A stretch of DNA of 64,000 nucleotides. Origin: a bacterium (GTDB taxonomy: Bacteria > Patescibacteriota > Minisyncoccia > UBA6257 > JAGOQP01). The translations under genes and the position numbers were made by a program. How positions within the stretch are numbered: position 1 is the first letter of the stretch; every line of letters starts with the position of its first letter. Positions 1 through 64,000 of the stretch are shown here, piece after piece. The notes beneath the pieces were generated by a model. It was not told the origin of the DNA. It saw nothing but the letters and a program-made list of their open reading frames with translations, and ran no database searches. The stretch is from the NCBI GenBank assembly GCA_021812345.1, contig JAKANP010000002.1, positions 6,394-70,393 on the forward strand. Direction: 5' to 3'.

Positions 1-312
1 CTCCCGGCCAGTGATTTTTTGAATCGGTGGTCCTAATAAACTTGTCCCATGAAAGATTGAGTATTTTCTTAAGATTTTTAAACTCTTTGCTGTTGGTATC
101 AACAAGTTTCTTGGGAGTTATATTTTTTTGAAAAGCGGTTTTTTGAATCTTAGTGCCATGCTCGTCGGTGCCAGTCAAAAAAAATACTTTTTGACCTTTA
201 GCTCGAGCGTAACGCGCCAAAACATCGGCTTGTATTTTTTCCAAAGAATGACCGATGTGAGGAGAACCGTTAGCGTAATCAATAGCGGTAGTTATGTAAA
301 ATTTTTTATCCA
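1..312 (-). CDS. metG: Methionyl-tRNA synthetase, N-terminal fragment (gene continues beyond window start)
   Basis: Reverse-strand translation from the ATG at 310-312 gives MDKKFYITTAIDYANGSPHIGHSLEKIQADVLARYARAKGQKVFFLTGTDEHGTKI. This carries the class I aaRS HIGH motif in a MetRS-typical N-terminus. The reading frame runs off the window at position 1. Confidence 0.7.
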
Positions 313-324
313 TTATTTTTTAAA

Positions 325-1335
325 TTATTCCTGAGGTTTTCTTTTCCTTATTGACCATTCATCAACTAGTTCTTCAAAAATTATGCTTACCGGGACAGCC
401 AGCAAAACTCCGATAATTCCGGAAATTTCGGCACCCGCCAACATAGCAATGACAATTATCAGCGGATCGGTGCCTATTGCTTTGCTCATAACGAATGGGA
501 CCAGAAAATGTCCTTCAAGCTGTTGGATAATAAAGAAAATTAAAACTGCCAGCAATGCGGTTGAATATGATTGAGGAAGGGTGATTAAAAAAGTTATAGC
601 GCCAACAGCTATTGGACCGACATAAGGAATCAATTCAAAAACCGCCGCAATCATAGCCAATACCAAGGCGTAATCAACCCCTAAAATTATAAGCCCCAGG
701 AAAGTAAGTCCTCCGACAATGAAACTTAAAATCAATTGTCCCGACAGCCAACGTCCCAATTTCCTTCTGGTTCTAAGATAAAGATTTACGGCATATTCTT
801 CTTTATTAAGAGGCAACACGGAACGAATAAATCTCTCCACCCCGTCCCTGCTTAAAGTTAAATAAAATGCCAATATCAAAGAAACGGCTATAAAAAATAT
901 ATTATTCAAAACACTGGAAAAAACTCCGGCCAAATTGCCTCCTCCATAAAACAAAATATTTATAATATTCGAAATGCCCTGATCAACTTGAGAAACTACG
1001 CCTGAAGAACTAAAAAAATCAAGAACCGGTATTTTTAAATCGTTAAAATGAGACAAAAGATATTTGAATTGGATTAACGTCACTGGAACTATTGTATAGA
1101 GAAGCAGAACCACCACCCCAATACCAATTAAATAAATAGCCATCACACTCAAAACTCTCGGAATTTTCTTTTTTTCCAAATAAGTTACCGGGCTGTGAAG
1201 GGCCGAGGAAACGATAACCGCCACCAAAATCATCTCCAGAACACTTCTTGTGTAATACAAAAACAGGGCAAAAATTGCCATAATTAAAATCCTCCATAGG
1301 GAGGACCATTTTATACCGGAAAATTGGTTCTCCAT
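325..1335 (-). CDS. AI-2E family (PerM/YhhT-like) membrane transporter
   Basis: 336-aa polytopic membrane protein of typical AI-2E length and hydropathy layout, with a basic C-terminal tail. Confidence 0.55.
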   Translation of the reverse strand: MENQFSGIKWSSLWRILIMAIFALFLYYTRSVLEMILVAVIVSSALHSPVTYLEKKKIPRVLSVMAIYLIGIGVVVLLLYTIVPVTLIQFKYLLSHFNDLKIPVLDFFSSSGVVSQVDQGISNIINILFYGGGNLAGVFSSVLNNIFFIAVSLILAFYLTLSRDGVERFIRSVLPLNKEEYAVNLYLRTRRKLGRWLSGQLILSFIVGGLTFLGLIILGVDYALVLAMIAAVFELIPYVGPIAVGAITFLITLPQSYSTALLAVLIFFIIQQLEGHFLVPFVMSKAIGTDPLIIVIAMLAGAEISGIIGVLLAVPVSIIFEELVDEWSIRKRKPQE

Positions 1336-1361
1336 TTACATTTATTCTACTTCAAAACGAG

Positions 1362-2687
1362 TTATAAAGAAAGAATCCCCCTAAACTCCTTGTCGGACTT
1401 ATACGGACCGACAATGGCGAAATTTAAGTTTTTATTTTGAAGTATCTGTCTTGCTAAACGAGCCAAATCGGATTTTGTTACCGATTTTATCTTTTGGACA
1501 ACCTGATCCGGGGAAAGAATCTTTTCCGATAGGACTAATTGCTCTCCAAAATAAAAAGCCAGATCGCTTGAAGTCTCCAGAGAAAGCATAAAATTACCTA
1601 TATTATGCTCTTTAGCTCTTGAAATCTCGTCGTCCGTTACTCCGTCTAAAGCGACTTTTTTTAATTCTTGGATAATTGCTTTGGCCGCCTCTTGAAATTT
1701 TTTGTGATTTACTCCGGCAAAAATTTCCAGATATCCGTGAGTAGCATAAAGGCTTGAGGAAGCGCCTACGTAGTAAGCCGCCCCTAATTCTTCTCTGATT
1801 TTTTGAAATAATCGGGAACTCATTCCTCCGCCGATAATATCCGATAAAATCGCCAGAGAAAATCTCCTTTCATCAAAAATTGAAAAAGCCTTAAACGCCA
1901 GGGCAAAATGAGTCTGATCGAGTTCTTTGAATTTAAACGTCGTTGCCGGTTTATTTTGTTTGTTTGAAACGGGATGACTTTTTATTTTTGAACCGACGGT
2001 GATATTGGAAAAATATTTTACGGCCAATTTTTTCGCTTCCGGAACGGAAATATGGCCGGCAAACACCACAAACGTTTTTTGAGCAATATAATGTTTTTTT
2101 CTGTAATCAAAAAAATCGGCTTTGTCCATTTTTAGAATGTTTTCCTTGGGGCCCGCAACATCCCAACCTGCCGGCTGATCTCCATACATAACCTTTTCCA
2201 ATATTTGAGAAACTTTGGCTCTCGGTTGATCTTCATACATATTAATTTCCTCTATTATCACTCCTTTTTCTTTTTTTATTTCCTCCTCCTTGAATAAAGG
2301 ATTAAGATACATATCCGAAATCAAATCGGTTATTTGTTCGGCATGATCGAAAGAAACTTTTCCATAATAACCGGTTAAATCTCTTGAGGTAAAAGCATTA
2401 TACGAGGCTCCCAAATTTTCAAACTCGGAGGAAATCAAAAAAGGACTCGGTCTTTTAGGAGTACCTTTAAAACACATATGCTCCAAAAAATGAGAAATTC
2501 CGTTATTATTTTTTGATTCATAAGCGGAGCCGGCTTGAACCAAAACAGCCACGGTAACCGACGCGCTCTCTCTCATCGGGACAACTACTACAGAAAGTCC
2601 ATTTTTTAATTTAAATCTATTAGGATTCATAATTGATAATAATAAGCCAAAAAAATAAAAAATCAAAAAATTATTTGTTCTCTTCAA
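1362..2687 (-). CDS. M16 family (pitrilysin/insulinase-like) zinc peptidase
   Basis: Inverted zinc-binding motif HxxEH in HFLEHMCFKGT near the N-terminus, followed by the conserved downstream glutamate region. 441 aa is typical for M16B. Confidence 0.75.
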   Translation of the reverse strand: MKRTNNFLIFYFFGLLLSIMNPNRFKLKNGLSVVVVPMRESASVTVAVLVQAGSAYESKNNNGISHFLEHMCFKGTPKRPSPFLISSEFENLGASYNAFTSRDLTGYYGKVSFDHAEQITDLISDMYLNPLFKEEEIKKEKGVIIEEINMYEDQPRAKVSQILEKVMYGDQPAGWDVAGPKENILKMDKADFFDYRKKHYIAQKTFVVFAGHISVPEAKKLAVKYFSNITVGSKIKSHPVSNKQNKPATTFKFKELDQTHFALAFKAFSIFDERRFSLAILSDIIGGGMSSRLFQKIREELGAAYYVGASSSLYATHGYLEIFAGVNHKKFQEAAKAIIQELKKVALDGVTDDEISRAKEHNIGNFMLSLETSSDLAFYFGEQLVLSEKILSPDQVVQKIKSVTKSDLARLARQILQNKNLNFAIVGPYKSDKEFRGILSL

Positions 2688-3903
2688 ACGCTTCCAAAAT
2701 CGCTTTTCTGTCGGACCATTTTATTTTTTCTCCGTTTTTAATATGAATAAATTCTTCGGAGCCTTTGCCTGTGCAAATTATAGTATCACTTTTGTGAGCC
2801 AAAGAGATGGCTTTTTTTATGGCCTCTTTTCGGTCGATAATTTCAAAAAGATTTTTTTCTGAAAATTTTTTATTTAATATTCCGGATTTTATTTCATTTA
2901 TGATATCCGAGGGATTTTCTTCATACGGATCTTCATTGGTAAGTATTATCCTGTCGCAATATGAGGCCGCAACTTCTCCCATTTTCGGCCTCTTCCATTT
3001 ATCTCTTCCCCCTCCGGCAGAACCCAAAACACAAATTAATCTGCTCCCTTTGATTTTTTTTTCTTTCAGATGCCCATAAACCGCTTCGAGAGAATCGGGA
3101 GTATGAGCATAATCCACAATCGCTAAAAATGGATTTTTTATAACAGTTTCCATCCTGCCTTCAACGCCCTTGAAATCTTCGATTGCATTTTTTATATCTT
3201 TTGCCGAAATTCCAAAATTTTCGGCGACAACGGCAGCGGCAGAAATATTTGTTTTCATAAAATCAGCCGACAGCGCTTGAGGAAGTTTTATCTTAAAGAT
3301 ATCCATCGAATTTCTATTGAACCTGATAACAGGAAAATTTTTTGCGGCTCTGATAAATTCTTCCGAGTGTTTATCTTCGGTATTGATGAAAAATTTAGGA
3401 ACTTTTGAGTCAAACGCGGAAGATGCATATTCAAAAAAAGACAATTTTGCCTGTAAATATTTTTCAAAAGAGCCGTGCGATTCAATGTGTTCGGGATGAA
3501 TATCCAAAAAAACCGCTCCGTCCCAGAAAATAAATCTGTGCCGATGCTGGACAACTCCTTGAGAAGTAACTTCAACCAAGGCAACCTGACAACCTTTTAT
3601 TACAGAATCGGATAAAAATTTTTGGATAAAAAATCTTCCGGGCATGCTGTTTCCGGTGGTATTTTTGCTTATTTTATCGCCCATCTTTACGTCCACGGAA
3701 GAAATAAATGCCGTCTTCATTCCTGCTCTTTCAAAAATATCCGATAAAATCGCCAAAGTTGTAGACTTTCCCTTGGTCCCGGTAACACCGATAACTTTTA
3801 TTTTTCTTGAAGGAAATCCGTAAAACAATGCGCCAAAAAAACTCATTAACCAATGATAAACAGAAAACGAAAAAGCTTTAATTTTTTTAATGGCATCGAT
3901 CAT
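2671..3903 (-). CDS. Mur ligase family protein (MurE/MurF-like peptidoglycan precursor ligase)
   Basis: ATP-binding P-loop GVTGTKGKSTT and a Mur-ligase middle/C-terminal layout, with DRIILTNEDPYEENP resembling the MurE C-terminal motif. 410 aa is shorter than canonical MurE. Confidence 0.55.
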   Translation of the reverse strand: MIDAIKKIKAFSFSVYHWLMSFFGALFYGFPSRKIKVIGVTGTKGKSTTLAILSDIFERAGMKTAFISSVDVKMGDKISKNTTGNSMPGRFFIQKFLSDSVIKGCQVALVEVTSQGVVQHRHRFIFWDGAVFLDIHPEHIESHGSFEKYLQAKLSFFEYASSAFDSKVPKFFINTEDKHSEEFIRAAKNFPVIRFNRNSMDIFKIKLPQALSADFMKTNISAAAVVAENFGISAKDIKNAIEDFKGVEGRMETVIKNPFLAIVDYAHTPDSLEAVYGHLKEKKIKGSRLICVLGSAGGGRDKWKRPKMGEVAASYCDRIILTNEDPYEENPSDIINEIKSGILNKKFSEKNLFEIIDRKEAIKKAISLAHKSDTIICTGKGSEEFIHIKNGEKIKWSDRKAILEAFEENK

Positions 3904-4466
3904 CTTTTGGCAAAAATTTTTAACGCCGACTTTATTTTTTCTTCAGCGGTTTTAGCGGACGACGGAACCAAAGATAAGACATCATCAACTTGTTTTTTGG
4001 AGTATCCCAGGGAACGAAGCGCGTCTTTAGTTTCCGATAAAACCGATTCATTCTTAGTGTCATAAATTACCCCTTCTTTTTCCAATTTATCCTTCATCTC
4101 CAATATCATTTTTGAAGCCGTTTTAAAACTTATGCCGGCATCTTTTAATGTTTTGATATCTTCCCTCACAATTGCCGATTTTAAAGTTCTTAAATCCAAA
4201 GAATTCATTATTTTAAGAGCAATCTTGGGACCGATTCCGGAAACAGAATTAAGCATTTCAAACAAAACTTTTTGAGAATTTTTAGAGAATCCAAAAAGTT
4301 CAAATTGCTCGGGATATAAAACACAAAGAAGTTTCACCTTCTTTCCCAAAGAGAGTTCCGAAATTAAGTCGTTTAATACCAGAATTTTGAACCCGATACC
4401 GGCCGTTTCCAAGACGATAAAGTTCTGGCCCTTAACTTCAATTTTTCCGGTGATTGAATAAATCAT
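3900..4466 (-). CDS. ruvA: Holliday junction branch migration protein RuvA
   Basis: MIYSITGKI...FGF N-terminal OB-fold signature, helix-hairpin-helix GIGPKIALKI, and a C-terminal RuvB-interaction domain. 188 aa. Confidence 0.8.
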   Translation of the reverse strand: MIYSITGKIEVKGQNFIVLETAGIGFKILVLNDLISELSLGKKVKLLCVLYPEQFELFGFSKNSQKVLFEMLNSVSGIGPKIALKIMNSLDLRTLKSAIVREDIKTLKDAGISFKTASKMILEMKDKLEKEGVIYDTKNESVLSETKDALRSLGYSKKQVDDVLSLVPSSAKTAEEKIKSALKIFAKR

Positions 4467-4516
4467 TTATTATGAGATTATATCTTAATTAATCGGCATT
4501 AAAAAGGTCAAAGTCG

Positions 4517-4545
4517 TTGACTTGTTTAAAAATAGCTGTTAATAT
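4517..4545 (+). promoter_or_regulatory. Sigma70-like promoter upstream of rpsT
   Basis: -35 TTGACT (4517-4522), 17-bp spacer, -10 TAATAT (4540-4545), about 30 bp upstream of the rpsT ATG. Confidence 0.4.
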
Positions 4546-4574
4546 CTAAAAATAAAATTTTAAACAAAAAATCA

Positions 4575-4847
4575 ATGCCAAAAATAAAATCAGCAAAAAA
4601 AGCTTTAAGGCAAAATATCAGAAGAAGAGAAAAGAACAACGAAAGAAAAATGGCCTTAAAAAAAGCGGTAAAAAATTTCAAAAAACTCATTGAAGCCAAA
4701 AAAATTGACGAGGCTAAAGAAGCTTTAAAAAACGTCTATAAAATTGCCGATAAAGTCGCCTCAACAAAATTCATAAAAAAGAACAAAGCCTCAAGAATCA
4801 AATCAAGGATGACAAAAATGCTCGGTAAAAAATCATCCAACCAATAA
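4575..4847 (+). CDS. rpsT: 30S ribosomal protein S20
   Basis: MPKIKSAKKALRQNIRRREKNNERK is a canonical S20 N-terminus. The protein is highly basic and 90 aa. Confidence 0.85.
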   Translation: MPKIKSAKKALRQNIRRREKNNERKMALKKAVKNFKKLIEAKKIDEAKEALKNVYKIADKVASTKFIKKNKASRIKSRMTKMLGKKSSNQ

Positions 4848-5642
4848 AGATAATATCGCTTGTTCCGGCTCTAAAAATCCCGATTTAACGGCAACGTCCG
4901 CATCGGAGATTTTTTTTATTAGAGGCAAATTTCCGGCCGATTTTGAAAGATAGTTAAAAACGGTATAACTGTCGGTTCTTTGAAGCGCAAGCTTCTCCCA
5001 CAAAAACATCTTTTCTCCGATAGAATAGTTGGAGCAAACCGCCTTAGAAAAATCAAATATGCCGCTTTCCTGACGATATTCATCCATAGAAAAAATAAGT
5101 TTGCGAGTAATAGGAACATTTAAAAATGAAATTCTTTCTAGTTCGTTGACGCATGCATAAATATCATTATCAAAAAGTCTGATGAAATAATCCAAAACTC
5201 CCGGCTCAATGGACATATTTTTTGATTTTACTTCATGCATCAAATATTCCTTTGCTTTACTCTCCGATAATTTTTCAAAATAGAAATTCTTTAAACTGCC
5301 GTCTTTTATGAACAGTTTTAAAATATCTGGAATTTTTTCTTTTTCCCAATTTTCATTAAAAATTAGAACACTTTCCTTATCAACTCCAAGCAAAAGCACC
5401 ACTCTTTTGAAAACATCTTCCGATAATTGAGATAATGATTTTTTCAATATCGCCACTCTTTTGGCCGATTCAAACAAGCTACGCGGGACAATAAAATCAT
5501 AAAGATTGTCCAGTTCTCCTTCTTCGTCAAAAAAAAATTTTTTAAACGCCGTTTGCGGTTTTTTGTTTAAAATGGCGCCACAGAATGCTTCCAGTTTTTT
5601 ATTTCGGCCATATTCATCCGGACCGTAGAATAAATAAATCAT
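4833..5642 (-). CDS. holA: DNA polymerase III delta subunit (HolA-like)
   Basis: N-terminus MIYLFYGPDEY matches the HolA start. Delta-subunit-like helical protein of 269 aa. Confidence 0.55.
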   Translation of the reverse strand: MIYLFYGPDEYGRNKKLEAFCGAILNKKPQTAFKKFFFDEEGELDNLYDFIVPRSLFESAKRVAILKKSLSQLSEDVFKRVVLLLGVDKESVLIFNENWEKEKIPDILKLFIKDGSLKNFYFEKLSESKAKEYLMHEVKSKNMSIEPGVLDYFIRLFDNDIYACVNELERISFLNVPITRKLIFSMDEYRQESGIFDFSKAVCSNYSIGEKMFLWEKLALQRTDSYTVFNYLSKSAGNLPLIKKISDADVAVKSGFLEPEQAILSLLVG

Positions 5643-6556
5643 TTAAGTTTTTGACAATGAGAACAAAAATAAGAAGACCTTTGGCCTATTTTAACTCTTT
5701 TAATTTCGGTTTGACAAATACGGCAAGGAAGGCCTTCTCTGTCATAAACAAATCTGACCTTATCATAACCTCCTTTTTCTCCGTAAGTATCTCTGTAATC
5801 GCTTGAGGAAATCCCTCTTAATTTAAGAGATTTTTTTATCACTTTTCTTGCCGAATTTATAATTTTAGCGGTTTCTTTTTTTGATAAAATATTCGATTTA
5901 GTCAGCGGATTTATTCCGGCGATAAATAACGACTCATCTCCATAAATATTGCCTATGCCGGAAACCACTTGCTGTTCCAGTAATATCGGTTTAACCGCCT
6001 TTTTTCTTTTTTGAAAAATCGAATACAAATAATCCGAATCAATTTTTTTTGAAAAGACATCCGGACCCAAATCCTTTAAATCTTTAAGGTTATCCGCGTC
6101 TTTTTGAGGAATCAAAATCACTTTTGCAAATTTTCTCAAATCGGACAGCGCCATTTGCGTTCCGTTATCGAAATAAAAAATCATTCTGATATAACTGTTG
6201 TATTTATCGGAAGAAATCGGTCCTTTGGTCTTGGGAATAACGATTGTTTTTCTTCCAACTTTTTTTAAATCCCAATTGCCTATTAAAAAATGACCGGTCA
6301 TTTTCTGGTGCACCAGCATTATCATATTCGAGTCGGAAGACGATTTTTTTGTTTTTAATTTTAATGTAAAAACGATATTTTTACCGATTCTTTGAACGTC
6401 AACAATTAAAGAACCCGGCAATTTTTTACGGAATTCTTTTAAAGACGGCTTTTTAATAATTTTGGGGGTGTCGGTCCAAAAATCAACGATGGTTTTCCCT
6501 ACAACGCGTTTTTTTAAATCATCAACAATTGTTTGAACTTCCGGTAATTCAGGCAT
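5639..6556 (-). CDS. mutM: Formamidopyrimidine-DNA glycosylase (Fpg/MutM) family
   Basis: MPELPEVQTI catalytic N-terminus (Pro2, Glu3), H2TH region, and C-terminal zinc finger CRIC...CSHCQ. Confidence 0.8.
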   Translation of the reverse strand: MPELPEVQTIVDDLKKRVVGKTIVDFWTDTPKIIKKPSLKEFRKKLPGSLIVDVQRIGKNIVFTLKLKTKKSSSDSNMIMLVHQKMTGHFLIGNWDLKKVGRKTIVIPKTKGPISSDKYNSYIRMIFYFDNGTQMALSDLRKFAKVILIPQKDADNLKDLKDLGPDVFSKKIDSDYLYSIFQKRKKAVKPILLEQQVVSGIGNIYGDESLFIAGINPLTKSNILSKKETAKIINSARKVIKKSLKLRGISSSDYRDTYGEKGGYDKVRFVYDREGLPCRICQTEIKRVKIGQRSSYFCSHCQKLK

Positions 6557-6633
6557 GGCAAAAAATAATTAATTATTAAAATAATAACTAATATAATATA
6601 TTTTTATCGCCCGCGCCAGTTTCTAAAATAAAA

Positions 6634-7962
6634 TTATTCAAATTCAATCAGCTCTTTTTTAGGGATAACTTCACGGCTGGTGGGGATAGTAAAATAAAAA
6701 GTAGTGCCCCTGTTGACCTCCGACTCCACCCAAATTCTGCCTCCATGACGAGTGATGATATTTCTAGCTATATAAAGACCCATGCCAGTACCGTCGGGAG
6801 AAAACTTAACAACATTATCGGCTCTGAAAAATTTGGTAAAAAGCTTATCCATTTGATTTTGAGGCACTCCAATACCGGTATCTTTAACGGAAATTTTTAC
6901 AAACGGTTCATTATCTTCTTTTTCCGCAGAAACGGTGACTTCCCCATTTTCAACATTATATTTAATAGCATTATCCAAAAGATTAGACAGAACCATATTC
7001 AATTTCTGTTGATCCACAAAAACATCTATTGAAGGCTCCTGGGGTTTGGCAAAATAAAGTTTGATTCCATACTGCTTGGCAATAGTATTGGTTTGAGCCA
7101 AAAATTCTTCAAGATAAGAAACAATATTTATCTGTTCAAACTGATAACCAAATCTTCCTTCTTCTATTTTAGAAACATCCAAAAGATCGTTTACGGTTTT
7201 AAGCATTTTTTTTGCGGCCGCAAAACCGGTAGTCACAAGATCTTTTTGATCCGGGGCCAGTTGACTGCTATTTAAACTTTCTAAGGCCCAGTTTATTGCG
7301 GTGAGCGGAGTTCTTAATTGATGAGCCGCAACCGTTATAAATTCCGTTTTTGATTTTAAAAGCTCTATCTCTCTGGTTCGGTTGGTGATTAATTTAACAA
7401 AACCGATATTGTTTCCTTCTTTATCAAAAATTCTGTCGGTAACCACTCTCAAATCAAGTTCCGGCGCATCAAAAGAAACGTCGATTACTTGAGGATAAAC
7501 TCCGGGTTCAGAATGCGTTATCACCGCCGGAGCCAGTGAAGAAAAAACCACCTGCGCCAAAATTTTAAATTTTGGGTCATTGGCCATTGCAGCCGATAAT
7601 TTTATTCCTATAATATCTTCTTTTTTTATAGAAAATATTTCTTGCGCCGCCGGATTAAAAGTTATCACTTCAAAATCATTGCTATAAGCCAAAACTCCTA
7701 TATTAAGGTGCTCAATAATGCTTGATACTTGTCCGGTTTCCGCTTTGACTCGAACATTGGCTTTAGAAAGCCGAAAGCTTAAAAAAACCATCAAAAACAA
7801 AATAAACAAGAGACCGCCAACAACAATCAGCGCTATTCCCGAAGGCAGGTATATAAAACTTATAACAAGAATAATAATCAAAATCGGCGCCAAGTAAAAA
7901 ACAGGCCGAAATTCCGGCTGAGTTAAGTATTGAACAAATTTTGAAGAATTTTTATTTGCCAT
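6634..7962 (-). CDS. Sensor histidine kinase (two TM helices, PAS-like, HisKA and HATPase_c)
   Basis: H-box AAHQLRTPLTAI, N-box LLDNAIKY, G-boxes DTGIGV and GTGMGL. The N-terminus has two TM helices. Confidence 0.8.
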   Translation of the reverse strand: MANKNSSKFVQYLTQPEFRPVFYLAPILIIILVISFIYLPSGIALIVVGGLLFILFLMVFLSFRLSKANVRVKAETGQVSSIIEHLNIGVLAYSNDFEVITFNPAAQEIFSIKKEDIIGIKLSAAMANDPKFKILAQVVFSSLAPAVITHSEPGVYPQVIDVSFDAPELDLRVVTDRIFDKEGNNIGFVKLITNRTREIELLKSKTEFITVAAHQLRTPLTAINWALESLNSSQLAPDQKDLVTTGFAAAKKMLKTVNDLLDVSKIEEGRFGYQFEQINIVSYLEEFLAQTNTIAKQYGIKLYFAKPQEPSIDVFVDQQKLNMVLSNLLDNAIKYNVENGEVTVSAEKEDNEPFVKISVKDTGIGVPQNQMDKLFTKFFRADNVVKFSPDGTGMGLYIARNIITRHGGRIWVESEVNRGTTFYFTIPTSREVIPKKELIEFE

Positions 7963-7968
7963 CTTGCA

Positions 7969-9192
7969 TTAGTTTAGATTGAAAACATACAACTGACCAT
8001 CCAATCTGTTAACAAAATAAAGTTGTCCGCCCGATTCTTTAATATCGGAAATATCCAAATTTTCGTTTGGCGCATTAAATAGAGTAGAAACTTCGTAACT
8101 TTGCAAATCCACTTGATAAAGTCCGTCGTTAAAATAAGCTCCGTTCATTAAATAATCATCCGGTAAAACCAAATCGGATCCCTTACTATTTGAAAAAGAC
8201 AACGCGCAATAAGCAAATTTGGAATCGTATGAAAAAGAACATTTTTCCGGAATAGTACTCAAAACAATATCGGATAATTTAGTTCCTGATTTATTTGTGA
8301 GAGATACGGCGTAATTTTTTGAATCCGTTGAAATAAATTTCATCGCATAATCGAATGGATAGGAAAAAATCGCTCCAATCCCTTGTCCTTGATCAAATAG
8401 ATTGATTGTTTTTTTGTTTAAATCCAAATACCATATTTGTCCGGAATAATTAGAAGATTGCTTTGGCATCATAAAAATTTTGTTTGTATCCGGCCATAAA
8501 ATATTGGAGTCCAATATATTCAAAGATGACAGCAAAGTTATTTGATTTTTTGTAGCTAAGAGATTAAACGAATAGATATTAGCAATTCCTCCTGAATATT
8601 TTAGAATAGCTATTTTCTTACCATCCGGAGAAAAATCAAAAGAACTCACTCCCGAACTTAATTCTTTCCAAATTCCGGTGCTTGAATCAAACAACACCAA
8701 ACTTCCGGAATTAAATTGGATAGCCACATATCTCCCATCAATACTTTGAACCAATTTCAACGGAACTCCATAATTTGACGTGGAAATAATTTTTTCTTGA
8801 AGAGGTCCGGTTATTTCGGAAACTTCTCCTTTATTATTTATGTAAAAAACTCTTTCAGACACGGAAGCCGAAGAAGACGAGGTTGAAGTTGAATGATAAA
8901 TCCAATAATCAAATATATTGTCGTTATTAGTCAGCAAAGATAATTTCTGTTTTTGCTGGTCATAAATTGATTGAGTTGTCGTATCCGTTTGATTCGAAGC
9001 CGAAGACAGGTTGGATAAATTATTTGACGGATAATTTTGATTAGAACCGGAAGATGATACCGGAAGACTTCCTGATTGTTGATTTTGATTTGGAGTTATA
9101 ACCGATGATGATTTTTTATATCCAAAATAAACTCCCACTCCTATGGCAATTACTATAAAAATAATTATTAAAATTAAAATTGTTTTTTTCAT
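7969..9192 (-). CDS. Membrane-anchored PD40/TolB-like beta-propeller protein (hypothetical), distal gene of the T4SS-like locus
   Basis: Start chosen at internal MKKTILILIIIF (ATG at 9190-9192), which gives an N-terminal TM anchor and removes the overlap with the upstream gene. A low-complexity S/N/Q linker is followed by SPDGKKIAI-type PD40 repeats. Confidence 0.4.
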   Translation of the reverse strand: MKKTILILIIIFIVIAIGVGVYFGYKKSSSVITPNQNQQSGSLPVSSSGSNQNYPSNNLSNLSSASNQTDTTTQSIYDQQKQKLSLLTNNDNIFDYWIYHSTSTSSSSASVSERVFYINNKGEVSEITGPLQEKIISTSNYGVPLKLVQSIDGRYVAIQFNSGSLVLFDSSTGIWKELSSGVSSFDFSPDGKKIAILKYSGGIANIYSFNLLATKNQITLLSSLNILDSNILWPDTNKIFMMPKQSSNYSGQIWYLDLNKKTINLFDQGQGIGAIFSYPFDYAMKFISTDSKNYAVSLTNKSGTKLSDIVLSTIPEKCSFSYDSKFAYCALSFSNSKGSDLVLPDDYLMNGAYFNDGLYQVDLQSYEVSTLFNAPNENLDISDIKESGGQLYFVNRLDGQLYVFNLN

Positions 9193-9208
9193 CTGTTGTT
9201 TTTTATAA

Positions 9209-10222
9209 TTACCATTGAGCATGAATATGCGCTCCCGATTTTCTTTGATTGCCGTTAAAAACCGAACTGCAGTCATCATAAAATGTTCCGCTTATTTCAC
9301 ATTTTGCAAAAGAAGCCCCATTTTGAGTTAATGTCTTAACAAACGAATTCCAAACATTGGGATCATTGGAAGACGTAACAACAATGTCCATCGCTCTGCC
9401 TTGATAATGATATGAATTGGTAGCGTGTTTTCCTCCGGTTAAACTCGTAACCATAAATGGCGTGGGAGTGGGGCTTACACAGCCTGTAGATTGCGGAGCC
9501 AATCCAGTTCCAAGATCTACGGTCCCTTGAGAATAAGGACCGCAAACCAAGCTATCTAAAGTTTCCAGCATATTTATGCTCAAATTAACATTGCCGCTGG
9601 TTCCGCCCCTGGAACAGCTGCAGCTCGGGCTACAAACGAAAGGCATAACGCCATTACTAACATCATTAATAATTGACGAGGCATCGGTGCCGGCCGAACA
9701 ATCGGCGCTTTTTGAAAAAGCTACCTCTCCCGGACTTTTTGACAGAATACTTGAAGCTATTTGAGATAAGGTGCTTCTTTGTTCCTGGGTTCCCCCCGGT
9801 TCTCCCGCTCCGCCACTAGTTGGCATTGCGGGAACAGATTGAGATGTGAAGTTTAAACTCACCAGTTGAGGATTTATGGTATTTAAAACAAGATATGAAC
9901 CGGCTAGCAATAAAAGTCCCCAGATGGCATTGGTTACTCTATCTTTGGCGTCTCCTAAGGCAGATTCATTTCCTCCGCTGGCAAGATATTTTATACCGCC
10001 ATAAATAATCATAATAATCGCCAGAGTGCCGGAAATTCCTATGGCATAGTCGTAAAGTCCGGATATAAAAGATGGGATTGAAGAACTGGAATTTAAAAAT
10101 GCAGGATAATCAACATTCACGGCAGTATTAGCAGATTGTGCGGCAAATATCGGCAATGATGAAACAAATTTCAACCCGAAGACAATTCCAAATAAAATTA
10201 AACTGTTATATTTTTTTCTCAT
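9209..10222 (-). CDS. T4SS pilin-like (VirB2/TrbC-type) domain fused to a LAS-family (peptidase M15/VanY-like) cell-wall peptidase domain
   Basis: N-terminus has a signal peptide, a hydrophobic helix, IYGGIKYLASGGNESALGDAKDRVTNAIWGLLLLAGSYLV (the same motif as the six pilin paralogs at 34-36 kb), then a second helix. The C-terminus has SYHYQGRAMDIV (H-x6-D) and HIHAQW (H-x-H), the zinc ligands of LAS/M15 D,D-peptidases. A Cys-rich linker CSPSCSCS joins the two. Confidence 0.5.
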   Translation of the reverse strand: MRKKYNSLILFGIVFGLKFVSSLPIFAAQSANTAVNVDYPAFLNSSSSIPSFISGLYDYAIGISGTLAIIMIIYGGIKYLASGGNESALGDAKDRVTNAIWGLLLLAGSYLVLNTINPQLVSLNFTSQSVPAMPTSGGAGEPGGTQEQRSTLSQIASSILSKSPGEVAFSKSADCSAGTDASSIINDVSNGVMPFVCSPSCSCSRGGTSGNVNLSINMLETLDSLVCGPYSQGTVDLGTGLAPQSTGCVSPTPTPFMVTSLTGGKHATNSYHYQGRAMDIVVTSSNDPNVWNSFVKTLTQNGASFAKCEISGTFYDDCSSVFNGNQRKSGAHIHAQW

Positions 10223-10223
10223 A

Positions 10224-10949
10224 TTATTGAATAGTAAAACTTATAGAATTTTGAGCCGACTCTATCGGGTTTGTGGAATTTTGAGCGGTTAGTCCGACAT
10301 TTATAACTCCTGAATTAATATTTTTTCCGAAATTAATCGATAAGGAAAATGGATCGTTTGCAATCCCTCCGGATTTTTGACTCCCAACAGTCCATGTAGG
10401 AACTATATTATACAAAGAATCGGTATTGAAAAAGAATGGCGCCGACGATAAATCAACCGTTGAATTGGCGCTGACGATATTGCTAAAATTTTTATTAAAA
10501 ATAACTATCTCCGGCTTAACAATCGGTATCGTAATATAATTATCAACAAAAGACACGCTTCCATCAGACGGATTTTCAACCTCCGAAGAAACTCTGACAT
10601 TCAAACTATCCGACGCTGTCCACTTATTGATGGTGAAAGAAATTGATTTTAATCCTTCTCCTTGGGTGTAATATTGATTATTGACATACCACTTAACCAA
10701 GCGATTGGAAAGATCCAATACTTTTCCTAAGTTAGTTTTGTCCTGACCGATTAATTCAAAAGACATATTCACTCTAGACCCGCTACTTGGCAAAATTTTA
10801 CCTTGATACCAATAAGGAGCAAAGCTATTAGCGCTCCAAGAGGACATAAATTGAGGGTCGGCCGCAAAAACACTCGCAGGCGAAAAAATCCTGAAAAATG
10901 CCGACAAAAATATAAAAGCAATTAAGTATTTTGTTAAACGAATTGCCAT
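10224..10949 (-). CDS. Secreted hypothetical protein (signal peptide), T4SS-locus associated
   Basis: N-terminal signal peptide MAIRLTKYLIAFIFLSAFFRIFSPASVFA. Rich in beta-strand-type residues and abuts neighbours with 1-2 nt spacing. Confidence 0.4.
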   Translation of the reverse strand: MAIRLTKYLIAFIFLSAFFRIFSPASVFAADPQFMSSWSANSFAPYWYQGKILPSSGSRVNMSFELIGQDKTNLGKVLDLSNRLVKWYVNNQYYTQGEGLKSISFTINKWTASDSLNVRVSSEVENPSDGSVSFVDNYITIPIVKPEIVIFNKNFSNIVSANSTVDLSSAPFFFNTDSLYNIVPTWTVGSQKSGGIANDPFSLSINFGKNINSGVINVGLTAQNSTNPIESAQNSISFTIQ

Positions 10950-10998
10950 TTGTCCTATTATATCAAATAAAATTAAAAATATAAATGCTTGTAAAAAA

Positions 10999-11547
10999 TT
11001 ATTTTATTAATTTTTTTGAACTCATGGCTTTGCCTGCTATGCCAAATGTTTTATTGAAAGACTCGGGATTGTTCGTGCTCCAGATCGTCAAAATAGCGGC
11101 AACAGTAGTTATCGGCAACCAATCTATACCCGGTATAAGTTCTACCGCTTGAGCAATAATGTTTTTACCGACGCTATTAACTCCTTTTATAAAAAGCCAG
11201 GCGATGATAATCGGAGCAAAGACAAATCTCGTTACCCATATTCCATCAAGAATATCCGAAACGATAGAGATGCCCATGTAAAATATTATTTCAATCAGAT
11301 CAAATCTTGGGCCACTTGATGCAGATGAAGAAATTTGACTCTCTTCATTTTCATCCTCCTCTTCGTCCGACTCTTCTTCGTCATCCTCGTCTTCATCTTC
11401 TTCGTCTTCATCTAAGATTTCCCGATCATCATCCTGAGATTCTTGCTCTTCATCGTCCTCATCTTCATCATCTCGAGAATCGTCTTCTAATAAATCATCG
11501 GAAGAAGCATCTTCGTTATTATTTTTATTTTCTTTTTCTTCATCCAT
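10999..11547 (-). CDS. Membrane protein with extremely acidic (D/E-rich) N-terminal tail, hypothetical
   Basis: About 80 N-terminal residues are almost entirely D/E, followed by 3-4 predicted TM helices. It sits immediately downstream of the VirB4 gene. Confidence 0.4.
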   Translation of the reverse strand: MDEEKENKNNNEDASSDDLLEDDSRDDEDEDDEEQESQDDDREILDEDEEDEDEDDEEESDEEEDENEESQISSSASSGPRFDLIEIIFYMGISIVSDILDGIWVTRFVFAPIIIAWLFIKGVNSVGKNIIAQAVELIPGIDWLPITTVAAILTIWSTNNPESFNKTFGIAGKAMSSKKLIK

Positions 11548-11562
11548 TTTTATAAAGAATCA

Positions 11563-13320
11563 TTAAACCAGACTTTCTTCTTCTCCCAAAAGTTGCTGGG
11601 GTTTAGTAGTAACAATTTTATCTTCAAAATAAGAGGCAACAACTTGAATGGCAACGTGTTTTAACCCCGCGAAAAACAACCCCTGGCCGACACCGGCTTC
11701 AAGCAGTAAATTTTTCTCGGCTTCGGTCAAATTAAACGCTTTAGCAATATTATCTATACTGGTTGGAGATTGTTTTAATAAAAGCTGTAAAGACGAGTTG
11801 GTGACTATCGGTTTTCCATACGGCGAATTCAAAAAGTCATCCACTTCTTGAGTTATAGTTGTAATTCCTAAATAATATTTTCTTCCTCTTTTTGCCAAAG
11901 AAAACAAGAACGAAGCTCCTTCGGGATATTTCATAATCACCCACGCCTCATCAATGACCAAAATTCTTCTTTCCATTTGAGATTTAACGACATTCCAAAT
12001 GAAATTTAAAACAACATACATAGCCACAGGTCTTAATTCTTCCTCTAAATCTCTCATTGAAAAGACAACTAGGCGGTTATTGATATCTATATTGGTTTTT
12101 TGATTAATAAATCCGGCATAGGTCCCTTGAGTATATTTATAAAGACGCTCGGCCATACCTCTTCCTCCTTCCATATTTCTCAAAACTGTTTCAAGGTCGG
12201 ACAATGTCGGTGGCTCAAGATTCAAAAAATTAGGATTACTCGGAACAATATCTCTTGAAGCATAGGTCTCGGTTAGGGCTCTATCCAAAATACCTTCCTC
12301 TTCAACGGTCATATCTCCAAGCATTATTTTTAATAATCCGGTAAGCGTTAAAATGTTTGATTTAAAAACATCGGCCGGGTCTTCTCCTTTGGGAACAATG
12401 GGAATATCAAAAGGATTAACGTGCTGGTCGGAAGTGAGTGAAATTTTAAAATATGTTCCACCGACGGTATCACAAAGATTTTTATATTCATTTTCGGGGT
12501 CAATAACCATCACTTTTGTGCCCATCATCATGGATCTTAGAATTTCAAGCTTGGTGGCGTAAGATTTTCCGGAACCTGATTTTGCAAAAACCACTTGGTG
12601 AGCGTTTTCCAAAGAAAATCTGTCAAAAATTATCAAAGAATTGTTATGCAAATTAATACCGTATAAAATTCCATCCTCGGACGTAAGATCCATGGAAACA
12701 AACGGGAAAAAAGAAGAAATCGGTCCGGAATTCATCGGCGTTCGCACTGCTAATTTATCCTCCCCAATAGGTAGAACCGACTCAAATCCTTCAATTTGTT
12801 GGAAGATGGCCGGTTTTATATAAATAATTTTACTCTCAAAAAGATTGGTGATGACTTCTTCAAGCTCATTTAATTTTTCCAAAGTGTCTCCATAAATGGT
12901 TATATAAACAGCGGAATCAAACAGACGCTCTTGCGCTTGCTGAAGCTTGTCTCGCAAAGCTTCAATATCGGAAAAGGCGGTTTCCAGCATCGGGTCACGG
13001 ACAAAACCTTTCGATTCTTTTTCGGATATTTCGGCTTCGATTTGAGCCGCTTTTTTTCTTAAATTTCTTAGAGCCAAGGCGGTGTCTATCGGATGAGCAA
13101 AAATGGAAATATCAAAAAGTTTTGCCAGATTAATTATCGGAGAAAACCATCCGCTAGAAAGGAATCTTGGGTAAGAAAAAACAAACAACGTCTTGGCAAA
13201 TTTATCGCCTATTTTTATATAATTTTGGTCAACCTCCAAAGCCGCCGGAGAAATTAAATTTTTGACTTCGGATTCTTCCTGCCCCGTGTATGGTTTTATA
13301 ACTTTTATTTCTTCACTCAT
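11563..13320 (-). CDS. virB4: VirB4/TrbE/CagE-family type IV secretion ATPase
   Basis: Walker A FAKSGSGKSYATK and Walker B RILVIDEAWVIM, with conserved VirB4 C-terminal blocks. Start set at MSEEIKVIKP (ATG at 13318-13320), which avoids overlap with the upstream ORF. Confidence 0.8.
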   Translation of the reverse strand: MSEEIKVIKPYTGQEESEVKNLISPAALEVDQNYIKIGDKFAKTLFVFSYPRFLSSGWFSPIINLAKLFDISIFAHPIDTALALRNLRKKAAQIEAEISEKESKGFVRDPMLETAFSDIEALRDKLQQAQERLFDSAVYITIYGDTLEKLNELEEVITNLFESKIIYIKPAIFQQIEGFESVLPIGEDKLAVRTPMNSGPISSFFPFVSMDLTSEDGILYGINLHNNSLIIFDRFSLENAHQVVFAKSGSGKSYATKLEILRSMMMGTKVMVIDPENEYKNLCDTVGGTYFKISLTSDQHVNPFDIPIVPKGEDPADVFKSNILTLTGLLKIMLGDMTVEEEGILDRALTETYASRDIVPSNPNFLNLEPPTLSDLETVLRNMEGGRGMAERLYKYTQGTYAGFINQKTNIDINNRLVVFSMRDLEEELRPVAMYVVLNFIWNVVKSQMERRILVIDEAWVIMKYPEGASFLFSLAKRGRKYYLGITTITQEVDDFLNSPYGKPIVTNSSLQLLLKQSPTSIDNIAKAFNLTEAEKNLLLEAGVGQGLFFAGLKHVAIQVVASYFEDKIVTTKPQQLLGEEESLV

Positions 13321-13333
13321 ATATATATTAAAA

Positions 13334-14020
13334 TTAATTTGCCGGCTGACTTTCTGTCCCGGGCTCTTTGGCCAGCTGTTGTTTGATAGAAGAGGGATTG
13401 TATAAATTATAATAAAGTTCGGTAAGTTCCTGGTCATTTAAAACAACCGCTCTTAAACCGATTCTTTCTATTCCCGATGCGACCTGATCTATCCTCTGCC
13501 TTAATTGAATCAATTGCTGTTCGTATGATTCCTGCTTGTCTTTTTTGCTGTTTTTGGGTTTTCCAAATAATCCGGTAATACTGCTTGTTATTTTTTTGGC
13601 GCCGGCGCTTTCATAAGGAACGACAACAAAAAAAGTTTTGGTCATTATCTCGTTTTCCTTAACAAACCCTTTGATGTATTCAATGTATTCGTCTATTTGA
13701 TTTCTTAGCAACTCGCTCTCTTCCTGCTGTCTTCTTTGGGCCATTTTAGCAAGATAATTGTCTATATTTATTTTTCTGGAATGAATAACTATCTGCACCG
13801 AAAAATCAACGGAATTTAAAAATTCCTGATAATTGGCGGTAATAATGTTTTGCTCCTCTTCGGATTTCAATTCAAAATTTATCCCCGAAACCATAATCAC
13901 CGACCTTAGAGCTCCGCTTTTTAATTTAACAACGCCGTCTTTTATCTCTTCTATATCAACAAATTGCTGAGTTGAATTGGGAGCGATTTGAGTGGTTGTT
14001 TTTTGTTTTTCTTCGGCCAT
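13334..14020 (-). CDS. VirB4 N-terminal-domain-like protein encoded as a separate ORF (possible split VirB4)
   Basis: The sequence ...VKLKSGALRSVIMVSGINFELKSEEEQNIITANYQEFLNSVDFSVQIVIHSRK... resembles the N-terminal substrate/membrane-proximal region that precedes the ATPase domain in full-length VirB4/TraC-type proteins. It ends 13 nt before the ATPase gene, and the ATPase ORF at 586 aa is short for a VirB4. Confidence 0.45.
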   Translation of the reverse strand: MAEEKQKTTTQIAPNSTQQFVDIEEIKDGVVKLKSGALRSVIMVSGINFELKSEEEQNIITANYQEFLNSVDFSVQIVIHSRKINIDNYLAKMAQRRQQEESELLRNQIDEYIEYIKGFVKENEIMTKTFFVVVPYESAGAKKITSSITGLFGKPKNSKKDKQESYEQQLIQLRQRIDQVASGIERIGLRAVVLNDQELTELYYNLYNPSSIKQQLAKEPGTESQPAN

Positions 14021-14068
14021 ATTTTAAATTATACCAAAAATTAAAATTAAAAGATAAAATTCATCAAT

Positions 14069-14605
14069 CTAACGATAATCGATTCTTCGCGCCACTTCTT
14101 TTTCTCCACTCATTCTTCTAAATACCTGATACTGTTCCTTGATTTCCGAGATTGGCTTTTTGGGAACCACCTTTTCTCTTTTGGGAATCGGATTTTTTGT
14201 CGTTGTCATGTCTTGCCACAATTTTGAAATTTGAGAAATTCCGGAAGATGCCAAGTCCAAAGCGCTTCTTTTGGATTCCACCGTTTGTGATTTAACTTGA
14301 GGAATTTCAAAAGTTTCTTTTATTACCGGCCTTTTCCACAAGAACATTTTAGGTTGCCAAAAAAACTTGGCCGCTAAAAACGCAAGCATATAAAGAGGGC
14401 GCCCATTGATTTTGATGAAAGCAAAAGAAATACCGAAAGACATCAAAACTATAAAAATAAGCACCCAAATTGCCGTATTTAAAATAAAAAACAGAAAAAA
14501 AGAAACCAAAGCCGGGGCCGCGATAAAACCAAATTGCTTCAGCGTAAGCGGACCGACTATTTTCGATTCAATATCAATAAATTGCGGAACTTCAAATTGC
14601 GCCAT
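14069..14605 (-). CDS. PrgI/VirB3-like small membrane protein
   Basis: MAQFEVPQFIDIESKIVGPLTLKQFGFIAAPALV followed by two TM helices, the PrgI-family layout. It sits directly upstream of the VirB4 genes, as VirB3/PrgI does in T4SS operons. Confidence 0.5.
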   Translation of the reverse strand: MAQFEVPQFIDIESKIVGPLTLKQFGFIAAPALVSFFLFFILNTAIWVLIFIVLMSFGISFAFIKINGRPLYMLAFLAAKFFWQPKMFLWKRPVIKETFEIPQVKSQTVESKRSALDLASSGISQISKLWQDMTTTKNPIPKREKVVPKKPISEIKEQYQVFRRMSGEKEVARRIDYR

Positions 14606-14675
14606 ATTTTAAATTATACCAAAAAATAACGGGTAAAAGCCAATTTATGCCTTAAAATAACTGGATAAAATAATC

Positions 14676-15926
14676 TTATTTTTTGATGGTCAAATTACCC
14701 AAATCAATCATTCCGCCTCCATTGTTATTGATTTTATCTTCCGGCTTGTTTCCCAAAGGAAATTTGTTCGTCTGAGGATTTAAAGGCGCATTCGAAACTG
14801 GCGTTTTAGAATTTTCAAAAGCATTGTTTAAATTATTTGTTTTTATCTGATTATCTAAAGTCGTTTTGAAATTGCTGAAATGAACCGTTTTAACCGGCTC
14901 TTCCTCATATTTTTTTACCACAACCGGGACCTTTTGAACCGGTTGATTGGATATCGGTTTTATCTGCGATGGCATTTCTATTTTTGCCGATGAAACAAAA
15001 TTTTGAGGCTTTGCGGTCCCAAATGATTTCATATCGGAACCAAAGAATCCTCCAAAAGAAGACGGCGCAAAATTTTTAATTGTTTGCGACTGAGCAATGC
15101 TTTGAGATTCCTCTTTCTTGTGAAGAATCACCGGACCCTCGGGGAAAGATTGCTTAGGAGTTGCCTGAGGGGATTGATTGGGCGTCTGATTTAAGGAATT
15201 AGCCGGTTGATTGGTCATATTAATTGGCTGACTAGCGGGTTGCTGGTTGATTTTATTCTCCTGATTAATAATTGGTTTTGCAAAAGTTGGAGGCACATTC
15301 GGATTGAAGCCAACTTGTTTTTGGGTGACCGGATTGACGGAAGAATTTGGATTATTAACACTTGACGGCGACAAAAAGTTTTTTGACGCTTGAGCGCTTG
15401 AATTGATTTGAATATTTTCCAAAGAAACAGGCTCCGGTTCTTTGGGTTTGGATGGAGTTCCTTCAATTTTTAATTTAATCGGCTGAGACGATGAAGGTTG
15501 GTTTTTTAAATCAACTATTTCCGGATTTTTTTCTTTGAGCACTACTTGTGGAGAGACTTGACCCGGCTCTATAATTTCGGATTCTTTAACAGTCCCAAGT
15601 TTTGATTTTACATAATTTTCTTCTATGTCTTTTTTAAAAGGAGATAATATTTTGTTGTCAACTTCATGATATATTTCCAAAGCCAAACGCGGATCTACTT
15701 GAAGATCATCTCTTATTTCTTTGTATAAATCTTCGGTGTGAATAAGGCCGTAAAAAACTCCTCTAATTAATCTGCCTAAACTTGAAATTTTATTGTCGCT
15801 CAAATTATATTTTTTCTGTATAGAATCTATTTCGTTAAAAACTGTTTGAGAATGAGAAACATCCCGCAAAATATCGGGCATATTATTCCATCTATCCAGT
15901 ATTTGTTCTCTTGTTGGTGCGTACAT
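14676..15926 (-). CDS. Hypothetical protein, globular N-domain and P/Q/N/S-rich low-complexity C-terminal half
   Basis: About 140 aa structured N-terminus, then a long proline/glutamine/asparagine-rich segment. Lies between the VirB6-like and PrgI-like genes. Confidence 0.35.
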   Translation of the reverse strand: MYAPTREQILDRWNNMPDILRDVSHSQTVFNEIDSIQKKYNLSDNKISSLGRLIRGVFYGLIHTEDLYKEIRDDLQVDPRLALEIYHEVDNKILSPFKKDIEENYVKSKLGTVKESEIIEPGQVSPQVVLKEKNPEIVDLKNQPSSSQPIKLKIEGTPSKPKEPEPVSLENIQINSSAQASKNFLSPSSVNNPNSSVNPVTQKQVGFNPNVPPTFAKPIINQENKINQQPASQPINMTNQPANSLNQTPNQSPQATPKQSFPEGPVILHKKEESQSIAQSQTIKNFAPSSFGGFFGSDMKSFGTAKPQNFVSSAKIEMPSQIKPISNQPVQKVPVVVKKYEEEPVKTVHFSNFKTTLDNQIKTNNLNNAFENSKTPVSNAPLNPQTNKFPLGNKPEDKINNNGGGMIDLGNLTIKK

Positions 15927-15946
15927 AAAACAATCAAATTAATCTA

Positions 15947-18151
15947 TTATTTTTTTGAACCTCCGGCAGGTGGTGCTGATGGAGCACTACTAGATGAGCT
16001 TTCTCTATATGCATTTCCCGCAGCCATATCCCCCAAAACGCTTTTTTCCACTCTATTTCCTAAACGTTGTCCTACTAAACCAAATTCTCTGAGTTGATCC
16101 TGGAATCCTTTGAGTTCAGTAGAATTTAATTTATCCACCCCACTATCATACGCTTTCTTTAACGATCCGGTTAGTTCAGCCTCCTTTGTCACGGCTTTTA
16201 TTAAAGTCTTCATTAAATATGTTTGCTGATCCGGTTTTACCCCTCTAAGCGCCCCGTAAAATCCATTACCCGATGTTTCGTTGTTTATATAATTGGCGTG
16301 AGCAAGACGGTCATGTTTTTCTGATTCCGAAAGGCTTTTTTCATCAACACCGAACATATTTTGGCTGATAATTCTCTGATTGTCAGAACTATTATATTTA
16401 TTATCAAAGGCGGTCCTAGCATCACTCAACCCTTTTTCGGCACTACTAAAAGGCTCCAATTCCTTTTTATAGTCATCGTCAGAAATTTCTCCTTTCAAAG
16501 CCCTTAATTCCAATTCAGTCCTTTTTTTAATACCATCAGAAGTGTAAATAGAGTCATATTTTTTACGAGCTTCTAAAGTTGATCTATTGTCGCTAGCCGC
16601 AACATAAACTTGATCGGCAGCTTTTTTATTTCCTTCTCTTTCCAATTTTTCTCCGAAAGATACCAAGGACTCTCTCCCGTCTTTATCATTTCCATACCCC
16701 AAACTTTTTATAACACTCGGATCAATTCTGCCTTTTTCAGCAAGAGACTGCATCAATCCCTCTTTATCTTGACCACTGACTGATGACGCTAATTTCTTGA
16801 CATCTTCCGGATTTAGAGCGGCATACATTCTTCTGCGTTCTTCTCTGTACTCCGTCTCTTTTTTGCGAACAGATGTTTCACCTCGAGTTAGCCCCCTTGC
16901 AACTGCGCCAGCCCCAAGAAATCTTCCGACCCTAGTATTGGCGGCCCACTGAGCTCCTTTTTTTACCGGAGTTATCATTGGTCTGCCGACTCTTGCCGCA
17001 CCTCTTGTAGTTTTATTTTTAGCCCATCCTTGAGCCTTACTGGTAGCTTTGTTCGCTTGTTTTAATATAAAACTGCTTCCGGCCATTCCTAAACTTTGAG
17101 AAATTTTAAGACCTCCTATAAGTATCGCTCCGGACATTAAAGTAAGCATTATAGCATCAAATCCGTGGACCCCTCCCGTCTGATCAGGAGAGCCACTTAG
17201 GCCCGTAAAACCAAGGGACGATGAATTGCTCATCATTATCATTGATAATTTTACAAAAAGAAGCATTAGCGGAGCGAAAAATACCCATTTTAAAAAATGA
17301 GTCCACCAATCACGCCAAAATCTGTAAGCAGAAGGAAATATCCACAAAAGCCACGCGCCAGGAGCCAAAATAAGCAAAAACGATATATAAAAATATCTCA
17401 ATAAAAACATAATTGCCATAACCAACAAAACAAAAGAGACGAAAACCGCAACCAATATTTGAATAAAAAGATTTATTACATCTCCTATGTTTTGTATATC
17501 GCCCTGTAAATCTTTTGAAGCCACGTTCATCACGGTAGAATTTGACGTTAATACACTACTTACCTTACTGTTTTCAAGAATCATCATGCTGACCTTGTCG
17601 CTTACTTGCGCGGGGTCGTTTCTATTTGCTATGTTTTGGTTTAATGTGATATCTTGCAAAAAAGAATTTGAAAAAACGTCCGAAACTTTAATAATCGCTC
17701 CACCGATCATCAAACTAAAATTTACAATCAAAGCGGCGACCACCAATTTCCATAAGATTGATTGCGCTTGATAACTTTTTATTCTCAAAATAGTAGCGAT
17801 AGCAATAATGATTATCCCCAGAACAAATCCTAAATTAGCCAAATCCCTAAAAGTAGTCCAGCCTTTATATACAAAACTGTTTTGGTCAAAAATCTGGGTA
17901 GTAATTTTTTGAGTTAAAGTCAAAGAAGCGGCGGTTAAAGTGGCAGCGAGCTTCATTATCCCCGCCACTAGAATGTCTTTTATCGTAAGCATTACTTTCT
18001 GAAAAATATCGGAAATGGCGCTTCCAGCAACACTACCTAGACCAAAGATGGCAGCGTTGGCTTCTTTATAAGAAAAAGAAAACATCAAAAACAACATCAG
18101 GCAAAAAATGATGATCTTGTTGTATTTTTTGAATATTTTATTTCTTTCCAT
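15947..18151 (-). CDS. VirB6/TrbL-like polytopic inner-membrane protein with long hydrophilic C-terminal extension
   Basis: Signal peptide, then at least 6 TM helices over about 350 aa, then a roughly 370-aa charged cytoplasmic tail. This size and topology is typical of TrbL/VirB6 in T4SS loci. Confidence 0.5.
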   Translation of the reverse strand: MERNKIFKKYNKIIIFCLMLFLMFSFSYKEANAAIFGLGSVAGSAISDIFQKVMLTIKDILVAGIMKLAATLTAASLTLTQKITTQIFDQNSFVYKGWTTFRDLANLGFVLGIIIIAIATILRIKSYQAQSILWKLVVAALIVNFSLMIGGAIIKVSDVFSNSFLQDITLNQNIANRNDPAQVSDKVSMMILENSKVSSVLTSNSTVMNVASKDLQGDIQNIGDVINLFIQILVAVFVSFVLLVMAIMFLLRYFYISFLLILAPGAWLLWIFPSAYRFWRDWWTHFLKWVFFAPLMLLFVKLSMIMMSNSSSLGFTGLSGSPDQTGGVHGFDAIMLTLMSGAILIGGLKISQSLGMAGSSFILKQANKATSKAQGWAKNKTTRGAARVGRPMITPVKKGAQWAANTRVGRFLGAGAVARGLTRGETSVRKKETEYREERRRMYAALNPEDVKKLASSVSGQDKEGLMQSLAEKGRIDPSVIKSLGYGNDKDGRESLVSFGEKLEREGNKKAADQVYVAASDNRSTLEARKKYDSIYTSDGIKKRTELELRALKGEISDDDYKKELEPFSSAEKGLSDARTAFDNKYNSSDNQRIISQNMFGVDEKSLSESEKHDRLAHANYINNETSGNGFYGALRGVKPDQQTYLMKTLIKAVTKEAELTGSLKKAYDSGVDKLNSTELKGFQDQLREFGLVGQRLGNRVEKSVLGDMAAGNAYRESSSSSAPSAPPAGGSKK

Positions 18152-18161
18152 ATAATTTTAT

Positions 18162-19703
18162 TTATTGAGCGGGGCAAGAAAAAGACGATAAGGCGCTGTT
18201 AAAATTACTCAACATCGTTTCGGTTGTGCCTGTTTGTCCGGAGCCGGCCATTTGCGCATCACCAATTATCGTCTTGTTGGCATCATTGTTTATAAAATCA
18301 TTATATGTTGATTGAGCTTGTGCAACGGCGCTGTCATCCGAATAATCGAGATTATTAAGTGTGTCCAAATTAGCCGAAGCTTCGCTTGCCACAGAGGAAA
18401 ATCCTTGTTGAAAAGTATTTAACGCGTCTAAAGCCGATGAAATTGTCATTTGCACCATATTACCGCCTCCCTGGTCAACAGAAATTAAAGAAGAAGAACA
18501 GGTATTATTGAAGTTAGTTGCCAAAGCAATGTCGGCATTAACAGCCGGAAGCAAAACGCCATTTACATAATTACCCACATCAGTATAAGCTTTAACAGCA
18601 TCGGACAAAGATTGCTTGTTGGCGCTTATTTTGTCATTTTGAATATTTTGCGGAATGTCTGAATTATTAATTCCTTGATTTGTCCCGCTAACCGACCATT
18701 GGCTTCCGTTGCTACTTACATGATTTAATCCTTCTGTTAATATTCTAGACGCTAAAGCGTTCAAAATTGCCGCTAAAGCGCTCTGGACATTTGAAGAATA
18801 CTGAAAATTGGCTCCCACTGCCTGCATTATCGCCCCGGCCGCTACACTCCCGGGAGTTTTCATTTCCCAAGACGTACACTCACTCTGGACAGCATAATTA
18901 ACACAAGCATCGTGTTGCGGGTCTCCTTGACATGTACTTTCGGCATCAGCTAAAGCTTTTTGGTCAGTGCATACTTTGTTGTCGGTAAATCCTTGTGAAG
19001 CGACCGCTTGAGTTTGCGCGATAGTGCTTTGAAGCGCTATTTTTTTATTTACCGCATCTTCAAGATTGCTCCATGCCAATGCCGAATCAACCTGAGGAGA
19101 AATTAAAGCGTCAAAGGCCGACCACCCCATATCGGTAAAAATTGATACCGGTCCGTTAGGATTTTCTATATTTCTTTTTATGTCGTCAAAGGTGCATTGC
19201 GTGGGAACTCCGTAGTATTGGTCGCCACTGCCTCCATATCCATACTGCTGAGCCAGGATTCCCAATCTCGCCTGGAATTGGACACCCAAAGGAGCGCAGA
19301 GATTAACGGTCCCGTTTGATAAATTATTAACATATTGTATTGCCGTACCTACCCCGATGTCGGTAGCGGCTTGTCCCAAATATTGCCCCCAATCGTTTAT
19401 ATATCCTGAACCGCTACCGCTCCCTCCAGAACTGCCATTTATTTGAGCTACGATATCTCTTTGCATTTTTGAAATAACAATGGCCACAATTATATCCCTG
19501 TAATGTTGTTGAATTTCTGTCCAGGTGGTTGCTAGATATTTTTGCAAAGCCATTTGTAATATGGCCGGAATACTACCGATTTGAAATGTTGGCCAACCTG
19601 CCTGAGCCACCTTTGGGCCAGAATTAAAAACTCCAAAAAAGTTTACGGAAATCACGGAACAAACAACAAACAGAATAATTATTTTTTTTAAAAATGAATT
19701 CAT
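18162..19703 (-). CDS. Secreted hypothetical protein (signal peptide, Gly/Ser linker), T4SS-locus associated
   Basis: N-terminal signal/TM MNSFLKKIIILFVVCSVISVNFFG, a GSSGGSGSGSG linker, and a Cys-containing extracellular domain. It overlaps the upstream gene by 4 nt, suggesting operonic coupling. Confidence 0.4.
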   Translation of the reverse strand: MNSFLKKIIILFVVCSVISVNFFGVFNSGPKVAQAGWPTFQIGSIPAILQMALQKYLATTWTEIQQHYRDIIVAIVISKMQRDIVAQINGSSGGSGSGSGYINDWGQYLGQAATDIGVGTAIQYVNNLSNGTVNLCAPLGVQFQARLGILAQQYGYGGSGDQYYGVPTQCTFDDIKRNIENPNGPVSIFTDMGWSAFDALISPQVDSALAWSNLEDAVNKKIALQSTIAQTQAVASQGFTDNKVCTDQKALADAESTCQGDPQHDACVNYAVQSECTSWEMKTPGSVAAGAIMQAVGANFQYSSNVQSALAAILNALASRILTEGLNHVSSNGSQWSVSGTNQGINNSDIPQNIQNDKISANKQSLSDAVKAYTDVGNYVNGVLLPAVNADIALATNFNNTCSSSLISVDQGGGNMVQMTISSALDALNTFQQGFSSVASEASANLDTLNNLDYSDDSAVAQAQSTYNDFINNDANKTIIGDAQMAGSGQTGTTETMLSNFNSALSSFSCPAQ

Positions 19704-20548
19704 TTATTTAAATTGTATTGTTTTATTATTGAATCATACAAAACAACCAGCTCTTGAGATTCACTCGTTATCTCTGTCGCTCCGTCAGTTGATGCGATAT
19801 ATGCCTTAATCGGGTCATTGTCTCCATTCCTTATGGCCCCAAAAACGATGGCCGAATTTTTTAAAAATATCAAAGATTTTTCATGGAACATAACCAAACT
19901 TGACGGGACTCTTAACCCTATAAGTTTATCATATCCTGAATTAAAATCCGAGATTAATTGGTCCAGTTGTTGAGTATTTCCATTATTTACAGCATCGGTA
20001 ACAATCTTGCTTATTTGCTGGGGATCGGAAATAAATGTATTGGCGGCTTGAGTAAAAATAATTGAATATTGTTGGCCATAATTTTGTATTGATTGCAAAT
20101 CATCGTTGTTAGTTATCAAAATGCTCGATGTGGCGATAGATGAAATCATTCCCAAAGGGTTATTTTTAAATTGATCCATTAATTTATTAACATCCACCGA
20201 CGAGCTGGCGGAATTTATTTGGTCAACCAATGATTGAGAACTAGTGCTATTGGTAAGATTAATTTTTGAAAGAAATTGAGATGCTACGCTGTTTGATATC
20301 TGATCCGTTAAATTTGAAGGCGCAACAATGTTTGTGCTCGTTGAATTTTGTTGCGACTGAGATAAAGAAGATTGTATAGAATTTATATAAGGAGCCGAAG
20401 AACTGTCTTGAGCAGAATTATTTATCGTAATAGGAGATCCCCCTTCCGAACTCAAAGAGTTCCCCAGAAATCCGGACATCAGCCAATAAACGACAAAAAT
20501 AATCGTTATTAAAATAAAAACAGCAAAAATTTGATGCTCCTTGCTCAT
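19700..20548 (-). CDS. Membrane-anchored Ser/Asn-rich hypothetical protein, first gene of the T4SS-like locus
   Basis: N-terminal TM helix IFAVFILITIIFVVYWLM followed by an S/N/Q-rich extracellular region. Confidence 0.4.
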   Translation of the reverse strand: MSKEHQIFAVFILITIIFVVYWLMSGFLGNSLSSEGGSPITINNSAQDSSSAPYINSIQSSLSQSQQNSTSTNIVAPSNLTDQISNSVASQFLSKINLTNSTSSQSLVDQINSASSSVDVNKLMDQFKNNPLGMISSIATSSILITNNDDLQSIQNYGQQYSIIFTQAANTFISDPQQISKIVTDAVNNGNTQQLDQLISDFNSGYDKLIGLRVPSSLVMFHEKSLIFLKNSAIVFGAIRNGDNDPIKAYIASTDGATEITSESQELVVLYDSIIKQYNLNK

Positions 20549-20576
20549 TTAAATGAATTATAATATTTATTTTATA

Positions 20577-21362
20577 TCAAAACAATAGAGAAATTTGATA
20601 AGCATCTTGCTGAGTCATATCTTGAGGTCGAATATTTTTATTTAAAGAATGTTCTTTAAAAACCGATGCGATAGTGTCCTTATTATACCCTCCAAAAATC
20701 AGGTTATTGACCAATGTTTTTCTCGGTTGCTTGAATGCTTTTTTTATAAAAGAATAATATTTATCGGCATTATTCCAATTAACATCATCTTTTAAATCCA
20801 ATTCCAATACCGCCGATTCCACTTCCGGCGAAGGCGCGAAATTTCCCGATGCAACCGATATTATAATTTTTGGTTCCGCCCAAAATCCGACGCTCATTGA
20901 AAGCAGGCTCGAATCGGGAGCTTTGGCGCAAATTCTTTGCGCCACTTCTTTTTGGATGAGCAAAATTGTCTTTATGGGTTTGATTTTCAGCTCTCCGATA
21001 ATTCGCAAAAGATGGCCTGTTATGTAATAAGGAATGTTGCCGACGAGTTTGTATTTGGTATTTTGTATTTGGTATTTTGTATGCAAAATTGGAAGAATTT
21101 CTAAAACATCTCCATAGATAATTTCAATGTTTTTGTCTCCTGAAAATTTTTCTTTCAAGCCATCTATTAATCGCCCATCTTTTTCGATGACAATTATTTT
21201 GACGTCTTTCCCTTCTGCGAATTTAATTATCTCTTCAGTTAATTCTCCGTGGCCGGGCCCGATTTCAACAATAATTTCTCCGTTTTTTATTTCTACGGCT
21301 TGAGCTATTTTTGATAAAATCGTTTTATTTTTTAAAAAATGTTGTCCTAAATATCTTGGCAT
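20577..21362 (-). CDS. rsmA: 16S rRNA (adenine1518/1519-N6)-dimethyltransferase RsmA/KsgA
   Basis: MPRYLGQHFLKN start, SAM-binding EIGPGHGELTEEI, and a C-terminal KsgA fold. 261 aa. Confidence 0.85.
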   Translation of the reverse strand: MPRYLGQHFLKNKTILSKIAQAVEIKNGEIIVEIGPGHGELTEEIIKFAEGKDVKIIVIEKDGRLIDGLKEKFSGDKNIEIIYGDVLEILPILHTKYQIQNTKYKLVGNIPYYITGHLLRIIGELKIKPIKTILLIQKEVAQRICAKAPDSSLLSMSVGFWAEPKIIISVASGNFAPSPEVESAVLELDLKDDVNWNNADKYYSFIKKAFKQPRKTLVNNLIFGGYNKDTIASVFKEHSLNKNIRPQDMTQQDAYQISLLF

Positions 21363-21385
21363 TTTTTATTTTATTAAAAATTTAT

Positions 21386-23191
21386 TTAATCATACTCTAT
21401 ATATCTTTCTTCGTCATCAAAAGCGCGCTTACCGGCAAACTCAAGATTATTTGAAGGAAGCTCGCTTAAAAATCTTGATGGCAAATTATAAAAACTCAAA
21501 TAAAGCTCCTCTCTGGCTCTGGTCATTGCCACATACATCAATCTTCTTTCCTCTTCCACGTCTTGAGATGAAAAAAATGATCTCTGGTGTGGCAAAAGTC
21601 CTTCATTGACTCCCACCACAAAAACAACATCAAACTCAAGCCCCTTGGCAAGGTGGATAGTCATCATATTAATTCCGCTTAAATATTTTTTATCTCTTTT
21701 TTTTCTGACGCTTTCATCAAGGGGAGAGGCCAGAGAAATTTTTTCCAGAAAATTAGGTAATTTTGAAAATTGTTGGGAAAAATAAATCAATTCCTGTATG
21801 TTTTCCAGACGTTCCGAAAAATTCGGGTAAGTTTTTTCAAGCATAGCGATATAATCGGTCGCTTTGATGAAATAATCTATGATTTTATCCGGTTTTAAAG
21901 ATGACTTTAACGGCAATTCTTCTTTTATTTTTAAATATGTTTTTTTATAAAAATTTTTTTCAAGACGCGAGAGGCTAATTTCATCGGACGGATTAGCACA
22001 ATATTTTAGAGCCGCCACTAAATCTTTGATTTCTTTGCGTTCATAAAAAGTGATTGCCCCGAATAAATTGTATTCAACTCCATATTCCAAAAGCATCTGC
22101 TCCAAAGCTCGCGATTGAGCGTTGGTTCTAAATAAAATACCCACATTTTTATTCTGCCTTAAATAACCTGACGCTGTTTGAATGACAAAATCCGCTTCTT
22201 CAAACTCGTCGTCATGTTCCGCAATTTTAACCAATGAACCGTCTTGGTTTTGAGTCCAAAGTTTTTTTGGTTTTTGCAAAACATTATTGGAAATCAATCC
22301 GGAAGAAGAATTTATAATATTTTTAGTCGAGCGGTAATTCTGTTCCAAAAAAATAATTTTTGCTTCCGGCCAGTCTTTTTCAAAATTCAAAAAATTCCTG
22401 AAATCGGAAAATCTGAACCCATAAATCGCCTGCTGATCGTCTCCGACAACATTTATGTTTTTGTGCGCCTCGGAGAGCATTTTAACCAACCGATATTGAA
22501 CAGAGTTGGTATCCTGATATTCATCCACCAAAACATAATCGTATTGGGACTGATATCTTTTTAGGACCTCTTTATTTTTAGAAAAAAGCTGAAAAACTTT
22601 TTCAAGCAGATCATCAAAATCAAACGCATTATTTCTTTCTAAAAAACTTTCATATTCCTTAAAAAGAAAGTAGATTTTTTTAGATTTTTCACTTTCCTGA
22701 AAATCCTCTTCGTCTAACAATTCACTTTTTATTTTAGAAAATTCTTTAATTAAAACTGTTGGTGAAAAATCGGAAACCGATATGTTAAAATTTTTTAATA
22801 TTTTTTTTATGGCGGAGATTGAATCGTCTCTGTCAAAAATCGAAAACGAATAATTTCTACCGAAGAATTTACCTTCTTTTCTTAAAATTCCCGCCCCAAA
22901 AGAGTGAAAAGTTCCGACAAACGGTTCATTTGAAATTTTTATTTTTGAAGAGAAAAGGGATTTTTTTACTCTTTCTTTCATTTCATCGGCGGCTTTATTG
23001 GTGAAAGTTATAGCTAAAATTCTTTCGGGTTTTACGCCTTTTTGAGAAATCAAATAAGCCAACCTGGATGTAAGCGTTTTTGTTTTTCCCGATCCGGCTC
23101 CGGCCACAATCAACATCGGCCCCTCCCCGTATTCAACGGCCTCTTTTTGTTTAGGATTAAGTTCATCGTTCATTGTGTATTGAGAATACAC
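21386..23191 (-). CDS. UvrD/PcrA/Rep-family ATP-dependent DNA helicase
   Basis: LNPKQKEAVEYGEGPMLIVAGAGSGKTKTLTSRLAYLI (motifs Q and I), DEYQDTN (motif II), and conserved later SF1 motifs. 601 aa. Confidence 0.8.
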   Translation of the reverse strand: MYSQYTMNDELNPKQKEAVEYGEGPMLIVAGAGSGKTKTLTSRLAYLISQKGVKPERILAITFTNKAADEMKERVKKSLFSSKIKISNEPFVGTFHSFGAGILRKEGKFFGRNYSFSIFDRDDSISAIKKILKNFNISVSDFSPTVLIKEFSKIKSELLDEEDFQESEKSKKIYFLFKEYESFLERNNAFDFDDLLEKVFQLFSKNKEVLKRYQSQYDYVLVDEYQDTNSVQYRLVKMLSEAHKNINVVGDDQQAIYGFRFSDFRNFLNFEKDWPEAKIIFLEQNYRSTKNIINSSSGLISNNVLQKPKKLWTQNQDGSLVKIAEHDDEFEEADFVIQTASGYLRQNKNVGILFRTNAQSRALEQMLLEYGVEYNLFGAITFYERKEIKDLVAALKYCANPSDEISLSRLEKNFYKKTYLKIKEELPLKSSLKPDKIIDYFIKATDYIAMLEKTYPNFSERLENIQELIYFSQQFSKLPNFLEKISLASPLDESVRKKRDKKYLSGINMMTIHLAKGLEFDVVFVVGVNEGLLPHQRSFFSSQDVEEERRLMYVAMTRAREELYLSFYNLPSRFLSELPSNNLEFAGKRAFDDEERYIEYD

Positions 23192-23217
23192 AAGATTTTA
23201 TGAATTTTCAAAAAAAT

Positions 23218-24840
23218 CTAAAAAATAACCGCTATTACAACAAGAAAGAGATAACAAAGATAAGCAAGAAATATGGATTTTTCGGAATAATTTTTTTTTG
23301 ATGCCAGCCAATAAAAAATCAATCCGAAAATTATTGCCGGAAAATACAGCGCCGATATTTTTAAAAACATCGGGAAAATTATTGCCGACACAAAAAGCAG
23401 GGCGCCTATTATTTTTTTCCCTTTTTCCAATCCAAACAATGATGGAATCGTGGCAATAGATTGCTCTTTGTCTCCTTTGAAATCTTTTACATCTTTAAAA
23501 TTTCCCGCCAAAAAAACCGCCAAAACAGTGAGAACGGCAATATTTATAGGAAAATCATTGACTGTCGCCGTAGGAAGAGCGACAAAAAATCCACCCATAA
23601 CAAAAAACAAATATGCCAAAGCTATCAAAAAAGTATTGAGTAAAAAAATTTTTTTTAATCTTAGCGGCGGGGACGAATACAAAAAAGCCAAACCCAATGA
23701 TGCCAAAACTAAAATAAAAAAATAAAAATTTAAAATCAAAGCCCCTATTAAAGACAACAAAGAAAACACAACTGCAAAAAACTTAAACTGATCAAAATTC
23801 ATCGCGCCCGAAGGAAGCGGCCTGTTTTGATTGGAAACGGCGTCTATTTTGTAATCATAAATATCATTGTGAAAAATCGTTGCCAGATGGAATAAAAAAG
23901 CCGACAGAACCAAGTCAATCAAGCAAAATATATTAACAAAATTAAGTTGAATCAAAGCGCCTTGATATTTCCACGCCACCGCTATTCCGATAAAAGACAT
24001 TATCACATAAGCCGCTCCTCTTTCCCATCTGAAATTTTTAAATACCGTTTTTAATAAATTTTTATTATATAGAAAAAATGAAAAAAGAAGACCTAAAATA
24101 AAAATCGGGAAAATAACAGACGAGGCAAGCAAATCAAACCAGACGTTGTAAGATTGGGAAGAAAGCGACTGAAAATAATTGTGTCCCGCAAAAAGATAAT
24201 TAAAATTATTATAAAAAAGATTTAAAAAAGAAGCAGTCGGATGCAAAAATAACGGATTTTGAAAGATGACAATAAAGCTCGGCAATGAACCAAAAAACAT
24301 TATGATTAGATAACAGAAAATTGCGGCCAACAGACTTTTAAATAAATTTTTTGTTTTCGCAAAAACATATATTGCCGATAACAATAAAAACAAAAATATT
24401 TCAATTCTAATAGAGATACTAAAATAAAAAACAGTATGAAAATTAAAGAAAAAACCTAAAATACTCTCAAATAATTGCTTCCAATTTTGAGCAAAAATGT
24501 AAGAAGAAGATCCAAAAACCGGTTCATTTATCAAAAATGGCAAGACAACTGAAACAAAAATTACCGGAAAAAACATTAAAACCGATTTAGAAACATTTTC
24601 TATCTTCTCCTTAGATATCAAGCTCAAAACAATAGTTATAAAAATAATTACCGACGCATACCATACGAAAAAATGCAAAAAAGAGGCGGCGGTTAAAAAT
24701 TGGCCAAGATATCCCAATCCAGAAAAACTTTCCAATAAGAATCTAAACAAAACAATGACGAAAAAAAACGCCAACCAGCTAAAAAATGGCGCATCATTCT
24801 TTTCTATTTTATCTATTATTTTATTTATCCAATTAAACAT
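23218..24840 (-). CDS. UbiA-family prenyltransferase domain fused to a large N-terminal polytopic membrane domain
   Basis: C-terminal half carries the UbiA signatures NDIYDYKID (NDxxDxxxD), NRPLPSG and YSSPPLRLK. It is preceded by an extra multi-TM domain of about 300 aa with unknown function. Confidence 0.55.
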   Translation of the reverse strand: MFNWINKIIDKIEKNDAPFFSWLAFFFVIVLFRFLLESFSGLGYLGQFLTAASFLHFFVWYASVIIFITIVLSLISKEKIENVSKSVLMFFPVIFVSVVLPFLINEPVFGSSSYIFAQNWKQLFESILGFFFNFHTVFYFSISIRIEIFLFLLLSAIYVFAKTKNLFKSLLAAIFCYLIIMFFGSLPSFIVIFQNPLFLHPTASFLNLFYNNFNYLFAGHNYFQSLSSQSYNVWFDLLASSVIFPIFILGLLFSFFLYNKNLLKTVFKNFRWERGAAYVIMSFIGIAVAWKYQGALIQLNFVNIFCLIDLVLSAFLFHLATIFHNDIYDYKIDAVSNQNRPLPSGAMNFDQFKFFAVVFSLLSLIGALILNFYFFILVLASLGLAFLYSSPPLRLKKIFLLNTFLIALAYLFFVMGGFFVALPTATVNDFPINIAVLTVLAVFLAGNFKDVKDFKGDKEQSIATIPSLFGLEKGKKIIGALLFVSAIIFPMFLKISALYFPAIIFGLIFYWLASKKNYSEKSIFLAYLCYLFLVVIAVIF

Positions 24841-24906
24841 TAAGATAATAGATTCTACAATATATTTTTAGATAATAAAAACGGAAATTTTTCGTGTTGA
24901 TCGATT

Positions 24907-26439
24907 TTAAACTCTCGTTCTGTAGGAGAATGCTTCGCTTAAAGACGGCTCGTCAACGATTTCTTTGCCGTCCATATCGGCGATTGTTTGAGCGACTTTC
25001 AAAATCTTAAAATACCCCCTGGCGGAAATATATGCTTTATCAAGCGCCTTGTTTAAAAAATTTTTTGATTTTAAATCCAGTTTGACGATTTCGTCGGTCA
25101 TCTTTGAAGAAAGTTCGGAATTGGAATGAATGTTTAAATTCATTTTTTTAAATCTGAGTTTTTGGATTTCTCTTGCCGATTCAATTGTTTCTTTCAGTTT
25201 TAAGGAGTAATTTTCATCCGACTTTTTTTGAAAATCGTCGGATTTCAAACGATTAACCCAAATATGAATATCAATTCTGTCCAAAAGAGGACCGGATAAT
25301 TTTTTTTGATATTTTAATATCTCGTAGGCACTACAGCGGCATTCTTTTTCTTCGTCCTGATAATATCCGCACGGACAAGGATTTGACGCCGCTACCAACA
25401 TAAATTTTGCCGGAAAAACAACGCTCCCTTTCGAGCGAGTTATTGTTATGTTCCCGCTCTCAAGAGGCTGACGCAGTGATTCCAAAACATCTCTGTGAAA
25501 TTCAGGCAATTCATCCAAAAACAAAACTCCTCTGTGCGCTAAACTTATTTCTCCGGGTTTTGGGTTTTGTCCACCACCGACAATGGAAACTAAAGACGCC
25601 GAATGGTGCGGAGACCTAAACGGACGCGATGCCAAAAATGGCTTTCCAAAAAGCATTCCGGCAGCGCTATAAATTTGAGTCGTTTCTAAAGCTTCATCAA
25701 AATCAATATCGGGCAAAATAGAAACTAATGCTTGGGCCAACATCGTTTTACCGGCGCCCGGGGGACCGGACATAAAAATATTATGTCCGCCGGCGGCGGC
25801 AATGGAGAGCGCCCGCTTTGCCGATTCTTGACCTTTGATTTCTGAAATATCAACTCCATGTGACACTTTTTGCGGAACAAATTCTTCAGGATACAAAGAC
25901 AAAATTTTCTCTCTTTCCTCAAGATGATCTATCAACTGTTTCAGCGAATCTACCGGATAAATTTCTATTCCGGAGATGTTGGCGGCTTCGGCAGAATTTT
26001 TTTTTGGAATATAAACTTCTTTAAATCCTCTTTCTCTTGCCATAAAACAAATATTCAAAGCTCCGGCAACCGGACGAATTGAGCCGTCTAACGCCAATTC
26101 TCCAACAAAAATTTTATCTTTGGAATTAAAATTTTTTATTTGTTCGGACGCGATCAGATAACCCAAAGCAATAGAAACGTCATATTGAGAACCGAACTTT
26201 TTCAAATCCGCCGGAGCAAGATTAACGGTTACTTTGCGATTTTCTCTGGTGGGTGGTTTAACGCCGACATTTTTTAAAGCCGAAGAAACTCTTTCTTTGG
26301 CTTCGGAAACGGCTTTATCGGCAAGACCCACCAAGGTAAAAGATGATAAACCCACATTAATATCAACTTCTACTTCTATAATCCTTGATGAAATTCCTTC
26401 GATGTCTGCGGTGTAAATTTTTGCTATTTTTCCTGACAT
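24907..26439 (-). CDS. comM: YifB/ComM family Mg-chelatase-like AAA+ ATPase
   Basis: N-terminal Lon-like domain MSGKIAKIYTADIEGI...VEVD, Walker A GPPGAGKT, Walker B FLDELPEF, and a C-terminal ComM domain. 510 aa. Confidence 0.85.
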   Translation of the reverse strand: MSGKIAKIYTADIEGISSRIIEVEVDINVGLSSFTLVGLADKAVSEAKERVSSALKNVGVKPPTRENRKVTVNLAPADLKKFGSQYDVSIALGYLIASEQIKNFNSKDKIFVGELALDGSIRPVAGALNICFMARERGFKEVYIPKKNSAEAANISGIEIYPVDSLKQLIDHLEEREKILSLYPEEFVPQKVSHGVDISEIKGQESAKRALSIAAAGGHNIFMSGPPGAGKTMLAQALVSILPDIDFDEALETTQIYSAAGMLFGKPFLASRPFRSPHHSASLVSIVGGGQNPKPGEISLAHRGVLFLDELPEFHRDVLESLRQPLESGNITITRSKGSVVFPAKFMLVAASNPCPCGYYQDEEKECRCSAYEILKYQKKLSGPLLDRIDIHIWVNRLKSDDFQKKSDENYSLKLKETIESAREIQKLRFKKMNLNIHSNSELSSKMTDEIVKLDLKSKNFLNKALDKAYISARGYFKILKVAQTIADMDGKEIVDEPSLSEAFSYRTRV

Positions 26440-26495
26440 TTTAAGATAAATAAAAAACCCTCATCCTTTTTGGCTGGGGGTTTTTAATGATTAAA

Positions 26496-26840
26496 CTATT
26501 TTTTATTTATATTTTTTTTATTGCACTCGCGACAGAATTTAGATTCGGGCGAGATATCCAAAATTTCTTCTTCTATTTCTTGCCCGCAACTTTCACATTT
26601 TCCATAATTTCCTTTTTGGATTTTTATCAATGCCGACTCCACTTCATCAAGTTCATCTCTCAAAGAAGAAGCAGAAGATCGCTGATTGAACGCCTGTTCG
26701 GACTCGTCGGTATTTTCGTCTTCTCCGGGAAAATCTCCCATATCCACAGGAGTTTCAAGATGAGCTATTTCATCTTCTAAAGATTCCTTCATTCCTTCCA
26801 GTGTATTTTTATACTTTTCTATTTTTTCTTTGGATAACAT
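26496..26840 (-). CDS. DksA/TraR-family C4 zinc-finger protein
   Basis: Coiled-coil N-terminus and C-terminal CESCGQEI-x17-CRECN zinc finger typical of DksA/TraR. Confidence 0.6.
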   Translation of the reverse strand: MLSKEKIEKYKNTLEGMKESLEDEIAHLETPVDMGDFPGEDENTDESEQAFNQRSSASSLRDELDEVESALIKIQKGNYGKCESCGQEIEEEILDISPESKFCRECNKKNINKK

Positions 26841-26848
26841 TTTTATTT

Positions 26849-28171
26849 TTAAGGATTAATCGTAGTTGTTCCCGTGGTGGTCGTCGTAGGCGAAGTTACC
26901 GGTGGCACCGGTGGCGGAACTATCGGAGTAGTCGTTGAAGTAATCGTTGAGGTGGTTGTAGTAATTCCAGTTGATTGATTTTGTGCCGGCAACGCTTTTA
27001 ATCTTTTAATAATATCAGCCATCTGATTGTAGGATGTCGCCATAACCAAATAATTATTCCCGCCAGCAGTCATCCACGCATATTCAAAAACTTTAGCCGT
27101 CTTAAGATCATAAACTAGATATCTCACGGAAACTCCGCTGATTATTCCCCCTTTAAATTCAATTTTAGAAGGAACTGTTGTAGTGGAAACAAAAAGATTT
27201 TTAACATCCGAGTAACCATTTTCCAAAATTGAGCCGAGTGATGAAGATGCCTGATCTAAACTAACGGAACTTTTTAATTTCAGAACAACTCCAAACTTTG
27301 CTCCTCCGGTTTTGTCATAGTAAAGCCAAGAAGTAAAATCACGATCAAAAACTTGACTCAACATTTGAGATTCTACGGGAAAATAAGATTTTAAAAATTG
27401 AGTTGATTCAATCGGAGTTGAACTGGCATCAACAAAAGCCAAATCCTTTACACTCGCGACAAGCATCTTTTCTTTTGAAGAAGATGCGACTACGGACTGA
27501 AAATCCGGTAAGTCCACAGGATTGATAACTAAAGTTTGAGCTTTTGTCGGATTTAGAATTAATGATTGATGGACTAACGGCGGAATAACCGGAACATTTG
27601 AAACCGGAGTAGAGGTTGGAGTTGAAGTTTGAGTAACAGGAGGAGGCAATAATGGCAACGTGCTTGTTGTATTATTGGATGCCGTCGGTATGGAAATTTG
27701 AGGCGAAGACGACATTCCTGAAACCAAATAATATGCGCCATACCCGATTCCTCCGGCAACAACCAATCCTAAAACTATAAATAAGATTGTTTTCAAATTA
27801 AGACCGGGTTTTGAGTTCAAAGCTGGCTGACCGTCTGATGGCTGATAAGAGGCCTGAGAAAATGACGGCATCGGCTCTGAAGAAACCGGCGGAGTTTGCT
27901 GAGCCGGCGTTTCCGGCGTCGCATAATTTTGAGATTGAAAATTGGTCTGAGGATTTTGCGCCACAGGCTGTTGCTGTCCCATGTCAGGCAACTCGGGAGC
28001 ATTAATTATTTGCGACTGAGGAGCTTCCCCTCCGCTTTGTTTAACCGATTCTAAATCGGATTGCATGCTTCTCACTCCCACCTGAGAGTCCATTGACGGA
28101 GGCGGAGGCGGAACATTTGACGACTGATTTTGAGAATCGGGGAAATTGTACGGGTTTGGATTGTTGTCCAT
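26849..28171 (-). CDS. Hypothetical single-pass membrane protein, Pro-rich N-terminus and Thr-rich C-terminus
   Basis: One central TM helix (ILFIVLGLVVAGGIGYGAYYLV) with low-complexity P/Q and T/P-rich flanks. Confidence 0.35.
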   Translation of the reverse strand: MDNNPNPYNFPDSQNQSSNVPPPPPSMDSQVGVRSMQSDLESVKQSGGEAPQSQIINAPELPDMGQQQPVAQNPQTNFQSQNYATPETPAQQTPPVSSEPMPSFSQASYQPSDGQPALNSKPGLNLKTILFIVLGLVVAGGIGYGAYYLVSGMSSSPQISIPTASNNTTSTLPLLPPPVTQTSTPTSTPVSNVPVIPPLVHQSLILNPTKAQTLVINPVDLPDFQSVVASSSKEKMLVASVKDLAFVDASSTPIESTQFLKSYFPVESQMLSQVFDRDFTSWLYYDKTGGAKFGVVLKLKSSVSLDQASSSLGSILENGYSDVKNLFVSTTTVPSKIEFKGGIISGVSVRYLVYDLKTAKVFEYAWMTAGGNNYLVMATSYNQMADIIKRLKALPAQNQSTGITTTTSTITSTTTPIVPPPVPPVTSPTTTTTGTTTINP

Positions 28172-28344
28172 AAAAAATAAATTTTAAATATAAATAAAAG
28201 TGGCCTTTGAAAGATTATACCACAAAACAAACAAAAAATGATTGTGGATAACTTTTTGGTGCTAATTTCAAATTATGATACCAATTATTATTTTTAAAAA
28301 ATGACCTGATTGAAAATTTGTTCCATTTTTAATTTGTTTTTGTC

Positions 28345-28680
28345 ATTCCGGATTTACATGCCCTCTGAAGCTCTGACAAAGTATGGGCATGCCCTCCGTA
28401 GCTTTAGCGAGGGATGGAGCCTGCCCTCCGTAACTTTAGCGAAGGATGGAGCCTGCCCTCCGTAGCTTTAGCGAAGGATGGGAAAGGAGGTGGCGAGTTT
28501 GCAAGACGGAGGATTTGTAAAAAATGTATTTTGTATTTAGTATTTAGTATTTTGCTTGTCCTGAGCGGAGTTGAAGGACGGAGGATTTATAAAATCCCTC
28601 CCGCCCTACGGCGTACTCCCTTTAAAAAAGGGAGAATTATTTTTCGCCTGCCTGCCGGTAGGCAGGTATTTCGTAGCCAA
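28345..28680. repeat. Modular GC-rich intergenic repeat locus A (tandem 31-32-bp units plus shared hairpin modules)
   Basis: A 3.5x tandem array of GCCCTCCGTAGCTTTAGCGAAGGATGGAGCCT (28360-28482) is followed by modules shared with loci B and C: AAAGGAGGTGGCGAG, GGAGGATTTGTAAAATCCCTCC, TCCCTTTAAAAAAGGGAGA, GCCTGCCTGCCGGTAGGCAGG, and the 38-mer GTAAAAAATGTATTTTGTATTTAGTATTTAGTATTTTG. Confidence 0.8.
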
Positions 28681-28886
28681 ATATTTATTTGTATGTAAAA
28701 GACTGTGAAAATGGTCGCCACGCAAAACTCTTGACTTTTGGGCTGATGCGAGTATAATTGTGTTAAATCGTGCAAAAGGCGCGGTTTTTTGTTGCCTTAT
28801 TCAAAAGGCTAAAAGCACTCAAAAAATAAATAAATGGCTTGAAATCTAACTTTTTTATCAAGTCATAATATAATTAACTAAAAAAT

Positions 28887-29411
28887 ATGGGTAAACGTTT
28901 AAATTTAATTATAGTTTTTATTGCCACTGCCACGGTTTTAGCCACAAACTTAACCACCAGCAGAATAGCCGCTTCCGGATTTTTGGGGGCGCTATACGGA
29001 GTAAAAACCAGCGCTCAAGAAGTTAATCCCGATAGAAGCTTGGCTTCCGATTCAAACACTAAAAACGACTCGGTTGTCGAAAAAAATACGGTTTCGGGGA
29101 AAAATCCAAATCAAAACAAGCAAATGAAAATAACGGTCACGGCCTACACCAACGACCCGGCCGAAACCAAAGATTACGCCATTGGAATAACCGCAATGGG
29201 AACTCACACCAGAGACGGCGTTGCCGCCGCCAACTTTCTCCCTTTTGGGACAAAGTTCCAACTTCCTGAAATATACGGAGATAAAATATTCACCGTGGAA
29301 GACAGGATGAACGCCAAATACAATAATCAAAAGAGAGTTGATATTTGGATGTTGGAAAAATATCAGGCATTTGATTTTGGAAAAAGGACAACGACAATGC
29401 AACTTCTTTAA
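28887..29411 (+). CDS. Secreted 3D-domain protein (MltA/YuiC-like cell-wall-associated)
   Basis: Signal peptide, then the C-terminal block KITVTAYTNDP...GTKFQLPEIYGDKIFTVEDRMNAKYNNQKRVDIWM, which matches the 3D (three conserved Asp) domain pattern. Confidence 0.55.
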   Translation: MGKRLNLIIVFIATATVLATNLTTSRIAASGFLGALYGVKTSAQEVNPDRSLASDSNTKNDSVVEKNTVSGKNPNQNKQMKITVTAYTNDPAETKDYAIGITAMGTHTRDGVAAANFLPFGTKFQLPEIYGDKIFTVEDRMNAKYNNQKRVDIWMLEKYQAFDFGKRTTTMQLL

Positions 29412-29415
29412 ACTA

Positions 29416-29447
29416 AAAATCCGCTTCAAAAGGCGGATTTTTAGTAT
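29416..29447. terminator. Bidirectional intrinsic terminator between convergent genes
   Basis: AAAAATCCGCttcaaaagGCGGATTTTT is a perfect hairpin flanked by an A-tract and a T-tract, between the 3D-domain gene (+) and pnp (-). Confidence 0.6.
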
Positions 29448-29477
29448 CAAAAATTTATTTCTTACACCAAAATGAAT

Positions 29478-31649
29478 TTAAAAATTTGTTTTTGTGTCGG
29501 TGGCCTGGTCTTTTGTTGTCGATAAAGCCTTGATTGAAAGTCCGATTTTGCCGTTTTCGTCAACTTTAATAACTTTTGCTTTTACCACCTGCCCCTGTTT
29601 TAAGACATCGGTGATTTTATTGACAAATCCGTTTTTAACTTCGGAAATGTGGATCATACCGTCTCTATCTCCACCCAAATCGACGATTGCTCCAAATTCC
29701 AAAAGTTTTATAATCGGTCCCTCAACAACTTCTCCGACTTCATATTCTTTCGTCATTCCATTTATCAAGTCTATGGCTTTTTTGGCGCTTTCCGGATTAC
29801 TGGAAGCGACAAAAACTTTCCCATCATCATCAATATCAATTGAAATCAATCCATATTTTTCTATAATTCCATTAATCATTTTTCCTCCGGGACCGATAAC
29901 CATTCCGATTTGATAAGGTTTTATTTGAGCCAACATAATAATAGGCGCGTAAGGAGAAAGCTGTTTTTTAGGTTCCGGCAGAACTTTCAACATTACATCT
30001 AAAATTTCAAGGCGGGCTTTTTGCGCCTGGTCAAGGGCCTTAGAAAAAATATCCAAAGTGATGCCTTCAATTTTAACATCCATTTGTAAAGCATTGACTC
30101 CATCTTTGGTGCCGGCGACTTTCAAATCCATATCGCCGTAATGATCTTCCGGGCCTTGAATATCGGTCAACACTTTAAAATCGGAATCGTTCTTTCCCGA
30201 TTCATAACCTTCATAAGTCATAAGTCCCATAGCAATTCCGGCAACCGGTTTTTTAATTGGCACACCGGCATCCATCAAAGACAAACATCCGGCACAAGTG
30301 GTCGCCATTGAAGACGAGCCGTTTGAAGATAAAACTTCCGAAACAACTCTTATGGTATAAGGAAATTCCTCTTGGTTTGGTATTACCGCTTCAAGCGCTT
30401 TTTTAGCCAAAGCTCCATGTCCTATTTCTCTCCTTCCGGGCATTCCAACTTTACCGGTTTCTCCAGTTGAATAGGGCGGAAAATTGTAATGAAGCATAAA
30501 TCTTCTCTTGAAAGAATTTTCCATCGTTTCCACGACTTGTTCGGAACCGGGAGCCGCCAAAGTGGTGACAGCAAGAGCTTGAGTTTCTCCGCGAGAGAAC
30601 AAGGCCGATCCGTGCAATCTTTTAAAAAGTCCGACTTCGGCATAAAGCTCTCTTATTTCATCAGATTTTCTTCCATCGGGTCTTTTTCCAGATTCTAAAA
30701 TATTTTTATGGACAATATCGTTTATCGCATCTTCCCAAATCGGCAAGACGTCGGCTAAATTTTCAACTTTAAGTTCTTTCAAATGAGCGTAAAGTTCTTC
30801 TTCCAACTGAGAAAGAGAATTATTTCTTTTTGTTTTTTCTTTTTCACCATAAAGCGCTTCTTCCAATCTGGGGATAACAAAATTTCTTACCGTTTCTTTT
30901 AATGCCGGGTCTGTTTCTTTAAGAGCAACCTGGGTTTTTGGTTTTCCTATTTGGGAAACAATTTCTTTTTGAAAAGCTATCAGTTTTTTTATTTCGGAAT
31001 GGCTGTCGGAGAAAACTTTTTGTAAATTTTCTTTAGCAACGCTTTTTCCTCCAAGTTCTATCATATTTATTCTGTTTTGAGTTCCTGAAAAGAAGGAATC
31101 AAAAGAACCTTCTTCCTTTAACATTTCTTCGGCTTGAGAATTAGTCGGATTGAAGACAAAACCTTTTGAGGACGAATAAGCGACTCGAGCGCCTCCAATC
31201 GGACCGTTCCACGGAATATCGGAAATGGATAAGACTAAAGAAGCTGTCACTTGCGCCAAAAAATCAGGATCGTTTTCTTCATCATAAGACAGGACAGTCA
31301 CAACCAATTGGACTTCTCTCCTTAGTCGGCTGTCAAAAAGCGGACGGACTGAGCGGTCAATTAACCGTCCGGAAAGAACGGCCAAGTCAGAAGGTCGCCC
31401 CTCTCTTCGAACAAAACGACTGCCAATAATTTTACCGGCGGCATAAAATCTCTCTTCGTAATCAACGGTAAGCGGAAAATAATCAGTGGCTTTGTCCTGC
31501 TTTCCCATGACGGCAGTCACCAAAACCGAAGTGTCTCCGTACTGACCGATAACGGCGGCGTTTGCCTGGCCGGCAACATCGGAAACTATAAATTTTAATT
31601 CCCTATCATGAAACGGAAGAGTAAACTCTTTTTTATTTTTAAGCTGCAT
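29478..31649 (-). CDS. pnp: Polyribonucleotide nucleotidyltransferase (PNPase)
   Basis: Two RNase PH domains, KH motif IGMVIGPGGKMINGI, and a C-terminal S1 domain VGEVVEGPIIKLLEFGAIVDLGG. Start set at the internal MQLKNKKEFTLPF (ATG at 31647-31649) because PNPase has no N-terminal extension. Confidence 0.9.
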   Translation of the reverse strand: MQLKNKKEFTLPFHDRELKFIVSDVAGQANAAVIGQYGDTSVLVTAVMGKQDKATDYFPLTVDYEERFYAAGKIIGSRFVRREGRPSDLAVLSGRLIDRSVRPLFDSRLRREVQLVVTVLSYDEENDPDFLAQVTASLVLSISDIPWNGPIGGARVAYSSSKGFVFNPTNSQAEEMLKEEGSFDSFFSGTQNRINMIELGGKSVAKENLQKVFSDSHSEIKKLIAFQKEIVSQIGKPKTQVALKETDPALKETVRNFVIPRLEEALYGEKEKTKRNNSLSQLEEELYAHLKELKVENLADVLPIWEDAINDIVHKNILESGKRPDGRKSDEIRELYAEVGLFKRLHGSALFSRGETQALAVTTLAAPGSEQVVETMENSFKRRFMLHYNFPPYSTGETGKVGMPGRREIGHGALAKKALEAVIPNQEEFPYTIRVVSEVLSSNGSSSMATTCAGCLSLMDAGVPIKKPVAGIAMGLMTYEGYESGKNDSDFKVLTDIQGPEDHYGDMDLKVAGTKDGVNALQMDVKIEGITLDIFSKALDQAQKARLEILDVMLKVLPEPKKQLSPYAPIIMLAQIKPYQIGMVIGPGGKMINGIIEKYGLISIDIDDDGKVFVASSNPESAKKAIDLINGMTKEYEVGEVVEGPIIKLLEFGAIVDLGGDRDGMIHISEVKNGFVNKITDVLKQGQVVKAKVIKVDENGKIGLSIKALSTTKDQATDTKTNF

Positions 31650-31791
31650 ATATTTTTTACCCGAAACCCATACCTCTCCGCCAAAAGCGGATCCGCTATG
31701 TAAGCGGAAAATCTCAGAGCTGGCACCCAAACAATTGAGTGACAATTCTGAGTTTTGACGAATGAGTCTCTCGGGTTAATTAATTATAATT

Positions 31792-32331
31792 TTATCGACG
31801 ACTTAATTTTGTTTTAAATAATACTTTTGAATTTTCATCCAAATCAACAAAAGTGTCAACTACTTCTCTCAATTTTGAGGATGAGCTTCTGCCAAAAGAC
31901 GCGCATTCAACTTGCTTCCCTTCGCCCCATTTTAGATACTCAACCAATGGAATGAAGTCTCCGTCTCCGGTTACAAGCACAACAACATCCAAAGATTTTG
32001 CCATTCTGATGGCATCAACCGCCATCCCCACATCCCAATCGGCTTTTTTGGCGCCTCCGGCAAAAACTTGAAGATCTTTCATTCTTAATTCTATTCCGCT
32101 CTTTTCCAAAGCTTCAAAAAAAGCGCTTTCTCCGGTGGAAATATCGCTTTTAACCACATATCCGATAGCCCGGATAAGTTGTCTCGGTCCAATAATCAAT
32201 TTTAAAAGCTCGGAAAAATTAACTCTCGAGCCATAAAGGTGTTTTGCCGAATGATACAAGTTTTGAACATCCACAAAAATTCCAACTCGCTGGTCTTTGT
32301 AACGCATAAAAATATTTTTTAAATGATGCAA
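31792..32331 (-). CDS. NYN-domain (LabA-like/PIN-like) protein
   Basis: VGIFVDVQNLYHSAKH, DVGMAVDAIRMA and VVLVTGDGDFIPLVEYLK are the conserved acidic blocks of NYN/LabA nucleases. It lies between rpsO and pnp. Confidence 0.7.
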   Translation of the reverse strand: MHHLKNIFMRYKDQRVGIFVDVQNLYHSAKHLYGSRVNFSELLKLIIGPRQLIRAIGYVVKSDISTGESAFFEALEKSGIELRMKDLQVFAGGAKKADWDVGMAVDAIRMAKSLDVVVLVTGDGDFIPLVEYLKWGEGKQVECASFGRSSSSKLREVVDTFVDLDENSKVLFKTKLSRR

Positions 32332-32344
32332 AAAAACGACAGGT

Positions 32345-32611
32345 TTATTTCTTTAATCCAAGTTTTTTGATGAGCTTGGCATAAGCTTTCTCATCTTCTT
32401 TGGAAAGAAATTCCAAAAGCTTTCTTCTTTTTGAAACCATTTTCAAAAGCCCTCTTCGTGAAGATTGGTCTTTAGGATTGGTTTTAAGATGTTTGGTAAG
32501 CTCTTCAATTTGTCTTGAAATGAGCGCTATTTGAACCTGCGCCGAACCGGTGTCGGTTTCGTGAGATTGAACATCATTTATAATTTTTGTTTTCACTCTT
32601 TTTGTAAGCAT
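32345..32611 (-). CDS. rpsO: 30S ribosomal protein S15
   Basis: From the internal Met, MLTKRVKTKIINDVQSHETDTGSAQVQIALISRQIEELTKHLKTNPKDQSSRRGLLKMVSKRRKLLEFL is a canonical S15 of 89 aa. It sits in the classic rpsO-upstream-of-pnp arrangement. Confidence 0.85.
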   Translation of the reverse strand: MLTKRVKTKIINDVQSHETDTGSAQVQIALISRQIEELTKHLKTNPKDQSSRRGLLKMVSKRRKLLEFLSKEDEKAYAKLIKKLGLKK

Positions 32612-32730
32612 TAAAAAAAGTATATAAAAAATAAACGATAAAGTCAACATGCGGATTATTTTAATATAAATAAATTAGTTGTTTTTAATGTGTCGCAAAA
32701 TAAAAAATGTGCTAAAATACAAAGATAAAA

Positions 32731-33645
32731 ATGAATGAAGTTGAAAAATATATAAAAGAATATCTTGATTATCTGGAGGTGGAAAAGAATCGCTCGCCTA
32801 AGACGATCGAGAATTATCGACGCTATTTAAATTTTTTTGTTAAAATCTCCGGCGCTAAAAATCTCAAAGATGTCAATTTTGAAAATATTCGCAGATTTCG
32901 CCTCGATTTGGCAAGAAGAGCCGGAGAAGAGAGCGAATTTCTTAAAAAAAATACACAAAGTTATTACGTGATAGCCATAAGAAATTTTTTGAAATATCTG
33001 ATAAAAAATTCCATAAAAACTTCCGTTTCCCCGGAACAAATAGAACTTCCTAAAGTTTCTCAAAGACAGATTGAAATTATGGAATATTCCGACCTGGAAA
33101 GATTTCTAAACAGTCCGTCGGGAGATTCTTTAAGGAGTTTAAGAGATAAAGCGATTTTAGAAACCCTCTTTTCCACCGGGCTTCGTATTTCGGAACTTTG
33201 TTCTTTATCAAGGTATCAGGATTTTGACAGAGGCGAGGTAACCGTTCGAGGCAAGGGAGGAAAATTGAGAGTGGTGTTTTTTTCCGATGATGCAAAAAAG
33301 GCGATAAAAAAATATCTTGATAAAAGAAGCGATGCGGAAGAGGCGCTTTTTGTGAGTTTGAATAAATCAAAAAATCCAAAAGTTATAGGGAAAATAATTC
33401 CTCGCGCCATTCAACGGCTGGTAAGGTATTATGCCAAAAAATCAGGCACATTGGACAAAGTCACGCCTCATCAATTAAGACACCAATTTGCCACCGATCT
33501 TTTGATGAATGGAGCCGATATTCGTTCGGTTCAAGCTCTGCTTGGGCACGCGAACATTGCCACCACTCAAATATACACGCACGTTACCAATAAAGAACTC
33601 AAAGAAATTCATAAAACTTTCCACGGGAAAAGAAGAAGCGATTGA
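32731..33645 (+). CDS. Tyrosine site-specific recombinase (XerC/XerD-like)
   Basis: N-terminal SAM-like core-binding domain (YLDYLEVEKNRSPKTIENYRRYLNFF). The C-terminal catalytic block HQLRHQFATDLLMNGADIRSVQALLGHANIATTQIYTHV has the R..HxxR..Y signature. Confidence 0.8.
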   Translation: MNEVEKYIKEYLDYLEVEKNRSPKTIENYRRYLNFFVKISGAKNLKDVNFENIRRFRLDLARRAGEESEFLKKNTQSYYVIAIRNFLKYLIKNSIKTSVSPEQIELPKVSQRQIEIMEYSDLERFLNSPSGDSLRSLRDKAILETLFSTGLRISELCSLSRYQDFDRGEVTVRGKGGKLRVVFFSDDAKKAIKKYLDKRSDAEEALFVSLNKSKNPKVIGKIIPRAIQRLVRYYAKKSGTLDKVTPHQLRHQFATDLLMNGADIRSVQALLGHANIATTQIYTHVTNKELKEIHKTFHGKRRSD

Positions 33646-33684
33646 TTTTTATTGTTCTAAAAAGTATTATTCATCAGTAATAAA

Positions 33685-33769
33685 GCCGAGGTGGCGAAAT
33701 TGGCTATACGCACTAGCTTTAGGAGCTAGCGCTCGAAAGAGCATGCGGGTTCGACTCCCGCCCTCGGCA
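33685..33769 (+). tRNA. tRNA-Leu (anticodon TAG), type II with long variable arm
   Basis: Acceptor GCCGAGG/CCTCGGC pairs perfectly, a D-arm is present, the anticodon stem-loop CTAGC-TTTAGGA-GCTAG gives anticodon TAG, a long variable arm precedes the T-arm GGGTTCGACTCCCGC, and the discriminator is A. No encoded CCA. Confidence 0.85.
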
Positions 33770-33945
33770 CTGAAATGTTTTGATGAATATTTTGACGAGA
33801 GCAAGCAAATTTATTTGCTTGCGTGGCGGAGTCGAAAGTACGAAGCGATATTCCGACAGCAGTCGGAATCGCGAGGAGCGGCCCGCGAGCCGGCCGAATG
33901 ACTGATGAGGCCGGACTTGTGGGAGACTCCCGCCCTCGGCACAAT

Positions 33946-33976
33946 TAAAAACCCCGCCTTAAAAAGCGGGGTTTTT
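33946..33976. terminator. Bidirectional intrinsic terminator
   Basis: AAAAACCCCGCcttaaaaaGCGGGGTTTTT lies between the tRNA-Leu region (+) and the end of the pilin array (-). Confidence 0.6.
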
Positions 33977-33996
33977 AATAAACAAAATTTATTTTT

Positions 33997-34362
33997 TTAC
34001 TGAGTAAGTCCGGAAGACAATGAGTTTTGAACCAAAGTAACCACTCCATAAGAAAGCAGAGCAACTACTATACCGACGATGGCATAGATTAGTTCTTGTT
34101 TGGCTTTTTTGGTTGTTTCACTATCTCCCTTGCTGGTGATAAAGTGAAAAGCTGCCAAAAGAATAAAAAGAACCGCGACAATAAAGATTATGTAATAGAA
34201 CCATTTAACAACAGTAACTAATATCCCAACCCAACCAGATATAGTTCCCGGACCTGTTACTGGACCCAATACCGGCGGAGTTGTAGGTTGAGCAAAAACA
34301 GATACTCCCACAACAAAGAGCAAAATTACCAATCCAATTGACGCAAATATTTTTTTAACCAT
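33997..34362 (-). CDS. T4SS pilin-like protein (VirB2/TrbC-type), paralog 6 of 6
   Basis: From the internal Met (ATG at 34360-34362) there is a signal peptide MVKKIFASIGLVILLFVVGVSVFA, then a hydrophobic helix, AAFHFITSKGDSETTKKAKQELIYAIVGIVVAL, and a second helix. It shares this pattern with the five upstream paralogs. Confidence 0.6.
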   Translation of the reverse strand: MVKKIFASIGLVILLFVVGVSVFAQPTTPPVLGPVTGPGTISGWVGILVTVVKWFYYIIFIVAVLFILLAAFHFITSKGDSETTKKAKQELIYAIVGIVVALLSYGVVTLVQNSLSSGLTQ

Positions 34363-34433
34363 GATTTTTTTATCGTTTACGACCTTTACTTTTGATATAT
34401 TTAATAATAACACAAGTCCAAAATAACTTCAAA

Positions 34434-34829
34434 TTAATTAGCTCCCCTGCTTTGCAAAAACTGGGTTATTAATAACGAGACACCGGTAGAAATAAGAGCA
34501 ACAACTATGGCAATAACAGCATATTTAAGTTGAGCTTTAGCTTCCGCGGCTTTTTTTTCATTGGCTCCGCCTTGAAGAAAGTTATATGCCGCCAAAAGAA
34601 TAAACAAAACAGCAACTACAAAAAATATAATGTAAATCCATCTAACTATGCTGAGTAAGATATACCAAATCTGTGTCACGCCGGTCACAGGAGAAGCAAT
34701 TTGGCTATTTCCAAAAGGATTAACATATCCTTCGTTCACTACGGCAAAAACTTCAAAAATTCCGGTGGTTAAAAATATGGTTATAAATAAAAAAGGTAAA
34801 ATTTTTAATAATGTTTTTTGTTTAAACAT
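34434..34829 (-). CDS. T4SS pilin-like protein (VirB2/TrbC-type), paralog 5
   Basis: Signal peptide, helix, AAYNFLQGGANEKKAAEAKAQLKYAVIAIVVALIS, then a second helix. Confidence 0.65.
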   Translation of the reverse strand: MFKQKTLLKILPFLFITIFLTTGIFEVFAVVNEGYVNPFGNSQIASPVTGVTQIWYILLSIVRWIYIIFFVVAVLFILLAAYNFLQGGANEKKAAEAKAQLKYAVIAIVVALISTGVSLLITQFLQSRGAN

Positions 34830-34845
34830 AAATTTAAATTATTTT

Positions 34846-35214
34846 TTAATAAACTCCTCCACTGCCGATGAATTGGGAAATAATAGCCGATAAACCGGTA
34901 GCAATTAAGGCGACAACTATGGAAATTCCGGCATATTTAAGTTGGTTTTTGGCAACTTCTATTTTCTTTTCATTGGTTCCTCCTTGGATAAAATTATAAG
35001 CCGCCATCAAAATGAATATTACCGCCACCACAAAAAACGCGCGATAAATCCAAATAACAATACTTTTAACGATGGTAAATATATCGTCTGCGCTATTTAC
35101 CGGGGACGCCGTATCGCCGGTATTAAATGGAGCTATATTAACGCTTGCTCCGTAAGCAAACATCGGAGCCAAGGAATAGATAGCCGCCAAAATTAAAAAA
35201 AACTTCTTTCTCAT
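34846..35214 (-). CDS. T4SS pilin-like protein (VirB2/TrbC-type), paralog 4
   Basis: Signal peptide, helix, AAYNFIQGGTNEKKIEVAKNQLKYAGISIVVALIA, then a second helix. Confidence 0.65.
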   Translation of the reverse strand: MRKKFFLILAAIYSLAPMFAYGASVNIAPFNTGDTASPVNSADDIFTIVKSIVIWIYRAFFVVAVIFILMAAYNFIQGGTNEKKIEVAKNQLKYAGISIVVALIATGLSAIISQFIGSGGVY

Positions 35215-35228
35215 ATTTTTAATATTAA

Positions 35229-35546
35229 TTATTTATTTCCCAAAAACGTATTTATTATCGTGGCAACCCCTGAAGCGGTCAAGGCAATAACCAGAGCGAT
35301 AACTGCATATTTAAGCTGAGCTTTGGCGGTTTCTATTTTTTTAGGATTATCTCCTCCTTGAAGATAGTTAAACGCCGCTAAAAGAATGAATCCGACGACG
35401 ACAATATAGAAAGCTTCATACATATAAGTAACGGCTTTTTGCATAAGAGCGATAATATCATCGGCTGTTTGAATCGCGGCAAACGCCACCAATGGAAACC
35501 CGGAAATAATTGCCGCCGCTATAATTGCTTTTGTTTTGTTTTTCAT
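35229..35546 (-). CDS. T4SS pilin-like protein (VirB2/TrbC-type), paralog 3
   Basis: Start at the internal MKNKTKAIIAAAI, which removes the overlap with the upstream gene. Signal peptide, helix, AAFNYLQGGDNPKKIETAKAQLKYAVIALVIAL. Confidence 0.6.
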   Translation of the reverse strand: MKNKTKAIIAAAIISGFPLVAFAAIQTADDIIALMQKAVTYMYEAFYIVVVGFILLAAFNYLQGGDNPKKIETAKAQLKYAVIALVIALTASGVATIINTFLGNK

Positions 35547-35562
35547 ATTTAAATATTTTAAT

Positions 35563-35907
35563 TTATGCCCCAATAAAATTTTTGACTACCGCCGCTATGC
35601 CCTTTGCCGCAAGAACTACCGCCATTCCAATGATTGTGTAAGTAATTGTTTTTTTGCCTTGGGCAAATTTATTTTCATTTCCGGCGGCGCCAAGCATTTG
35701 AAAAGCTCCGATCAACAGCATTATAACAAAAACAGGCGCGGCAAGCTCAACAATAAAAGTGGCGATTTTATCAATCAAATCCGGTATGGTGTTAACTCCG
35801 GATTGAGCTAACGGATTTTGTAAAGCAACTCCTCCGGTATCAGCGGCGCTCACAACCGTTGGCACCCCTAAAATAACGGCAATCGATGAATAAAGAAATT
35901 TTTTCAT
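35563..35907 (-). CDS. T4SS pilin-like protein (VirB2/TrbC-type), divergent paralog 2
   Basis: Signal peptide MKKFLYSSIAVILGVPTVVSA, a helix, GAFQMLGAAGNENKFAQGKKTITYTIIGMAVVLAA, and a second helix. Same architecture as the others with a more diverged motif. Confidence 0.55.
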   Translation of the reverse strand: MKKFLYSSIAVILGVPTVVSAADTGGVALQNPLAQSGVNTIPDLIDKIATFIVELAAPVFVIMLLIGAFQMLGAAGNENKFAQGKKTITYTIIGMAVVLAAKGIAAVVKNFIGA

Positions 35908-35931
35908 ATTATATTTATTATAAACATTATA

Positions 35932-36312
35932 CTATTGTGTCGGCAAATTTAAAAACTTCAAAATAGTGTTAACTAAAAGCCAAGCGCCGAAAGTCAAAAC
36001 TATGCCGATTGCCGCCGCAGTTATTTTTTTCTTTCCGCTTTTAAATTTTCCCTCATCACCGGCGGAAATTGCCATTTCAATTCCTCCCCAGATAATAACA
36101 ATTACCGCCACCGGCGTGACAACATCAGTTAAAGCAAAGGTAACTAAACCTTGAACCATTTTTACAAAATCGGAATAATTGCAAGGATTTTGTCCGTTTC
36201 CTCCGCAATTTACCAAAGCGGCAAAAGATGATGCGGCGTTTATAAAAAACGCCATCAAAAAGAATAAAATTCCATAACCGTATTTCTCGTATTTTCCTGT
36301 TTTATTCAACAT
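35932..36312 (-). CDS. T4SS pilin-like protein (VirB2/TrbC-type), divergent paralog 1 (first in array)
   Basis: Signal/TM region, a Cys-containing segment NCGGNGQNPCNY, a helix, IWGGIEMAISAGDEGKFKSGKKKITAAAIGIVLTFGAWLLV. Same two-helix pilin layout. Confidence 0.5.
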   Translation of the reverse strand: MLNKTGKYEKYGYGILFFLMAFFINAASSFAALVNCGGNGQNPCNYSDFVKMVQGLVTFALTDVVTPVAVIVIIWGGIEMAISAGDEGKFKSGKKKITAAAIGIVLTFGAWLLVNTILKFLNLPTQ

Positions 36313-36383
36313 TTAATTAATTATATAAAAATTCAAATATCGTTTCAATCCAAAGCCAATCAAACAGACTTGATAACTAAAAT

Positions 36384-37709
36384 TTATTGCCCCAAATTTG
36401 TCGACGGTTGATACAAATTATTTATTGCCGCTTGAGCCGCTTGAACCGATGCCTGAACATTCAATTTGCCGGATAAAATATCGCTTACCATTCCGATAAA
36501 AATAGAATCGATAGACGATGGATTTATTTGAAACCAATCCTTGGCAGTTAAGAATTCTTTTAAGAATACGCCGTTGTCCCCGCCAAGTCCCTGTTGAATC
36601 AGCGAAAGCAAAGCCGGAAGTTTATTCGTCGCCGAAAGATAAGAAGAACTGATCGACGGCGTCATTGTAAGATATCTTATAAAACTCCAAGCAACATAAG
36701 GATTTTGAGTTTGTTTGGAAACTGCCAATCCCCAATAATTTGGCCAATTGGATATTTGCGAAGCATTGGCATTTGATAACTGAGGCAAAGGAGCAACGCC
36801 AAGATTGATATAAGCATTTCTGTTTTTTATATCTTTGATTGCGCTGTAATAATCAAAAATCATCGCGGTCTGACCGGCGGCAAAAGAAGAAACAGAATTA
36901 TCAAAACTTTCATTCCAGGTGTAATAAGGACTTACCGGATCGGAAAATTGAGTATAAAATTGGACCGCTTTATTAAATGGATCGTCTAAAATAACTCCGT
37001 CGTTTGATGGGTTATTAATAGTAGACCCGGACTGCATCGCCAAGACACTCAAAATATCCGGAACATTATTTATATTATGAGCCGAACCCAAAGCGGCGGC
37101 AGAAAGAGATATCTTTTTATTCTGGTCTATTTCCGTTATCTTGGAGACATCGGCAATAAAATCGTCCCAAGTTGCCGGCGGGAAAACAATTCCTTTGGAA
37201 TTAAAAACGTCTTTGTTATAAATAAGAGCCAGCGCGTCCATCGAAAGAGGCGAGGCAAAAATATTTCCGGACAAAACAAAATCTTTTGAAACAACTGCGG
37301 GAAAAGATTGGCTAAAAACTTGAGGTGTGAGCAACAAAGACGGAGCGGGATAAAGTTTGTTCCAATTGCTGTAAACCCAGAGATTATTAACCATAAAAAT
37401 ATCGGGGCCCTGATTTGCGGCAAGCGCGTCGATTAACTTTTGCTGGTAAGCAACCGGGTCGGTAAATTTTGTGTAATTTATTTTTACGTTTTTATAAACG
37501 CCTTGATACGATTTTATGATATCGTTGTAAACGGAATAATCATCGCCCACTCCCCACATTTGTAAAGTAACGCTCCCGGTCGGGAAGTTTGGATCAGAAA
37601 CAGTAGTCTTTTTTATTCCGGGAATTATTCCCATCAAGCCCAAAATAAAAACAATGGCGACTATTGCGATAATCCCAATAACCATCAATTGAGTTTTGTT
37701 GAAGTTCAT
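36384..37709 (-). CDS. ABC transporter extracellular solute-binding protein (family 1, sugar-type), membrane anchored
   Basis: N-terminal TM/signal anchor, then a roughly 400-aa periplasmic-binding-protein-like domain (KINYTKFTDPVAYQQKLIDALAANQGPDIFMVNN...) typical of SBP_bac_1. No permease or ATPase gene is adjacent in the window. Confidence 0.55.
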   Translation of the reverse strand: MNFNKTQLMVIGIIAIVAIVFILGLMGIIPGIKKTTVSDPNFPTGSVTLQMWGVGDDYSVYNDIIKSYQGVYKNVKINYTKFTDPVAYQQKLIDALAANQGPDIFMVNNLWVYSNWNKLYPAPSLLLTPQVFSQSFPAVVSKDFVLSGNIFASPLSMDALALIYNKDVFNSKGIVFPPATWDDFIADVSKITEIDQNKKISLSAAALGSAHNINNVPDILSVLAMQSGSTINNPSNDGVILDDPFNKAVQFYTQFSDPVSPYYTWNESFDNSVSSFAAGQTAMIFDYYSAIKDIKNRNAYINLGVAPLPQLSNANASQISNWPNYWGLAVSKQTQNPYVAWSFIRYLTMTPSISSSYLSATNKLPALLSLIQQGLGGDNGVFLKEFLTAKDWFQINPSSIDSIFIGMVSDILSGKLNVQASVQAAQAAINNLYQPSTNLGQ

Positions 37710-37765
37710 TACTCTAATTATCTGATATTAAAAAAATAAATGCAATGTTTTTAAAAAAATAAACG

Positions 37766-38060
37766 AGTCGTCATTCTGAGCGAAGTCGAAGGAGCTTGTC
37801 CTGAGCGAAGTCGAAGGAGCTTGTCCTGAGCGAAGTCGAAGGAGCTTGTCCTGAGCGAAGTCGAAGGACGGAGGATTTGTAAAATCCCTCCCGCCTTACG
37901 GCGTACTCCCTTTATGAAAGGGAGAATTATTTGTTTTGTTCCTCCTTTTCTAAAGGAGGTGGCGAGCTAGCGAGACAGAGGATTTGTATTCGTAAATCCC
38001 TCGCCCTGACGGGCACTCCCTTTAACAAAGGGAGAATGAACACAACAAAAGAGCCCCGAA
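37766..38060. repeat. Modular GC-rich intergenic repeat locus B (4x tandem 25-bp units plus two hairpin-module copies)
   Basis: CTTGTCCTGAGCGAAGTCGAAGGAG occurs 4x in tandem (37768-37868). It is followed by two variant copies of the GGAGGATTTGTAAAATCCCTCC...TCCCTTTATGAAAGGGAGA module and the AAAGGAGGTGGCGAG module, all shared with loci A and C. Confidence 0.8.
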
Positions 38061-38086
38061 GGGCTCTTTTGCTGTCCGATTATACG
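38060..38086. terminator. Intrinsic terminator downstream of the 1085-aa surface protein gene
   Basis: AAAAGAGCCCcgaaGGGCTCTTTTG is a perfect GC-rich hairpin with A- and T-tracts, about 35 bp after the stop codon at 38119 on the minus strand. Confidence 0.6.
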
Positions 38087-38118
38087 ACATCGGAAAACGA
38101 AATCAACAATCTTACGAC

Positions 38119-41100
38119 TTAGTTAGCTAAGTTTGTAAGAACAGGTCCGGCAACCGGAAGAGTAACGTTGGTCGGCAAGAATGTAAGATCTGATGTCGAT
38201 CCGTCGCTCCAAGTTATTCCCTGAACCGAAATCTGATAAGTGCCATTGTTGTTTGAGGCAGTTAAAGTATTTGCGGCAGAGGTAACTTTAAATTGCAAGA
38301 CTCTATTTGTTGAACCGGAAGGAATGTCCCAACCACTGGTAAATCCAGAAGTTGTAGCTGTTGTAGTAGCTGTTGTACCAGTAAGCGTAATCGTGAAGAT
38401 AGCGGAATTAGGATTGGTTGAATCATACAACGACAAAGCAACAGTTGTTGATGATTGGACCACTGAACCGCTCTGGGAAAGATTAAGTTTAGTGATATAA
38501 ACATCGTTTCCGGTATTCATTGCTCCGGCAGTAAATGACGAAACAATATTTCCAACTCCGGCTCCGATAGAAGTTATCGGGGTTACTGTTCCTCCAGAAA
38601 ATCCTGAGAGCAAAGCTCGGTACAAAGTTATGTTATTTCCTTGAGCTGATACATTGGTTGAAGTCGTGTTAGGACCAGTTGTCAGGTTATAAACATAGCT
38701 TGATGCCTGGAAGGAATGGGTTGAATTTTCAGCGTTATTGAAGCTGTTGTAATTAACCGGGCTACCAACCAAGCTCAAAGTCGCATATTGATTCTGAGCA
38801 ATAGTGATAGGAGCGTTAAAGACAAATGTCGCTGTTCCGCTGGCAGTTAACGACGGCTGAGTATTCAACGTAGTTCCGTTGTAAACCAAGCTAAAGTTGT
38901 TAAATGATTGCGGATATTGAGTGGCAGTGCTTGTAGTAGATGAAGCCGCATCAAGAATCGTCAACTGACTGACAGTGACAGGACCGCTTGATGAACCATT
39001 CAATCTGTAGATAGCCAATGTGTTGTTGGAAGTTCCAAGTCCCATAACAGTTGCCGCTGGGCTGGTGTTGTCAAGAGTAATGCTAGATAAAGCATTTCCT
39101 TGAGAGACATAAACTCCCTGTCCTGAAGCAGTTACGCTGGAAACGGAGTTTCCTCCGGCAGTGGCGTTAACTCCTGCAAGATTTGCCAAGTCAACTGGAG
39201 TTGAAGTTGAAGCCGAGTTTGAAAGAGCGGCAAAAACATCAACAGTTACCGATTGAGTAGCCGGGATAATAACTTGAGAAGAACCACTGAAAGTGTAATT
39301 TCCTCCCGAAGTTATATTTCCTTGAGCAACTCCAAAGGCAGAGCCATTAACATTGACATACAAACTTGAAAGCCATCCTGACGGAACACCTGAAGGAACT
39401 CCGATAGTTACTCCGCTAACAATAGCAGAGTTAACTTGTCCGGCCTGCAAGATGAATGACGCAACTTTAGAAGTTGAACCAGCCATCAAAACCGGCGATC
39501 CAAAAGATCCGTTCTGATAAGCGGTCAAATTAGTCGTATTTGCCAAAACTTGCAAAGTCGGTGAGTCAAAATGATTGCTCAAGCTTCCGACAGATGTGTA
39601 GTTTGATTGAGATTGACCAACCATAGCAACATCAGTTCCGACGTTTGTTCCAGAAGAAACAGTGCCTTGAATGGTTAATGTTTGAGTGGTGTTAGCCGGA
39701 ATTATGTAGTTCAAATTTTGGAATTTAACTACATTAGCCGGTCCACTCGACATGCTCGATTGGGTTGTTCCCAATTGAGTGCCATTAATCAAAACTTGGA
39801 CGTTTGTAGTGCTAGCTGATCCGTTCAGATAGAAATCTAATTCTTGCAATCTGATGTTGTCTCCTGAAGCTAAGACTGTATAACTACCCAAAACTGAATT
39901 TGAGTTGTTTTGAACGATATACAAAGCGGTGGATGAAGCATTGTTAACTACCAATCCTCCCGGCTGAACTGTTACAGAATACATATTCTCTGGGAATGTT
40001 TGTGATCCATAAGCAGTGGAGCCAATTCCGACATTGTACATATTGTCAATCGCTTGGACATCAGATGACTGCTGAACGGTAAATTGGAAATTATATCCAA
40101 CACCGCCAGTAACATCAGCGTAAAGCGACAAAGTAGCCGCCTGACCCGAAGTTAACATCAAAGGAGCGTTTGAAAGGTCAAACAAAGCAATGTTGCCGTT
40201 CAAAGTGGAAAGAGTGGCACCAACCTGAGTTGAGCCATTCATTAATTTGATGTTAGCGATGTCTTGTGTCGGCTCGCTTCCAGTCATAGTAAAGCGCAAG
40301 CTGGTTACTTTAACTGGGTTATTGCCTGCAGTTAATGTAAACTGTCCGACGAGATTATTCGTCTGGCCGGCGTTAACACTGGTGTTGGCAGTAACATTAT
40401 TAAAGGTTAAGGTTGCCAAATTGGTTACATTAACCAATGACAACTGATTTCCGGAAACTGGGAAGTTTCCTCCAACAGTTACATTGCTTGCAGTTACAAC
40501 ATTGGTAGCCGCCGGCAATGAGAAGGTAAGAATATGGCTTGCATTTGAACCATTGTTGTAGATATCAGCTTTAACTGTTATTTCGGTTGTTTGACCGGCG
40601 CTAACAGTAAACAATCCCGTTCCGCTTGAAAATACTATATTTCCATTAGAGATGCTCATGTTGGTAGCAACACGGTTTGCTCCTTGGTAAAGATAGACAT
40701 TTTGTAAGTCGGCATCTTGGGATAATCCAGACCTAACAATAGTCAAAGAATTAACAGTGACTGCTTGCGATCCGGCTGTGAAATTCAAAGCCATAACCGG
40801 GACGGCAACAGCGCCAATAGCGACATTACCTGAAGCCGGGTTGTCCGAAGCCAATGCGACAGAAAGTCCGCTGGTTGTCGGGACAACTGTTCCAGTTCCA
40901 GTTCCTGTTCCGGTTCCTGTTCCAGTTCCGGTTCCAGTTCCTGTTCCGGTTGTTTGCGATGCTATGAATGCTCTGGTTTTAGGTCCAAAGTATCCAGCGG
41001 CGGGCGAAATTGAATTCGCTGCCTGATATTTTGCCAACGCGGCTTTGGTCATCGCGCCAAAGTATCCGGTCGGGGCGGAGATTTTAAGAAATCCGCCATC

Positions 41101-41376
41101 AATCAAAATTTGTTGGAGAGCAGAAACATCAGCTCCTTTGCTGCCGAGGGTGAGGTCCTTGGTGAAGCTGTAGGAAGATGAAGCGCCTCCTTGTGAAGCA
41201 GCCATTTGCGATTTCAAAGCTGTTATTTGAGCGAGCAAGGTCGCGATTTGCGATTGCAAGTCAGTGGTTGTTTGGGCATTAGAGAAGCTAACAGCTCCAA
41301 AAACCATAACAACTGATAACACAACGACTGCTAATTTTTTTGCAGTACTCATTTTAGATTTTACAGAAAAATACAT
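38119..41376 (-). CDS. Large secreted/surface protein with N-terminal peptidoglycan-binding (PG_binding_1-like) domain, (Gly-Thr)12 linker and long S/T/N-rich beta-rich repeats
   Basis: Signal peptide, a coiled segment, then TLGSKGADVSALQQILIDGGFL...GYFGAMTKAALAKYQAANSISPAAGYFGPKTRAFI, which matches the PG-binding domain pattern. This is followed by TGTGTGTGTGTGTGTGTGTGT and about 900 aa of low-complexity T/S/N/G/V-rich sequence. Confidence 0.55.
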   Translation of the reverse strand: MYFSVKSKMSTAKKLAVVVLSVVMVFGAVSFSNAQTTTDLQSQIATLLAQITALKSQMAASQGGASSSYSFTKDLTLGSKGADVSALQQILIDGGFLKISAPTGYFGAMTKAALAKYQAANSISPAAGYFGPKTRAFIASQTTGTGTGTGTGTGTGTGTGTGTVVPTTSGLSVALASDNPASGNVAIGAVAVPVMALNFTAGSQAVTVNSLTIVRSGLSQDADLQNVYLYQGANRVATNMSISNGNIVFSSGTGLFTVSAGQTTEITVKADIYNNGSNASHILTFSLPAATNVVTASNVTVGGNFPVSGNQLSLVNVTNLATLTFNNVTANTSVNAGQTNNLVGQFTLTAGNNPVKVTSLRFTMTGSEPTQDIANIKLMNGSTQVGATLSTLNGNIALFDLSNAPLMLTSGQAATLSLYADVTGGVGYNFQFTVQQSSDVQAIDNMYNVGIGSTAYGSQTFPENMYSVTVQPGGLVVNNASSTALYIVQNNSNSVLGSYTVLASGDNIRLQELDFYLNGSASTTNVQVLINGTQLGTTQSSMSSGPANVVKFQNLNYIIPANTTQTLTIQGTVSSGTNVGTDVAMVGQSQSNYTSVGSLSNHFDSPTLQVLANTTNLTAYQNGSFGSPVLMAGSTSKVASFILQAGQVNSAIVSGVTIGVPSGVPSGWLSSLYVNVNGSAFGVAQGNITSGGNYTFSGSSQVIIPATQSVTVDVFAALSNSASTSTPVDLANLAGVNATAGGNSVSSVTASGQGVYVSQGNALSSITLDNTSPAATVMGLGTSNNTLAIYRLNGSSSGPVTVSQLTILDAASSTTSTATQYPQSFNNFSLVYNGTTLNTQPSLTASGTATFVFNAPITIAQNQYATLSLVGSPVNYNSFNNAENSTHSFQASSYVYNLTTGPNTTSTNVSAQGNNITLYRALLSGFSGGTVTPITSIGAGVGNIVSSFTAGAMNTGNDVYITKLNLSQSGSVVQSSTTVALSLYDSTNPNSAIFTITLTGTTATTTATTSGFTSGWDIPSGSTNRVLQFKVTSAANTLTASNNNGTYQISVQGITWSDGSTSDLTFLPTNVTLPVAGPVLTNLAN

Positions 41377-42086
41377 TATTTTTATTTTTGACTAAATTTA
41401 ATTCAGAATTAAATTGGATTTCGGAAGGTTACTCTCTATTATTATCGACCCACTGCTTCATCGGTGAGGACGCATCAGCAAGTTAATAATCAAAATAACC
41501 CCTATAATAAATTAAGTTTTGTTCTTATTTTGTTTATAAAATAAGAACGGATATTTTTTACAAAAATTAACAAAAACGAACGTGAGGCAAATTAATTTAT
41601 TTTCTCTTCCAAACATCAATGTCTGACCGCCAGAAACATCTTTCATCCATCAATTCATCGATTACCGTATTCACTTTCTTTTTGGGCTTTTTCGGCCCGT
41701 GTCAAATTCCAAATTTTCTGGACTCTGACACGGAACGATAAACTTATTATTATAAAAAATCCTCACTTCCGTGAGGCAATAAATTAGCAATAAATGTCCA
41801 GTGATAAAACCGACAATTATTCTTGCTTTTGTTCCGCCTCACTCCCGATTTTTTCGGGAACAGAACTATTAACTTATAACATTTTCAGTATAAACGAATC
41901 CGATTTAAAATGTCAAATAATCCGCGCAAATAAACCGATAACGCTTACTCTGAAAACAAATCACCGACTCCGTTGGTTACAAACAATAAAAACGAAGAAC
42001 ACGCAAAGGCGTTACAGGTTAAATTTGAGATTTTAACCTCGCCCCAAATTCAATATTATAGTGGCGTCAAAAAATATCCTAAAATA

Positions 42087-43007
42087 TCACTTTTTTATCC
42101 TAAAAAATGAGTTGGGACCACCGGTGCCGACTCTTTCTATAACTCCCTTATCAACGAGACGTTGAACATCATATCTGACAGTTCTTTCGCTGATATTTGG
42201 CAAAGAATCAATTAAATCCTTAATATGGCAGAGAGATCTCTTGTTTAAAAGCTCCATAATAATTGAGTTTCTTTCCTTAAACCCGATAACGGCGTCAAAT
42301 CTATCTTTTTTGCTTGCCGGACTTTTTATTTCTGATTTGCCGGACTCTTTGGTTAATTCTTGTCTTGCCGGACTATTTAATGTGTCACTTTTTGTGATTT
42401 CCGGACTTTTTTCCAATAATTGACCCTCAAATATCGCCTTGCCAGACTCTTTTTGTTTATATTCAATTTCTTCTTGTTTTTCCTTTATAAAATCAATTTC
42501 TTCCCTTGCCGGACTTTTTATAGCTGGACCATTATTGACAGCTTCATCGGACTTGACCCCTAAATTAATTTTTTCAATTGATTCCGTTTTTTCTGTTTGT
42601 CTTTCTTTGATTTCAAAACCACTTTTTTTCATAATTTCAATCAAGTCCGAAACTCTCATCGGCGGTCGTGAAAAAACTTCTTCAATTTTTGGAGCATTTT
42701 CGGGAGTATTTGCCGGAGCAAGTTGTTTTTTCTGAATATCTTGTATATCCAGCATCGCCGCCCGCAAATTTCCCGTTTCTCTTAAAAGAACGCTGGTGTT
42801 TATTTGATTGATTTCTTTTATTTGTCCGGAAAGACGAATAATTTCTTCAAGTTCATCCAAGGTCTTTAAATCTTTAGCCAATAAATAATCCGTGGCCTTG
42901 TCTTCAAGACCTTGTTTTATTTTTTGTCTGGTAGTGTGTTCGGCAACTCTAAAAACCGCCCAAACCACTTCAAACGACCTCTGTGTAAAAAATTCTTTGC
43001 TATACAT
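42087..43007 (-). CDS. Putative transcriptional regulator with C-terminal DeoR-type winged-helix HTH and internal charged repeats
   Basis: The C-terminus NKRSLCHIKDLIDSLPNISERTVRYDVQRLVDKGVIERVGTGGPNSFF fits a DeoR/HTH_11-type wHTH. The middle region has repeated K/E-rich SPARQE and KSPASK units, encoded by recurring AGTCCGGCAAG. Confidence 0.45.
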   Translation of the reverse strand: MYSKEFFTQRSFEVVWAVFRVAEHTTRQKIKQGLEDKATDYLLAKDLKTLDELEEIIRLSGQIKEINQINTSVLLRETGNLRAAMLDIQDIQKKQLAPANTPENAPKIEEVFSRPPMRVSDLIEIMKKSGFEIKERQTEKTESIEKINLGVKSDEAVNNGPAIKSPAREEIDFIKEKQEEIEYKQKESGKAIFEGQLLEKSPEITKSDTLNSPARQELTKESGKSEIKSPASKKDRFDAVIGFKERNSIIMELLNKRSLCHIKDLIDSLPNISERTVRYDVQRLVDKGVIERVGTGGPNSFFRIKK

Positions 43008-43271
43008 TTAATCAAAACATAAAACCAAAATATGTTTATGTCAATGCTTTGATAAAACTCCGATAAATTCTGTCGGCAAAAAAGTTATCCACAAATTTTC
43101 AATTATCGGCAAAAATAAATGATATAATATAAAAAATGAGAGAAAACTTTTTATTTATCTCTTGGACAAGTTGTAAAAAAGGGCGTTGTTTTTATTAGCC
43201 GGACTCACTGTTTTTATATCCATCGTTGCGGTGGATTTTTTTCGCCTAAAATTAAAACTATTTAAAATAAA

Positions 43272-43865
43272 ATGGACAATAAGAAAAACAATTTTATCTC
43301 GGAAGAACATTTTCAAGACGGATTTGTGTCTTCCGATTTCAAAAAGAAACCAAAAAGAAAACACTTTTTTATATTTACTTCGATTTTTCTGGGTATTTTG
43401 ATTTTAATCGCCGGAGGATATTATTCTTGGGAAAATTATCTGAGTCCGTCGGCGCGGTATGCTCGCCAGTCGGAGGCAAATTATCAAAAATATCTTGACC
43501 TTCAACAAAAATATGAAGCGGCAATGAAAGCCGACACTTACGGAGGCGCCACTCCGCAAGATACTTTGAATTTATTTATTGAAGCAATCAAAAACGGAAA
43601 TGTTGATTTAGCGTCAAATTATTTTTTGTTAGACGATGATGGGACGAGAAATGCTCTAATCAAACAAAATATACAAAAAATTATCAATGAGAATCAAACA
43701 AATAAATTGCTGAGTATAATCAACAATCTTCAACCATCATCAAGAGACACGGGGTCGCCAGATATTAAAGAATTCGTAACTTTAGACCAAAAAGGCTTTG
43801 TGGATTATTCAATAACTTTAAAACTTAATAAATATTCAAATATATGGAAAATAGAAAATATGTAA
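43272..43865 (+). CDS. Hypothetical membrane-anchored protein, likely co-transcribed with the giant nuclease gene
   Basis: N-terminal TM helix HFFIFTSIFLGILILIAGGYY followed by a globular domain. It overlaps the downstream 1937-aa ORF by 22 nt. Confidence 0.4.
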   Translation: MDNKKNNFISEEHFQDGFVSSDFKKKPKRKHFFIFTSIFLGILILIAGGYYSWENYLSPSARYARQSEANYQKYLDLQQKYEAAMKADTYGGATPQDTLNLFIEAIKNGNVDLASNYFLLDDDGTRNALIKQNIQKIINENQTNKLLSIINNLQPSSRDTGSPDIKEFVTLDQKGFVDYSITLKLNKYSNIWKIENM

Positions 43866-54075: not shown

Positions 54076-55361
54076 TAAAATACCACGTTTTCTTTTTTCC
54101 AAATTTCAAGCATTCTGCTGTATTTTGCCATTCTTTCGGGTTTCCCTGGAGCCCCTGATTTTAGACCCCAAGCTCCGGAACCAGCTGCTAAATCCGCGAT
54201 AAAAGAATCCATCGTCTCTCCGCTTCTGTGGCTTACCACTTGTTGCCAATTATTTTCACGAGCCATTTTTATAACATCAATGGTCTCGGATAAAGTTCCA
54301 ATTTGATTGAGTTTTATCAAAATCGCATTTCCTGATTTTTTCTCTATCGCCTCTTTTAATCTTTGAGGATTGGTGGTCGTTAAATCGTCGGTGATAATAA
54401 GTTTTTTTGATTGATTGCTTGTTTTCTGAATCAATAATTCATCGCTGAGACGATGGAAGTCGTCAAAAGATTCTTCGTCAAACGGATCTTCCAAAGAAAT
54501 CAGTTCGTAGCGGTCAAATAAATCGGAATAAAAAACAGAAATCTCTTCCGGAGTCATTTGAGATTTTTCTATGGTATATAAATCGTTTTCCTTAGAATAA
54601 AATTGTGAAGCGGCCGCATCGAGTCCGATTTTTAACGGATAAAGATGACGATTAATCAGTTCTTGCATAATTTCAAGCGCTTCTTCGTTTGTTTTGAACG
54701 GACACACATATCCGGCTTCATCACCCAATAAAACATTTTCTTTGTCATAAATTTTAGAAAGTTCTTTCCCGAGTTTTTTATAAAACTCCTGGCCGACGCT
54801 CAGTCCTATTCCAAAATCTTTTACGGTCGGAATTACCTGAAATTCCTGCAAATCCAAACCTTTTTTGATTCCGAATTTTTTGTCCCAACTTTGAGGAATT
54901 TCCACGTGAGCTCCGCCGTTAACGACATTAAACAATGGACGTGGGAAATCTTCAAAAAGTTTTTTCTGATTGTCCGATAGGTCTTTTAAATAACGATAAA
55001 GTTCAATTCCTCTGGATTTTGACCACGCTCTGGCAAACGCCAAAGACAAAGACAAAATCAGATTTGCTCCAAGATTGCTTTTGTTTTGCGTTCCATCAAG
55101 AGCAATAAGAAGCGAATCAAATTCTCTTTGGTCTCTGAAATTAATTTTTAAAAAATTATTTTTTATTTCCGAAAATTTATCAAAAGCTTTTTTAGGGTCC
55201 AAAACAAACGCCTCATGGGCGCCGGTGCTTTTGCCGGCAGGAACGGAAGCCAAGGCAACCACATTTTTGCCGTCTCCTTCTTTTGCCAGAAGGTGAGCCT
55301 CCAGAGTATTATTGCCGCGAGAATCTTTTATTATCTTTATCTGGCCGTCTATTATTTGCAT
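54075..55361 (-). CDS. eno: Enolase (phosphopyruvate hydratase)
   Basis: Enolase signature SHRSGETMDSFIADLAAG plus N-terminal and barrel-domain blocks. 428 aa. Confidence 0.9.
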   Translation of the reverse strand: MQIIDGQIKIIKDSRGNNTLEAHLLAKEGDGKNVVALASVPAGKSTGAHEAFVLDPKKAFDKFSEIKNNFLKINFRDQREFDSLLIALDGTQNKSNLGANLILSLSLAFARAWSKSRGIELYRYLKDLSDNQKKLFEDFPRPLFNVVNGGAHVEIPQSWDKKFGIKKGLDLQEFQVIPTVKDFGIGLSVGQEFYKKLGKELSKIYDKENVLLGDEAGYVCPFKTNEEALEIMQELINRHLYPLKIGLDAAASQFYSKENDLYTIEKSQMTPEEISVFYSDLFDRYELISLEDPFDEESFDDFHRLSDELLIQKTSNQSKKLIITDDLTTTNPQRLKEAIEKKSGNAILIKLNQIGTLSETIDVIKMARENNWQQVVSHRSGETMDSFIADLAAGSGAWGLKSGAPGKPERMAKYSRMLEIWKKENVVF

Positions 55362-55386
55362 ATTGGATTCTCAAGAAAAAACAAAA

Positions 55387-57849
55387 TTATTTATTTTTTG
55401 CCAAATACACTATCGTTTTTACAACCGAATCCGGATTCAAAGAGATTGCCTGAATTCCTTCTTTAACCAAAAACTTGGCGAATTCCGGATAATCGCTGGG
55501 CGCTTGTCCGCAAATACCGACATATTTTTTTCTGGCATTGCACTTTTTAATTGCTTGAGAAATAAGATTTTTTACCGATTCGTCGTTTTCATTTCCAACG
55601 CCTTTCAATCTCTCTATGCCGTCTCTGTCCAATCCCAAAGTCATTTGGGTCAAATCGTTTGAACCGATACTCATTCCGTCAAAGATATCCAAAAACTTAT
55701 CGGCTAAAATAACATTGGATGGAATTTCACACATCACATAAACCTTAAAGTTCTCGTCTTTTTTGAGCCCGTATTTTGCCATCAGCGATAAAACTTTTTT
55801 GCCTTCGTCAACCGTTCGACAGACCGGGATCATTGTTTGAACATTGGTCAATCCCATTTCCTCGCGAACTTTTTTAATAGCTTTCACCTCAAGAGCAAAT
55901 GCCGGAGCAAAAGCCGGATGATAATAACGCGAAGCGCCTCGCCAGCCGATCATCGGATTTTCCTCATGCGGTTCATAAATTTCTCCGCCAATAAGCTGTC
56001 TGTATTCGTTGGTCTTAAAATCGCTGAAGCGAACGATGATGTCTTTGGGATAAAAAGCGGCGGCAATTTTACCCACTCCATAAGCCAAGTTATCCACATA
56101 ATATTTTTTCTTATCTTTTGCTCCTCCGGTTTTCTTTTCTATCTGAGAAACAATTTTCTTTATTTTTGAATCTCTTTGTGATTTCTTGAGCAACTGGTCA
56201 AATTCAATCAAGGCCATCGGATGAATTCCGATATCGGAAGCGATAATAAATTCTTCCCGAGCCAGTCCCACTCCGCTGTTTGGCAAGAAAGATTTTTCAA
56301 AAGCGGTATCGGGAGTGGCGATATTCATTGAAATTTTTGTTTTTATTTTGGGGAGTTTTTTTATGTCGTGTTCAACCACTTTAAATTTAAGACTGCCGTC
56401 AAAAACATAACCTTCGCTTCCGGTGGTATCTATGGTTATCATCTGTCCGGTTTTTATTTTTTTAGTGGCAACTTCGGTTCCGACAATACACGGAATACCC
56501 AATTCTCTTGAAACGATGGCCGCATGAGAAGTTCTCCCGCCTTTGTCGGTAACAATTGCCGAGGCAATTTTCATTATCGGTTCCCAATCCGGGTCGGTCA
56601 TATCGGTCACCAAAACTTCACCGGATTTAAAATTACCGATTCCTTTAACATCCATAATGATATTTGCTTTGCCTGAAGCAATTTTATTTCCAACCGAAAT
56701 TCCTTTGCATACTTCTTTTCCGCTTCCCGACAATTCGTATTCTTTAATTATTGAAAAATCTTTTTGCGCTTGAACAGTTTCCGGTCTGGCCTGAACAATA
56801 TAAAGCTCCTGAGTTTTTCCGTCTTTGGCCCATTCAATATCCATCGGTGTCCAAACTTTTCTCACTCGGGAATAATGATCTTCTATCATTTTGCCCCACA
56901 TCGAAAGAGTTAAAATTTCTTTATCGTTCAAGACATAAGCGCGTCTTTCATTGTCCGAAGTGGATACAATTTTTGTCGGTTTGGCGCCTTGAAAATTGTA
57001 AATCATTTTTCTGTCTTTTGAACCGTGTTTTTTGCTGACTATCGGCATCAACGAGGATTTTCCGTCTTTGGATTTTATGGCATCGTCAATAAACGGCTTA
57101 AAAACTATATATTCATCGGGAACAATCTCTCCTTGGACAATCATTTCTCCCAATCCCCAGGTGGCATTTACGACAACTATATCTTTGAAACCCGATTCGG
57201 TATCAACCGTAAACATAACTCCCGAAGCCGCTTTGTCGGAACGAACCATTTTCTGAACTCCGACCGAAAGCGCTATTTTTAGATGATCAAAACCTTTATC
57301 CTGCCTGTAAGAAATAGCTCTGTCCGTAAAAAGAGAGGCAATACATTTTCTGACGGCAATAATCAAATTTTCTTCACCAACAATATTCAAATACGTTTCC
57401 TGCTGGCCGGCAAAAGACGCTCCCGGCAAATCTTCGGCAGTAGCCGATGAACGAACCGCAACATCAACATTCGGAAAATATTGTTTCTCCATTTTTCTGT
57501 AATAAGAAACTATCTGTTTTTTCAAATCTGTCGGGAGTTCGGCGGAAACAATCGCTTCCCTGACTGTTTCTCCTTTTTGATAAAGCTCTTTTATATTCTT
57601 GGTGTTTAAATTTTTTAACGTCTCTTTTATAAAATTTTTCAATGTCGTTTTTTTGCCGTCTGCTCCTTTGACAACCCCTTCACTTATAAAATGACGGTAA
57701 GCGGAAGCGGTAATAACAAACCCATCGGGAATGTTGACTCCTTTGGGTTTTAAAAATTTAAGCATTTCTCCCAAGGAAGCGTTTTTTCCTCCGGCTTCGG
57801 GAACATCTTTAATAGTCAACGAAGACATTTCACGAATAAATGGTTTCAT
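55387..57849 (-). CDS. ppsA: Phosphoenolpyruvate synthase (PEP-utilising enzyme family; PPDK not excluded)
   Basis: N-terminal ATP-grasp block VPEAGGKNASLGEM, phospho-histidine swivel domain GGRTSHAAIVSRELGIPCIVG, and a C-terminal PEP/pyruvate TIM-barrel domain. 820 aa fits PpsA better than PPDK. Confidence 0.75.
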   Translation of the reverse strand: MKPFIREMSSLTIKDVPEAGGKNASLGEMLKFLKPKGVNIPDGFVITASAYRHFISEGVVKGADGKKTTLKNFIKETLKNLNTKNIKELYQKGETVREAIVSAELPTDLKKQIVSYYRKMEKQYFPNVDVAVRSSATAEDLPGASFAGQQETYLNIVGEENLIIAVRKCIASLFTDRAISYRQDKGFDHLKIALSVGVQKMVRSDKAASGVMFTVDTESGFKDIVVVNATWGLGEMIVQGEIVPDEYIVFKPFIDDAIKSKDGKSSLMPIVSKKHGSKDRKMIYNFQGAKPTKIVSTSDNERRAYVLNDKEILTLSMWGKMIEDHYSRVRKVWTPMDIEWAKDGKTQELYIVQARPETVQAQKDFSIIKEYELSGSGKEVCKGISVGNKIASGKANIIMDVKGIGNFKSGEVLVTDMTDPDWEPIMKIASAIVTDKGGRTSHAAIVSRELGIPCIVGTEVATKKIKTGQMITIDTTGSEGYVFDGSLKFKVVEHDIKKLPKIKTKISMNIATPDTAFEKSFLPNSGVGLAREEFIIASDIGIHPMALIEFDQLLKKSQRDSKIKKIVSQIEKKTGGAKDKKKYYVDNLAYGVGKIAAAFYPKDIIVRFSDFKTNEYRQLIGGEIYEPHEENPMIGWRGASRYYHPAFAPAFALEVKAIKKVREEMGLTNVQTMIPVCRTVDEGKKVLSLMAKYGLKKDENFKVYVMCEIPSNVILADKFLDIFDGMSIGSNDLTQMTLGLDRDGIERLKGVGNENDESVKNLISQAIKKCNARKKYVGICGQAPSDYPEFAKFLVKEGIQAISLNPDSVVKTIVYLAKNK

Positions 57850-58003
57850 AATAAATTTATTTAGTTAATTATTATTTTGTTGATTATATCACATAATGTT
57901 ATTTTTTTGCATTTTTTTAAAATGATTTCTCTAAAATAACAGCAATAAAAAACAGGCGATTATCATCTAAGATAACCGCCCATAAATCGATACTAAATCA
58001 ATT

Positions 58004-60040
58004 TTAAATAAACAATAAGGCCAGCGCCAAAGTCAAAGTTGATAAAAGTTTGATTAACACATGAAGCGACGGACCGGCAGTGTCTTTAAACGGATCGCCG
58101 ACAGTGTCTCCGGTAACGGCAGCCGCGTGAGTAGCGCTTTTTTTACCTCCCAAATGTCCTTCTTCTATATATTTCTTGGCATTATCCCAAGCGCCTCCTC
58201 CGTTATTCATCATCGTCGCCATCAATATTCCGGTAATAGTGCCGACCATCAAAAATCCGGCTTCAGCTTCGGCGCGTAAAAATATTCCAACCAAAATAGG
58301 AACAGTAACGGCTAGAATTCCGGGCAGAATCATTTCTTTTAAAGCTCCTCTGGTTGTTATATCAACTGCTCTGGCATAATCCGGTTTTTCGGAACCACTC
58401 ATAATTCCCGGTTTTTCTTTAAACTGAGCTCTCACGTCATTAATAATATAGTAGGCGGCTTTTCCAACGGCGCGAATTGCCAGAGACGAAAACAAGAAAA
58501 CAAGCATCGCTCCAATAAGCGCTCCGACAAAAACTTTTACTTTTGCCAAATCAACAATCGAAATATGAACTTCTTCCAAATAAGCCGAGAACAAAAGAAA
58601 TGCCGCCAGCGCCGCTGAACCTATGGCATAACCTTTAGTTAATGCTTTAGTGGTGTTTCCAACGGCATCCAATTTATCGGTGGTCTTTCTTATTTTTTCC
58701 GGAGCGTTGCTCATTTCGGCGATTCCTCCGGCGTTGTCGGTAATCGGTCCAAAAACATCCATCGCCAAAACATAAGCGGCAGTTGCCAACATTCCCATCG
58801 TCGCTACCGCAGTTCCATAAAGACCCCCTGTCGGAACTCCGCTTTGCGAGCCAAACCAATAGGAGAGCAAAAGCGAGGCGCTGATTCCGACAACCGTCAA
58901 TCCGGTCGATTCAAGACCGACGGCAAATCCCGAAATAATATTTGTTGCGTGTCCTGTTTGAGAGGCGGTGGCAATTTCTCTAACCGGCCTGAAACGAGAT
59001 TCGGTATAATATTGAGTGATATAAACAAAAGCGATTGAATTGACTATTCCCACAATCCCCGCCCAAAAGAACCAAAGATTCCCAAGCATGATATCGGTAA
59101 CAAAATAAAAAGCGATAGCGGCCAAAATGCTCGTTACCCAATATCCTTTGTTTAAACTTTTCATCGGATTATCTCCTTCTTTGCTTTTAGCGCTGTAGAT
59201 TCCAATAATGGTAGCAATTAAACCGAATGCTCTTAAAACCAATGGGAACATAATTCCCTTAATTCCAAAAACCGGATAAAGGGCCACGCCCAAAATCATC
59301 GCTCCGATATTTTCAGCGGCGGTGGATTCAAAAATATCAGCTCCTCTTCCGGCGCAATCTCCGACATTGTCTCCAACCAAATCGGCAATAACTGCCGGAT
59401 TTCTTGGGTCATCTTCCGGAATACCGGCTTCTATTTTTCCGACCAAATCCGCTCCAACGTCGGCGGCTTTGGTAAAAATACCTCCGCCTAATTGAGCAAA
59501 CAAAGCAACCAGAGAAGCTCCAAATCCGTATCCGACAATCAACGACGGAATTTTTATAAAATCATATCCCAACAAAGAATAAAACAAAAATAAAAGAGAA
59601 ATTCCAAGCAAACTCATTGAAACAATAATTATTCCCGAAACCGCTCCTCCTCTTAGCGCAACTTTCAAAGCGCCGGGCAATCCGTCTTCGGCGGCGGCAG
59701 CCGCTCTGACATTGGAACGAACCGACATTGACATTGCCACTATTCCGGCAATTGCCGAAGATGCCGCTCCAAAGACAAAAGCTAATGCAGTCTGCCATCC
59801 TTGATCCCATTTACCCGAAAATCCATAAACAAAAAACAACAAAAGAGCCAAAATCATTCCGATGAAACCTATCGTTCTGTACTGACGCTTCAAAAAAGCG
59901 CTTGCTCCTTGTTTAATAATATTTGAAACTTCCTGCAGAGAACTTGACCCTTGCGGCTGGCGCAAAACCCATTTTGCCAGAAACGCGGCAAAAACCAGCG
60001 CCAACAAAGAAATACCTAACGCCAATAAATTGTAATCCAT
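58004..60040 (-). CDS. hppA: Membrane-bound proton/sodium-translocating pyrophosphatase (H+-PPase)
   Basis: GDNVGDCAGRGADIFES and GDTVGDPFKDTAGPSL are H+-PPase signature motifs. About 16 TM helices, 678 aa. Confidence 0.9.
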   Translation of the reverse strand: MDYNLLALGISLLALVFAAFLAKWVLRQPQGSSSLQEVSNIIKQGASAFLKRQYRTIGFIGMILALLLFFVYGFSGKWDQGWQTALAFVFGAASSAIAGIVAMSMSVRSNVRAAAAAEDGLPGALKVALRGGAVSGIIIVSMSLLGISLLFLFYSLLGYDFIKIPSLIVGYGFGASLVALFAQLGGGIFTKAADVGADLVGKIEAGIPEDDPRNPAVIADLVGDNVGDCAGRGADIFESTAAENIGAMILGVALYPVFGIKGIMFPLVLRAFGLIATIIGIYSAKSKEGDNPMKSLNKGYWVTSILAAIAFYFVTDIMLGNLWFFWAGIVGIVNSIAFVYITQYYTESRFRPVREIATASQTGHATNIISGFAVGLESTGLTVVGISASLLLSYWFGSQSGVPTGGLYGTAVATMGMLATAAYVLAMDVFGPITDNAGGIAEMSNAPEKIRKTTDKLDAVGNTTKALTKGYAIGSAALAAFLLFSAYLEEVHISIVDLAKVKVFVGALIGAMLVFLFSSLAIRAVGKAAYYIINDVRAQFKEKPGIMSGSEKPDYARAVDITTRGALKEMILPGILAVTVPILVGIFLRAEAEAGFLMVGTITGILMATMMNNGGGAWDNAKKYIEEGHLGGKKSATHAAAVTGDTVGDPFKDTAGPSLHVLIKLLSTLTLALALLFI

Positions 60041-60223
60041 CTTAAAATAAAAAATTAATTATAATATTTTTCTTTAATCGGCAGTTAAAAAATCAAATGC
60101 CTTTTTTAAACTTAAAACAGCATTTGATTTATAAAAACCAATTTAAGAATTTTTAAGGTTGATAAAAATTTAACAAAAAATTTTTTTCAAGTCAATTTAC
60201 CAAAATAATAAGAAGATTTGTAA

Positions 60224-60592
60224 AAAATGTATTTTGTATTTAGTATTTAGTATTTTGCGCGCCCTCCGTAGCTTTAGCGAAGAAGGAATTTGCCTGCCTG
60301 CCGGTAGGCGGGGAATCCAGTCCACATTGTCATCCTGAATTTATTTCAGGATCCACGTTTCCTGGATTCCAGCCTACGCTGGAATGACGAGAGGGTTTGT
60401 CATCCTGAATTTAGCAGGATCCATGCTTCCTGGATTCCAGCATACGCTGGAATGACAAATGTACCTCAGCTTTTTCAGTTTTTTGGTTAAAAAAATTCCT
60501 CCTTTTCTAAAGGAGGTGGCCTGAGATTTGTCGAAGGAGCTTGTCCTGAGCGAAGTCGAAGGAGCTTGTCCTGAGCGAAGTCGAAGGGTGGA
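60224..60592. repeat. Modular GC-rich intergenic repeat locus C (shared 38-mer, 2x tandem 60-bp hairpin unit, 3x tandem 25-bp unit)
   Basis: Shares the 38-mer GTAAAAAATGTATTTTGTATTTAGTATTTAGTATTTTG, GCCCTCCGTAGCTTTAGCGAAG and GCCTGCCTGCCGGTAGGCGG with locus A. It has a 2x tandem unit TGTCATCCTGAATTTATTTCAGGATCCACGTTTCCTGGATTCCAGCCTACGCTGGAATGAC (60328-60457) with nested inverted repeats. It then has AAAGGAGGTGGC and CTTGTCCTGAGCGAAGTCGAAGGAG x3, shared with locus B. Confidence 0.8.
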
Positions 60593-60600
60593 GAAACAAA

Positions 60601-61017
60601 TCAAAATCCGGTGAGTGATTGCTTTAGAGTATTTAAATAAGTCATTGATTCCCCGTAAATGAGCCAGATGGTAATAATAGAGGAGAGAAAAGTTAAGACG
60701 ATGGCAATGATGCCGATTTTTTTTGCCTGAGGATTTGGTTTCATGAAATATTTTACGCCCGGCCAAAATCCAAGAGGCGGCAGAAAAACGCTTATGAAAT
60801 AAATTCCGATTTGAGTCCAAACGGAAATTCCTCCAAACACTTCTTTTAAATTTTCTCCGCAATTGGGACAGAAATAATATTCCGGTTTTACCGGTTGGTG
60901 GCAAACAGGACAAAAAAGTTGGCTCTGATTATTTTGATTATTCAATGCGCCTGATCCCGCATTGGAATTGGGAACATTATTTGGATTTGAAATCGGCTGA
61001 GAAGAATTATTTTCCAT
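60601..61017 (-). CDS. Zinc-ribbon-domain membrane protein (hypothetical)
   Basis: N/Q/S-rich N-terminus, zinc ribbon CPVCHQPVKPEYYFCPNCGENL, then two TM helices. Confidence 0.45.
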   Translation of the reverse strand: MENNSSQPISNPNNVPNSNAGSGALNNQNNQSQLFCPVCHQPVKPEYYFCPNCGENLKEVFGGISVWTQIGIYFISVFLPPLGFWPGVKYFMKPNPQAKKIGIIAIVLTFLSSIITIWLIYGESMTYLNTLKQSLTGF

Positions 61018-61117
61018 ATCTTTAATATAGTATCAAAAAACGGATACTTTTGAAATATTGCGCCGTCAATTTTTATTTTTATTTGTTAGCCATTAATTCT
61101 TGTGATAAGGTTAAAAT

Positions 61118-61738
61118 GTGATTGCTCAAATAACATTATTCATTCAAAACTATCAATCAATTGTTTATTTGATAGTTTTTTTGGCGATTGTCGCCGAAGG
61201 AGACATTTCTCTCCTTTTATTCGGCGCTTTGAGCAAGATTGGCATTCTTAACTTTCCAAGAACTCTGGGAGTGGTCATCTTAGCGGCGATGACTCATGAT
61301 GTTATTTTTTGGAAAATAGGAGAAAAGTTATCAATGATGAAAAACAAAAAATATCTTTTTTTGGATTTTGAAAAGATGGGACATTTTTTGGACAGAATAA
61401 AGCCATCAATAGGGATTTATGTTATCCTTTCCAAATTTGCCTGGAACTTTAACAGAATAGTAATTGTTTCAAGCGGATATATAAAAACACCAATAAAAAA
61501 ATTCATAAAGTATTCTTTTTTGTCGTCATTTTTGTGGTCTATTAGTTATATGTCGCTGGGATATGTTTTTGCCGATCAAACCGATATTTTCAAACAAAAA
61601 TTGGAAGTTGCCGGAATCCTGGTGGTTGGAATAATTTTAGTTATGGCGTTGTTTGAGATTTATATTAAAAAAGCCGTTAAAAAATACTTTTTCCAAAATA
61701 ACGGTTCCGAAATAAAAAGCGAAAATAATGGAAATTAA
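61118..61738 (+). CDS. DedA/SNARE-associated family membrane protein (tentative)
   Basis: 206-aa polytopic protein with a VYLIVFLAIVAEGDISLLLFGA N-terminal segment resembling the DedA core. Assigned on topology and size only. Confidence 0.4.
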   Translation: MIAQITLFIQNYQSIVYLIVFLAIVAEGDISLLLFGALSKIGILNFPRTLGVVILAAMTHDVIFWKIGEKLSMMKNKKYLFLDFEKMGHFLDRIKPSIGIYVILSKFAWNFNRIVIVSSGYIKTPIKKFIKYSFLSSFLWSISYMSLGYVFADQTDIFKQKLEVAGILVVGIILVMALFEIYIKKAVKKYFFQNNGSEIKSENNGN

Positions 61739-61779
61739 CTTTAAAACAAGATAATATATTTGCAATCAAAAACTCTAAA

Positions 61780-61853
61780 GGACGATTAGCTCAGTTGGTT
61801 AGAGCGTCTCGTTTACACCGAGAAGGTCGCAGGTTCGAATCCTGCATCGTCCA
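61780..61853 (+). tRNA. tRNA-Val (anticodon TAC)
   Basis: Acceptor GGACGAT/ATCGTCC, D-arm TAGCTCAGTTGGTTAGAGCG, anticodon stem-loop TCTCG-TTTACAC-CGAGA giving anticodon TAC, T-arm GCAGGTTCGAATCCTGC, discriminator A. No encoded CCA. Confidence 0.85.
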
Positions 61854-61885
61854 CTATAATTAATATAACAATTTGACGATTTTTA

Positions 61886-62422
61886 ATGAGTTTATTTTCA
61901 ATTGTTTTTTTAATAATAATATTTATTTTAACCTTCGCTTTTTTATCTCTGGCAATCGCGGGAATATCTTTTGCTCCGTGGGTGCCGACAAGCAAAAAAG
62001 ACATCAAGAGAATTATAGAAATAGCCCAAATAAAAGATGGGCAGGTTGTTTATGATTTGGGTTGCGGAATCGGAACGGTTATTTTTGCAATAACAAAACA
62101 ATTACCCGTTCAGGCTGTCGGAATTGAAAGAGCGTGGCCGTTATTTTTAATTTGTTCCGCAAGAAAAAACTTTTACTCTTTAAAAGGAGCTGCCCGTTTT
62201 GAATTCGGAAACTTGTTTAAAAAAGACTTATCGGGCGCCGATGTTATCTATATATTCGGAATGCCCGGAAAAGTTATGCAAAAATTAAAACCCAAAATGG
62301 AGAAAGAGTTAAAAAAAGGAACTAAGATTATTTCGTATGTTTTTCCGGTTGAAGGCTGGAAAGAATCAGGAGTTGATAAAATCAACGGACGACCGTCAAT
62401 CTATCTTTATATAAAAGAGTAG
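61886..62422 (+). CDS. Class I SAM-dependent methyltransferase with N-terminal TM helix
   Basis: SAM-binding motif I VVYDLGCGIGTVIFAI followed by acidic motif II/III blocks. The N-terminal hydrophobic helix suggests a membrane anchor. Confidence 0.55.
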   Translation: MSLFSIVFLIIIFILTFAFLSLAIAGISFAPWVPTSKKDIKRIIEIAQIKDGQVVYDLGCGIGTVIFAITKQLPVQAVGIERAWPLFLICSARKNFYSLKGAARFEFGNLFKKDLSGADVIYIFGMPGKVMQKLKPKMEKELKKGTKIISYVFPVEGWKESGVDKINGRPSIYLYIKE

Positions 62423-62423
62423 A

Positions 62424-62792
62424 TTATTTCTTTCCCCTTCTGATTAAAATATCTTCCTGGACTTTTGAATTGTTTCTTTTAATAACCGACTGTCCGGTGC
62501 CTTTAAGCGCCTTAGCGACCATGCGAGAAATTATCAAAAAAACTTCTTTTGAATTTTTTTCACGGGTAGGATGTTTTTTATAAGTTGCCGCCAAAACTCC
62601 GTTGCGAGCAATGTGATCCTTTAAAAAACGCGCGATGGCGTTTTTTTGGGACAAGGAAAGAATTTTTGATTCGGCAAAATTCCACCATCCCCTTACTTCA
62701 ACGTCTTTTTCTTCCTGATCCGATTGTTTTTCTTTTGTTGGCTCAAATTGAATTTCACTTTTAACAATTTCAAAAATTTTATCTTTGGTCAT
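62424..62792 (-). CDS. GGQ-less paralog of the adjacent RF-1-domain (ArfB-like) protein
   Basis: The N-terminal block (IFEIVKSEIQFEPTKEKQSDQEEKDVEVRGWWNFAESKILSLSQKNAIARFLKD) aligns with the upstream gene (FFEIIKREIRFESSKSSGPGGQNVNKKNTKITGLWNFSVSKLISDEDKKRIQEKL), but SSGPGGQNVN is replaced by KQSDQEEKDV. The basic C-terminal tail is retained. Confidence 0.5.
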   Translation of the reverse strand: MTKDKIFEIVKSEIQFEPTKEKQSDQEEKDVEVRGWWNFAESKILSLSQKNAIARFLKDHIARNGVLAATYKKHPTREKNSKEVFLIISRMVAKALKGTGQSVIKRNNSKVQEDILIRRGKK

Positions 62793-62829
62793 AAATAATT
62801 TAAATTAAATGTTTTCCACCGACCGTCTG

Positions 62830-63252
62830 TTATTCATTAATACGAGCGCGGAGTTTTTTTGTTGCAGAATTCTTTTTTTTAGAAAAAATTCTGATTTCTT
62901 TCTGGGCGGGGGTTGGACCGGTAGGAATTCTTATTTTTTTAACCTTAACCGCTTTCTCTATTAATTTGGACATCAAACTTATAACATCTTTTTTATTGTC
63001 GGATTGAGAACGATTTTTTTGGCTGGATATAGCAATAGCCCTGCCAAAAATAATTTTATTTTTTAATTTTTCTTGTATTCTTTTTTTATCTTCATCACTA
63101 ATTAATTTGGAAACGGAAAAATTCCACAAACCGGTGATTTTTGTATTTTTTTTATTAACATTTTGCCCTCCGGGGCCGGACGATTTTGAGCTTTCAAATC
63201 TTATTTCTCTTTTGATAATCTCAAAAAAGTTTTTCGGCTTTTTGTTAATCAT
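62830..63252 (-). CDS. arfB: Peptidyl-tRNA hydrolase ArfB/YaeJ-like (class I release factor RF-1 domain with GGQ motif)
   Basis: FESSKSSGPGGQNVNKKNTKI is the GGQ catalytic motif in its typical RF-1-domain context. The short 140-aa protein with a lysine/arginine-rich C-terminal tail fits ribosome-rescue factors. Confidence 0.65.
   Translation of the reverse strand: MINKKPKNFFEIIKREIRFESSKSSGPGGQNVNKKNTKITGLWNFSVSKLISDEDKKRIQEKLKNKIIFGRAIAISSQKNRSQSDNKKDVISLMSKLIEKAVKVKKIRIPTGPTPAQKEIRIFSKKKNSATKKLRARINE

Positions 63253-64000: not shown

Follow-up and report, generated by a model that had tools for sequence, protein, structure and literature searches.

A six-gene array of VirB2-like pilins in a Paceibacteria-type patescibacterium

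What do six small, adjacent and related membrane proteins do in a patescibacterium, and are they interchangeable versions of one subunit or parts with separate roles? A large share of the diversity of bacteria belongs to the Patescibacteria, which live attached to other microbes. The question is raised by positions 33997-36312 of the window, i.e. the whole stretch of 64,000 nucleotides analyzed here, where six co-oriented minus-strand ORFs stand in a row. The answer that we favor, with a probability of roughly 0.6, is that the six genes encode VirB2-like (PF18895) prepilins, which are fixed subunit classes polymerized by a monoderm-type type IV secretion system (T4SS) into a filament or conduit.

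Six pilin genes and their family

The array consists of pilins A (35932..36312, 126 aa), B (35563..35907, 114 aa), C (35229..35546, 105 aa), D (34846..35214, 122 aa), E (34434..34829, 131 aa) and F (33997..34362, 121 aa), all on the minus strand, with A first and F last. The exact coordinates given for the array in a sequence-only reading were borne out by the ORF list, while two gene starts were moved. Pilin C starts at ATG 35546, as indicated by a 96%-identical ortholog and public gene calls, and not at TTG 35573 as in the mechanical ORF of 114 aa. Similarly, orthologs and public gene calls place the start of pilin F at ATG 34362, instead of at GTG 34413 (138 aa). The sizes are consequently 105-131 aa and not 114-138 aa as first described. 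The spacers, described as 14-25 bp throughout, do measure 24, 16, 14 and 16 nt between the first five genes, but the last one, before F, is 71 nt. The exact sequence of pilin E is present on 12 public contigs. The closest named relatives of this DNA are Paceibacterota, Wolfebacteria and Paceibacter MAGs, and the source genome is, judging by its sequence, that of a Paceibacteria-type patescibacterium. Loci of relatives were sorted by array type and not by name, because the organism names of CAY*/CAZ* MAGs ('uncultured Candidatus Saccharibacteria') are unreliable.

By employing the Pfam profile PF18895 (T4SS_pilin), with a gathering score of 26.6 bits, all six pilins were retrieved at 33.5-49.9 bits (A 38.3, B 49.9, C 33.5, D 34.2, E 38.6 and F 41). 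The gathering score of PF04956 (TrbC/VirB2), 27.9 bits, was passed only by A (28.9 bits), the most TrbC-like of the six; B reached 24.2 bits and the N-domain of a further ORF at 9209-10222 reached 16.9 bits, and pilins C-F were unlisted apart from precomputed 'faint' matches. Out of 24 relatives of the A/B type, 21 matched PF04956 (E <= 0.01; best 3.6e-10) and two matched T4SS_CagC. The initial identification of VirB2/TrbC-like pilins is upheld by these scores. Five of the six pilins (A at 28.9 bits; no match for B) also matched NCBIfam NF045849 at 24.7-30.7 bits, with E from 1e-5 to 2e-7 and spanning nearly the whole 80-residue model. All of these scores are below the curated cut-off of 40 bits, and the array pilins are thus related to the NF045849 family without being members of it.

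In Kyte-Doolittle profiles, each pilin has an N-terminal hydrophobic segment and two TM-length segments, and an AlphaFold2 model of pilin F places helices at residues 3-22, 41-76 and 81-120, with a pLDDT of 75 for the hairpin. Both agree with the signal peptide and two TM helices proposed at the outset. Putative AxA-like cleavage sites were read by eye (SFA/A, VSA/A, AFA/A and FA/Q, cut at the slash), and the inter-helix loops, as read from the paralog alignment, are net positive and K-rich. Together, the predicted signal peptide, two hydrophobic helices and short basic loop correspond to the VirB2-type architecture. A loop motif previously ascribed to all copies, AA(Y/F)N(F/Y)(L/I)QGGxNxKKxxxAKxQLKYA, is exact in C, D and E but degenerate in F, B and A, and the Cys pair noted in one copy is C36/C44 of pilin A, located in the presumably exposed N-terminal segment. 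Profiles built from the alignments of the paralogs (A1) and of the A/B type (A3) retrieved no solved conjugative pilin from the PDB at E <= 10, and Foldseek found nothing in the PDB at E <= 0.001 for the hairpin model of pilin F. As a two-helix hairpin is too generic, the Foldseek result is neutral on homology.

Small size, two TM helices and tandem paralogs are also typical of bacteriocin/immunity or holin loci, and a tRNA-Leu and a tyrosine recombinase adjoin the array. That the genes are unrelated small membrane proteins of this kind, as had been allowed for, or a chance cluster of ORFs is nonetheless effectively refuted, as the curated pilin profile is passed by six out of six, a PHROGs scan for holin and phage families gave no match at E <= 0.01, and the array is vertically conserved in conserved synteny. 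Furthermore, the recombinase is a XerC/D-like gene, syntenic and 60-91% identical in 20 loci, and the GC content is flat and unremarkable across the region. A mobile island, suggested by a tRNA-Leu and an integrase next to the array, is ruled out on the same two grounds.

Divergence, gene order and transcription signals

Within the array, C, D and E are mutually 48-53% identical (D 49-53% to C and E), pilin F is 30-40% identical to these three, and A and B share 26-33% identity with the other paralogs. The earlier count of four close paralogs was therefore generous. Every paralog has a 1:1 ortholog in a sister species at 77-96% identity, as compared to 26-53% between paralogs within the genome. 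The dN/dS of the pilins is 0.04-0.18 (0.04 for C), against 0.03-0.07 in neighboring housekeeping genes, and substitutions relative to the sister species amount to 24% in the signal peptide, 22% in the N-terminal segment and 9-12% in the hairpin. Five further assemblies of this species were compared; four carry an array 100% identical to the present one, and a single SNP separates the fifth. This invariance is weak evidence, since these assemblies may stem from related samples.

The order of the pilin types is also kept. The configuration e-c-d(n)-a, here e-c-d-d-d-a, recurs in about 15 species. Type 'e' (A) is always first in Paceibacteria-type arrays, type 'c' (B) always second and type 'a' (F) always last, with type 'd' represented here by C, D and E. 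Saccharimonadia-type loci have another fixed order, namely g-f-h-a-a-b. Type 'a' is the most conserved pilin type across species; for pilin F, 35 relatives with 46-90% identity and 15 invariant residues were found, and F-type orthologs in this identity range occur across Paceibacteria and Wolfebacteria.

These data bear directly on whether the six genes are alternative versions of one subunit, serving to escape recognition or to suit different hosts, as has been proposed for the VirB2 paralogs of Bartonella and Anaplasma and suggested for Patescibacteria (PMC12102498). The strong divergence of the paralogs (26-53% identity) would fit such antigenic or host-range variation, as would the fact that the N-terminal segment, probably exposed, is their most variable part. 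However, the 1:1 orthologs, the low dN/dS and the near-invariance within the species all speak against it, and gene order by type, fixed across many species, argues against antigenic variation and for major plus minor subunits. In Southlakia epibionticum ML1, moreover, the six-pilin array SEML1_0014-0019 is essential by Tn-seq (PMC10633639), and so is each of the six genes individually, which is unexpected for redundant variants. Antigenic variation is consequently disfavored and quite improbable. Out of the three options initially listed, i.e. a heteropolymer, an antigenically variable pilus, or major and minor pilins, the comparison across related genomes favors major and minor pilins or a heteropolymer, and in sequence the paralogs behave as structural classes that are fixed and kept by purifying selection rather than as variable antigens.

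The limits of the operon were marked by signals at both ends. A promoter-like site before pilin A (36320..36348, minus strand; TTGAAA-17-TATAAT) matches the consensus at 11 of 12 positions and was the best in a scan over 33600-38200. Its -10 box ends only 7 nt ahead of the ATG, so that the mRNA, going by this consensus match, may be leaderless; TATAAT-TAATTAA-ATG is kept in the sister species, and the remaining spacer has diverged. Behind pilin F, an intrinsic terminator was read from the sequence (33947..33971, minus strand; CCCCGC-TTTTTAAG-GCGGGG-TTTTT), starting 26 nt past the stop.

A second promoter-like site (34404..34432, minus strand; TTGAAG-17-TATTAT, with a TG ahead of the -10) lies in the 71-nt spacer before pilin F, and a conserved non-coding leader motif, AAAGGTCGT (34379..34387, minus strand), is found 24 nt before the ATG. 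The 8-mer of this leader precedes the last gene of the pilin array in at least 25 loci, counted at species level, and about 27 out of 111 AAGGTCG matches fall within about 0.27% of the searched sequence. A -10-like box starting 19-30 nt upstream of AAAGGTCG was read by eye in about 14 of 25 species, in some with a preceding TG. Pilin F is apparently transcribed on its own, and its leader carries a conserved motif. Two other roles for AAAGGTCG were considered and rejected, namely as a coding part of an N-terminally extended F, as the motif-ATG distances are not divisible by three and some species have stops in frame between the two, and as a hairpin, as no consistent complementary partner was seen by eye. 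When Rfam was run over 33600-38200, tRNA-Leu alone passed and no family was found for the leader motif; the sub-threshold leader and sRNA models all coincide with the terminator hairpin.

Secretion system, solute-binding protein and proposed mechanism

A VirB4-containing T4SS is encoded on the same contig. The minus-strand cluster includes a VirB4-like ATPase of the CD1110 (monoderm MPF-FATA) family (11563-13437; NF045971 369.6 bits, cut-off 325; Pfam P-loop_TraG and AAA_10), which also scores 305 bits with NF045975, the VirB4 model of Mycoplasma ICEs. It is accompanied by a separate TrsD/VirB4 N-terminal-domain protein (13334..14020; matches below cut-off to NCBIfam TrsD, at 38 bits, and to the N-terminal part of VirB4), a PrgI family (VirB3-like) protein (14069..14605; PF12666 31.5 bits against 27) and a polytopic membrane protein of 734 aa with about eight hydrophobic segments (15947..18151). 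For the latter, neither Pfam nor NCBIfam gave a match, and its position and topology make it a VirB6-like candidate. The array had been placed 14 kb from the VirB4 locus; the near edge of the T4SS-like cluster is indeed 13.4 kb away, but virB4 itself is 20.6 kb off. The cluster also holds a seventh pilin-domain gene (9209..10222, minus strand, 337 aa), in which the pilin motif had been recognized. Its N-terminal part (residues 1-120) consists of a signal peptide and a PF18895 hairpin (33.8 bits, above the gathering score), followed by a linker and a C-terminal LAS-type zinc peptidase domain, with the H-x6-D and H-x-H zinc ligands present on a LAS (Hedgehog/DD-peptidase, M15-like) fold. Fusions of pilin domains also occur in relatives, the partners being cell-wall hydrolases and large extracellular domains of adhesin type (PKD, PA14 and SprB). 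No VirB4 was found within 8 kb of the array in e-c-d-a loci, and the coupling of array and T4SS therefore rests on family membership and the seventh pilin domain.

The array is situated between a gene for a solute-binding protein (SBP) on one side and xerC/D-S15-pnp on the other. The SBP (36384..37709, minus strand, 441 aa, membrane-anchored, with an N-terminal TM helix) belongs to the SBP_bac_1/SBP_bac_8 type (SBP_bac_1 93 bits), its nearest solved relatives being the sugar SBPs 4qrz and 1eu8 (E ~1e-12), and its gene is 71 nt upstream of pilin A. A co-oriented homolog adjoins the array in 34 out of 57 fully flanked loci, its identity as SBP_bac_1 was confirmed in ten out of ten distant homologs, and in several loci the SBP and pilin genes have a start/stop overlap of 4 nt. 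An ABC permease partner was sought and none was found nearby in the present locus; 34 of 43 loci had no permease-like ORF up to a distance of 4 kb. A functional partnership of this orphan sugar-type SBP with the pilin array is probable. Part of the adjacency of SBP and array could be inherited synteny and not function. The few multi-TM 'permease' candidates near the SBP were mostly pilin fusion proteins.

This linkage, with its 4-nt overlaps, the distant VirB4 and the missing permease, could also mean that SBP and hairpin proteins form a surface apparatus of their own for carbohydrate capture, adhesion or uptake, independently of the T4SS. We consider this improbable, as the genome retains a complete-looking T4SS cluster with a pilin-domain gene, and as array, SBP and VirB4 are mutually adjacent in other lineages (L058, L070 and L079). 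To our knowledge, VirB4 is also the sole self-assembly ATPase for two-helix hairpins.

For the favored reading, i.e. T4SS-polymerized subunit classes, we infer assembly and function, because no pilus has been observed. The six pilin genes would form one transcription unit, and each prepilin would be exported by Sec, after which the signal peptide is removed. The mature pilin of 80-100 residues would lie as a hairpin in the cytoplasmic membrane, with N- and C-termini outside and the short Lys-rich loop in the cytoplasm. The chromosomal monoderm-type T4SS 13-26 kb away (VirB4, TrsD, PrgI/VirB3, VirB6-like) would then extract the pilins and polymerize them into an extracellular filament or conduit serving contact with the host cell. 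The six pilins would be fixed subunit classes and not interchangeable variants. Pilin F is the candidate major subunit in view of its highest conservation, its constant last place and a promoter-like site and leader of its own; minor or initiating subunits may be found in A, B and the C/D/E group. These roles are suggested by conservation and promoter-like sequences. The variable segment between signal peptide and helix 1 would be surface-exposed, the SBP may act as a receptor, adhesin or substrate-capture component, and the pilin::LAS-peptidase fusion probably provides a cell-wall-cutting (VirB1-like) activity.

Alternatively, the hairpins may stay in the membrane as T4SS parts, forming a hetero-oligomeric ring, channel or short stalk but no long filament. 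Monoderm MPF-FATA systems are mostly without pili (PMC12102498, PMC10633639), five of the six pilins resemble NF045849, a Mycoplasma ICE component of wall-less monoderms, and structure-based annotation of the ML1 pilins gives generic membrane hairpins, e.g. ATP synthase subunit c. A filament of PF18895 proteins has so far been observed in no organism (PMC12857230). On the other hand, the TrbC/VirB2 and CagC pilin profiles recognize this family, and the fusions of its relatives to PKD, PA14, SprB and cell-wall hydrolase domains fit surface display better than a buried ring. We therefore regard a purely membrane-resident role as rather unlikely.

A more specific version of the filament reading, which we put forward tentatively and as rather unlikely, is a Paceibacteria-type module in which an orphan sugar SBP and four ordered ancient pilin classes (A, B, C/D/E and F) make up an import filament. 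If true, this would imply a heteromeric T4SS filament with F as a separately transcribed major subunit controlled via the AAAGGTCG leader, and an SBP that serves the filament as a host-glycan receptor or performs the capture in host-to-epibiont uptake. The T4SS would then be an organelle for nutrient or signal import rather than an exporter.

Comparison with known systems

The interpretation of such loci as pilin arrays is already in the literature (PMC12102498, PMC10633639, PMC12857230). VirB2-like arrays of 2-11 genes were reported from 383 Patescibacteria assemblies (PMC12102498), 441 Patescibacteria arrays were catalogued by Quinonero-Coronel et al. 2025, and a review calls a pilus an 'intriguing possibility' for these pilins (PMC12857230). 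An array was defined in PMC12102498 as PF04956/PF18895 genes in tandem or one non-pilin gene apart in a genome with VirB4; the present locus, with six such genes in tandem (at least two being needed) in a Patescibacteria genome with VirB4, agrees with this definition. It is thus a further, Paceibacteria-type array of a known kind of system. The T4SS of Patescibacteria with its pilin array is the sole system of its type for which essentiality for growth has been demonstrated (in ML1). New here are paralogs resembling fixed specialized classes, the SBP link in the sampled Paceibacteria-type lineages and the apparent separate transcription of F with a leader motif, all of which bear on the T4SS as an adhesion, export or uptake device. 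The pilin::LAS-peptidase fusion is a further new detail.

Among more distant systems, the Pam pili (2026 preprint, a novel CPR pilus) were rejected as a counterpart, being an unrelated Ig-fold donor-strand system described without mention of T4SS pilins. The type II secretion pseudopili and type IV pili (GspG-K; PilA with minor pilins) offer an analogy only, in that they too have divergent ancient paralogs in fixed order with 1:1 conservation; their fold, with a single N-terminal helix, and their assembly machinery, with a prepilin peptidase and PilB/GspE ATPases, are unrelated, and no homology is claimed. The Mycoplasma ICE 'Mbov_0395 family pilin-like conjugal transfer protein' (NF045849), matched below cut-off by five of the six pilins, likewise comes from a monoderm, but the ICE has one such gene in a mobile DNA-transfer element, whereas the genes here are chromosomal and multi-paralog.

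The classical TrbC/VirB2 pilins (RP4 TrbC, Agrobacterium VirB2, R388 TrwL) share the signal peptide, the two hydrophobic helices and the short basic loop, and the likeness extends to the profile level (A passes PF04956, and 21 out of 24 A/B-type relatives match it) and to a VirB4 in the genome. In contrast, classical diderm T4SSs mostly have one pilin gene per system and not six or seven, and the host here is a monoderm with an MPF-FATA-type VirB4 and without an outer-membrane core complex. A further difference is that the present pilins match no solved pilin in sequence.

The closest likeness is to the arrays of other Patescibacteria, i.e. those of ML1, the 'Sec secreted array' of TM7x and the arrays of Quinonero-Coronel et al., which consist of tandem co-oriented genes of about 100-150 aa with PF18895 and with or without PF04956. 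Common to these and the present locus are a copy number in the range of 2-11 (six in ML1), strong divergence within the array, a chromosomal monoderm-type T4SS (VirB4, TrsD, PrgI/VirB3, VirB6-like) with no relaxase seen nearby, and KsgA adjoining the T4SS cluster. The ML1 array is found within the T4SS cluster, while the one here is 13-20 kb off, between the SBP gene and xerC/D-S15-pnp. Saccharimonadia-type loci, in which SBP linkage is absent, combine types g-f-h-a-a-b with a lone seventh gene, as opposed to the e-c-d-d-d-a array found here together with its SBP.

Family, limits and topology of the array pilins

The six pilin genes, here called A to F in transcription order, lie on the minus strand at 33997-36312, exactly where the sequence-only reading had placed them. 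All six products matched the Pfam T4SS_pilin profile (PF18895) at 33.5-49.9 bits, against a curated threshold of 26.6, and judged by sequence the ORFs are therefore not a chance cluster. The same domain was recovered, as had been proposed, in the N-terminus of the minus-strand ORF at 9209-10222 (33.8 bits), while an HMM built from the paralogs found no further copies in the 64-kb window. An expected match to TrbC/VirB2 (PF04956) held for A (35932-36312; 28.9 vs 27.9 bits), the only one of the six to pass; this profile was also matched by 21 of 24 A- and B-type relatives, and T4SS_CagC by two relatives. Five of the six pilins, including A, matched NCBIfam NF045849, a Mycoplasma ICE "pilin-like conjugal transfer protein", below its threshold (E 1e-5 to 2e-7); this hints that monoderm MPF-FATA systems have VirB2-like proteins of their own and did not borrow them from diderms.

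Some details had to be revised. Orthologs and public gene calls put the start of C at ATG 35546 (105 aa) and that of F at ATG 34362 (121 aa), replacing the lengths first assigned, and the spacers consequently measure 24, 16, 14, 16 and 71 nt instead of 14-25 bp throughout. The conserved loop motif is exact in C, D and E, but not in A, B and F. Four copies had been described as close paralogs; C, D and E are indeed mutually 48-53% identical, whereas F shares only 30-40% with them, and A and B share 26-33% with the remaining pilins. Altogether, the array as observed is confirmed and its interpretation as VirB2/TrbC-like pilins is supported.

Each pilin begins with a basic N-terminus and a hydrophobic stretch that resembles a signal peptide and closes with an AxA-like site. 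A variable part of 10-30 residues comes next, and then two hydrophobic segments of TM length with a short loop rich in Lys between them. In an AlphaFold2 model of F, for which 36 relatives were used, helices span 3-22, 41-76 and 81-120 (mean pLDDT 75). The positive-inside rule would place the loop in the cytoplasm and both termini outside, and this is the membrane topology of VirB2/TraA-type pilins. Foldseek returned nothing at E <= 0.001 for the F model, and profile searches recovered no conjugative pilins in the PDB. Because these comparisons with solved structures gave nothing usable, the proposed homology to VirB2 rests on profile-to-sequence matches (PF18895, PF04956, T4SS_CagC and NF045849). 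That the genes instead encode unrelated membrane proteins is most unlikely; none of the array pilins matched a phage family, so the holin variant of this explanation was ruled out. Membrane-resident components that form no filament are a rather unlikely alternative.

Genomic setting and the linked solute-binding protein

Exact copies of the pilin protein sequences occur on the MAG GCA_027346585.1 (contig DAIERY010000001.1) and in several other assemblies. Since the closest named relatives belong to Candidatus Paceibacterota, Wolfebacteria and Paceibacter MAGs, the bacterium is, on this sequence evidence, a Patescibacterium of the Paceibacteria type. The window itself is ordinary chromosomal DNA, with genes for a murein ligase, RuvA, Fpg, KsgA, UvrD, PNPase, S15, enolase, PPDK and an H+-PPase. 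It also encodes a 1937-aa protein (43844-49657, plus strand) with one staphylococcal-nuclease and three lamin-tail domains, perhaps a large nuclease that serves to scavenge nucleotides. Downstream of the array lie tRNA-Leu and a XerC/D-like recombinase gene; a mobile-island origin was rejected because the recombinase is syntenic in 20 loci (60-91% identity) and GC content is flat.

A monoderm-type T4SS cluster occupies 7969-20548. The distance of 14 kb first given between array and VirB4 locus holds approximately for the edge of this T4SS-like cluster (~13.4 kb), but virB4 proper is 20.6 kb away. Its VirB4 is of the CD1110 family (369.6 bits to NF045971, where 325 is the cut-off). The cluster also encodes PrgI/VirB3, a TrsD/VirB4-N protein separate from VirB4, a protein of 734 aa that has some eight TM segments and is VirB6-like by topology only, and several secreted or anchored proteins of no known family. 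No relaxase or coupling protein was seen within the 64-kb window. Inside the cluster, the minus-strand gene at 9209-10222 fuses its pilin domain to a LAS-type zinc peptidase (Hedgehog/DD-peptidase fold) with invariant H-x6-D and H-x-H; its product is probably a VirB1-like wall hydrolase with the pilin part as its display anchor. Another product of the cluster (10999-11547, minus strand), for which no family match was found, has 182 aa, with an extremely acidic N-terminus (a D/E run of ~70 residues) and then three hydrophobic segments.

At 36384-37709 (minus strand), 71 nt upstream of A, lies the gene for a TM-anchored solute-binding protein (SBP) of the SBP_bac_1/SBP_bac_8 type; among solved structures, its closest relatives are maltose-, trehalose- or oligosaccharide-binding proteins. 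Among 57 loci with at least 1.5 kb flanking the array on both sides, 34, from divergent Patescibacteria, carry a co-oriented SBP homolog at -14 to +137 nt from the array (28 upstream, 6 downstream), with start/stop overlaps of 4 nt in several. All ten distant array-adjoining examples passed the Pfam SBP_bac_1 profile. The SBPs of most linked loci are just 25-60% identical to that of the window, and the side of the array on which they lie switches in loci with VirB4 also nearby; we therefore argue for functional coupling instead of residual synteny. No ABC-permease-like gene was found nearby, Saccharimonadia-type arrays lack the SBP, and no mention of the linkage was found in the literature. 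That SBP and array form a module independent of the T4SS is quite improbable. Just upstream of the SBP gene, 38119-41376 (minus strand) encodes a protein of 1085 aa that combines a hydrophobic, signal-like segment at its N-terminus with a PG_binding_1 domain; a terminator-like hairpin with a 15-bp stem (38042-38075) follows this gene.

Predicted transcription signals and a conserved leader motif

Of the sigma-70-like sites in this region, the best (11/12) stops 7 nt short of the start codon (ATG) of A. The string TATAAT-TAATTAA-ATG found there (36313-36325, minus strand) is kept in the sister species (L007:9590-9604) within an otherwise diverged spacer, which suggests a leaderless mRNA for A. 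F is followed by a canonical terminator and preceded by the 71-nt spacer, which contains a TG-extended -10-like site and the motif AAAGGTCGT. Within this upstream region, AAAGGTCG (34379-34387, minus strand) is a conserved non-coding element; it stands ahead of the F-type gene that closes the array in no fewer than 25 loci, counted at species level, whose spacers are otherwise unconserved (besides the window, L012, L013, L017, L019-L023, L025-L032, L039, L042, L049, L052, L055, L057, L066 and L081), at a median of 30 nt from the ATG (range 15-64). AAGGTCG occurs 111 times in ~2 Mb, with ~27 occurrences concentrated in the spacers before the last pilin gene, i.e. ~0.27% of the sequence. About 14 of the 25 loci have a -10-like box that begins 19-30 nt before AAAGGTCG; this would put the motif close to the 5' end of a transcript dedicated to F. 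It matched no Rfam family; an operator, a processing site and a protein-binding site are all conceivable.

Fixed gene order and comparison with described arrays

All six pilin genes recur at the same position in the sister species GCA_027353055.1 (L007/L011) and look like stable, specialised paralogs, with orthologs 77-96% identical and paralogs 26-53%. Pilin dN/dS (Nei-Gojobori) is 0.04-0.18, compared with 0.03-0.07 for the SBP, S15, NYN and PNPase genes, and amino-acid changes affect 24% of positions in the signal peptide, 22% in the N-terminal segment and 9-12% in the hairpin. The 3.9-kb array region is identical in four other same-species assemblies and has one SNP in a fifth, although these samples may be related.

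We retrieved 79 species-level loci with an F-type alignment, most of them with arrays of 3-8 pilin genes, and defined pilin types by reciprocal-best-hit clustering of 393 pilins. The types keep their positions: about 15 Paceibacteria-type species have the order e-c-d(n)-a, in which A and B are followed by one to four genes of C/D/E type and then by F, while Saccharimonadia-type loci have g-f-h-a-a-b and a lone b' gene on the opposite strand. Conservation is highest among F-type orthologs, with 46-90% identity and 15 invariant residues. Several CAY- and CAZ-prefixed records (L017, L023 and others) are titled "uncultured Candidatus Saccharibacteria bacterium", yet their arrays are clearly Paceibacteria-type and their F-type pilins 45-55% identical to F of the window; these names are unreliable for taxonomy. 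Array members of other lineages include large fusion proteins, namely a PF18895 hairpin fused to PKD and SprB domains (L033:3733-6471), an HMM-detected pilin domain with PKD and PA14, of which Pfam gives the latter two only (L037:2562-5177), and proteins with two pilin domains (L089:6486-8537, L030:6900-7823 and L079:6354-7247).

Taken as a whole, we favor, with a probability of about 0.6, the reading that the array pilins are assembled by the VirB4-type T4SS and hold fixed subunit roles. The analysis shows the family to which the pilins belong, their topology and the limits of the operon, as well as orthology, purifying selection, fixed order and SBP linkage, and it places a VirB4-type T4SS in the same genome. 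The pilins would be exported by Sec, cleaved at the signal peptide and inserted as N-out/C-out hairpins, from which VirB4-dependent extraction and polymerisation would yield a filament or conduit at the host interface. F may be the major subunit and A-E minor or initiating ones, the SBP a receptor or capture partner, and the pilin-peptidase fusion at 9209-10222 a VirB1-like wall-cutting activity.

The array belongs to an already published class, of which it is a further member, since such arrays have been described (PMC12102498, PMC10633639); worth pursuing are the SBP linkage, the positional orthology of the pilins and the F-leader motif. Quinonero-Coronel et al. (2025; PMC12102498) screened 3,035 genomes of Patescibacteria for PF04956 and PF18895. 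The 441 VirB2 arrays that they report, each of 2-11 genes, come from 383 assemblies and average 25% identity within an array; the authors suggested that they provide antigenic or host-range versatility. Wang et al. (2023; PMC10633639) applied Tn-seq to Southlakia epibionticum ML1 and found both its T4SS and the predicted pilin series SEML1_0014-0019 essential for epibiotic growth. The gene sizes of g-f-h-a-a-b and b' match SEML1_0014-0019 and the non-essential SEML1_0024, from which we infer that the Saccharimonadia-type pattern corresponds to these ML1 genes. Antigenic variation, with the pilins as interchangeable variants of a variable pilus, had been one proposal for the window's array; it is very improbable, as the types hold fixed positions and the ML1 pilins are individually essential. 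The same two observations fit the other proposal, major plus minor pilins with fixed structural roles.

Follow-up and report, generated by a model that had tools for sequence, protein, structure and literature searches.

A probable REP/BIME-type hairpin-repeat mosaic in a terminator-promoter gap of a Patescibacteria-type genome

Analysis of a 64,000-nucleotide window (the whole stretch of DNA that was analysed) indicates that one of its intergenic repeat loci, hereafter locus B, is probably a mosaic of non-coding hairpin modules comparable to REP, BIME, NIME and BOX elements. The structure of the locus appears to reflect its membership in two hairpin-repeat families and not a locus-specific functional RNA. 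These two families, a REP-like 25-mer and a module made of three hairpins, appear to be unrelated and to have met at this site, where the repeats fill the interval that separates the terminator of the upstream gene from the promoter of the downstream one.

Locus B and its modules

Locus B lies within a 409-bp spacer (37710-38118) flanked by two minus-strand genes. The GC content of the window is ~37%, and its genes include those encoding PNPase, an H+-pyrophosphatase, a series of T4SS-pilin paralogues and a solute-binding protein whose best homologues are annotated as Patescibacteria/Parcubacteria. As dnaA and dnaN are located 6-7 kb past the right end of the window, its genes, which are mostly on the minus strand, are co-directional with replication. 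The features of the locus are as follows.

36384-37709, minus strand: gene of the solute-binding protein, downstream of the spacer
37717-37745, minus strand: predicted promoter of the solute-binding-protein gene, read from the sequence and from comparison with orthologues; left border of the mosaic
37769-37794, plus strand: 25-mer unit 1, founder-like, with a CGTC tag and stem halves ATTCT / AGGAG
37795-37869, plus strand: 25-mer units 2-4, each CT-TGTC-CT-GAGCGAAGTCGA-AGGAG; units 2 and 3 are identical
37870-37925, plus strand: three-hairpin module, copy 1 (H1, H2, H3), scoring 58.3 bits with the covariance model
37939-37977, plus strand: left half of an inverted doublet (H0 and linker)
37978-38036, plus strand: three-hairpin module, copy 2 (H1', H2', H3'), scoring 44.7 bits with the covariance model
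38042-38075, minus strand: strong intrinsic terminator of the 1085-aa gene, made of a 15-bp stem and a trailing T run; right border of the mosaic
38119-41376, minus strand: gene of a PG_binding protein of 1085 aa, upstream of the spacer

The mosaic itself (37766-38036) occupies the gap from this terminator to the -35 side of the promoter of the next gene. The putative promoter of the solute-binding-protein gene combines a -35 hexamer TTGCAT (37740-37745), a 17-nt spacer and a -10 hexamer GATAAT (37717-37722); with the ATG at 37709, 7 nt from the -10 hexamer, the mRNA would be near-leaderless (layout TTGCAT-17 nt-GATAAT-7 nt-ATG at 37745-37707). A simple consensus promoter scan did not list the TTGCAT/GATAAT pair. 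The same layout is found in three orthologues (63-74% identity), with TTGCAA or TTGCTT, 17 nt, GATAAT, 6-7 nt and ATG, and in those three a terminator directly precedes the promoter. A weak promoter-like match is present on the minus strand at 37954-37926.

The original prediction described a 25-mer repeated four times head-to-tail at 37768-37868. The array is real: Tandem Repeats Finder reported 3.7 copies of a 25-nt period with 100% matches (37776-37868), and the 18-nt core CTGAGCGAAGTCGAAGGA occurs four times without mismatch, at 25-nt spacing, over the same interval. Only two units, however, match the full 25-mer exactly (37795-37819 and 37820-37844), unit 4 (37845-37869) ending in a C where the others have a G, and unit 1 (37770-37794) having a head with four mismatches, GTCATTC versus CTTGTCC (CGTCATTCT versus CTTGTCCT). 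In unit 1, the CGTC tag is at 37769-37772 and the conserved top GAGCGAAGTCGA at 37778-37789. Successive units follow each other without any spacer, and the array starts ~25 nt upstream of the -35 hexamer. Elsewhere in the window the core was found twice at locus C (60546-60588, one copy with one mismatch) and once at locus A (28561-28578, two mismatches); all seven matches in the window are on the plus strand, compared to 0.02 expected from shuffles. The uninterrupted succession of units speaks against a CRISPR array, as does the only match to a CRISPR direct-repeat family of Rfam, which is far below threshold (E = 0.54).

A single 25-mer unit was no more stable than its shuffles in ViennaRNA (z of -0.15 as DNA and -0.67 as RNA), so that the case for a 25-mer hairpin rests on covariation across the family and on the reading of G.A pairs. 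Only 4-5 Watson-Crick pairs flank the 12-nt conserved top, and a stem of eight pairs with a CGAAG loop requires that two G.A mismatches and a bulged T be accepted; the top GAGCGAAGTCGA would then consist of two G.A mismatches with a G-C and a C-G pair closing on a GAA loop.

As predicted, two diverged copies of a hairpin module follow the array, at 37870-37925 and 37978-38036, and a third copy in the window lies at 28580-28637, in locus A. Copy 1 comprises H1 (37870-37891, GGAGGATTT / AAATCC(C)TCC, one C being bulged out), H2 (37892-37903, CGCC-TTAC-GGCG) and H3 (37906-37924, CTCCCTTT-ATG-AAAGGGAG), and folds with a z of -6.65 as DNA and -4.33 as RNA. Copy 2 comprises H1' (37978-38002, GAGGATTT-GTATTCGT-AAATCCCTC), H2' (38003-38014, GCCC-TGAC-GGGC) and H3' (38016-38034, CTCCCTTT-AAC-AAAGGGAG). 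Together with the hairpin H0 (37941-37959, CCTCCTTT-TCT-AAAGGAGG) and the linker GGCGAGCTAGCGAGAC (37961-37976), which occupies the place of H2 in the mirrored half, copy 2 makes up a 98-nt inverted doublet (37939-38036; z of -4.9 as DNA and -3.3 as RNA). H0 and its linker recur at 28483-28519 and 60496-520 and at a further locus, D, and doublets of the same layout are present in other genomes. The spacer as a whole is highly structured (z of -5 to -6.8), and the module folds well on both strands, far beyond shuffles. On the plus strand, H3 followed by AATTATTTGT yields a terminator-like score. On the minus strand, H0 (CACCTCCTTT...AAAGGAGG) looks like an anti-SD/SD pair, the default appearance of hairpins made of purine and pyrimidine runs. 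A hammerhead-like CUGA...GAA motif was rejected, its core being devoid of G8/A9 and without an Rfam match.

The claim that compensatory changes between the two copies preserve both of the hairpins originally cited is incorrect in the form given. It is the loops of these hairpins that change, and none of their changes within the window is compensatory: in hairpin 1 the loop has gained 4 nt and the outermost pair is lost, and hairpin 3 differs in its loop alone (ATG, AAC, AAA). The only true double stem change, read directly from the copies, affects two pairs on both sides of the middle 4-bp hairpin (CGCC/GGCG to GCCC/GGGC), which the original prediction had given as plain sequence.

Two hairpin-repeat families across phyla

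Both modules extend well beyond the window. The 18-nt core of the 25-mer was found in 39 IMG/VR stretches, on contigs of 24-72% GC. Across all fetched DNA, an 11-12 nt motif GAGCG-N-AG-(N)-CGA is constant in 131-144 distinct instances, and the bases flanking it pair, as in ATCCT/AGGAT, GTCCT/AGGAC, ATGCT/AGCAT, GCACT/AGTGC, ACATT/AGTGT and GTCTC/GAGAC. Covariation was seen at each of the five stem positions adjoining the conserved top (0/1000 shuffles each), with a significance that is inflated by the kinship of the copies. A strict CGTC/TGTC/CCTC tag precedes 46 of the 144 instances (about a third, versus ~1% by chance), and a stem starting with AT is found in unit 1 and in 46 of the 144 family members, but units 2-4 start otherwise; the tails are heterogeneous. 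Members of the family occur as singletons, as inverted pairs (contigs L034 and L037) and as tandem arrays, and in several contigs (L009, L014, L015, L026 and L033) the 25-mer caps a longer hairpin that is specific to its locus.

A scan for two cores 4-12 nt apart revealed uniform arrays of the family in 19 metagenome contigs of 37-65% GC, with periods of 23, 24, 25, 27 or 30 nt and from 2 to at least 7 copies. The linkers are constant inside each array and different between arrays, with diverged units at the edges, and the arrays therefore appear to have arisen independently many times and to have been homogenised locally; the linker of one of these contigs (L233), GCTTGTC, is that of the window. 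Such uniformity is what slippage or unequal recombination would produce from one inserted hairpin. At locus B, a single inserted 25-mer, represented by the diverged unit 1, may have given rise to the head-to-tail array locally, through slipped-strand mispairing or unequal recombination.

The three-hairpin module was searched for in GTDB genomes with a pattern that specified a 4-nt H3 loop and consequently missed the closest relatives of the window copies, in which this loop is 3 nt long (ACTCCCTTTNNNAAAGGGAGA); the scan returned 101 stretches, compared to ~17 expected by chance according to our own arithmetic. About 80 of the 101 display AAATCCCTCC and a small hairpin immediately upstream, although these were not in the search pattern. 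The hosts belong to Patescibacteria lineages, Bacteroidota, Elusimicrobiota, Atribacterota and other groups, and include Moraniibacteriota, Gracilibacteria, Saccharibacteria, Peribacteria, Flavobacteriales, Sphingobacteriales (a complete genome), Elusimicrobiaceae and Ignavibacteriales, a list that mis-binned MAG contigs could inflate. At least 12 copies are present in a single Elusimicrobiaceae MAG, and in four Moraniibacteriota species a module occupies an orthologous site. The module family was not found in IMG/VR. A scan of viral contigs for hairpin 1 (GAGGATTT..AAATCCCTC) gave 70 matches, all unrelated, mostly coding-like and missing hairpins 2 and 3, which we attribute to chance.

Pairing in the module is maintained across the family. 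A covariance model built from 19 copies produced more than 100 full-length matches in 649 kb, and the covariation analysis by which the original prediction was to be checked came out in favour of its core idea, pairing kept under sequence drift: 97.3% of cells are paired, double changes occur at 10 of 13 pairs, and double-change cells number 140 versus 31.6 in shuffles (0/500 shuffles as high), in an alignment that was fitted to the covariance model and therefore favours structure somewhat. When partners were slid as a control, pairing was at most 71%. The middle hairpin is the most changeable part, with 62-69 distinct sequences of 4-60 nt, of which 73% form at least four nested pairs compared to 20% of shuffles; some copies have no middle hairpin, and others carry a second hairpin at its tip or beside it (L121, L146, L171 and L187). 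In the module, two conserved arms, AAATCCCTCC and ACTCCCTTT-loop-AAAGGGAG, bracket a highly variable yet well-paired small hairpin. Copies are often adjacent inverted pairs in either of two arrangements, forming palindromes of 92-145 nt, among them 37939-38036 of the window, and the ends of the doublet are inverted (TCTCCCTTT...AAAGGGAGA). The three-hairpin module would accordingly represent one half, or at 37939-38036 the whole, of an inverted doublet resembling a REPIN or a MITE; besides the 25-mer array, locus B would hold one such doublet and an additional half-unit.

Sister mosaics, turnover and likeness to known repeats

Self-comparison of the window revealed two further mosaics, and a fourth, locus D, was identified just outside the window in an ENA assembly, where it consists of H0, the linker, M7, four copies of the 32-mer and a GGTAGGC piece. 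The genome thus holds at least four mosaics.

28356-28665, plus strand: sister locus A, with 3-4 copies of the 32-mer, the right half of H0 with the linker, the AT-rich M7, a single diverged 25-mer, one copy of the hairpin module and CGCCTGCCTGCCGGTAGGCAGG
60215-60593, plus strand: sister locus C, with M7, one 32-mer, GCCTGCCTGCCGGTAGGC, two copies of the 68-mer, H0 and a 25-mer array of ~3 units

Loci A, B and C are built from a common set of at least eight short GC-rich module types in different combinations, the set including the 25-mer, the three-hairpin module, H0 with its linker, the 32-mer, the 68-mer, an AT-rich 44-mer (M7) and the GCCTGCCTGCCGGTAGGC piece; module orientation is the same at loci A-D. 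Tandem copy number varies from locus to locus as originally proposed, the 25-mer being present in ~4 units at B, ~3 at C and 1 at A, and other modules are also found in tandem (the 32-mer in 1, 3-4 and 4 copies, the 68-mer in 2). The suggested analogy with minisatellites holds between loci and between species, as seen at locus C in an 86%-identical relative, but not between samples: no length polymorphism was seen between assemblies, locus B being identical in two (NCBI and ENA) and locus A in five, a test of limited strength in that assemblies collapse minority variants. Two Logan contigs end within the repeats.

Comparison with relatives points to turnover of the mosaics. The spacers upstream of the solute-binding-protein orthologues measure 182-261 bp, and the modules were found neither in them nor in the 7-9 kb around them (relatives of 60-74% identity). 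The mosaic of locus B, which exactly fills the terminator-promoter gap, thus appears to be a lineage-specific addition; the orthologues keep the promoter without the modules. The upstream gene in all available relatives encodes GyrA and differs from the 1085-aa gene present here, and GyrA was not found in 84 kb of the present sequence; locus B therefore coincides with a break in synteny. At locus C, the relative GCA_027353055.1 shares 86% DNA identity over the pyrophosphatase gene and 162 bp upstream of it, with homology ending at 60199, 16 nt before the mosaic. Its own mosaic consists of an M7-like AT-rich piece and one head-to-head REP pair with other stem sequences; the 25-mer array, H0 and the 32-mer were not found at this position, and the upstream gene is different.

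Several features of the mosaic recall repeats described in other bacteria. CGTC-tagged REPs (Di Nocera et al. 2013), which include Neisseria dRS3 and Rickettsia RPE-4/6, are defined by their tag, a stem of 8-9 bp starting with AT, a 4-5 nt loop and a CCA tail, have no dedicated transposase, and form mostly head-to-head dimers, head-to-tail arrangements being negligible (PMC3733652). Like them, the 25-mer is a short GC-rich intergenic hairpin with a CGTC/TGTC/CCTC tag (CGTC at 37769-37772 in unit 1, TGTC in units 2-4) and a variable stem, belongs to a multi-phylum family with no known dedicated transposase, and often starts its stem with AT (46/144). Unlike them, it has in place of the short loop a 12-nt conserved top, with G.A mismatches and a bulged T if paired, and it shows heterogeneous tails and head-to-tail arrays where CCA tails and head-to-head dimers are the rule. 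The 68-mer of locus C conforms to the published definition, being a head-to-head pair of canonical CGTC REPs (TGTC-ATCCTGAA-TTTAT-TTCAGGAT-CCA and the inverted CCTGG-ATTCCAGC-CTAC-GCTGGAAT-GACG), and the REP pair of GCA_027353055.1 has the same layout with other stems.

The clustering of REPs into mosaics is documented in Neisseria, as are NIMEs (PMC1797815). As in the BIMEs of E. coli and in NIMEs, short repeat families are interleaved, GC-rich hairpins alternate with AT-richer pieces, and the arrays, which are often next to variable genes, vary in number or length between strains or species (PMC1797815); here, at least eight module types make up loci A-D, which differ from one another, and locus C differs in a relative. 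Unlike in BIMEs and NIMEs, the module families are others, orientation does not alternate regularly, and the present data show no link to IHF/gyrase or to a phage integrase. The amplification of one short module beside hairpin-forming end modules is reminiscent of pneumococcal BOX elements, inside which the 45-nt boxB is amplified in tandem to variable copy number (PMC3049150). There is no sequence relation to BOX, which in addition has terminal inverted repeats, target-site duplications and a length that varies between strains (PMC3049150). The H0...H3 doublet resembles REPINs in that inverted half-units form one long hairpin and in that singlets and doublets coexist (PMC3116915, PMC2817692); it differs from REPIN/RAYT systems, in which GTAG-tagged REPs go with a cognate RAYT (an IS200/IS605-like Y1 transposase), in that it has no GTAG tag, no RAYT in the searched loci, and an inner hairpin that varies even within one genome. 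MITEs are characterised by terminal inverted repeats, a target-site duplication and a related autonomous IS; the doublet has inverted ends, its AT-rich flanks allow no clear duplication to be called, and no parent IS was seen. Finally, the small dispersed repeats of cyanobacteria, which Elhai et al. reportedly described in 2008, are said to be tiny hairpin repeats that are nested or sit at hairpin tips; the nesting of hairpins is a shared trait, the sequences and the host phyla are not. Head-to-tail arrays, a conserved top of the G.A type and a variable inner hairpin between arms conserved across phyla lie outside the published descriptions consulted, and a full-text literature search with the repeat sequences brought up no paper in which they are described.

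Spread and possible roles of the modules

Locus B is best explained as a stretch, from terminator to promoter, where insertions would do little harm and where repeats have accumulated. The modules do not seem to be tied to the solute-binding-protein gene: they are shared with unrelated loci and with other phyla, the orthologous spacers are devoid of them, and at locus B they are confined to the DNA past the terminator and ahead of the promoter. Both families may spread as DNA, by a hairpin-dependent step for which an enzyme would be provided in trans, and new pieces would tend to land in or beside existing hairpins, such that mosaics build up and turn over fast. No transposase/RAYT homologue was found at E<1 in the window and 1.9 Mb of loci by tblastn with the E. 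coli RayT as sole query, a search that covered flanking sequence only.

The original prediction that the conserved pairing points to a selected structure is partly supported. Pairing is indeed kept in many genomes, but this is no proof of a functional RNA: conserved pairing is seen in all hairpin-dependent repeat families (REP, REPIN, MITE), and template switching in quasi-palindromes can yield double changes by mutation alone. Counts of G.T versus A.C mismatches (47 versus 40, and 22 versus 12) carry no strand signal. Based on crude ORF calls, single modules have their H3 side toward the 3' end of the gene in 37 cases versus 15, and between same-direction gene pairs the antisense orientation prevails 21 to 9; locus B is in the majority orientation. 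This bias could come from transcription or from replication, and the two are inseparable here because the genes run with the replication fork; together with the module kept in place in four species, it would also fit a selected, strand-specific role.

Roles such as 3'-end stabiliser, terminator or insulator have been proposed for many REPs. CGTC-tagged REPs are reported mostly downstream of genes (PMC3733652). If transcription of the upstream gene reads into them, the modules of locus B might likewise act as RNA, by stabilising 3' ends or blocking exonucleases, as additional terminators, or as insulators between transcription units, a reading that we consider possible but secondary because a strong canonical terminator stands ahead of the mosaic and little transcription is expected to reach it. 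In its favour, each strand of the module folds much more stably than shuffled sequence, the 37-to-15 orientation places the purine-rich version on the mRNA-sense strand, in agreement with locus B, at locus C a T run comes after the reverse complement of H0, 80-100 nt past the stop codon, H3 with AATTATTTGT resembles a terminator on the plus strand, and one module has stayed in place across four Moraniibacteriota species. A T run after the hairpins is nevertheless missing in most copies, the mismatch counts give no strand signal, and the orientation bias is confounded with that of the replication strands. On balance, an RNA role of this kind is rather unlikely.

A more far-reaching version of the account of DNA spread, which we put forward as a speculation only, is that both module families are substrates of an undescribed, hairpin-tip-directed DNA insertion system common to several phyla. 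In keeping with this, no RAYT was found in the searched loci, new palindromes are seen at the tips of older hairpins or next to them (L009, L015, L121, L146, L171 and L187), and the inner hairpin is highly variable yet nearly always well paired, even among copies of one genome, from which a palindrome-creating or palindrome-copying mechanism (snap-back or template-switch synthesis, or a hairpin-nicking enzyme) might be deduced. Ordinary transposition followed by drift would not give an inner hairpin that is variable yet paired.

The position of the array also brings to mind a contingency (phase-variation) locus, in which changes in 25-mer copy number would switch the gene cluster on and off through the strength or spacing of upstream promoter elements. 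A perfect tandem array that starts ~25 nt upstream of the -35 hexamer, copy numbers that differ between loci and genomes, and the ability of BOX/boxB elements to modulate neighbouring genes would all be in keeping with such a switch. Copy number was, however, identical in every assembly (two for locus B, five for locus A), like arrays occur in many unrelated contexts, and nothing in the data indicates an activator site beyond the array, making this reading improbable. A dedicated cis-regulatory leader, riboswitch or small RNA of the solute-binding-protein/T4SS-pilin cluster, which the strong structure directly upstream of the cluster (z of -5 to -6.8) and the weak promoter-like match at 37954-37926 (minus strand), which would place part of the mosaic in a 5' UTR, might suggest, is the least probable reading of all and already largely refuted, given that the promoter 7 nt from the ATG implies a near-leaderless mRNA with the mosaic upstream of the -35 hexamer, that orthologues (60-74% identity) keep this promoter without any module, that unrelated loci and other phyla share these modules, and that the best Rfam E-value is 0.07. 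At gathering scores, the only matches to Rfam 15 in the window were two tRNAs, and a permissive search of 37700-38125 returned at best E=0.073 and 24 bits, compared to a gathering score of 55.

A mosaic of non-coding hairpin modules is thus the reading that we retain, and locus B is probably of little consequence for the genes that flank it. To our knowledge, work on REP/BIME/NIME-type mosaics has been confined almost entirely to Proteobacteria and a few pathogens. The present one is found in a streamlined, Patescibacteria-type genome, in which non-coding DNA is scarce. Its modules break short-read assemblies, as seen from the two Logan contigs that end inside them, generate spurious small ORFs, and mark changes in synteny between relatives. 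The two families to which they belong are also found in Bacteroidota, Elusimicrobiota, Atribacterota and viral contigs.

Hairpin modules at the mosaic loci

Among the hairpin-forming repeat modules from which the mosaic loci are built, the 32-mer is found both inside and outside the window, locus A harbors a short duplication, and a further mosaic lies beyond the window start, within L247, the ENA assembly locus that extends past it:

28387-28482 and 60257-60288: 32-mer GCCTGCCCTCCGTAGCTTTAGCGAAGGATGGA, also present in L247
28505-28594: 18-nt direct duplication GACGGAGGATTTRTAAAA at locus A
L247 13060-13330 (ENA ERZ27237563 k141_77642), ~2 kb beyond the left end of the window: locus D, a fourth mosaic

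The 32-mer can be read as a CCTC-tagged hairpin (CGTAGC-TTTA-GCGAAG), the predicted stem of which holds a T-A pair flanked by G.A and A.G mismatches, one on each side, in the same style as the 25-mer of the locus B array. At locus A, the AT-rich module M7 and a single 25-mer are enclosed between the two copies of the 18-nt sequence, a duplication that may have arisen by nested insertion in the loop of hairpin 1 of the three-hairpin module or by recombination at the shared GATTTGTAAAA. Locus D, which is adjoined by a tRNA gene and oriented as loci A-C are, is made up of the H0 hairpin, its linker, M7, four copies of the 32-mer and the GGTAGGC piece. Read on the minus strand, H0 at 37941-37963 is CCACCTCCTTTAGAAAAGGAGGAA, in which a perfect Shine-Dalgarno-like run pairs with a copy of the anti-Shine-Dalgarno sequence found at the 3' end of 16S rRNA; this look may be only a by-product of hairpins formed by purine and pyrimidine runs.

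The solute-binding-protein gene and its neighbours

37707-37745, minus strand: predicted promoter of the solute-binding-protein gene (TTGCAx-17-GATAAT), conserved at the orthologous loci of relatives (L234-L236)
33997-36312: six consecutive small T4SS-pilin (TrbC/VirB2-like) paralogue genes, downstream of the solute-binding protein
33685-33769: tRNA
32731-33645: Xer-like integrase

The predicted promoter lies only 6-7 nt from the ATG in this genome and three relatives, which suggests that the solute-binding-protein mRNA is leaderless. The pilin paralogue arrangement is kept in relatives, together with the integrase and the tRNA.

Features of relatives and other repeats in the window

L235 101-3739: intein in a relative's GyrA (Intein_splicing domain inside DNA_topoisoIV)
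L248 464-1798 (GCA_027353055.1): diversity-generating-retroelement-like pair, bAvd and reverse transcriptase
50104-50234: 46-nt tandem unit GACCTCACCTTAGGGTTATTTTAATAAGATAAAAATAACC(TCCAAA), 2.5 copies
63400-63860: motif copies in an AT-rich divergent spacer of ~650 bp, 6-8 kb from dnaA/dnaN

Upstream of the pyrophosphatase gene, the 86%-identical relative carries the bAvd-reverse transcriptase pair, whereas the window has a zinc-ribbon gene. The 46-nt array, located in the spacer after a 1937-aa gene, bears no relation to the modules of loci A-D, and every unit has its own hairpin (GGTTATTTT...AAAATAACC). The AT-rich spacer holds three copies and one half-site of the palindrome (A)TGTTTCACGTGAAACA(T), along with five copies of CCTTGCCGGAC(T); these repeats could be binding sites for a regulator or a replication protein.

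Follow-up and report, generated by a model that had tools for sequence, protein, structure and literature searches.

The 64,000-nucleotide stretch of bacterial DNA analyzed here (the window) carries, directly downstream of a gene for a predicted peptidyl-tRNA hydrolase of the ArfB/YaeJ type (gene A), a second gene (gene B) whose product is almost certainly a paralog of A that has the GGQ-domain fold. The pair offers a bacterial case in which a release-factor-domain protein, although catalytically dead, is kept under selection beside its active parent. The role that we tentatively favor for B, by analogy with E. coli ArfB and with less than even confidence, is that of a noncatalytic partner, which would act together with A on stalled ribosomes.

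The two adjacent, co-oriented open reading frames described in an earlier note on this DNA were confirmed at the coordinates listed in Table 1. They lie in different reading frames. The spacer that separates them is devoid of a terminator-like hairpin, indicating that A and B are likely co-transcribed. Upstream of gene A, the -10 hexamer of a promoter-like site ends 7 nt before the ATG; this site is a pattern match only, and such sites are no more numerous in the region than expected from shuffling. A convergent gene lies next to gene B, its stop codon being 1 nt away from the end of B.

Table 1. Coordinates of the features of the A-B locus (position 1 is the first nucleotide of the window)
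Feature	Position	Strand	Description	Basis
Gene A	62830..63252	minus	ArfB/YaeJ-type predicted codon-independent peptidyl-tRNA hydrolase, 140 aa	ORF, Pfam/NCBIfam matches
Gene A, GGQ codons	63163-63171	minus		
Gene A, basic C-terminal tail	62833-62943	minus		
Gene B	62424..62792	minus	GGQ-less ArfB paralog, shortened tail, 122 aa	ORF
Gene B, replaced catalytic loop	about 62700-62735	minus		
Gene B, short tail	62427-62501	minus		
A-B intergenic spacer	62793..62829	minus	37 nt	
Promoter-like site	63259..63287	minus	TTAATA-17-TATAAT, preceded by TG	consensus scan

By every sequence feature tested except one equivalog cut-off, gene A is predicted to encode a normal ArfB-type ribosome-rescue hydrolase. 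The protein matched the Pfam RF-1 model (PF00472) above the cut-off (E 3.4e-13; 50 bits for a cut-off of 35) and scored 95.1 bits against the NCBIfam ArfB model (NF006718), 5 bits below the equivalog cut-off of 100. The miss is narrow and concerns a divergent, Lys-rich sequence in which all the sequence hallmarks are present. Database searches retrieved 13 close homologs of A (51 to 100% identity), followed by a drop to ordinary ArfB proteins at about 40% identity. In these 13 sequences, the GPGGQ core of the motif, which reads SSGPGGQNVN in A, is invariant, as are the RSQxxN motif and, at the positions equivalent to R118, L119, K122, K129, and R132 of the E. coli protein, the residues R, I/L, K, K, and R, respectively. 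These five residues of the YaeJ tail are required for peptidyl-tRNA hydrolysis and for ribosome binding (Kogure et al., PMC3950681), and all five are present in A. Together with them, A shares with E. coli ArfB/YaeJ the GGQ domain with its alpha-i helix, the Pro-rich linker, and the basic tail.

BLASTP aligned A and B over 94 residues with 33% identity (E 9e-15), and comparison of the B-family profile with the A-family profile by hhalign returned a probability of 99.05% (E 2.1e-18) over 114 columns. The paralogy proposed in the earlier note was therefore substantiated, although its extent had to be revised, since the similarity is not restricted to the N-terminal 55 residues but spans the whole globular domain (~95 to 114 positions). 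The homology that the note had also assigned to the two C-terminal tails held in part, as the tail of B aligns only to the first half of the tail of A. Searched alone, the product of gene B from the window matched no family model of Pfam or NCBIfam. At the level of the family, 13 of the 15 members matched the NCBIfam ArfB model below the cut-off (best E 8e-8), and one gave a weak match to Pfam MRP-S28. Alignment to RF-1, which had been proposed as a check on the homology, gave the match above the cut-off already mentioned for A and weak matches, below the cut-off, for 9 of the 15 members of the B family. Comparison of the B profile with PDB sequences afforded a marginal match only (ArfB-domain entry 2JVA; E 0.056), and the case for the homology of B thus rests on the profile-profile comparison and on the fold results.

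The AlphaFold2 model of B obtained from a mixed A+B alignment (mean pLDDT 79; pTM 0.67) contained, in this order, a helix, a strand, a loop, a strand, a helix, a strand, and a long helix. A control model obtained from B-family sequences alone (pLDDT 76) displayed the same elements and the same PDB matches, and the N terminus of B was helical in the AlphaFold2 models. For both models, the top Foldseek matches were mitoribosomal ICT1/mL62 chains (E about 1e-5; TM about 0.6). The models also matched GGQ domains of ArfB/YaeJ/ICT1 solved by NMR (2JVA, 2RTX, 1J26, and 2JY9), ribosome-bound ArfB (6YSS), and ~275-aa chains of mitochondrial small subunits. Presumably, these ~275-aa chains are mS35, in line with the weak match of one B member to Pfam MRP-S28.

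At the place aligned with SSGPGGQNVN of A, B displays the sequence KQSDQEEKDV; both motifs were found as the earlier note had given them. The GGQ motif is missing in all 15 B sequences. The catalytic loop of B is 3 residues shorter than that of E. coli ArfB in the alignment and lacks Gln, the corresponding position being occupied by Lys in 14 of the 15 sequences. Since GGQ is missing in every member of the family, canonical peptidyl-tRNA hydrolysis by B is excluded, as had been claimed from the window sequence. The RSQxxN motif, which is present in every catalytic sequence examined, reads PTxxKN in B. Only the Asn is kept, and its column is the only one that does not vary when A, B, and distant ArfBs are aligned. 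At the positions equivalent to E. coli R118, L119, K122, K129, and R132, B contains Leu, Ile, and Gly followed by two deletions, so that substitution or deletion has affected four of the five essential tail residues, and L119 alone is kept, as Ile. The tail itself comprises 23 to 26 residues (net charge, 0 to +5) in B versus 37 residues (net charge, +5 to +14) in A. The losses of RSQ and of four of the five ribosome-binding tail residues had been overlooked in the earlier note. In comparison to E. coli ArfB/YaeJ, B thus shares the domain fold and the family descent but differs by the absence of GGQ, of RSQ, and of four of the five tail determinants, and by a tail that is 11 to 14 residues shorter. 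Because B falls short of the defining ArfB features tested (GGQ, the tail residues, and the cut-offs of the Pfam RF-1 and NCBIfam ArfB models), it should not be filed as an ArfB.

B has kept the fold-stabilizing Lys residue located in the alpha-i helix (K53 equivalent), and 25 positions are invariant across the 15 members of the family. The whole protein is strongly basic (pI 10 to 10.9; net charge, +11 to +17). Conserved motifs that are proper to the B family include WW[DN]F, QKNxIxRxLK, YKKxPTxxKN, and TRLVAHALK, to which most members add KNPK, where the catalytic loop used to be, and a terminal EDDQxFKQxRTSSQQDxLIRRGRR motif. The tail (FKQxRTSSQQDxLIRRGRR) is among the best-conserved segments of B. 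The most derived B proteins are those of the window lineage and of its nearest relative, in which the loop has an acidic or neutral character and GTG and GVG stand in place of the EDD patch.

The B family is very small and sharply bounded, with 15 clusters among 5.8 billion proteins. A word-indexed search of these 5.8 billion proteins with B returned three clusters, and a full HMMER scan of 1.84 billion representatives returned four proteins at E < 1e-3. The 15 clusters were recovered with a profile of eight B sequences, all at E < 1e-42, with nothing further up to E 0.01. These 15 clusters and the 13 close A clusters belong to the same small clade. Inspection of nine B-carrying lineages (the window, L001, L005, L009, L012, L013, L015, L017, and L021) revealed in all nine a co-oriented gene B directly downstream of an A-type gene coding for 137 to 151 aa, with a spacer of 37 nt in the window and of 8 to 55 nt in the other eight lineages. 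Adjacency to A was still kept where B was as low as 42% identical to the window copy. The flanks of the pair are mostly conserved, with UPF0102, YebC, and RuvC on one side and usually a small methyltransferase on the other, and some of the neighboring genes vary between lineages. The B open reading frame is intact in eight of the nine lineages (119 to 124 aa) and contains a frameshift in the tail in L021. The resulting 107-aa form of B (P0046) was considered as a case of natural tail loss and rejected, since the homologous tail sequence is present in the next frame; it reflects a frameshift or an assembly error, L021 being a single short-read assembly. No B gene was found at the two nearest outgroup ArfB genes (L018 and L020). 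The gene located downstream of the ArfB gene of L018 was considered as B-like and rejected, as it encodes an unrelated protein with a hydrophobic N terminus.

In a neighbor-joining tree (100 bootstraps), all B sequences formed one clade (100%), sister to the A clade (60% support), and A plus B were split from the other ArfBs (98%). The grouping of all B sequences in one clade that is sister to the A clade points to a single old duplication. The simplest reading of the tree is that a single tandem duplication took place at the root of a small, AT-rich group of uncultivated bacteria and that B then evolved along a long branch. The duplication predates the divergence of all the B-carrying lineages. 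Since dS is saturated for most inter-lineage pairs, selection was tested with the three closest pairs only. The dN/dS ratios (Nei-Gojobori) were 0.083 for A and 0.093 for B between the window and L001, and 0.188 for A and 0.181 for B between L009 and L013. The pN/pS ratios of B, based on our own count of differences, were 0.17, 0.19, and 0.19 for the three pairs, and Fisher tests of pN versus pS gave p values of 6e-18, 0.0045, and 1e-27. Purifying selection on B is as strong as on A. Conservation in relatives and dN/dS had been put forward in the earlier note as checks; the GGQ-less copy was retained in the nine lineages inspected, with dN/dS values of 0.09 to 0.18. The suggestion that B could be a recent pseudogenizing duplicate was contradicted by these values and the Fisher tests, by the age of the duplication (bootstraps of 100% and 98%), and by the adjacency to A in all nine lineages.

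A different situation was observed in L007 and L008, where the same syntenic slot is occupied by a single gene (P0005) coding for 95 aa. P0005 nests inside the A clade, but it lacks a tail, and a deletion of 7 residues has removed GGQ. Neither gene B nor a remnant of it is present. The function of A and the B gene vanished together in this one lineage, as a functional coupling would predict, but this is a single case.

Structural data on E. coli ArfB provide a framework for the function of B. When the mRNA on the ribosome has a +9 overhang, E. coli ArfB is bound there predominantly as a dimer, which is held by an N-terminal two-strand sheet (Carbone et al., PMC7641280). In this complex, the second protomer (ArfB-2) contacts the first (ArfB-1), the P-tRNA, H69, and the displaced mRNA, and its GGQ loop and C-terminal tail are unresolved or disordered, ArfB-2 being described as "catalytically disengaged" (PMC7641280). 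The physiological relevance of ArfB dimers is debated (PMC7427801). ArfB-2 is the closest functional model for B: on the ribosome, it is a second copy of the fold that makes use of neither its GGQ loop nor its tail and supports the catalytic copy (PMC7641280). The two differ in that ArfB-2 is the same polypeptide as ArfB-1, whereas B is a dedicated paralog with a conserved tail of its own, and in that the dimer of the E. coli protein forms through N-terminal beta strands, which are not evident in B. Since a role of the ArfB-2 type needs the globular domain only, GGQ and the channel-binding tail would be free to be lost, as they have been in B.

According to the partner role that we favor, B would be expressed with A from one transcript and would work with A on stalled ribosomes. 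The tail of A would sense an empty or vacated mRNA channel, and the GGQ loop of A would cut the peptidyl-tRNA. B would bind beside A in the intersubunit space, where it would touch A itself, the P-site tRNA, H69, or the displaced mRNA, and would thereby stabilize the active complex or widen its substrate range. The ArfB homodimer of the E. coli type would in this manner have become a fixed heterodimer combining a catalytic and a noncatalytic subunit. We favor this role because B has kept the fold and lost GGQ and the tail determinants, because it is under selection, because its linkage to A is constant and the outgroups are devoid of B, and because L007, as one lineage, has lost B together with the GGQ and the tail of A. 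Several points nonetheless weigh against it. The importance of the ArfB dimer for the cell is itself disputed, and the joint loss of B and of the function of A concerns one lineage only. The tail of B is highly conserved, yet the tail of ArfB-2 has no visible role. The strands that form the E. coli dimer are not evident in B, the N terminus of which is predicted to be helical. Finally, the adjacency of A and B would also be expected if B were an antagonist of A. In a stricter form of the proposal, B would be the dedicated noncatalytic subunit of an obligate ArfB heterodimer, the homodimeric mode of E. coli ArfB, observed only in vitro, having been fixed by duplication and division of labor. 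This form, which again draws on the E. coli analogy, is distinctly unlikely. If true, it would provide natural evidence for an in vivo role of a second, nonhydrolytic ArfB protomer, and rescue might extend to ribosomes in which the mRNA channel is still occupied.

B may alternatively be a stand-alone, noncatalytic ribosome-binding protein, either structural and specific to this clade, comparable to mS35 and ICT1/mL62 in mitoribosomes, or acting as an occupier of the ribosome of the Dom34 or hibernation type, its position beside A being a mere trace of the tandem duplication. This explanation, drawn from likeness to other systems, is worth keeping in view, even if unlikely on balance. The best structural matches of B, namely, ICT1/mL62 in mitoribosomes and the ~275-aa chains of mitochondrial small subunits, are consistent with it, as is the weak match of one B member to Pfam MRP-S28. 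A precedent also exists in MRPS35, described as an inactive duplicate of ICT1 in which the catalytic Gln was lost and a structural function acquired (Burroughs and Aravind, PMC6514570), and inactive domains of the release-factor type have been proposed to act as noncatalytic A-site binders (Burroughs and Aravind, PMC6514570). B is, moreover, strongly basic, and the conserved motifs proper to it (WWDF, YKKxPTxxKN, TRLVAHALK, and the tail) would fit a new binding site. MRPS35/mS35 indeed shares with B an inactive bRF-PH domain without the catalytic Gln that was kept after a duplication of the ArfB/ICT1 type. However, MRPS35 is a eukaryotic and far larger protein that carries two additional helical domains and belongs permanently to the ribosome, whereas B is bacterial, consists of the domain and a short tail in 119 to 124 aa, lacks the flanking helical domains of MRPS35, and is encoded beside an active paralog. 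In the phylogeny, B derives from the local ArfB, independently of MRPS35. ICT1/mL62, which is an ArfB-type protein and also an integral ribosomal protein, provides the best structural matches (Foldseek E about 1e-5; TM about 0.6) but has retained both GGQ and the tail determinants and is an active enzyme, the human protein being able to work on E. coli ribosomes (PMC3950681). Dom34/Pelota follows a similar logic, as a release-factor paralog without the catalytic Gln that was kept for ribosome rescue (PMC6514570). It has an unrelated aeRF1 fold, splits ribosomes with Hbs1 and ABCE1, and is not encoded beside an active paralog, so that its likeness to B is an analogy only. Two features of the locus argue against a stand-alone protein: the A-B adjacency has outlasted divergence to 42% identity of B while neighboring genes vary, and B is missing exactly where A is degenerate, which is unexpected for an independent ribosomal protein.

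The earlier note had already suggested a regulator or a ribosome-binding competitor, and another explanation is that B antagonizes or regulates A, by competing for the ribosome or by binding the basic tail of A, for example, via the conserved acidic EDD patch that follows the long helix, and would thus restrain codon-independent release on ribosomes that are still translating. The operon-like arrangement of the genes and the conservation of an acidic patch beside the tail in most B sequences are compatible with such a role, and inactive negative regulators resembling release factors have been considered as a general idea (PMC6514570). We nevertheless regard it as improbable. GGQ and RSQ are missing from B, as are four of the five ribosome-binding residues of YaeJ, and the loss of RSQ and of the tail residues makes it unlikely that B competes with A for one site through a shared binding mode. 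Moreover, the window lineage and its nearest relative are devoid of the EDD patch, yet B is still constrained in them (dN/dS, 0.09).

A function of B outside translation, as a general RNA- or protein-binding module, would account for the absence of a family match when the window copy is searched alone and for the disappearance of every functional signature of release factors. It is very doubtful in view of the strict linkage of A and B across the clade, the conservation of the fold and of stabilizing residues, such as the K53 equivalent, and the fact that all known relatives with this fold are associated with the ribosome. Finally, a decaying duplicate, a pseudogene, or a chance open reading frame, which could be evoked by the loss of the catalytic motif and by the frameshift in the tail of the L021 copy, is extremely improbable and was rejected based on dN/dS values of 0.09 to 0.18, similar to those of A, with Fisher p values down to 1e-27, on the intact open reading frame (119 to 124 aa) in eight of nine lineages, on the 25 positions invariant across 15 members, and on the age of the duplication, the tail of the L021 copy being continued in the next frame of a single short-read assembly.

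The release-factor-domain survey published in 2019 lists RF1, RF2, ArfB, and PrfH as the bacterial versions of the domain (PMC6514570). ArfB and PrfH retain the catalytic Gln, and eukaryotic MRPS35 is the sole inactive derivative reported in that survey (PMC6514570). According to the same survey, ArfB works as a single component and has neither a conserved partner gene nor a conserved neighbor other than a pseudouridine synthase (PMC6514570). In the searchable literature, we found no report of a GGQ-less ArfB paralog in a bacterium. If B works with A, the pair bears on the dispute over the physiological role of a second, noncatalytic ArfB protomer and over the mRNA lengths at which it would intervene. 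If B is a lineage-specific ribosomal protein, it would be a bacterial repeat of the route that led to mS35 and mL62 in the mitoribosome. The A-B pair also constitutes a simple two-protein system for in vitro tests. These results have a limited immediate reach, since the B family numbers only 15 clusters, all from uncultivated organisms.

Additional scans were performed on the window and on the surroundings of the pair. At gathering thresholds, Rfam detected two tRNAs only in the whole window, and a scan of positions 62300-64000 based on E values produced only hairpin noise from palindromes. ARAGORN detected no tmRNA in the window. The PADLOC defense models gave nothing for B and two weak matches for A (E 0.002-0.005). 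PADLOC also returned a generic methyltransferase match for a gene neighboring the A-B pair. The window, from an uncultivated bacterium that may belong to the CPR/Patescibacteria, is ordinary chromosomal DNA with a GC content of about 37%, and its genes include those for PPDK, enolase, iPGM, RNase Y, PNPase, UvrD, and an H+-pyrophosphatase.

The 16-nt palindrome TGTTTCACGTGAAACA is present in three perfect copies, at positions 63681, 63735, and 63814, in the intergenic region upstream of gene A, which encodes an ArfB-type rescue factor. It has no copy elsewhere in the window, where the expected count is 0.04. We presume that TGTTTCACGTGAAACA matches the parS consensus bound by ParB. The same intergenic region also contains four to five copies of CCTTGCCGGACT and an imperfect inverted repeat of 44 nt with arms at 63534-63577 and 63619-63662. 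The sign of the GC skew flips near 60 kb of the window, and nearly all of the genes upstream are on the minus strand. With these features, the region resembles one of the partition and replication-origin type. Its motifs occur again in the related lineage L007 (4460-4860), where they precede the ArfB-type gene. Four other lineages (L012, L013, L015, and L017) have an intergenic gap of ~480 to 620 nt.

Features of the gene A-gene B locus and positions in the window
Feature	Position	Strand	Remarks
Intergenic region	63253-63880		Upstream of gene A; repeats and palindromes
-10-like TATAAT	Within 63253-63287	-	Only 7 nt 5' of the gene A ATG
Gene B loop	62700-62735
Gene B helix-end segment	62480-62501
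178-aa protein	61886-62422	+	Tail to tail with gene B, with stop codons 1 nt apart

Matches to the motif CTTGCCGGAC number 15 in the whole window versus 2.1 expected. A second cluster, at 42313-42514, comprises five plus-strand copies, of which three are exact and two carry a single mismatch each, and lies within or opposite a 306-aa ORF (42087 to 43007, minus strand).

Inspection by eye revealed no apparent Shine-Dalgarno-like sequence in the few bases preceding the gene A ATG or in the spacers of gene B, the GGQ-less paralog downstream of gene A. Together with the proximity of the -10-like element to the ATG of gene A, this suggests that initiation in this host is leaderless or relies on a very short leader, independently of a Shine-Dalgarno sequence.

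In a related lineage (L007, 5001-5288; also L008), the A-B slot is occupied by a single gene and gene B is missing. The product, P0005, is an A-type protein of 95 aa that lacks the C-terminal tail and has lost the GGQ loop by a 7-residue deletion. P0005 may represent either an ArfB in decay or a GGQ-less derivative that arose a second time, independently. In L021, the 107-aa B homolog (P0046) ends prematurely and the homologous B tail TIPGDVLARERK carries on in another frame (3290-3365), which indicates a 1-nt frameshift or a sequencing error in this single short-read assembly.

Most B proteins carry a basic sequence (KAKNPK) in the former GGQ loop and an acidic one (EDD) where the long helix ends. 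The window lineage and its nearest relative have an acidic or neutral loop (SDQEEK and NQEQK), combined with a neutral helix end (GTG and GVG). Judging from these residues, a charge swap might have occurred between two contacting segments of B, as one evolutionary event that does not amount to proof.

The 178-aa protein encoded next to gene B begins with a hydrophobic segment at its N terminus; the domain after it matches protein-lysine methyltransferases of the Sulfolobus aKMT type (PDB 5FA8 and 5JWJ; E value, 3e-26). This gene is syntenic with the A-B slot in most lineages (L001, L007, L012, L013, and L017) but not in L005, L015, and L021. The Lys-rich proteins A and B would be candidate substrates of this putative methyltransferase.
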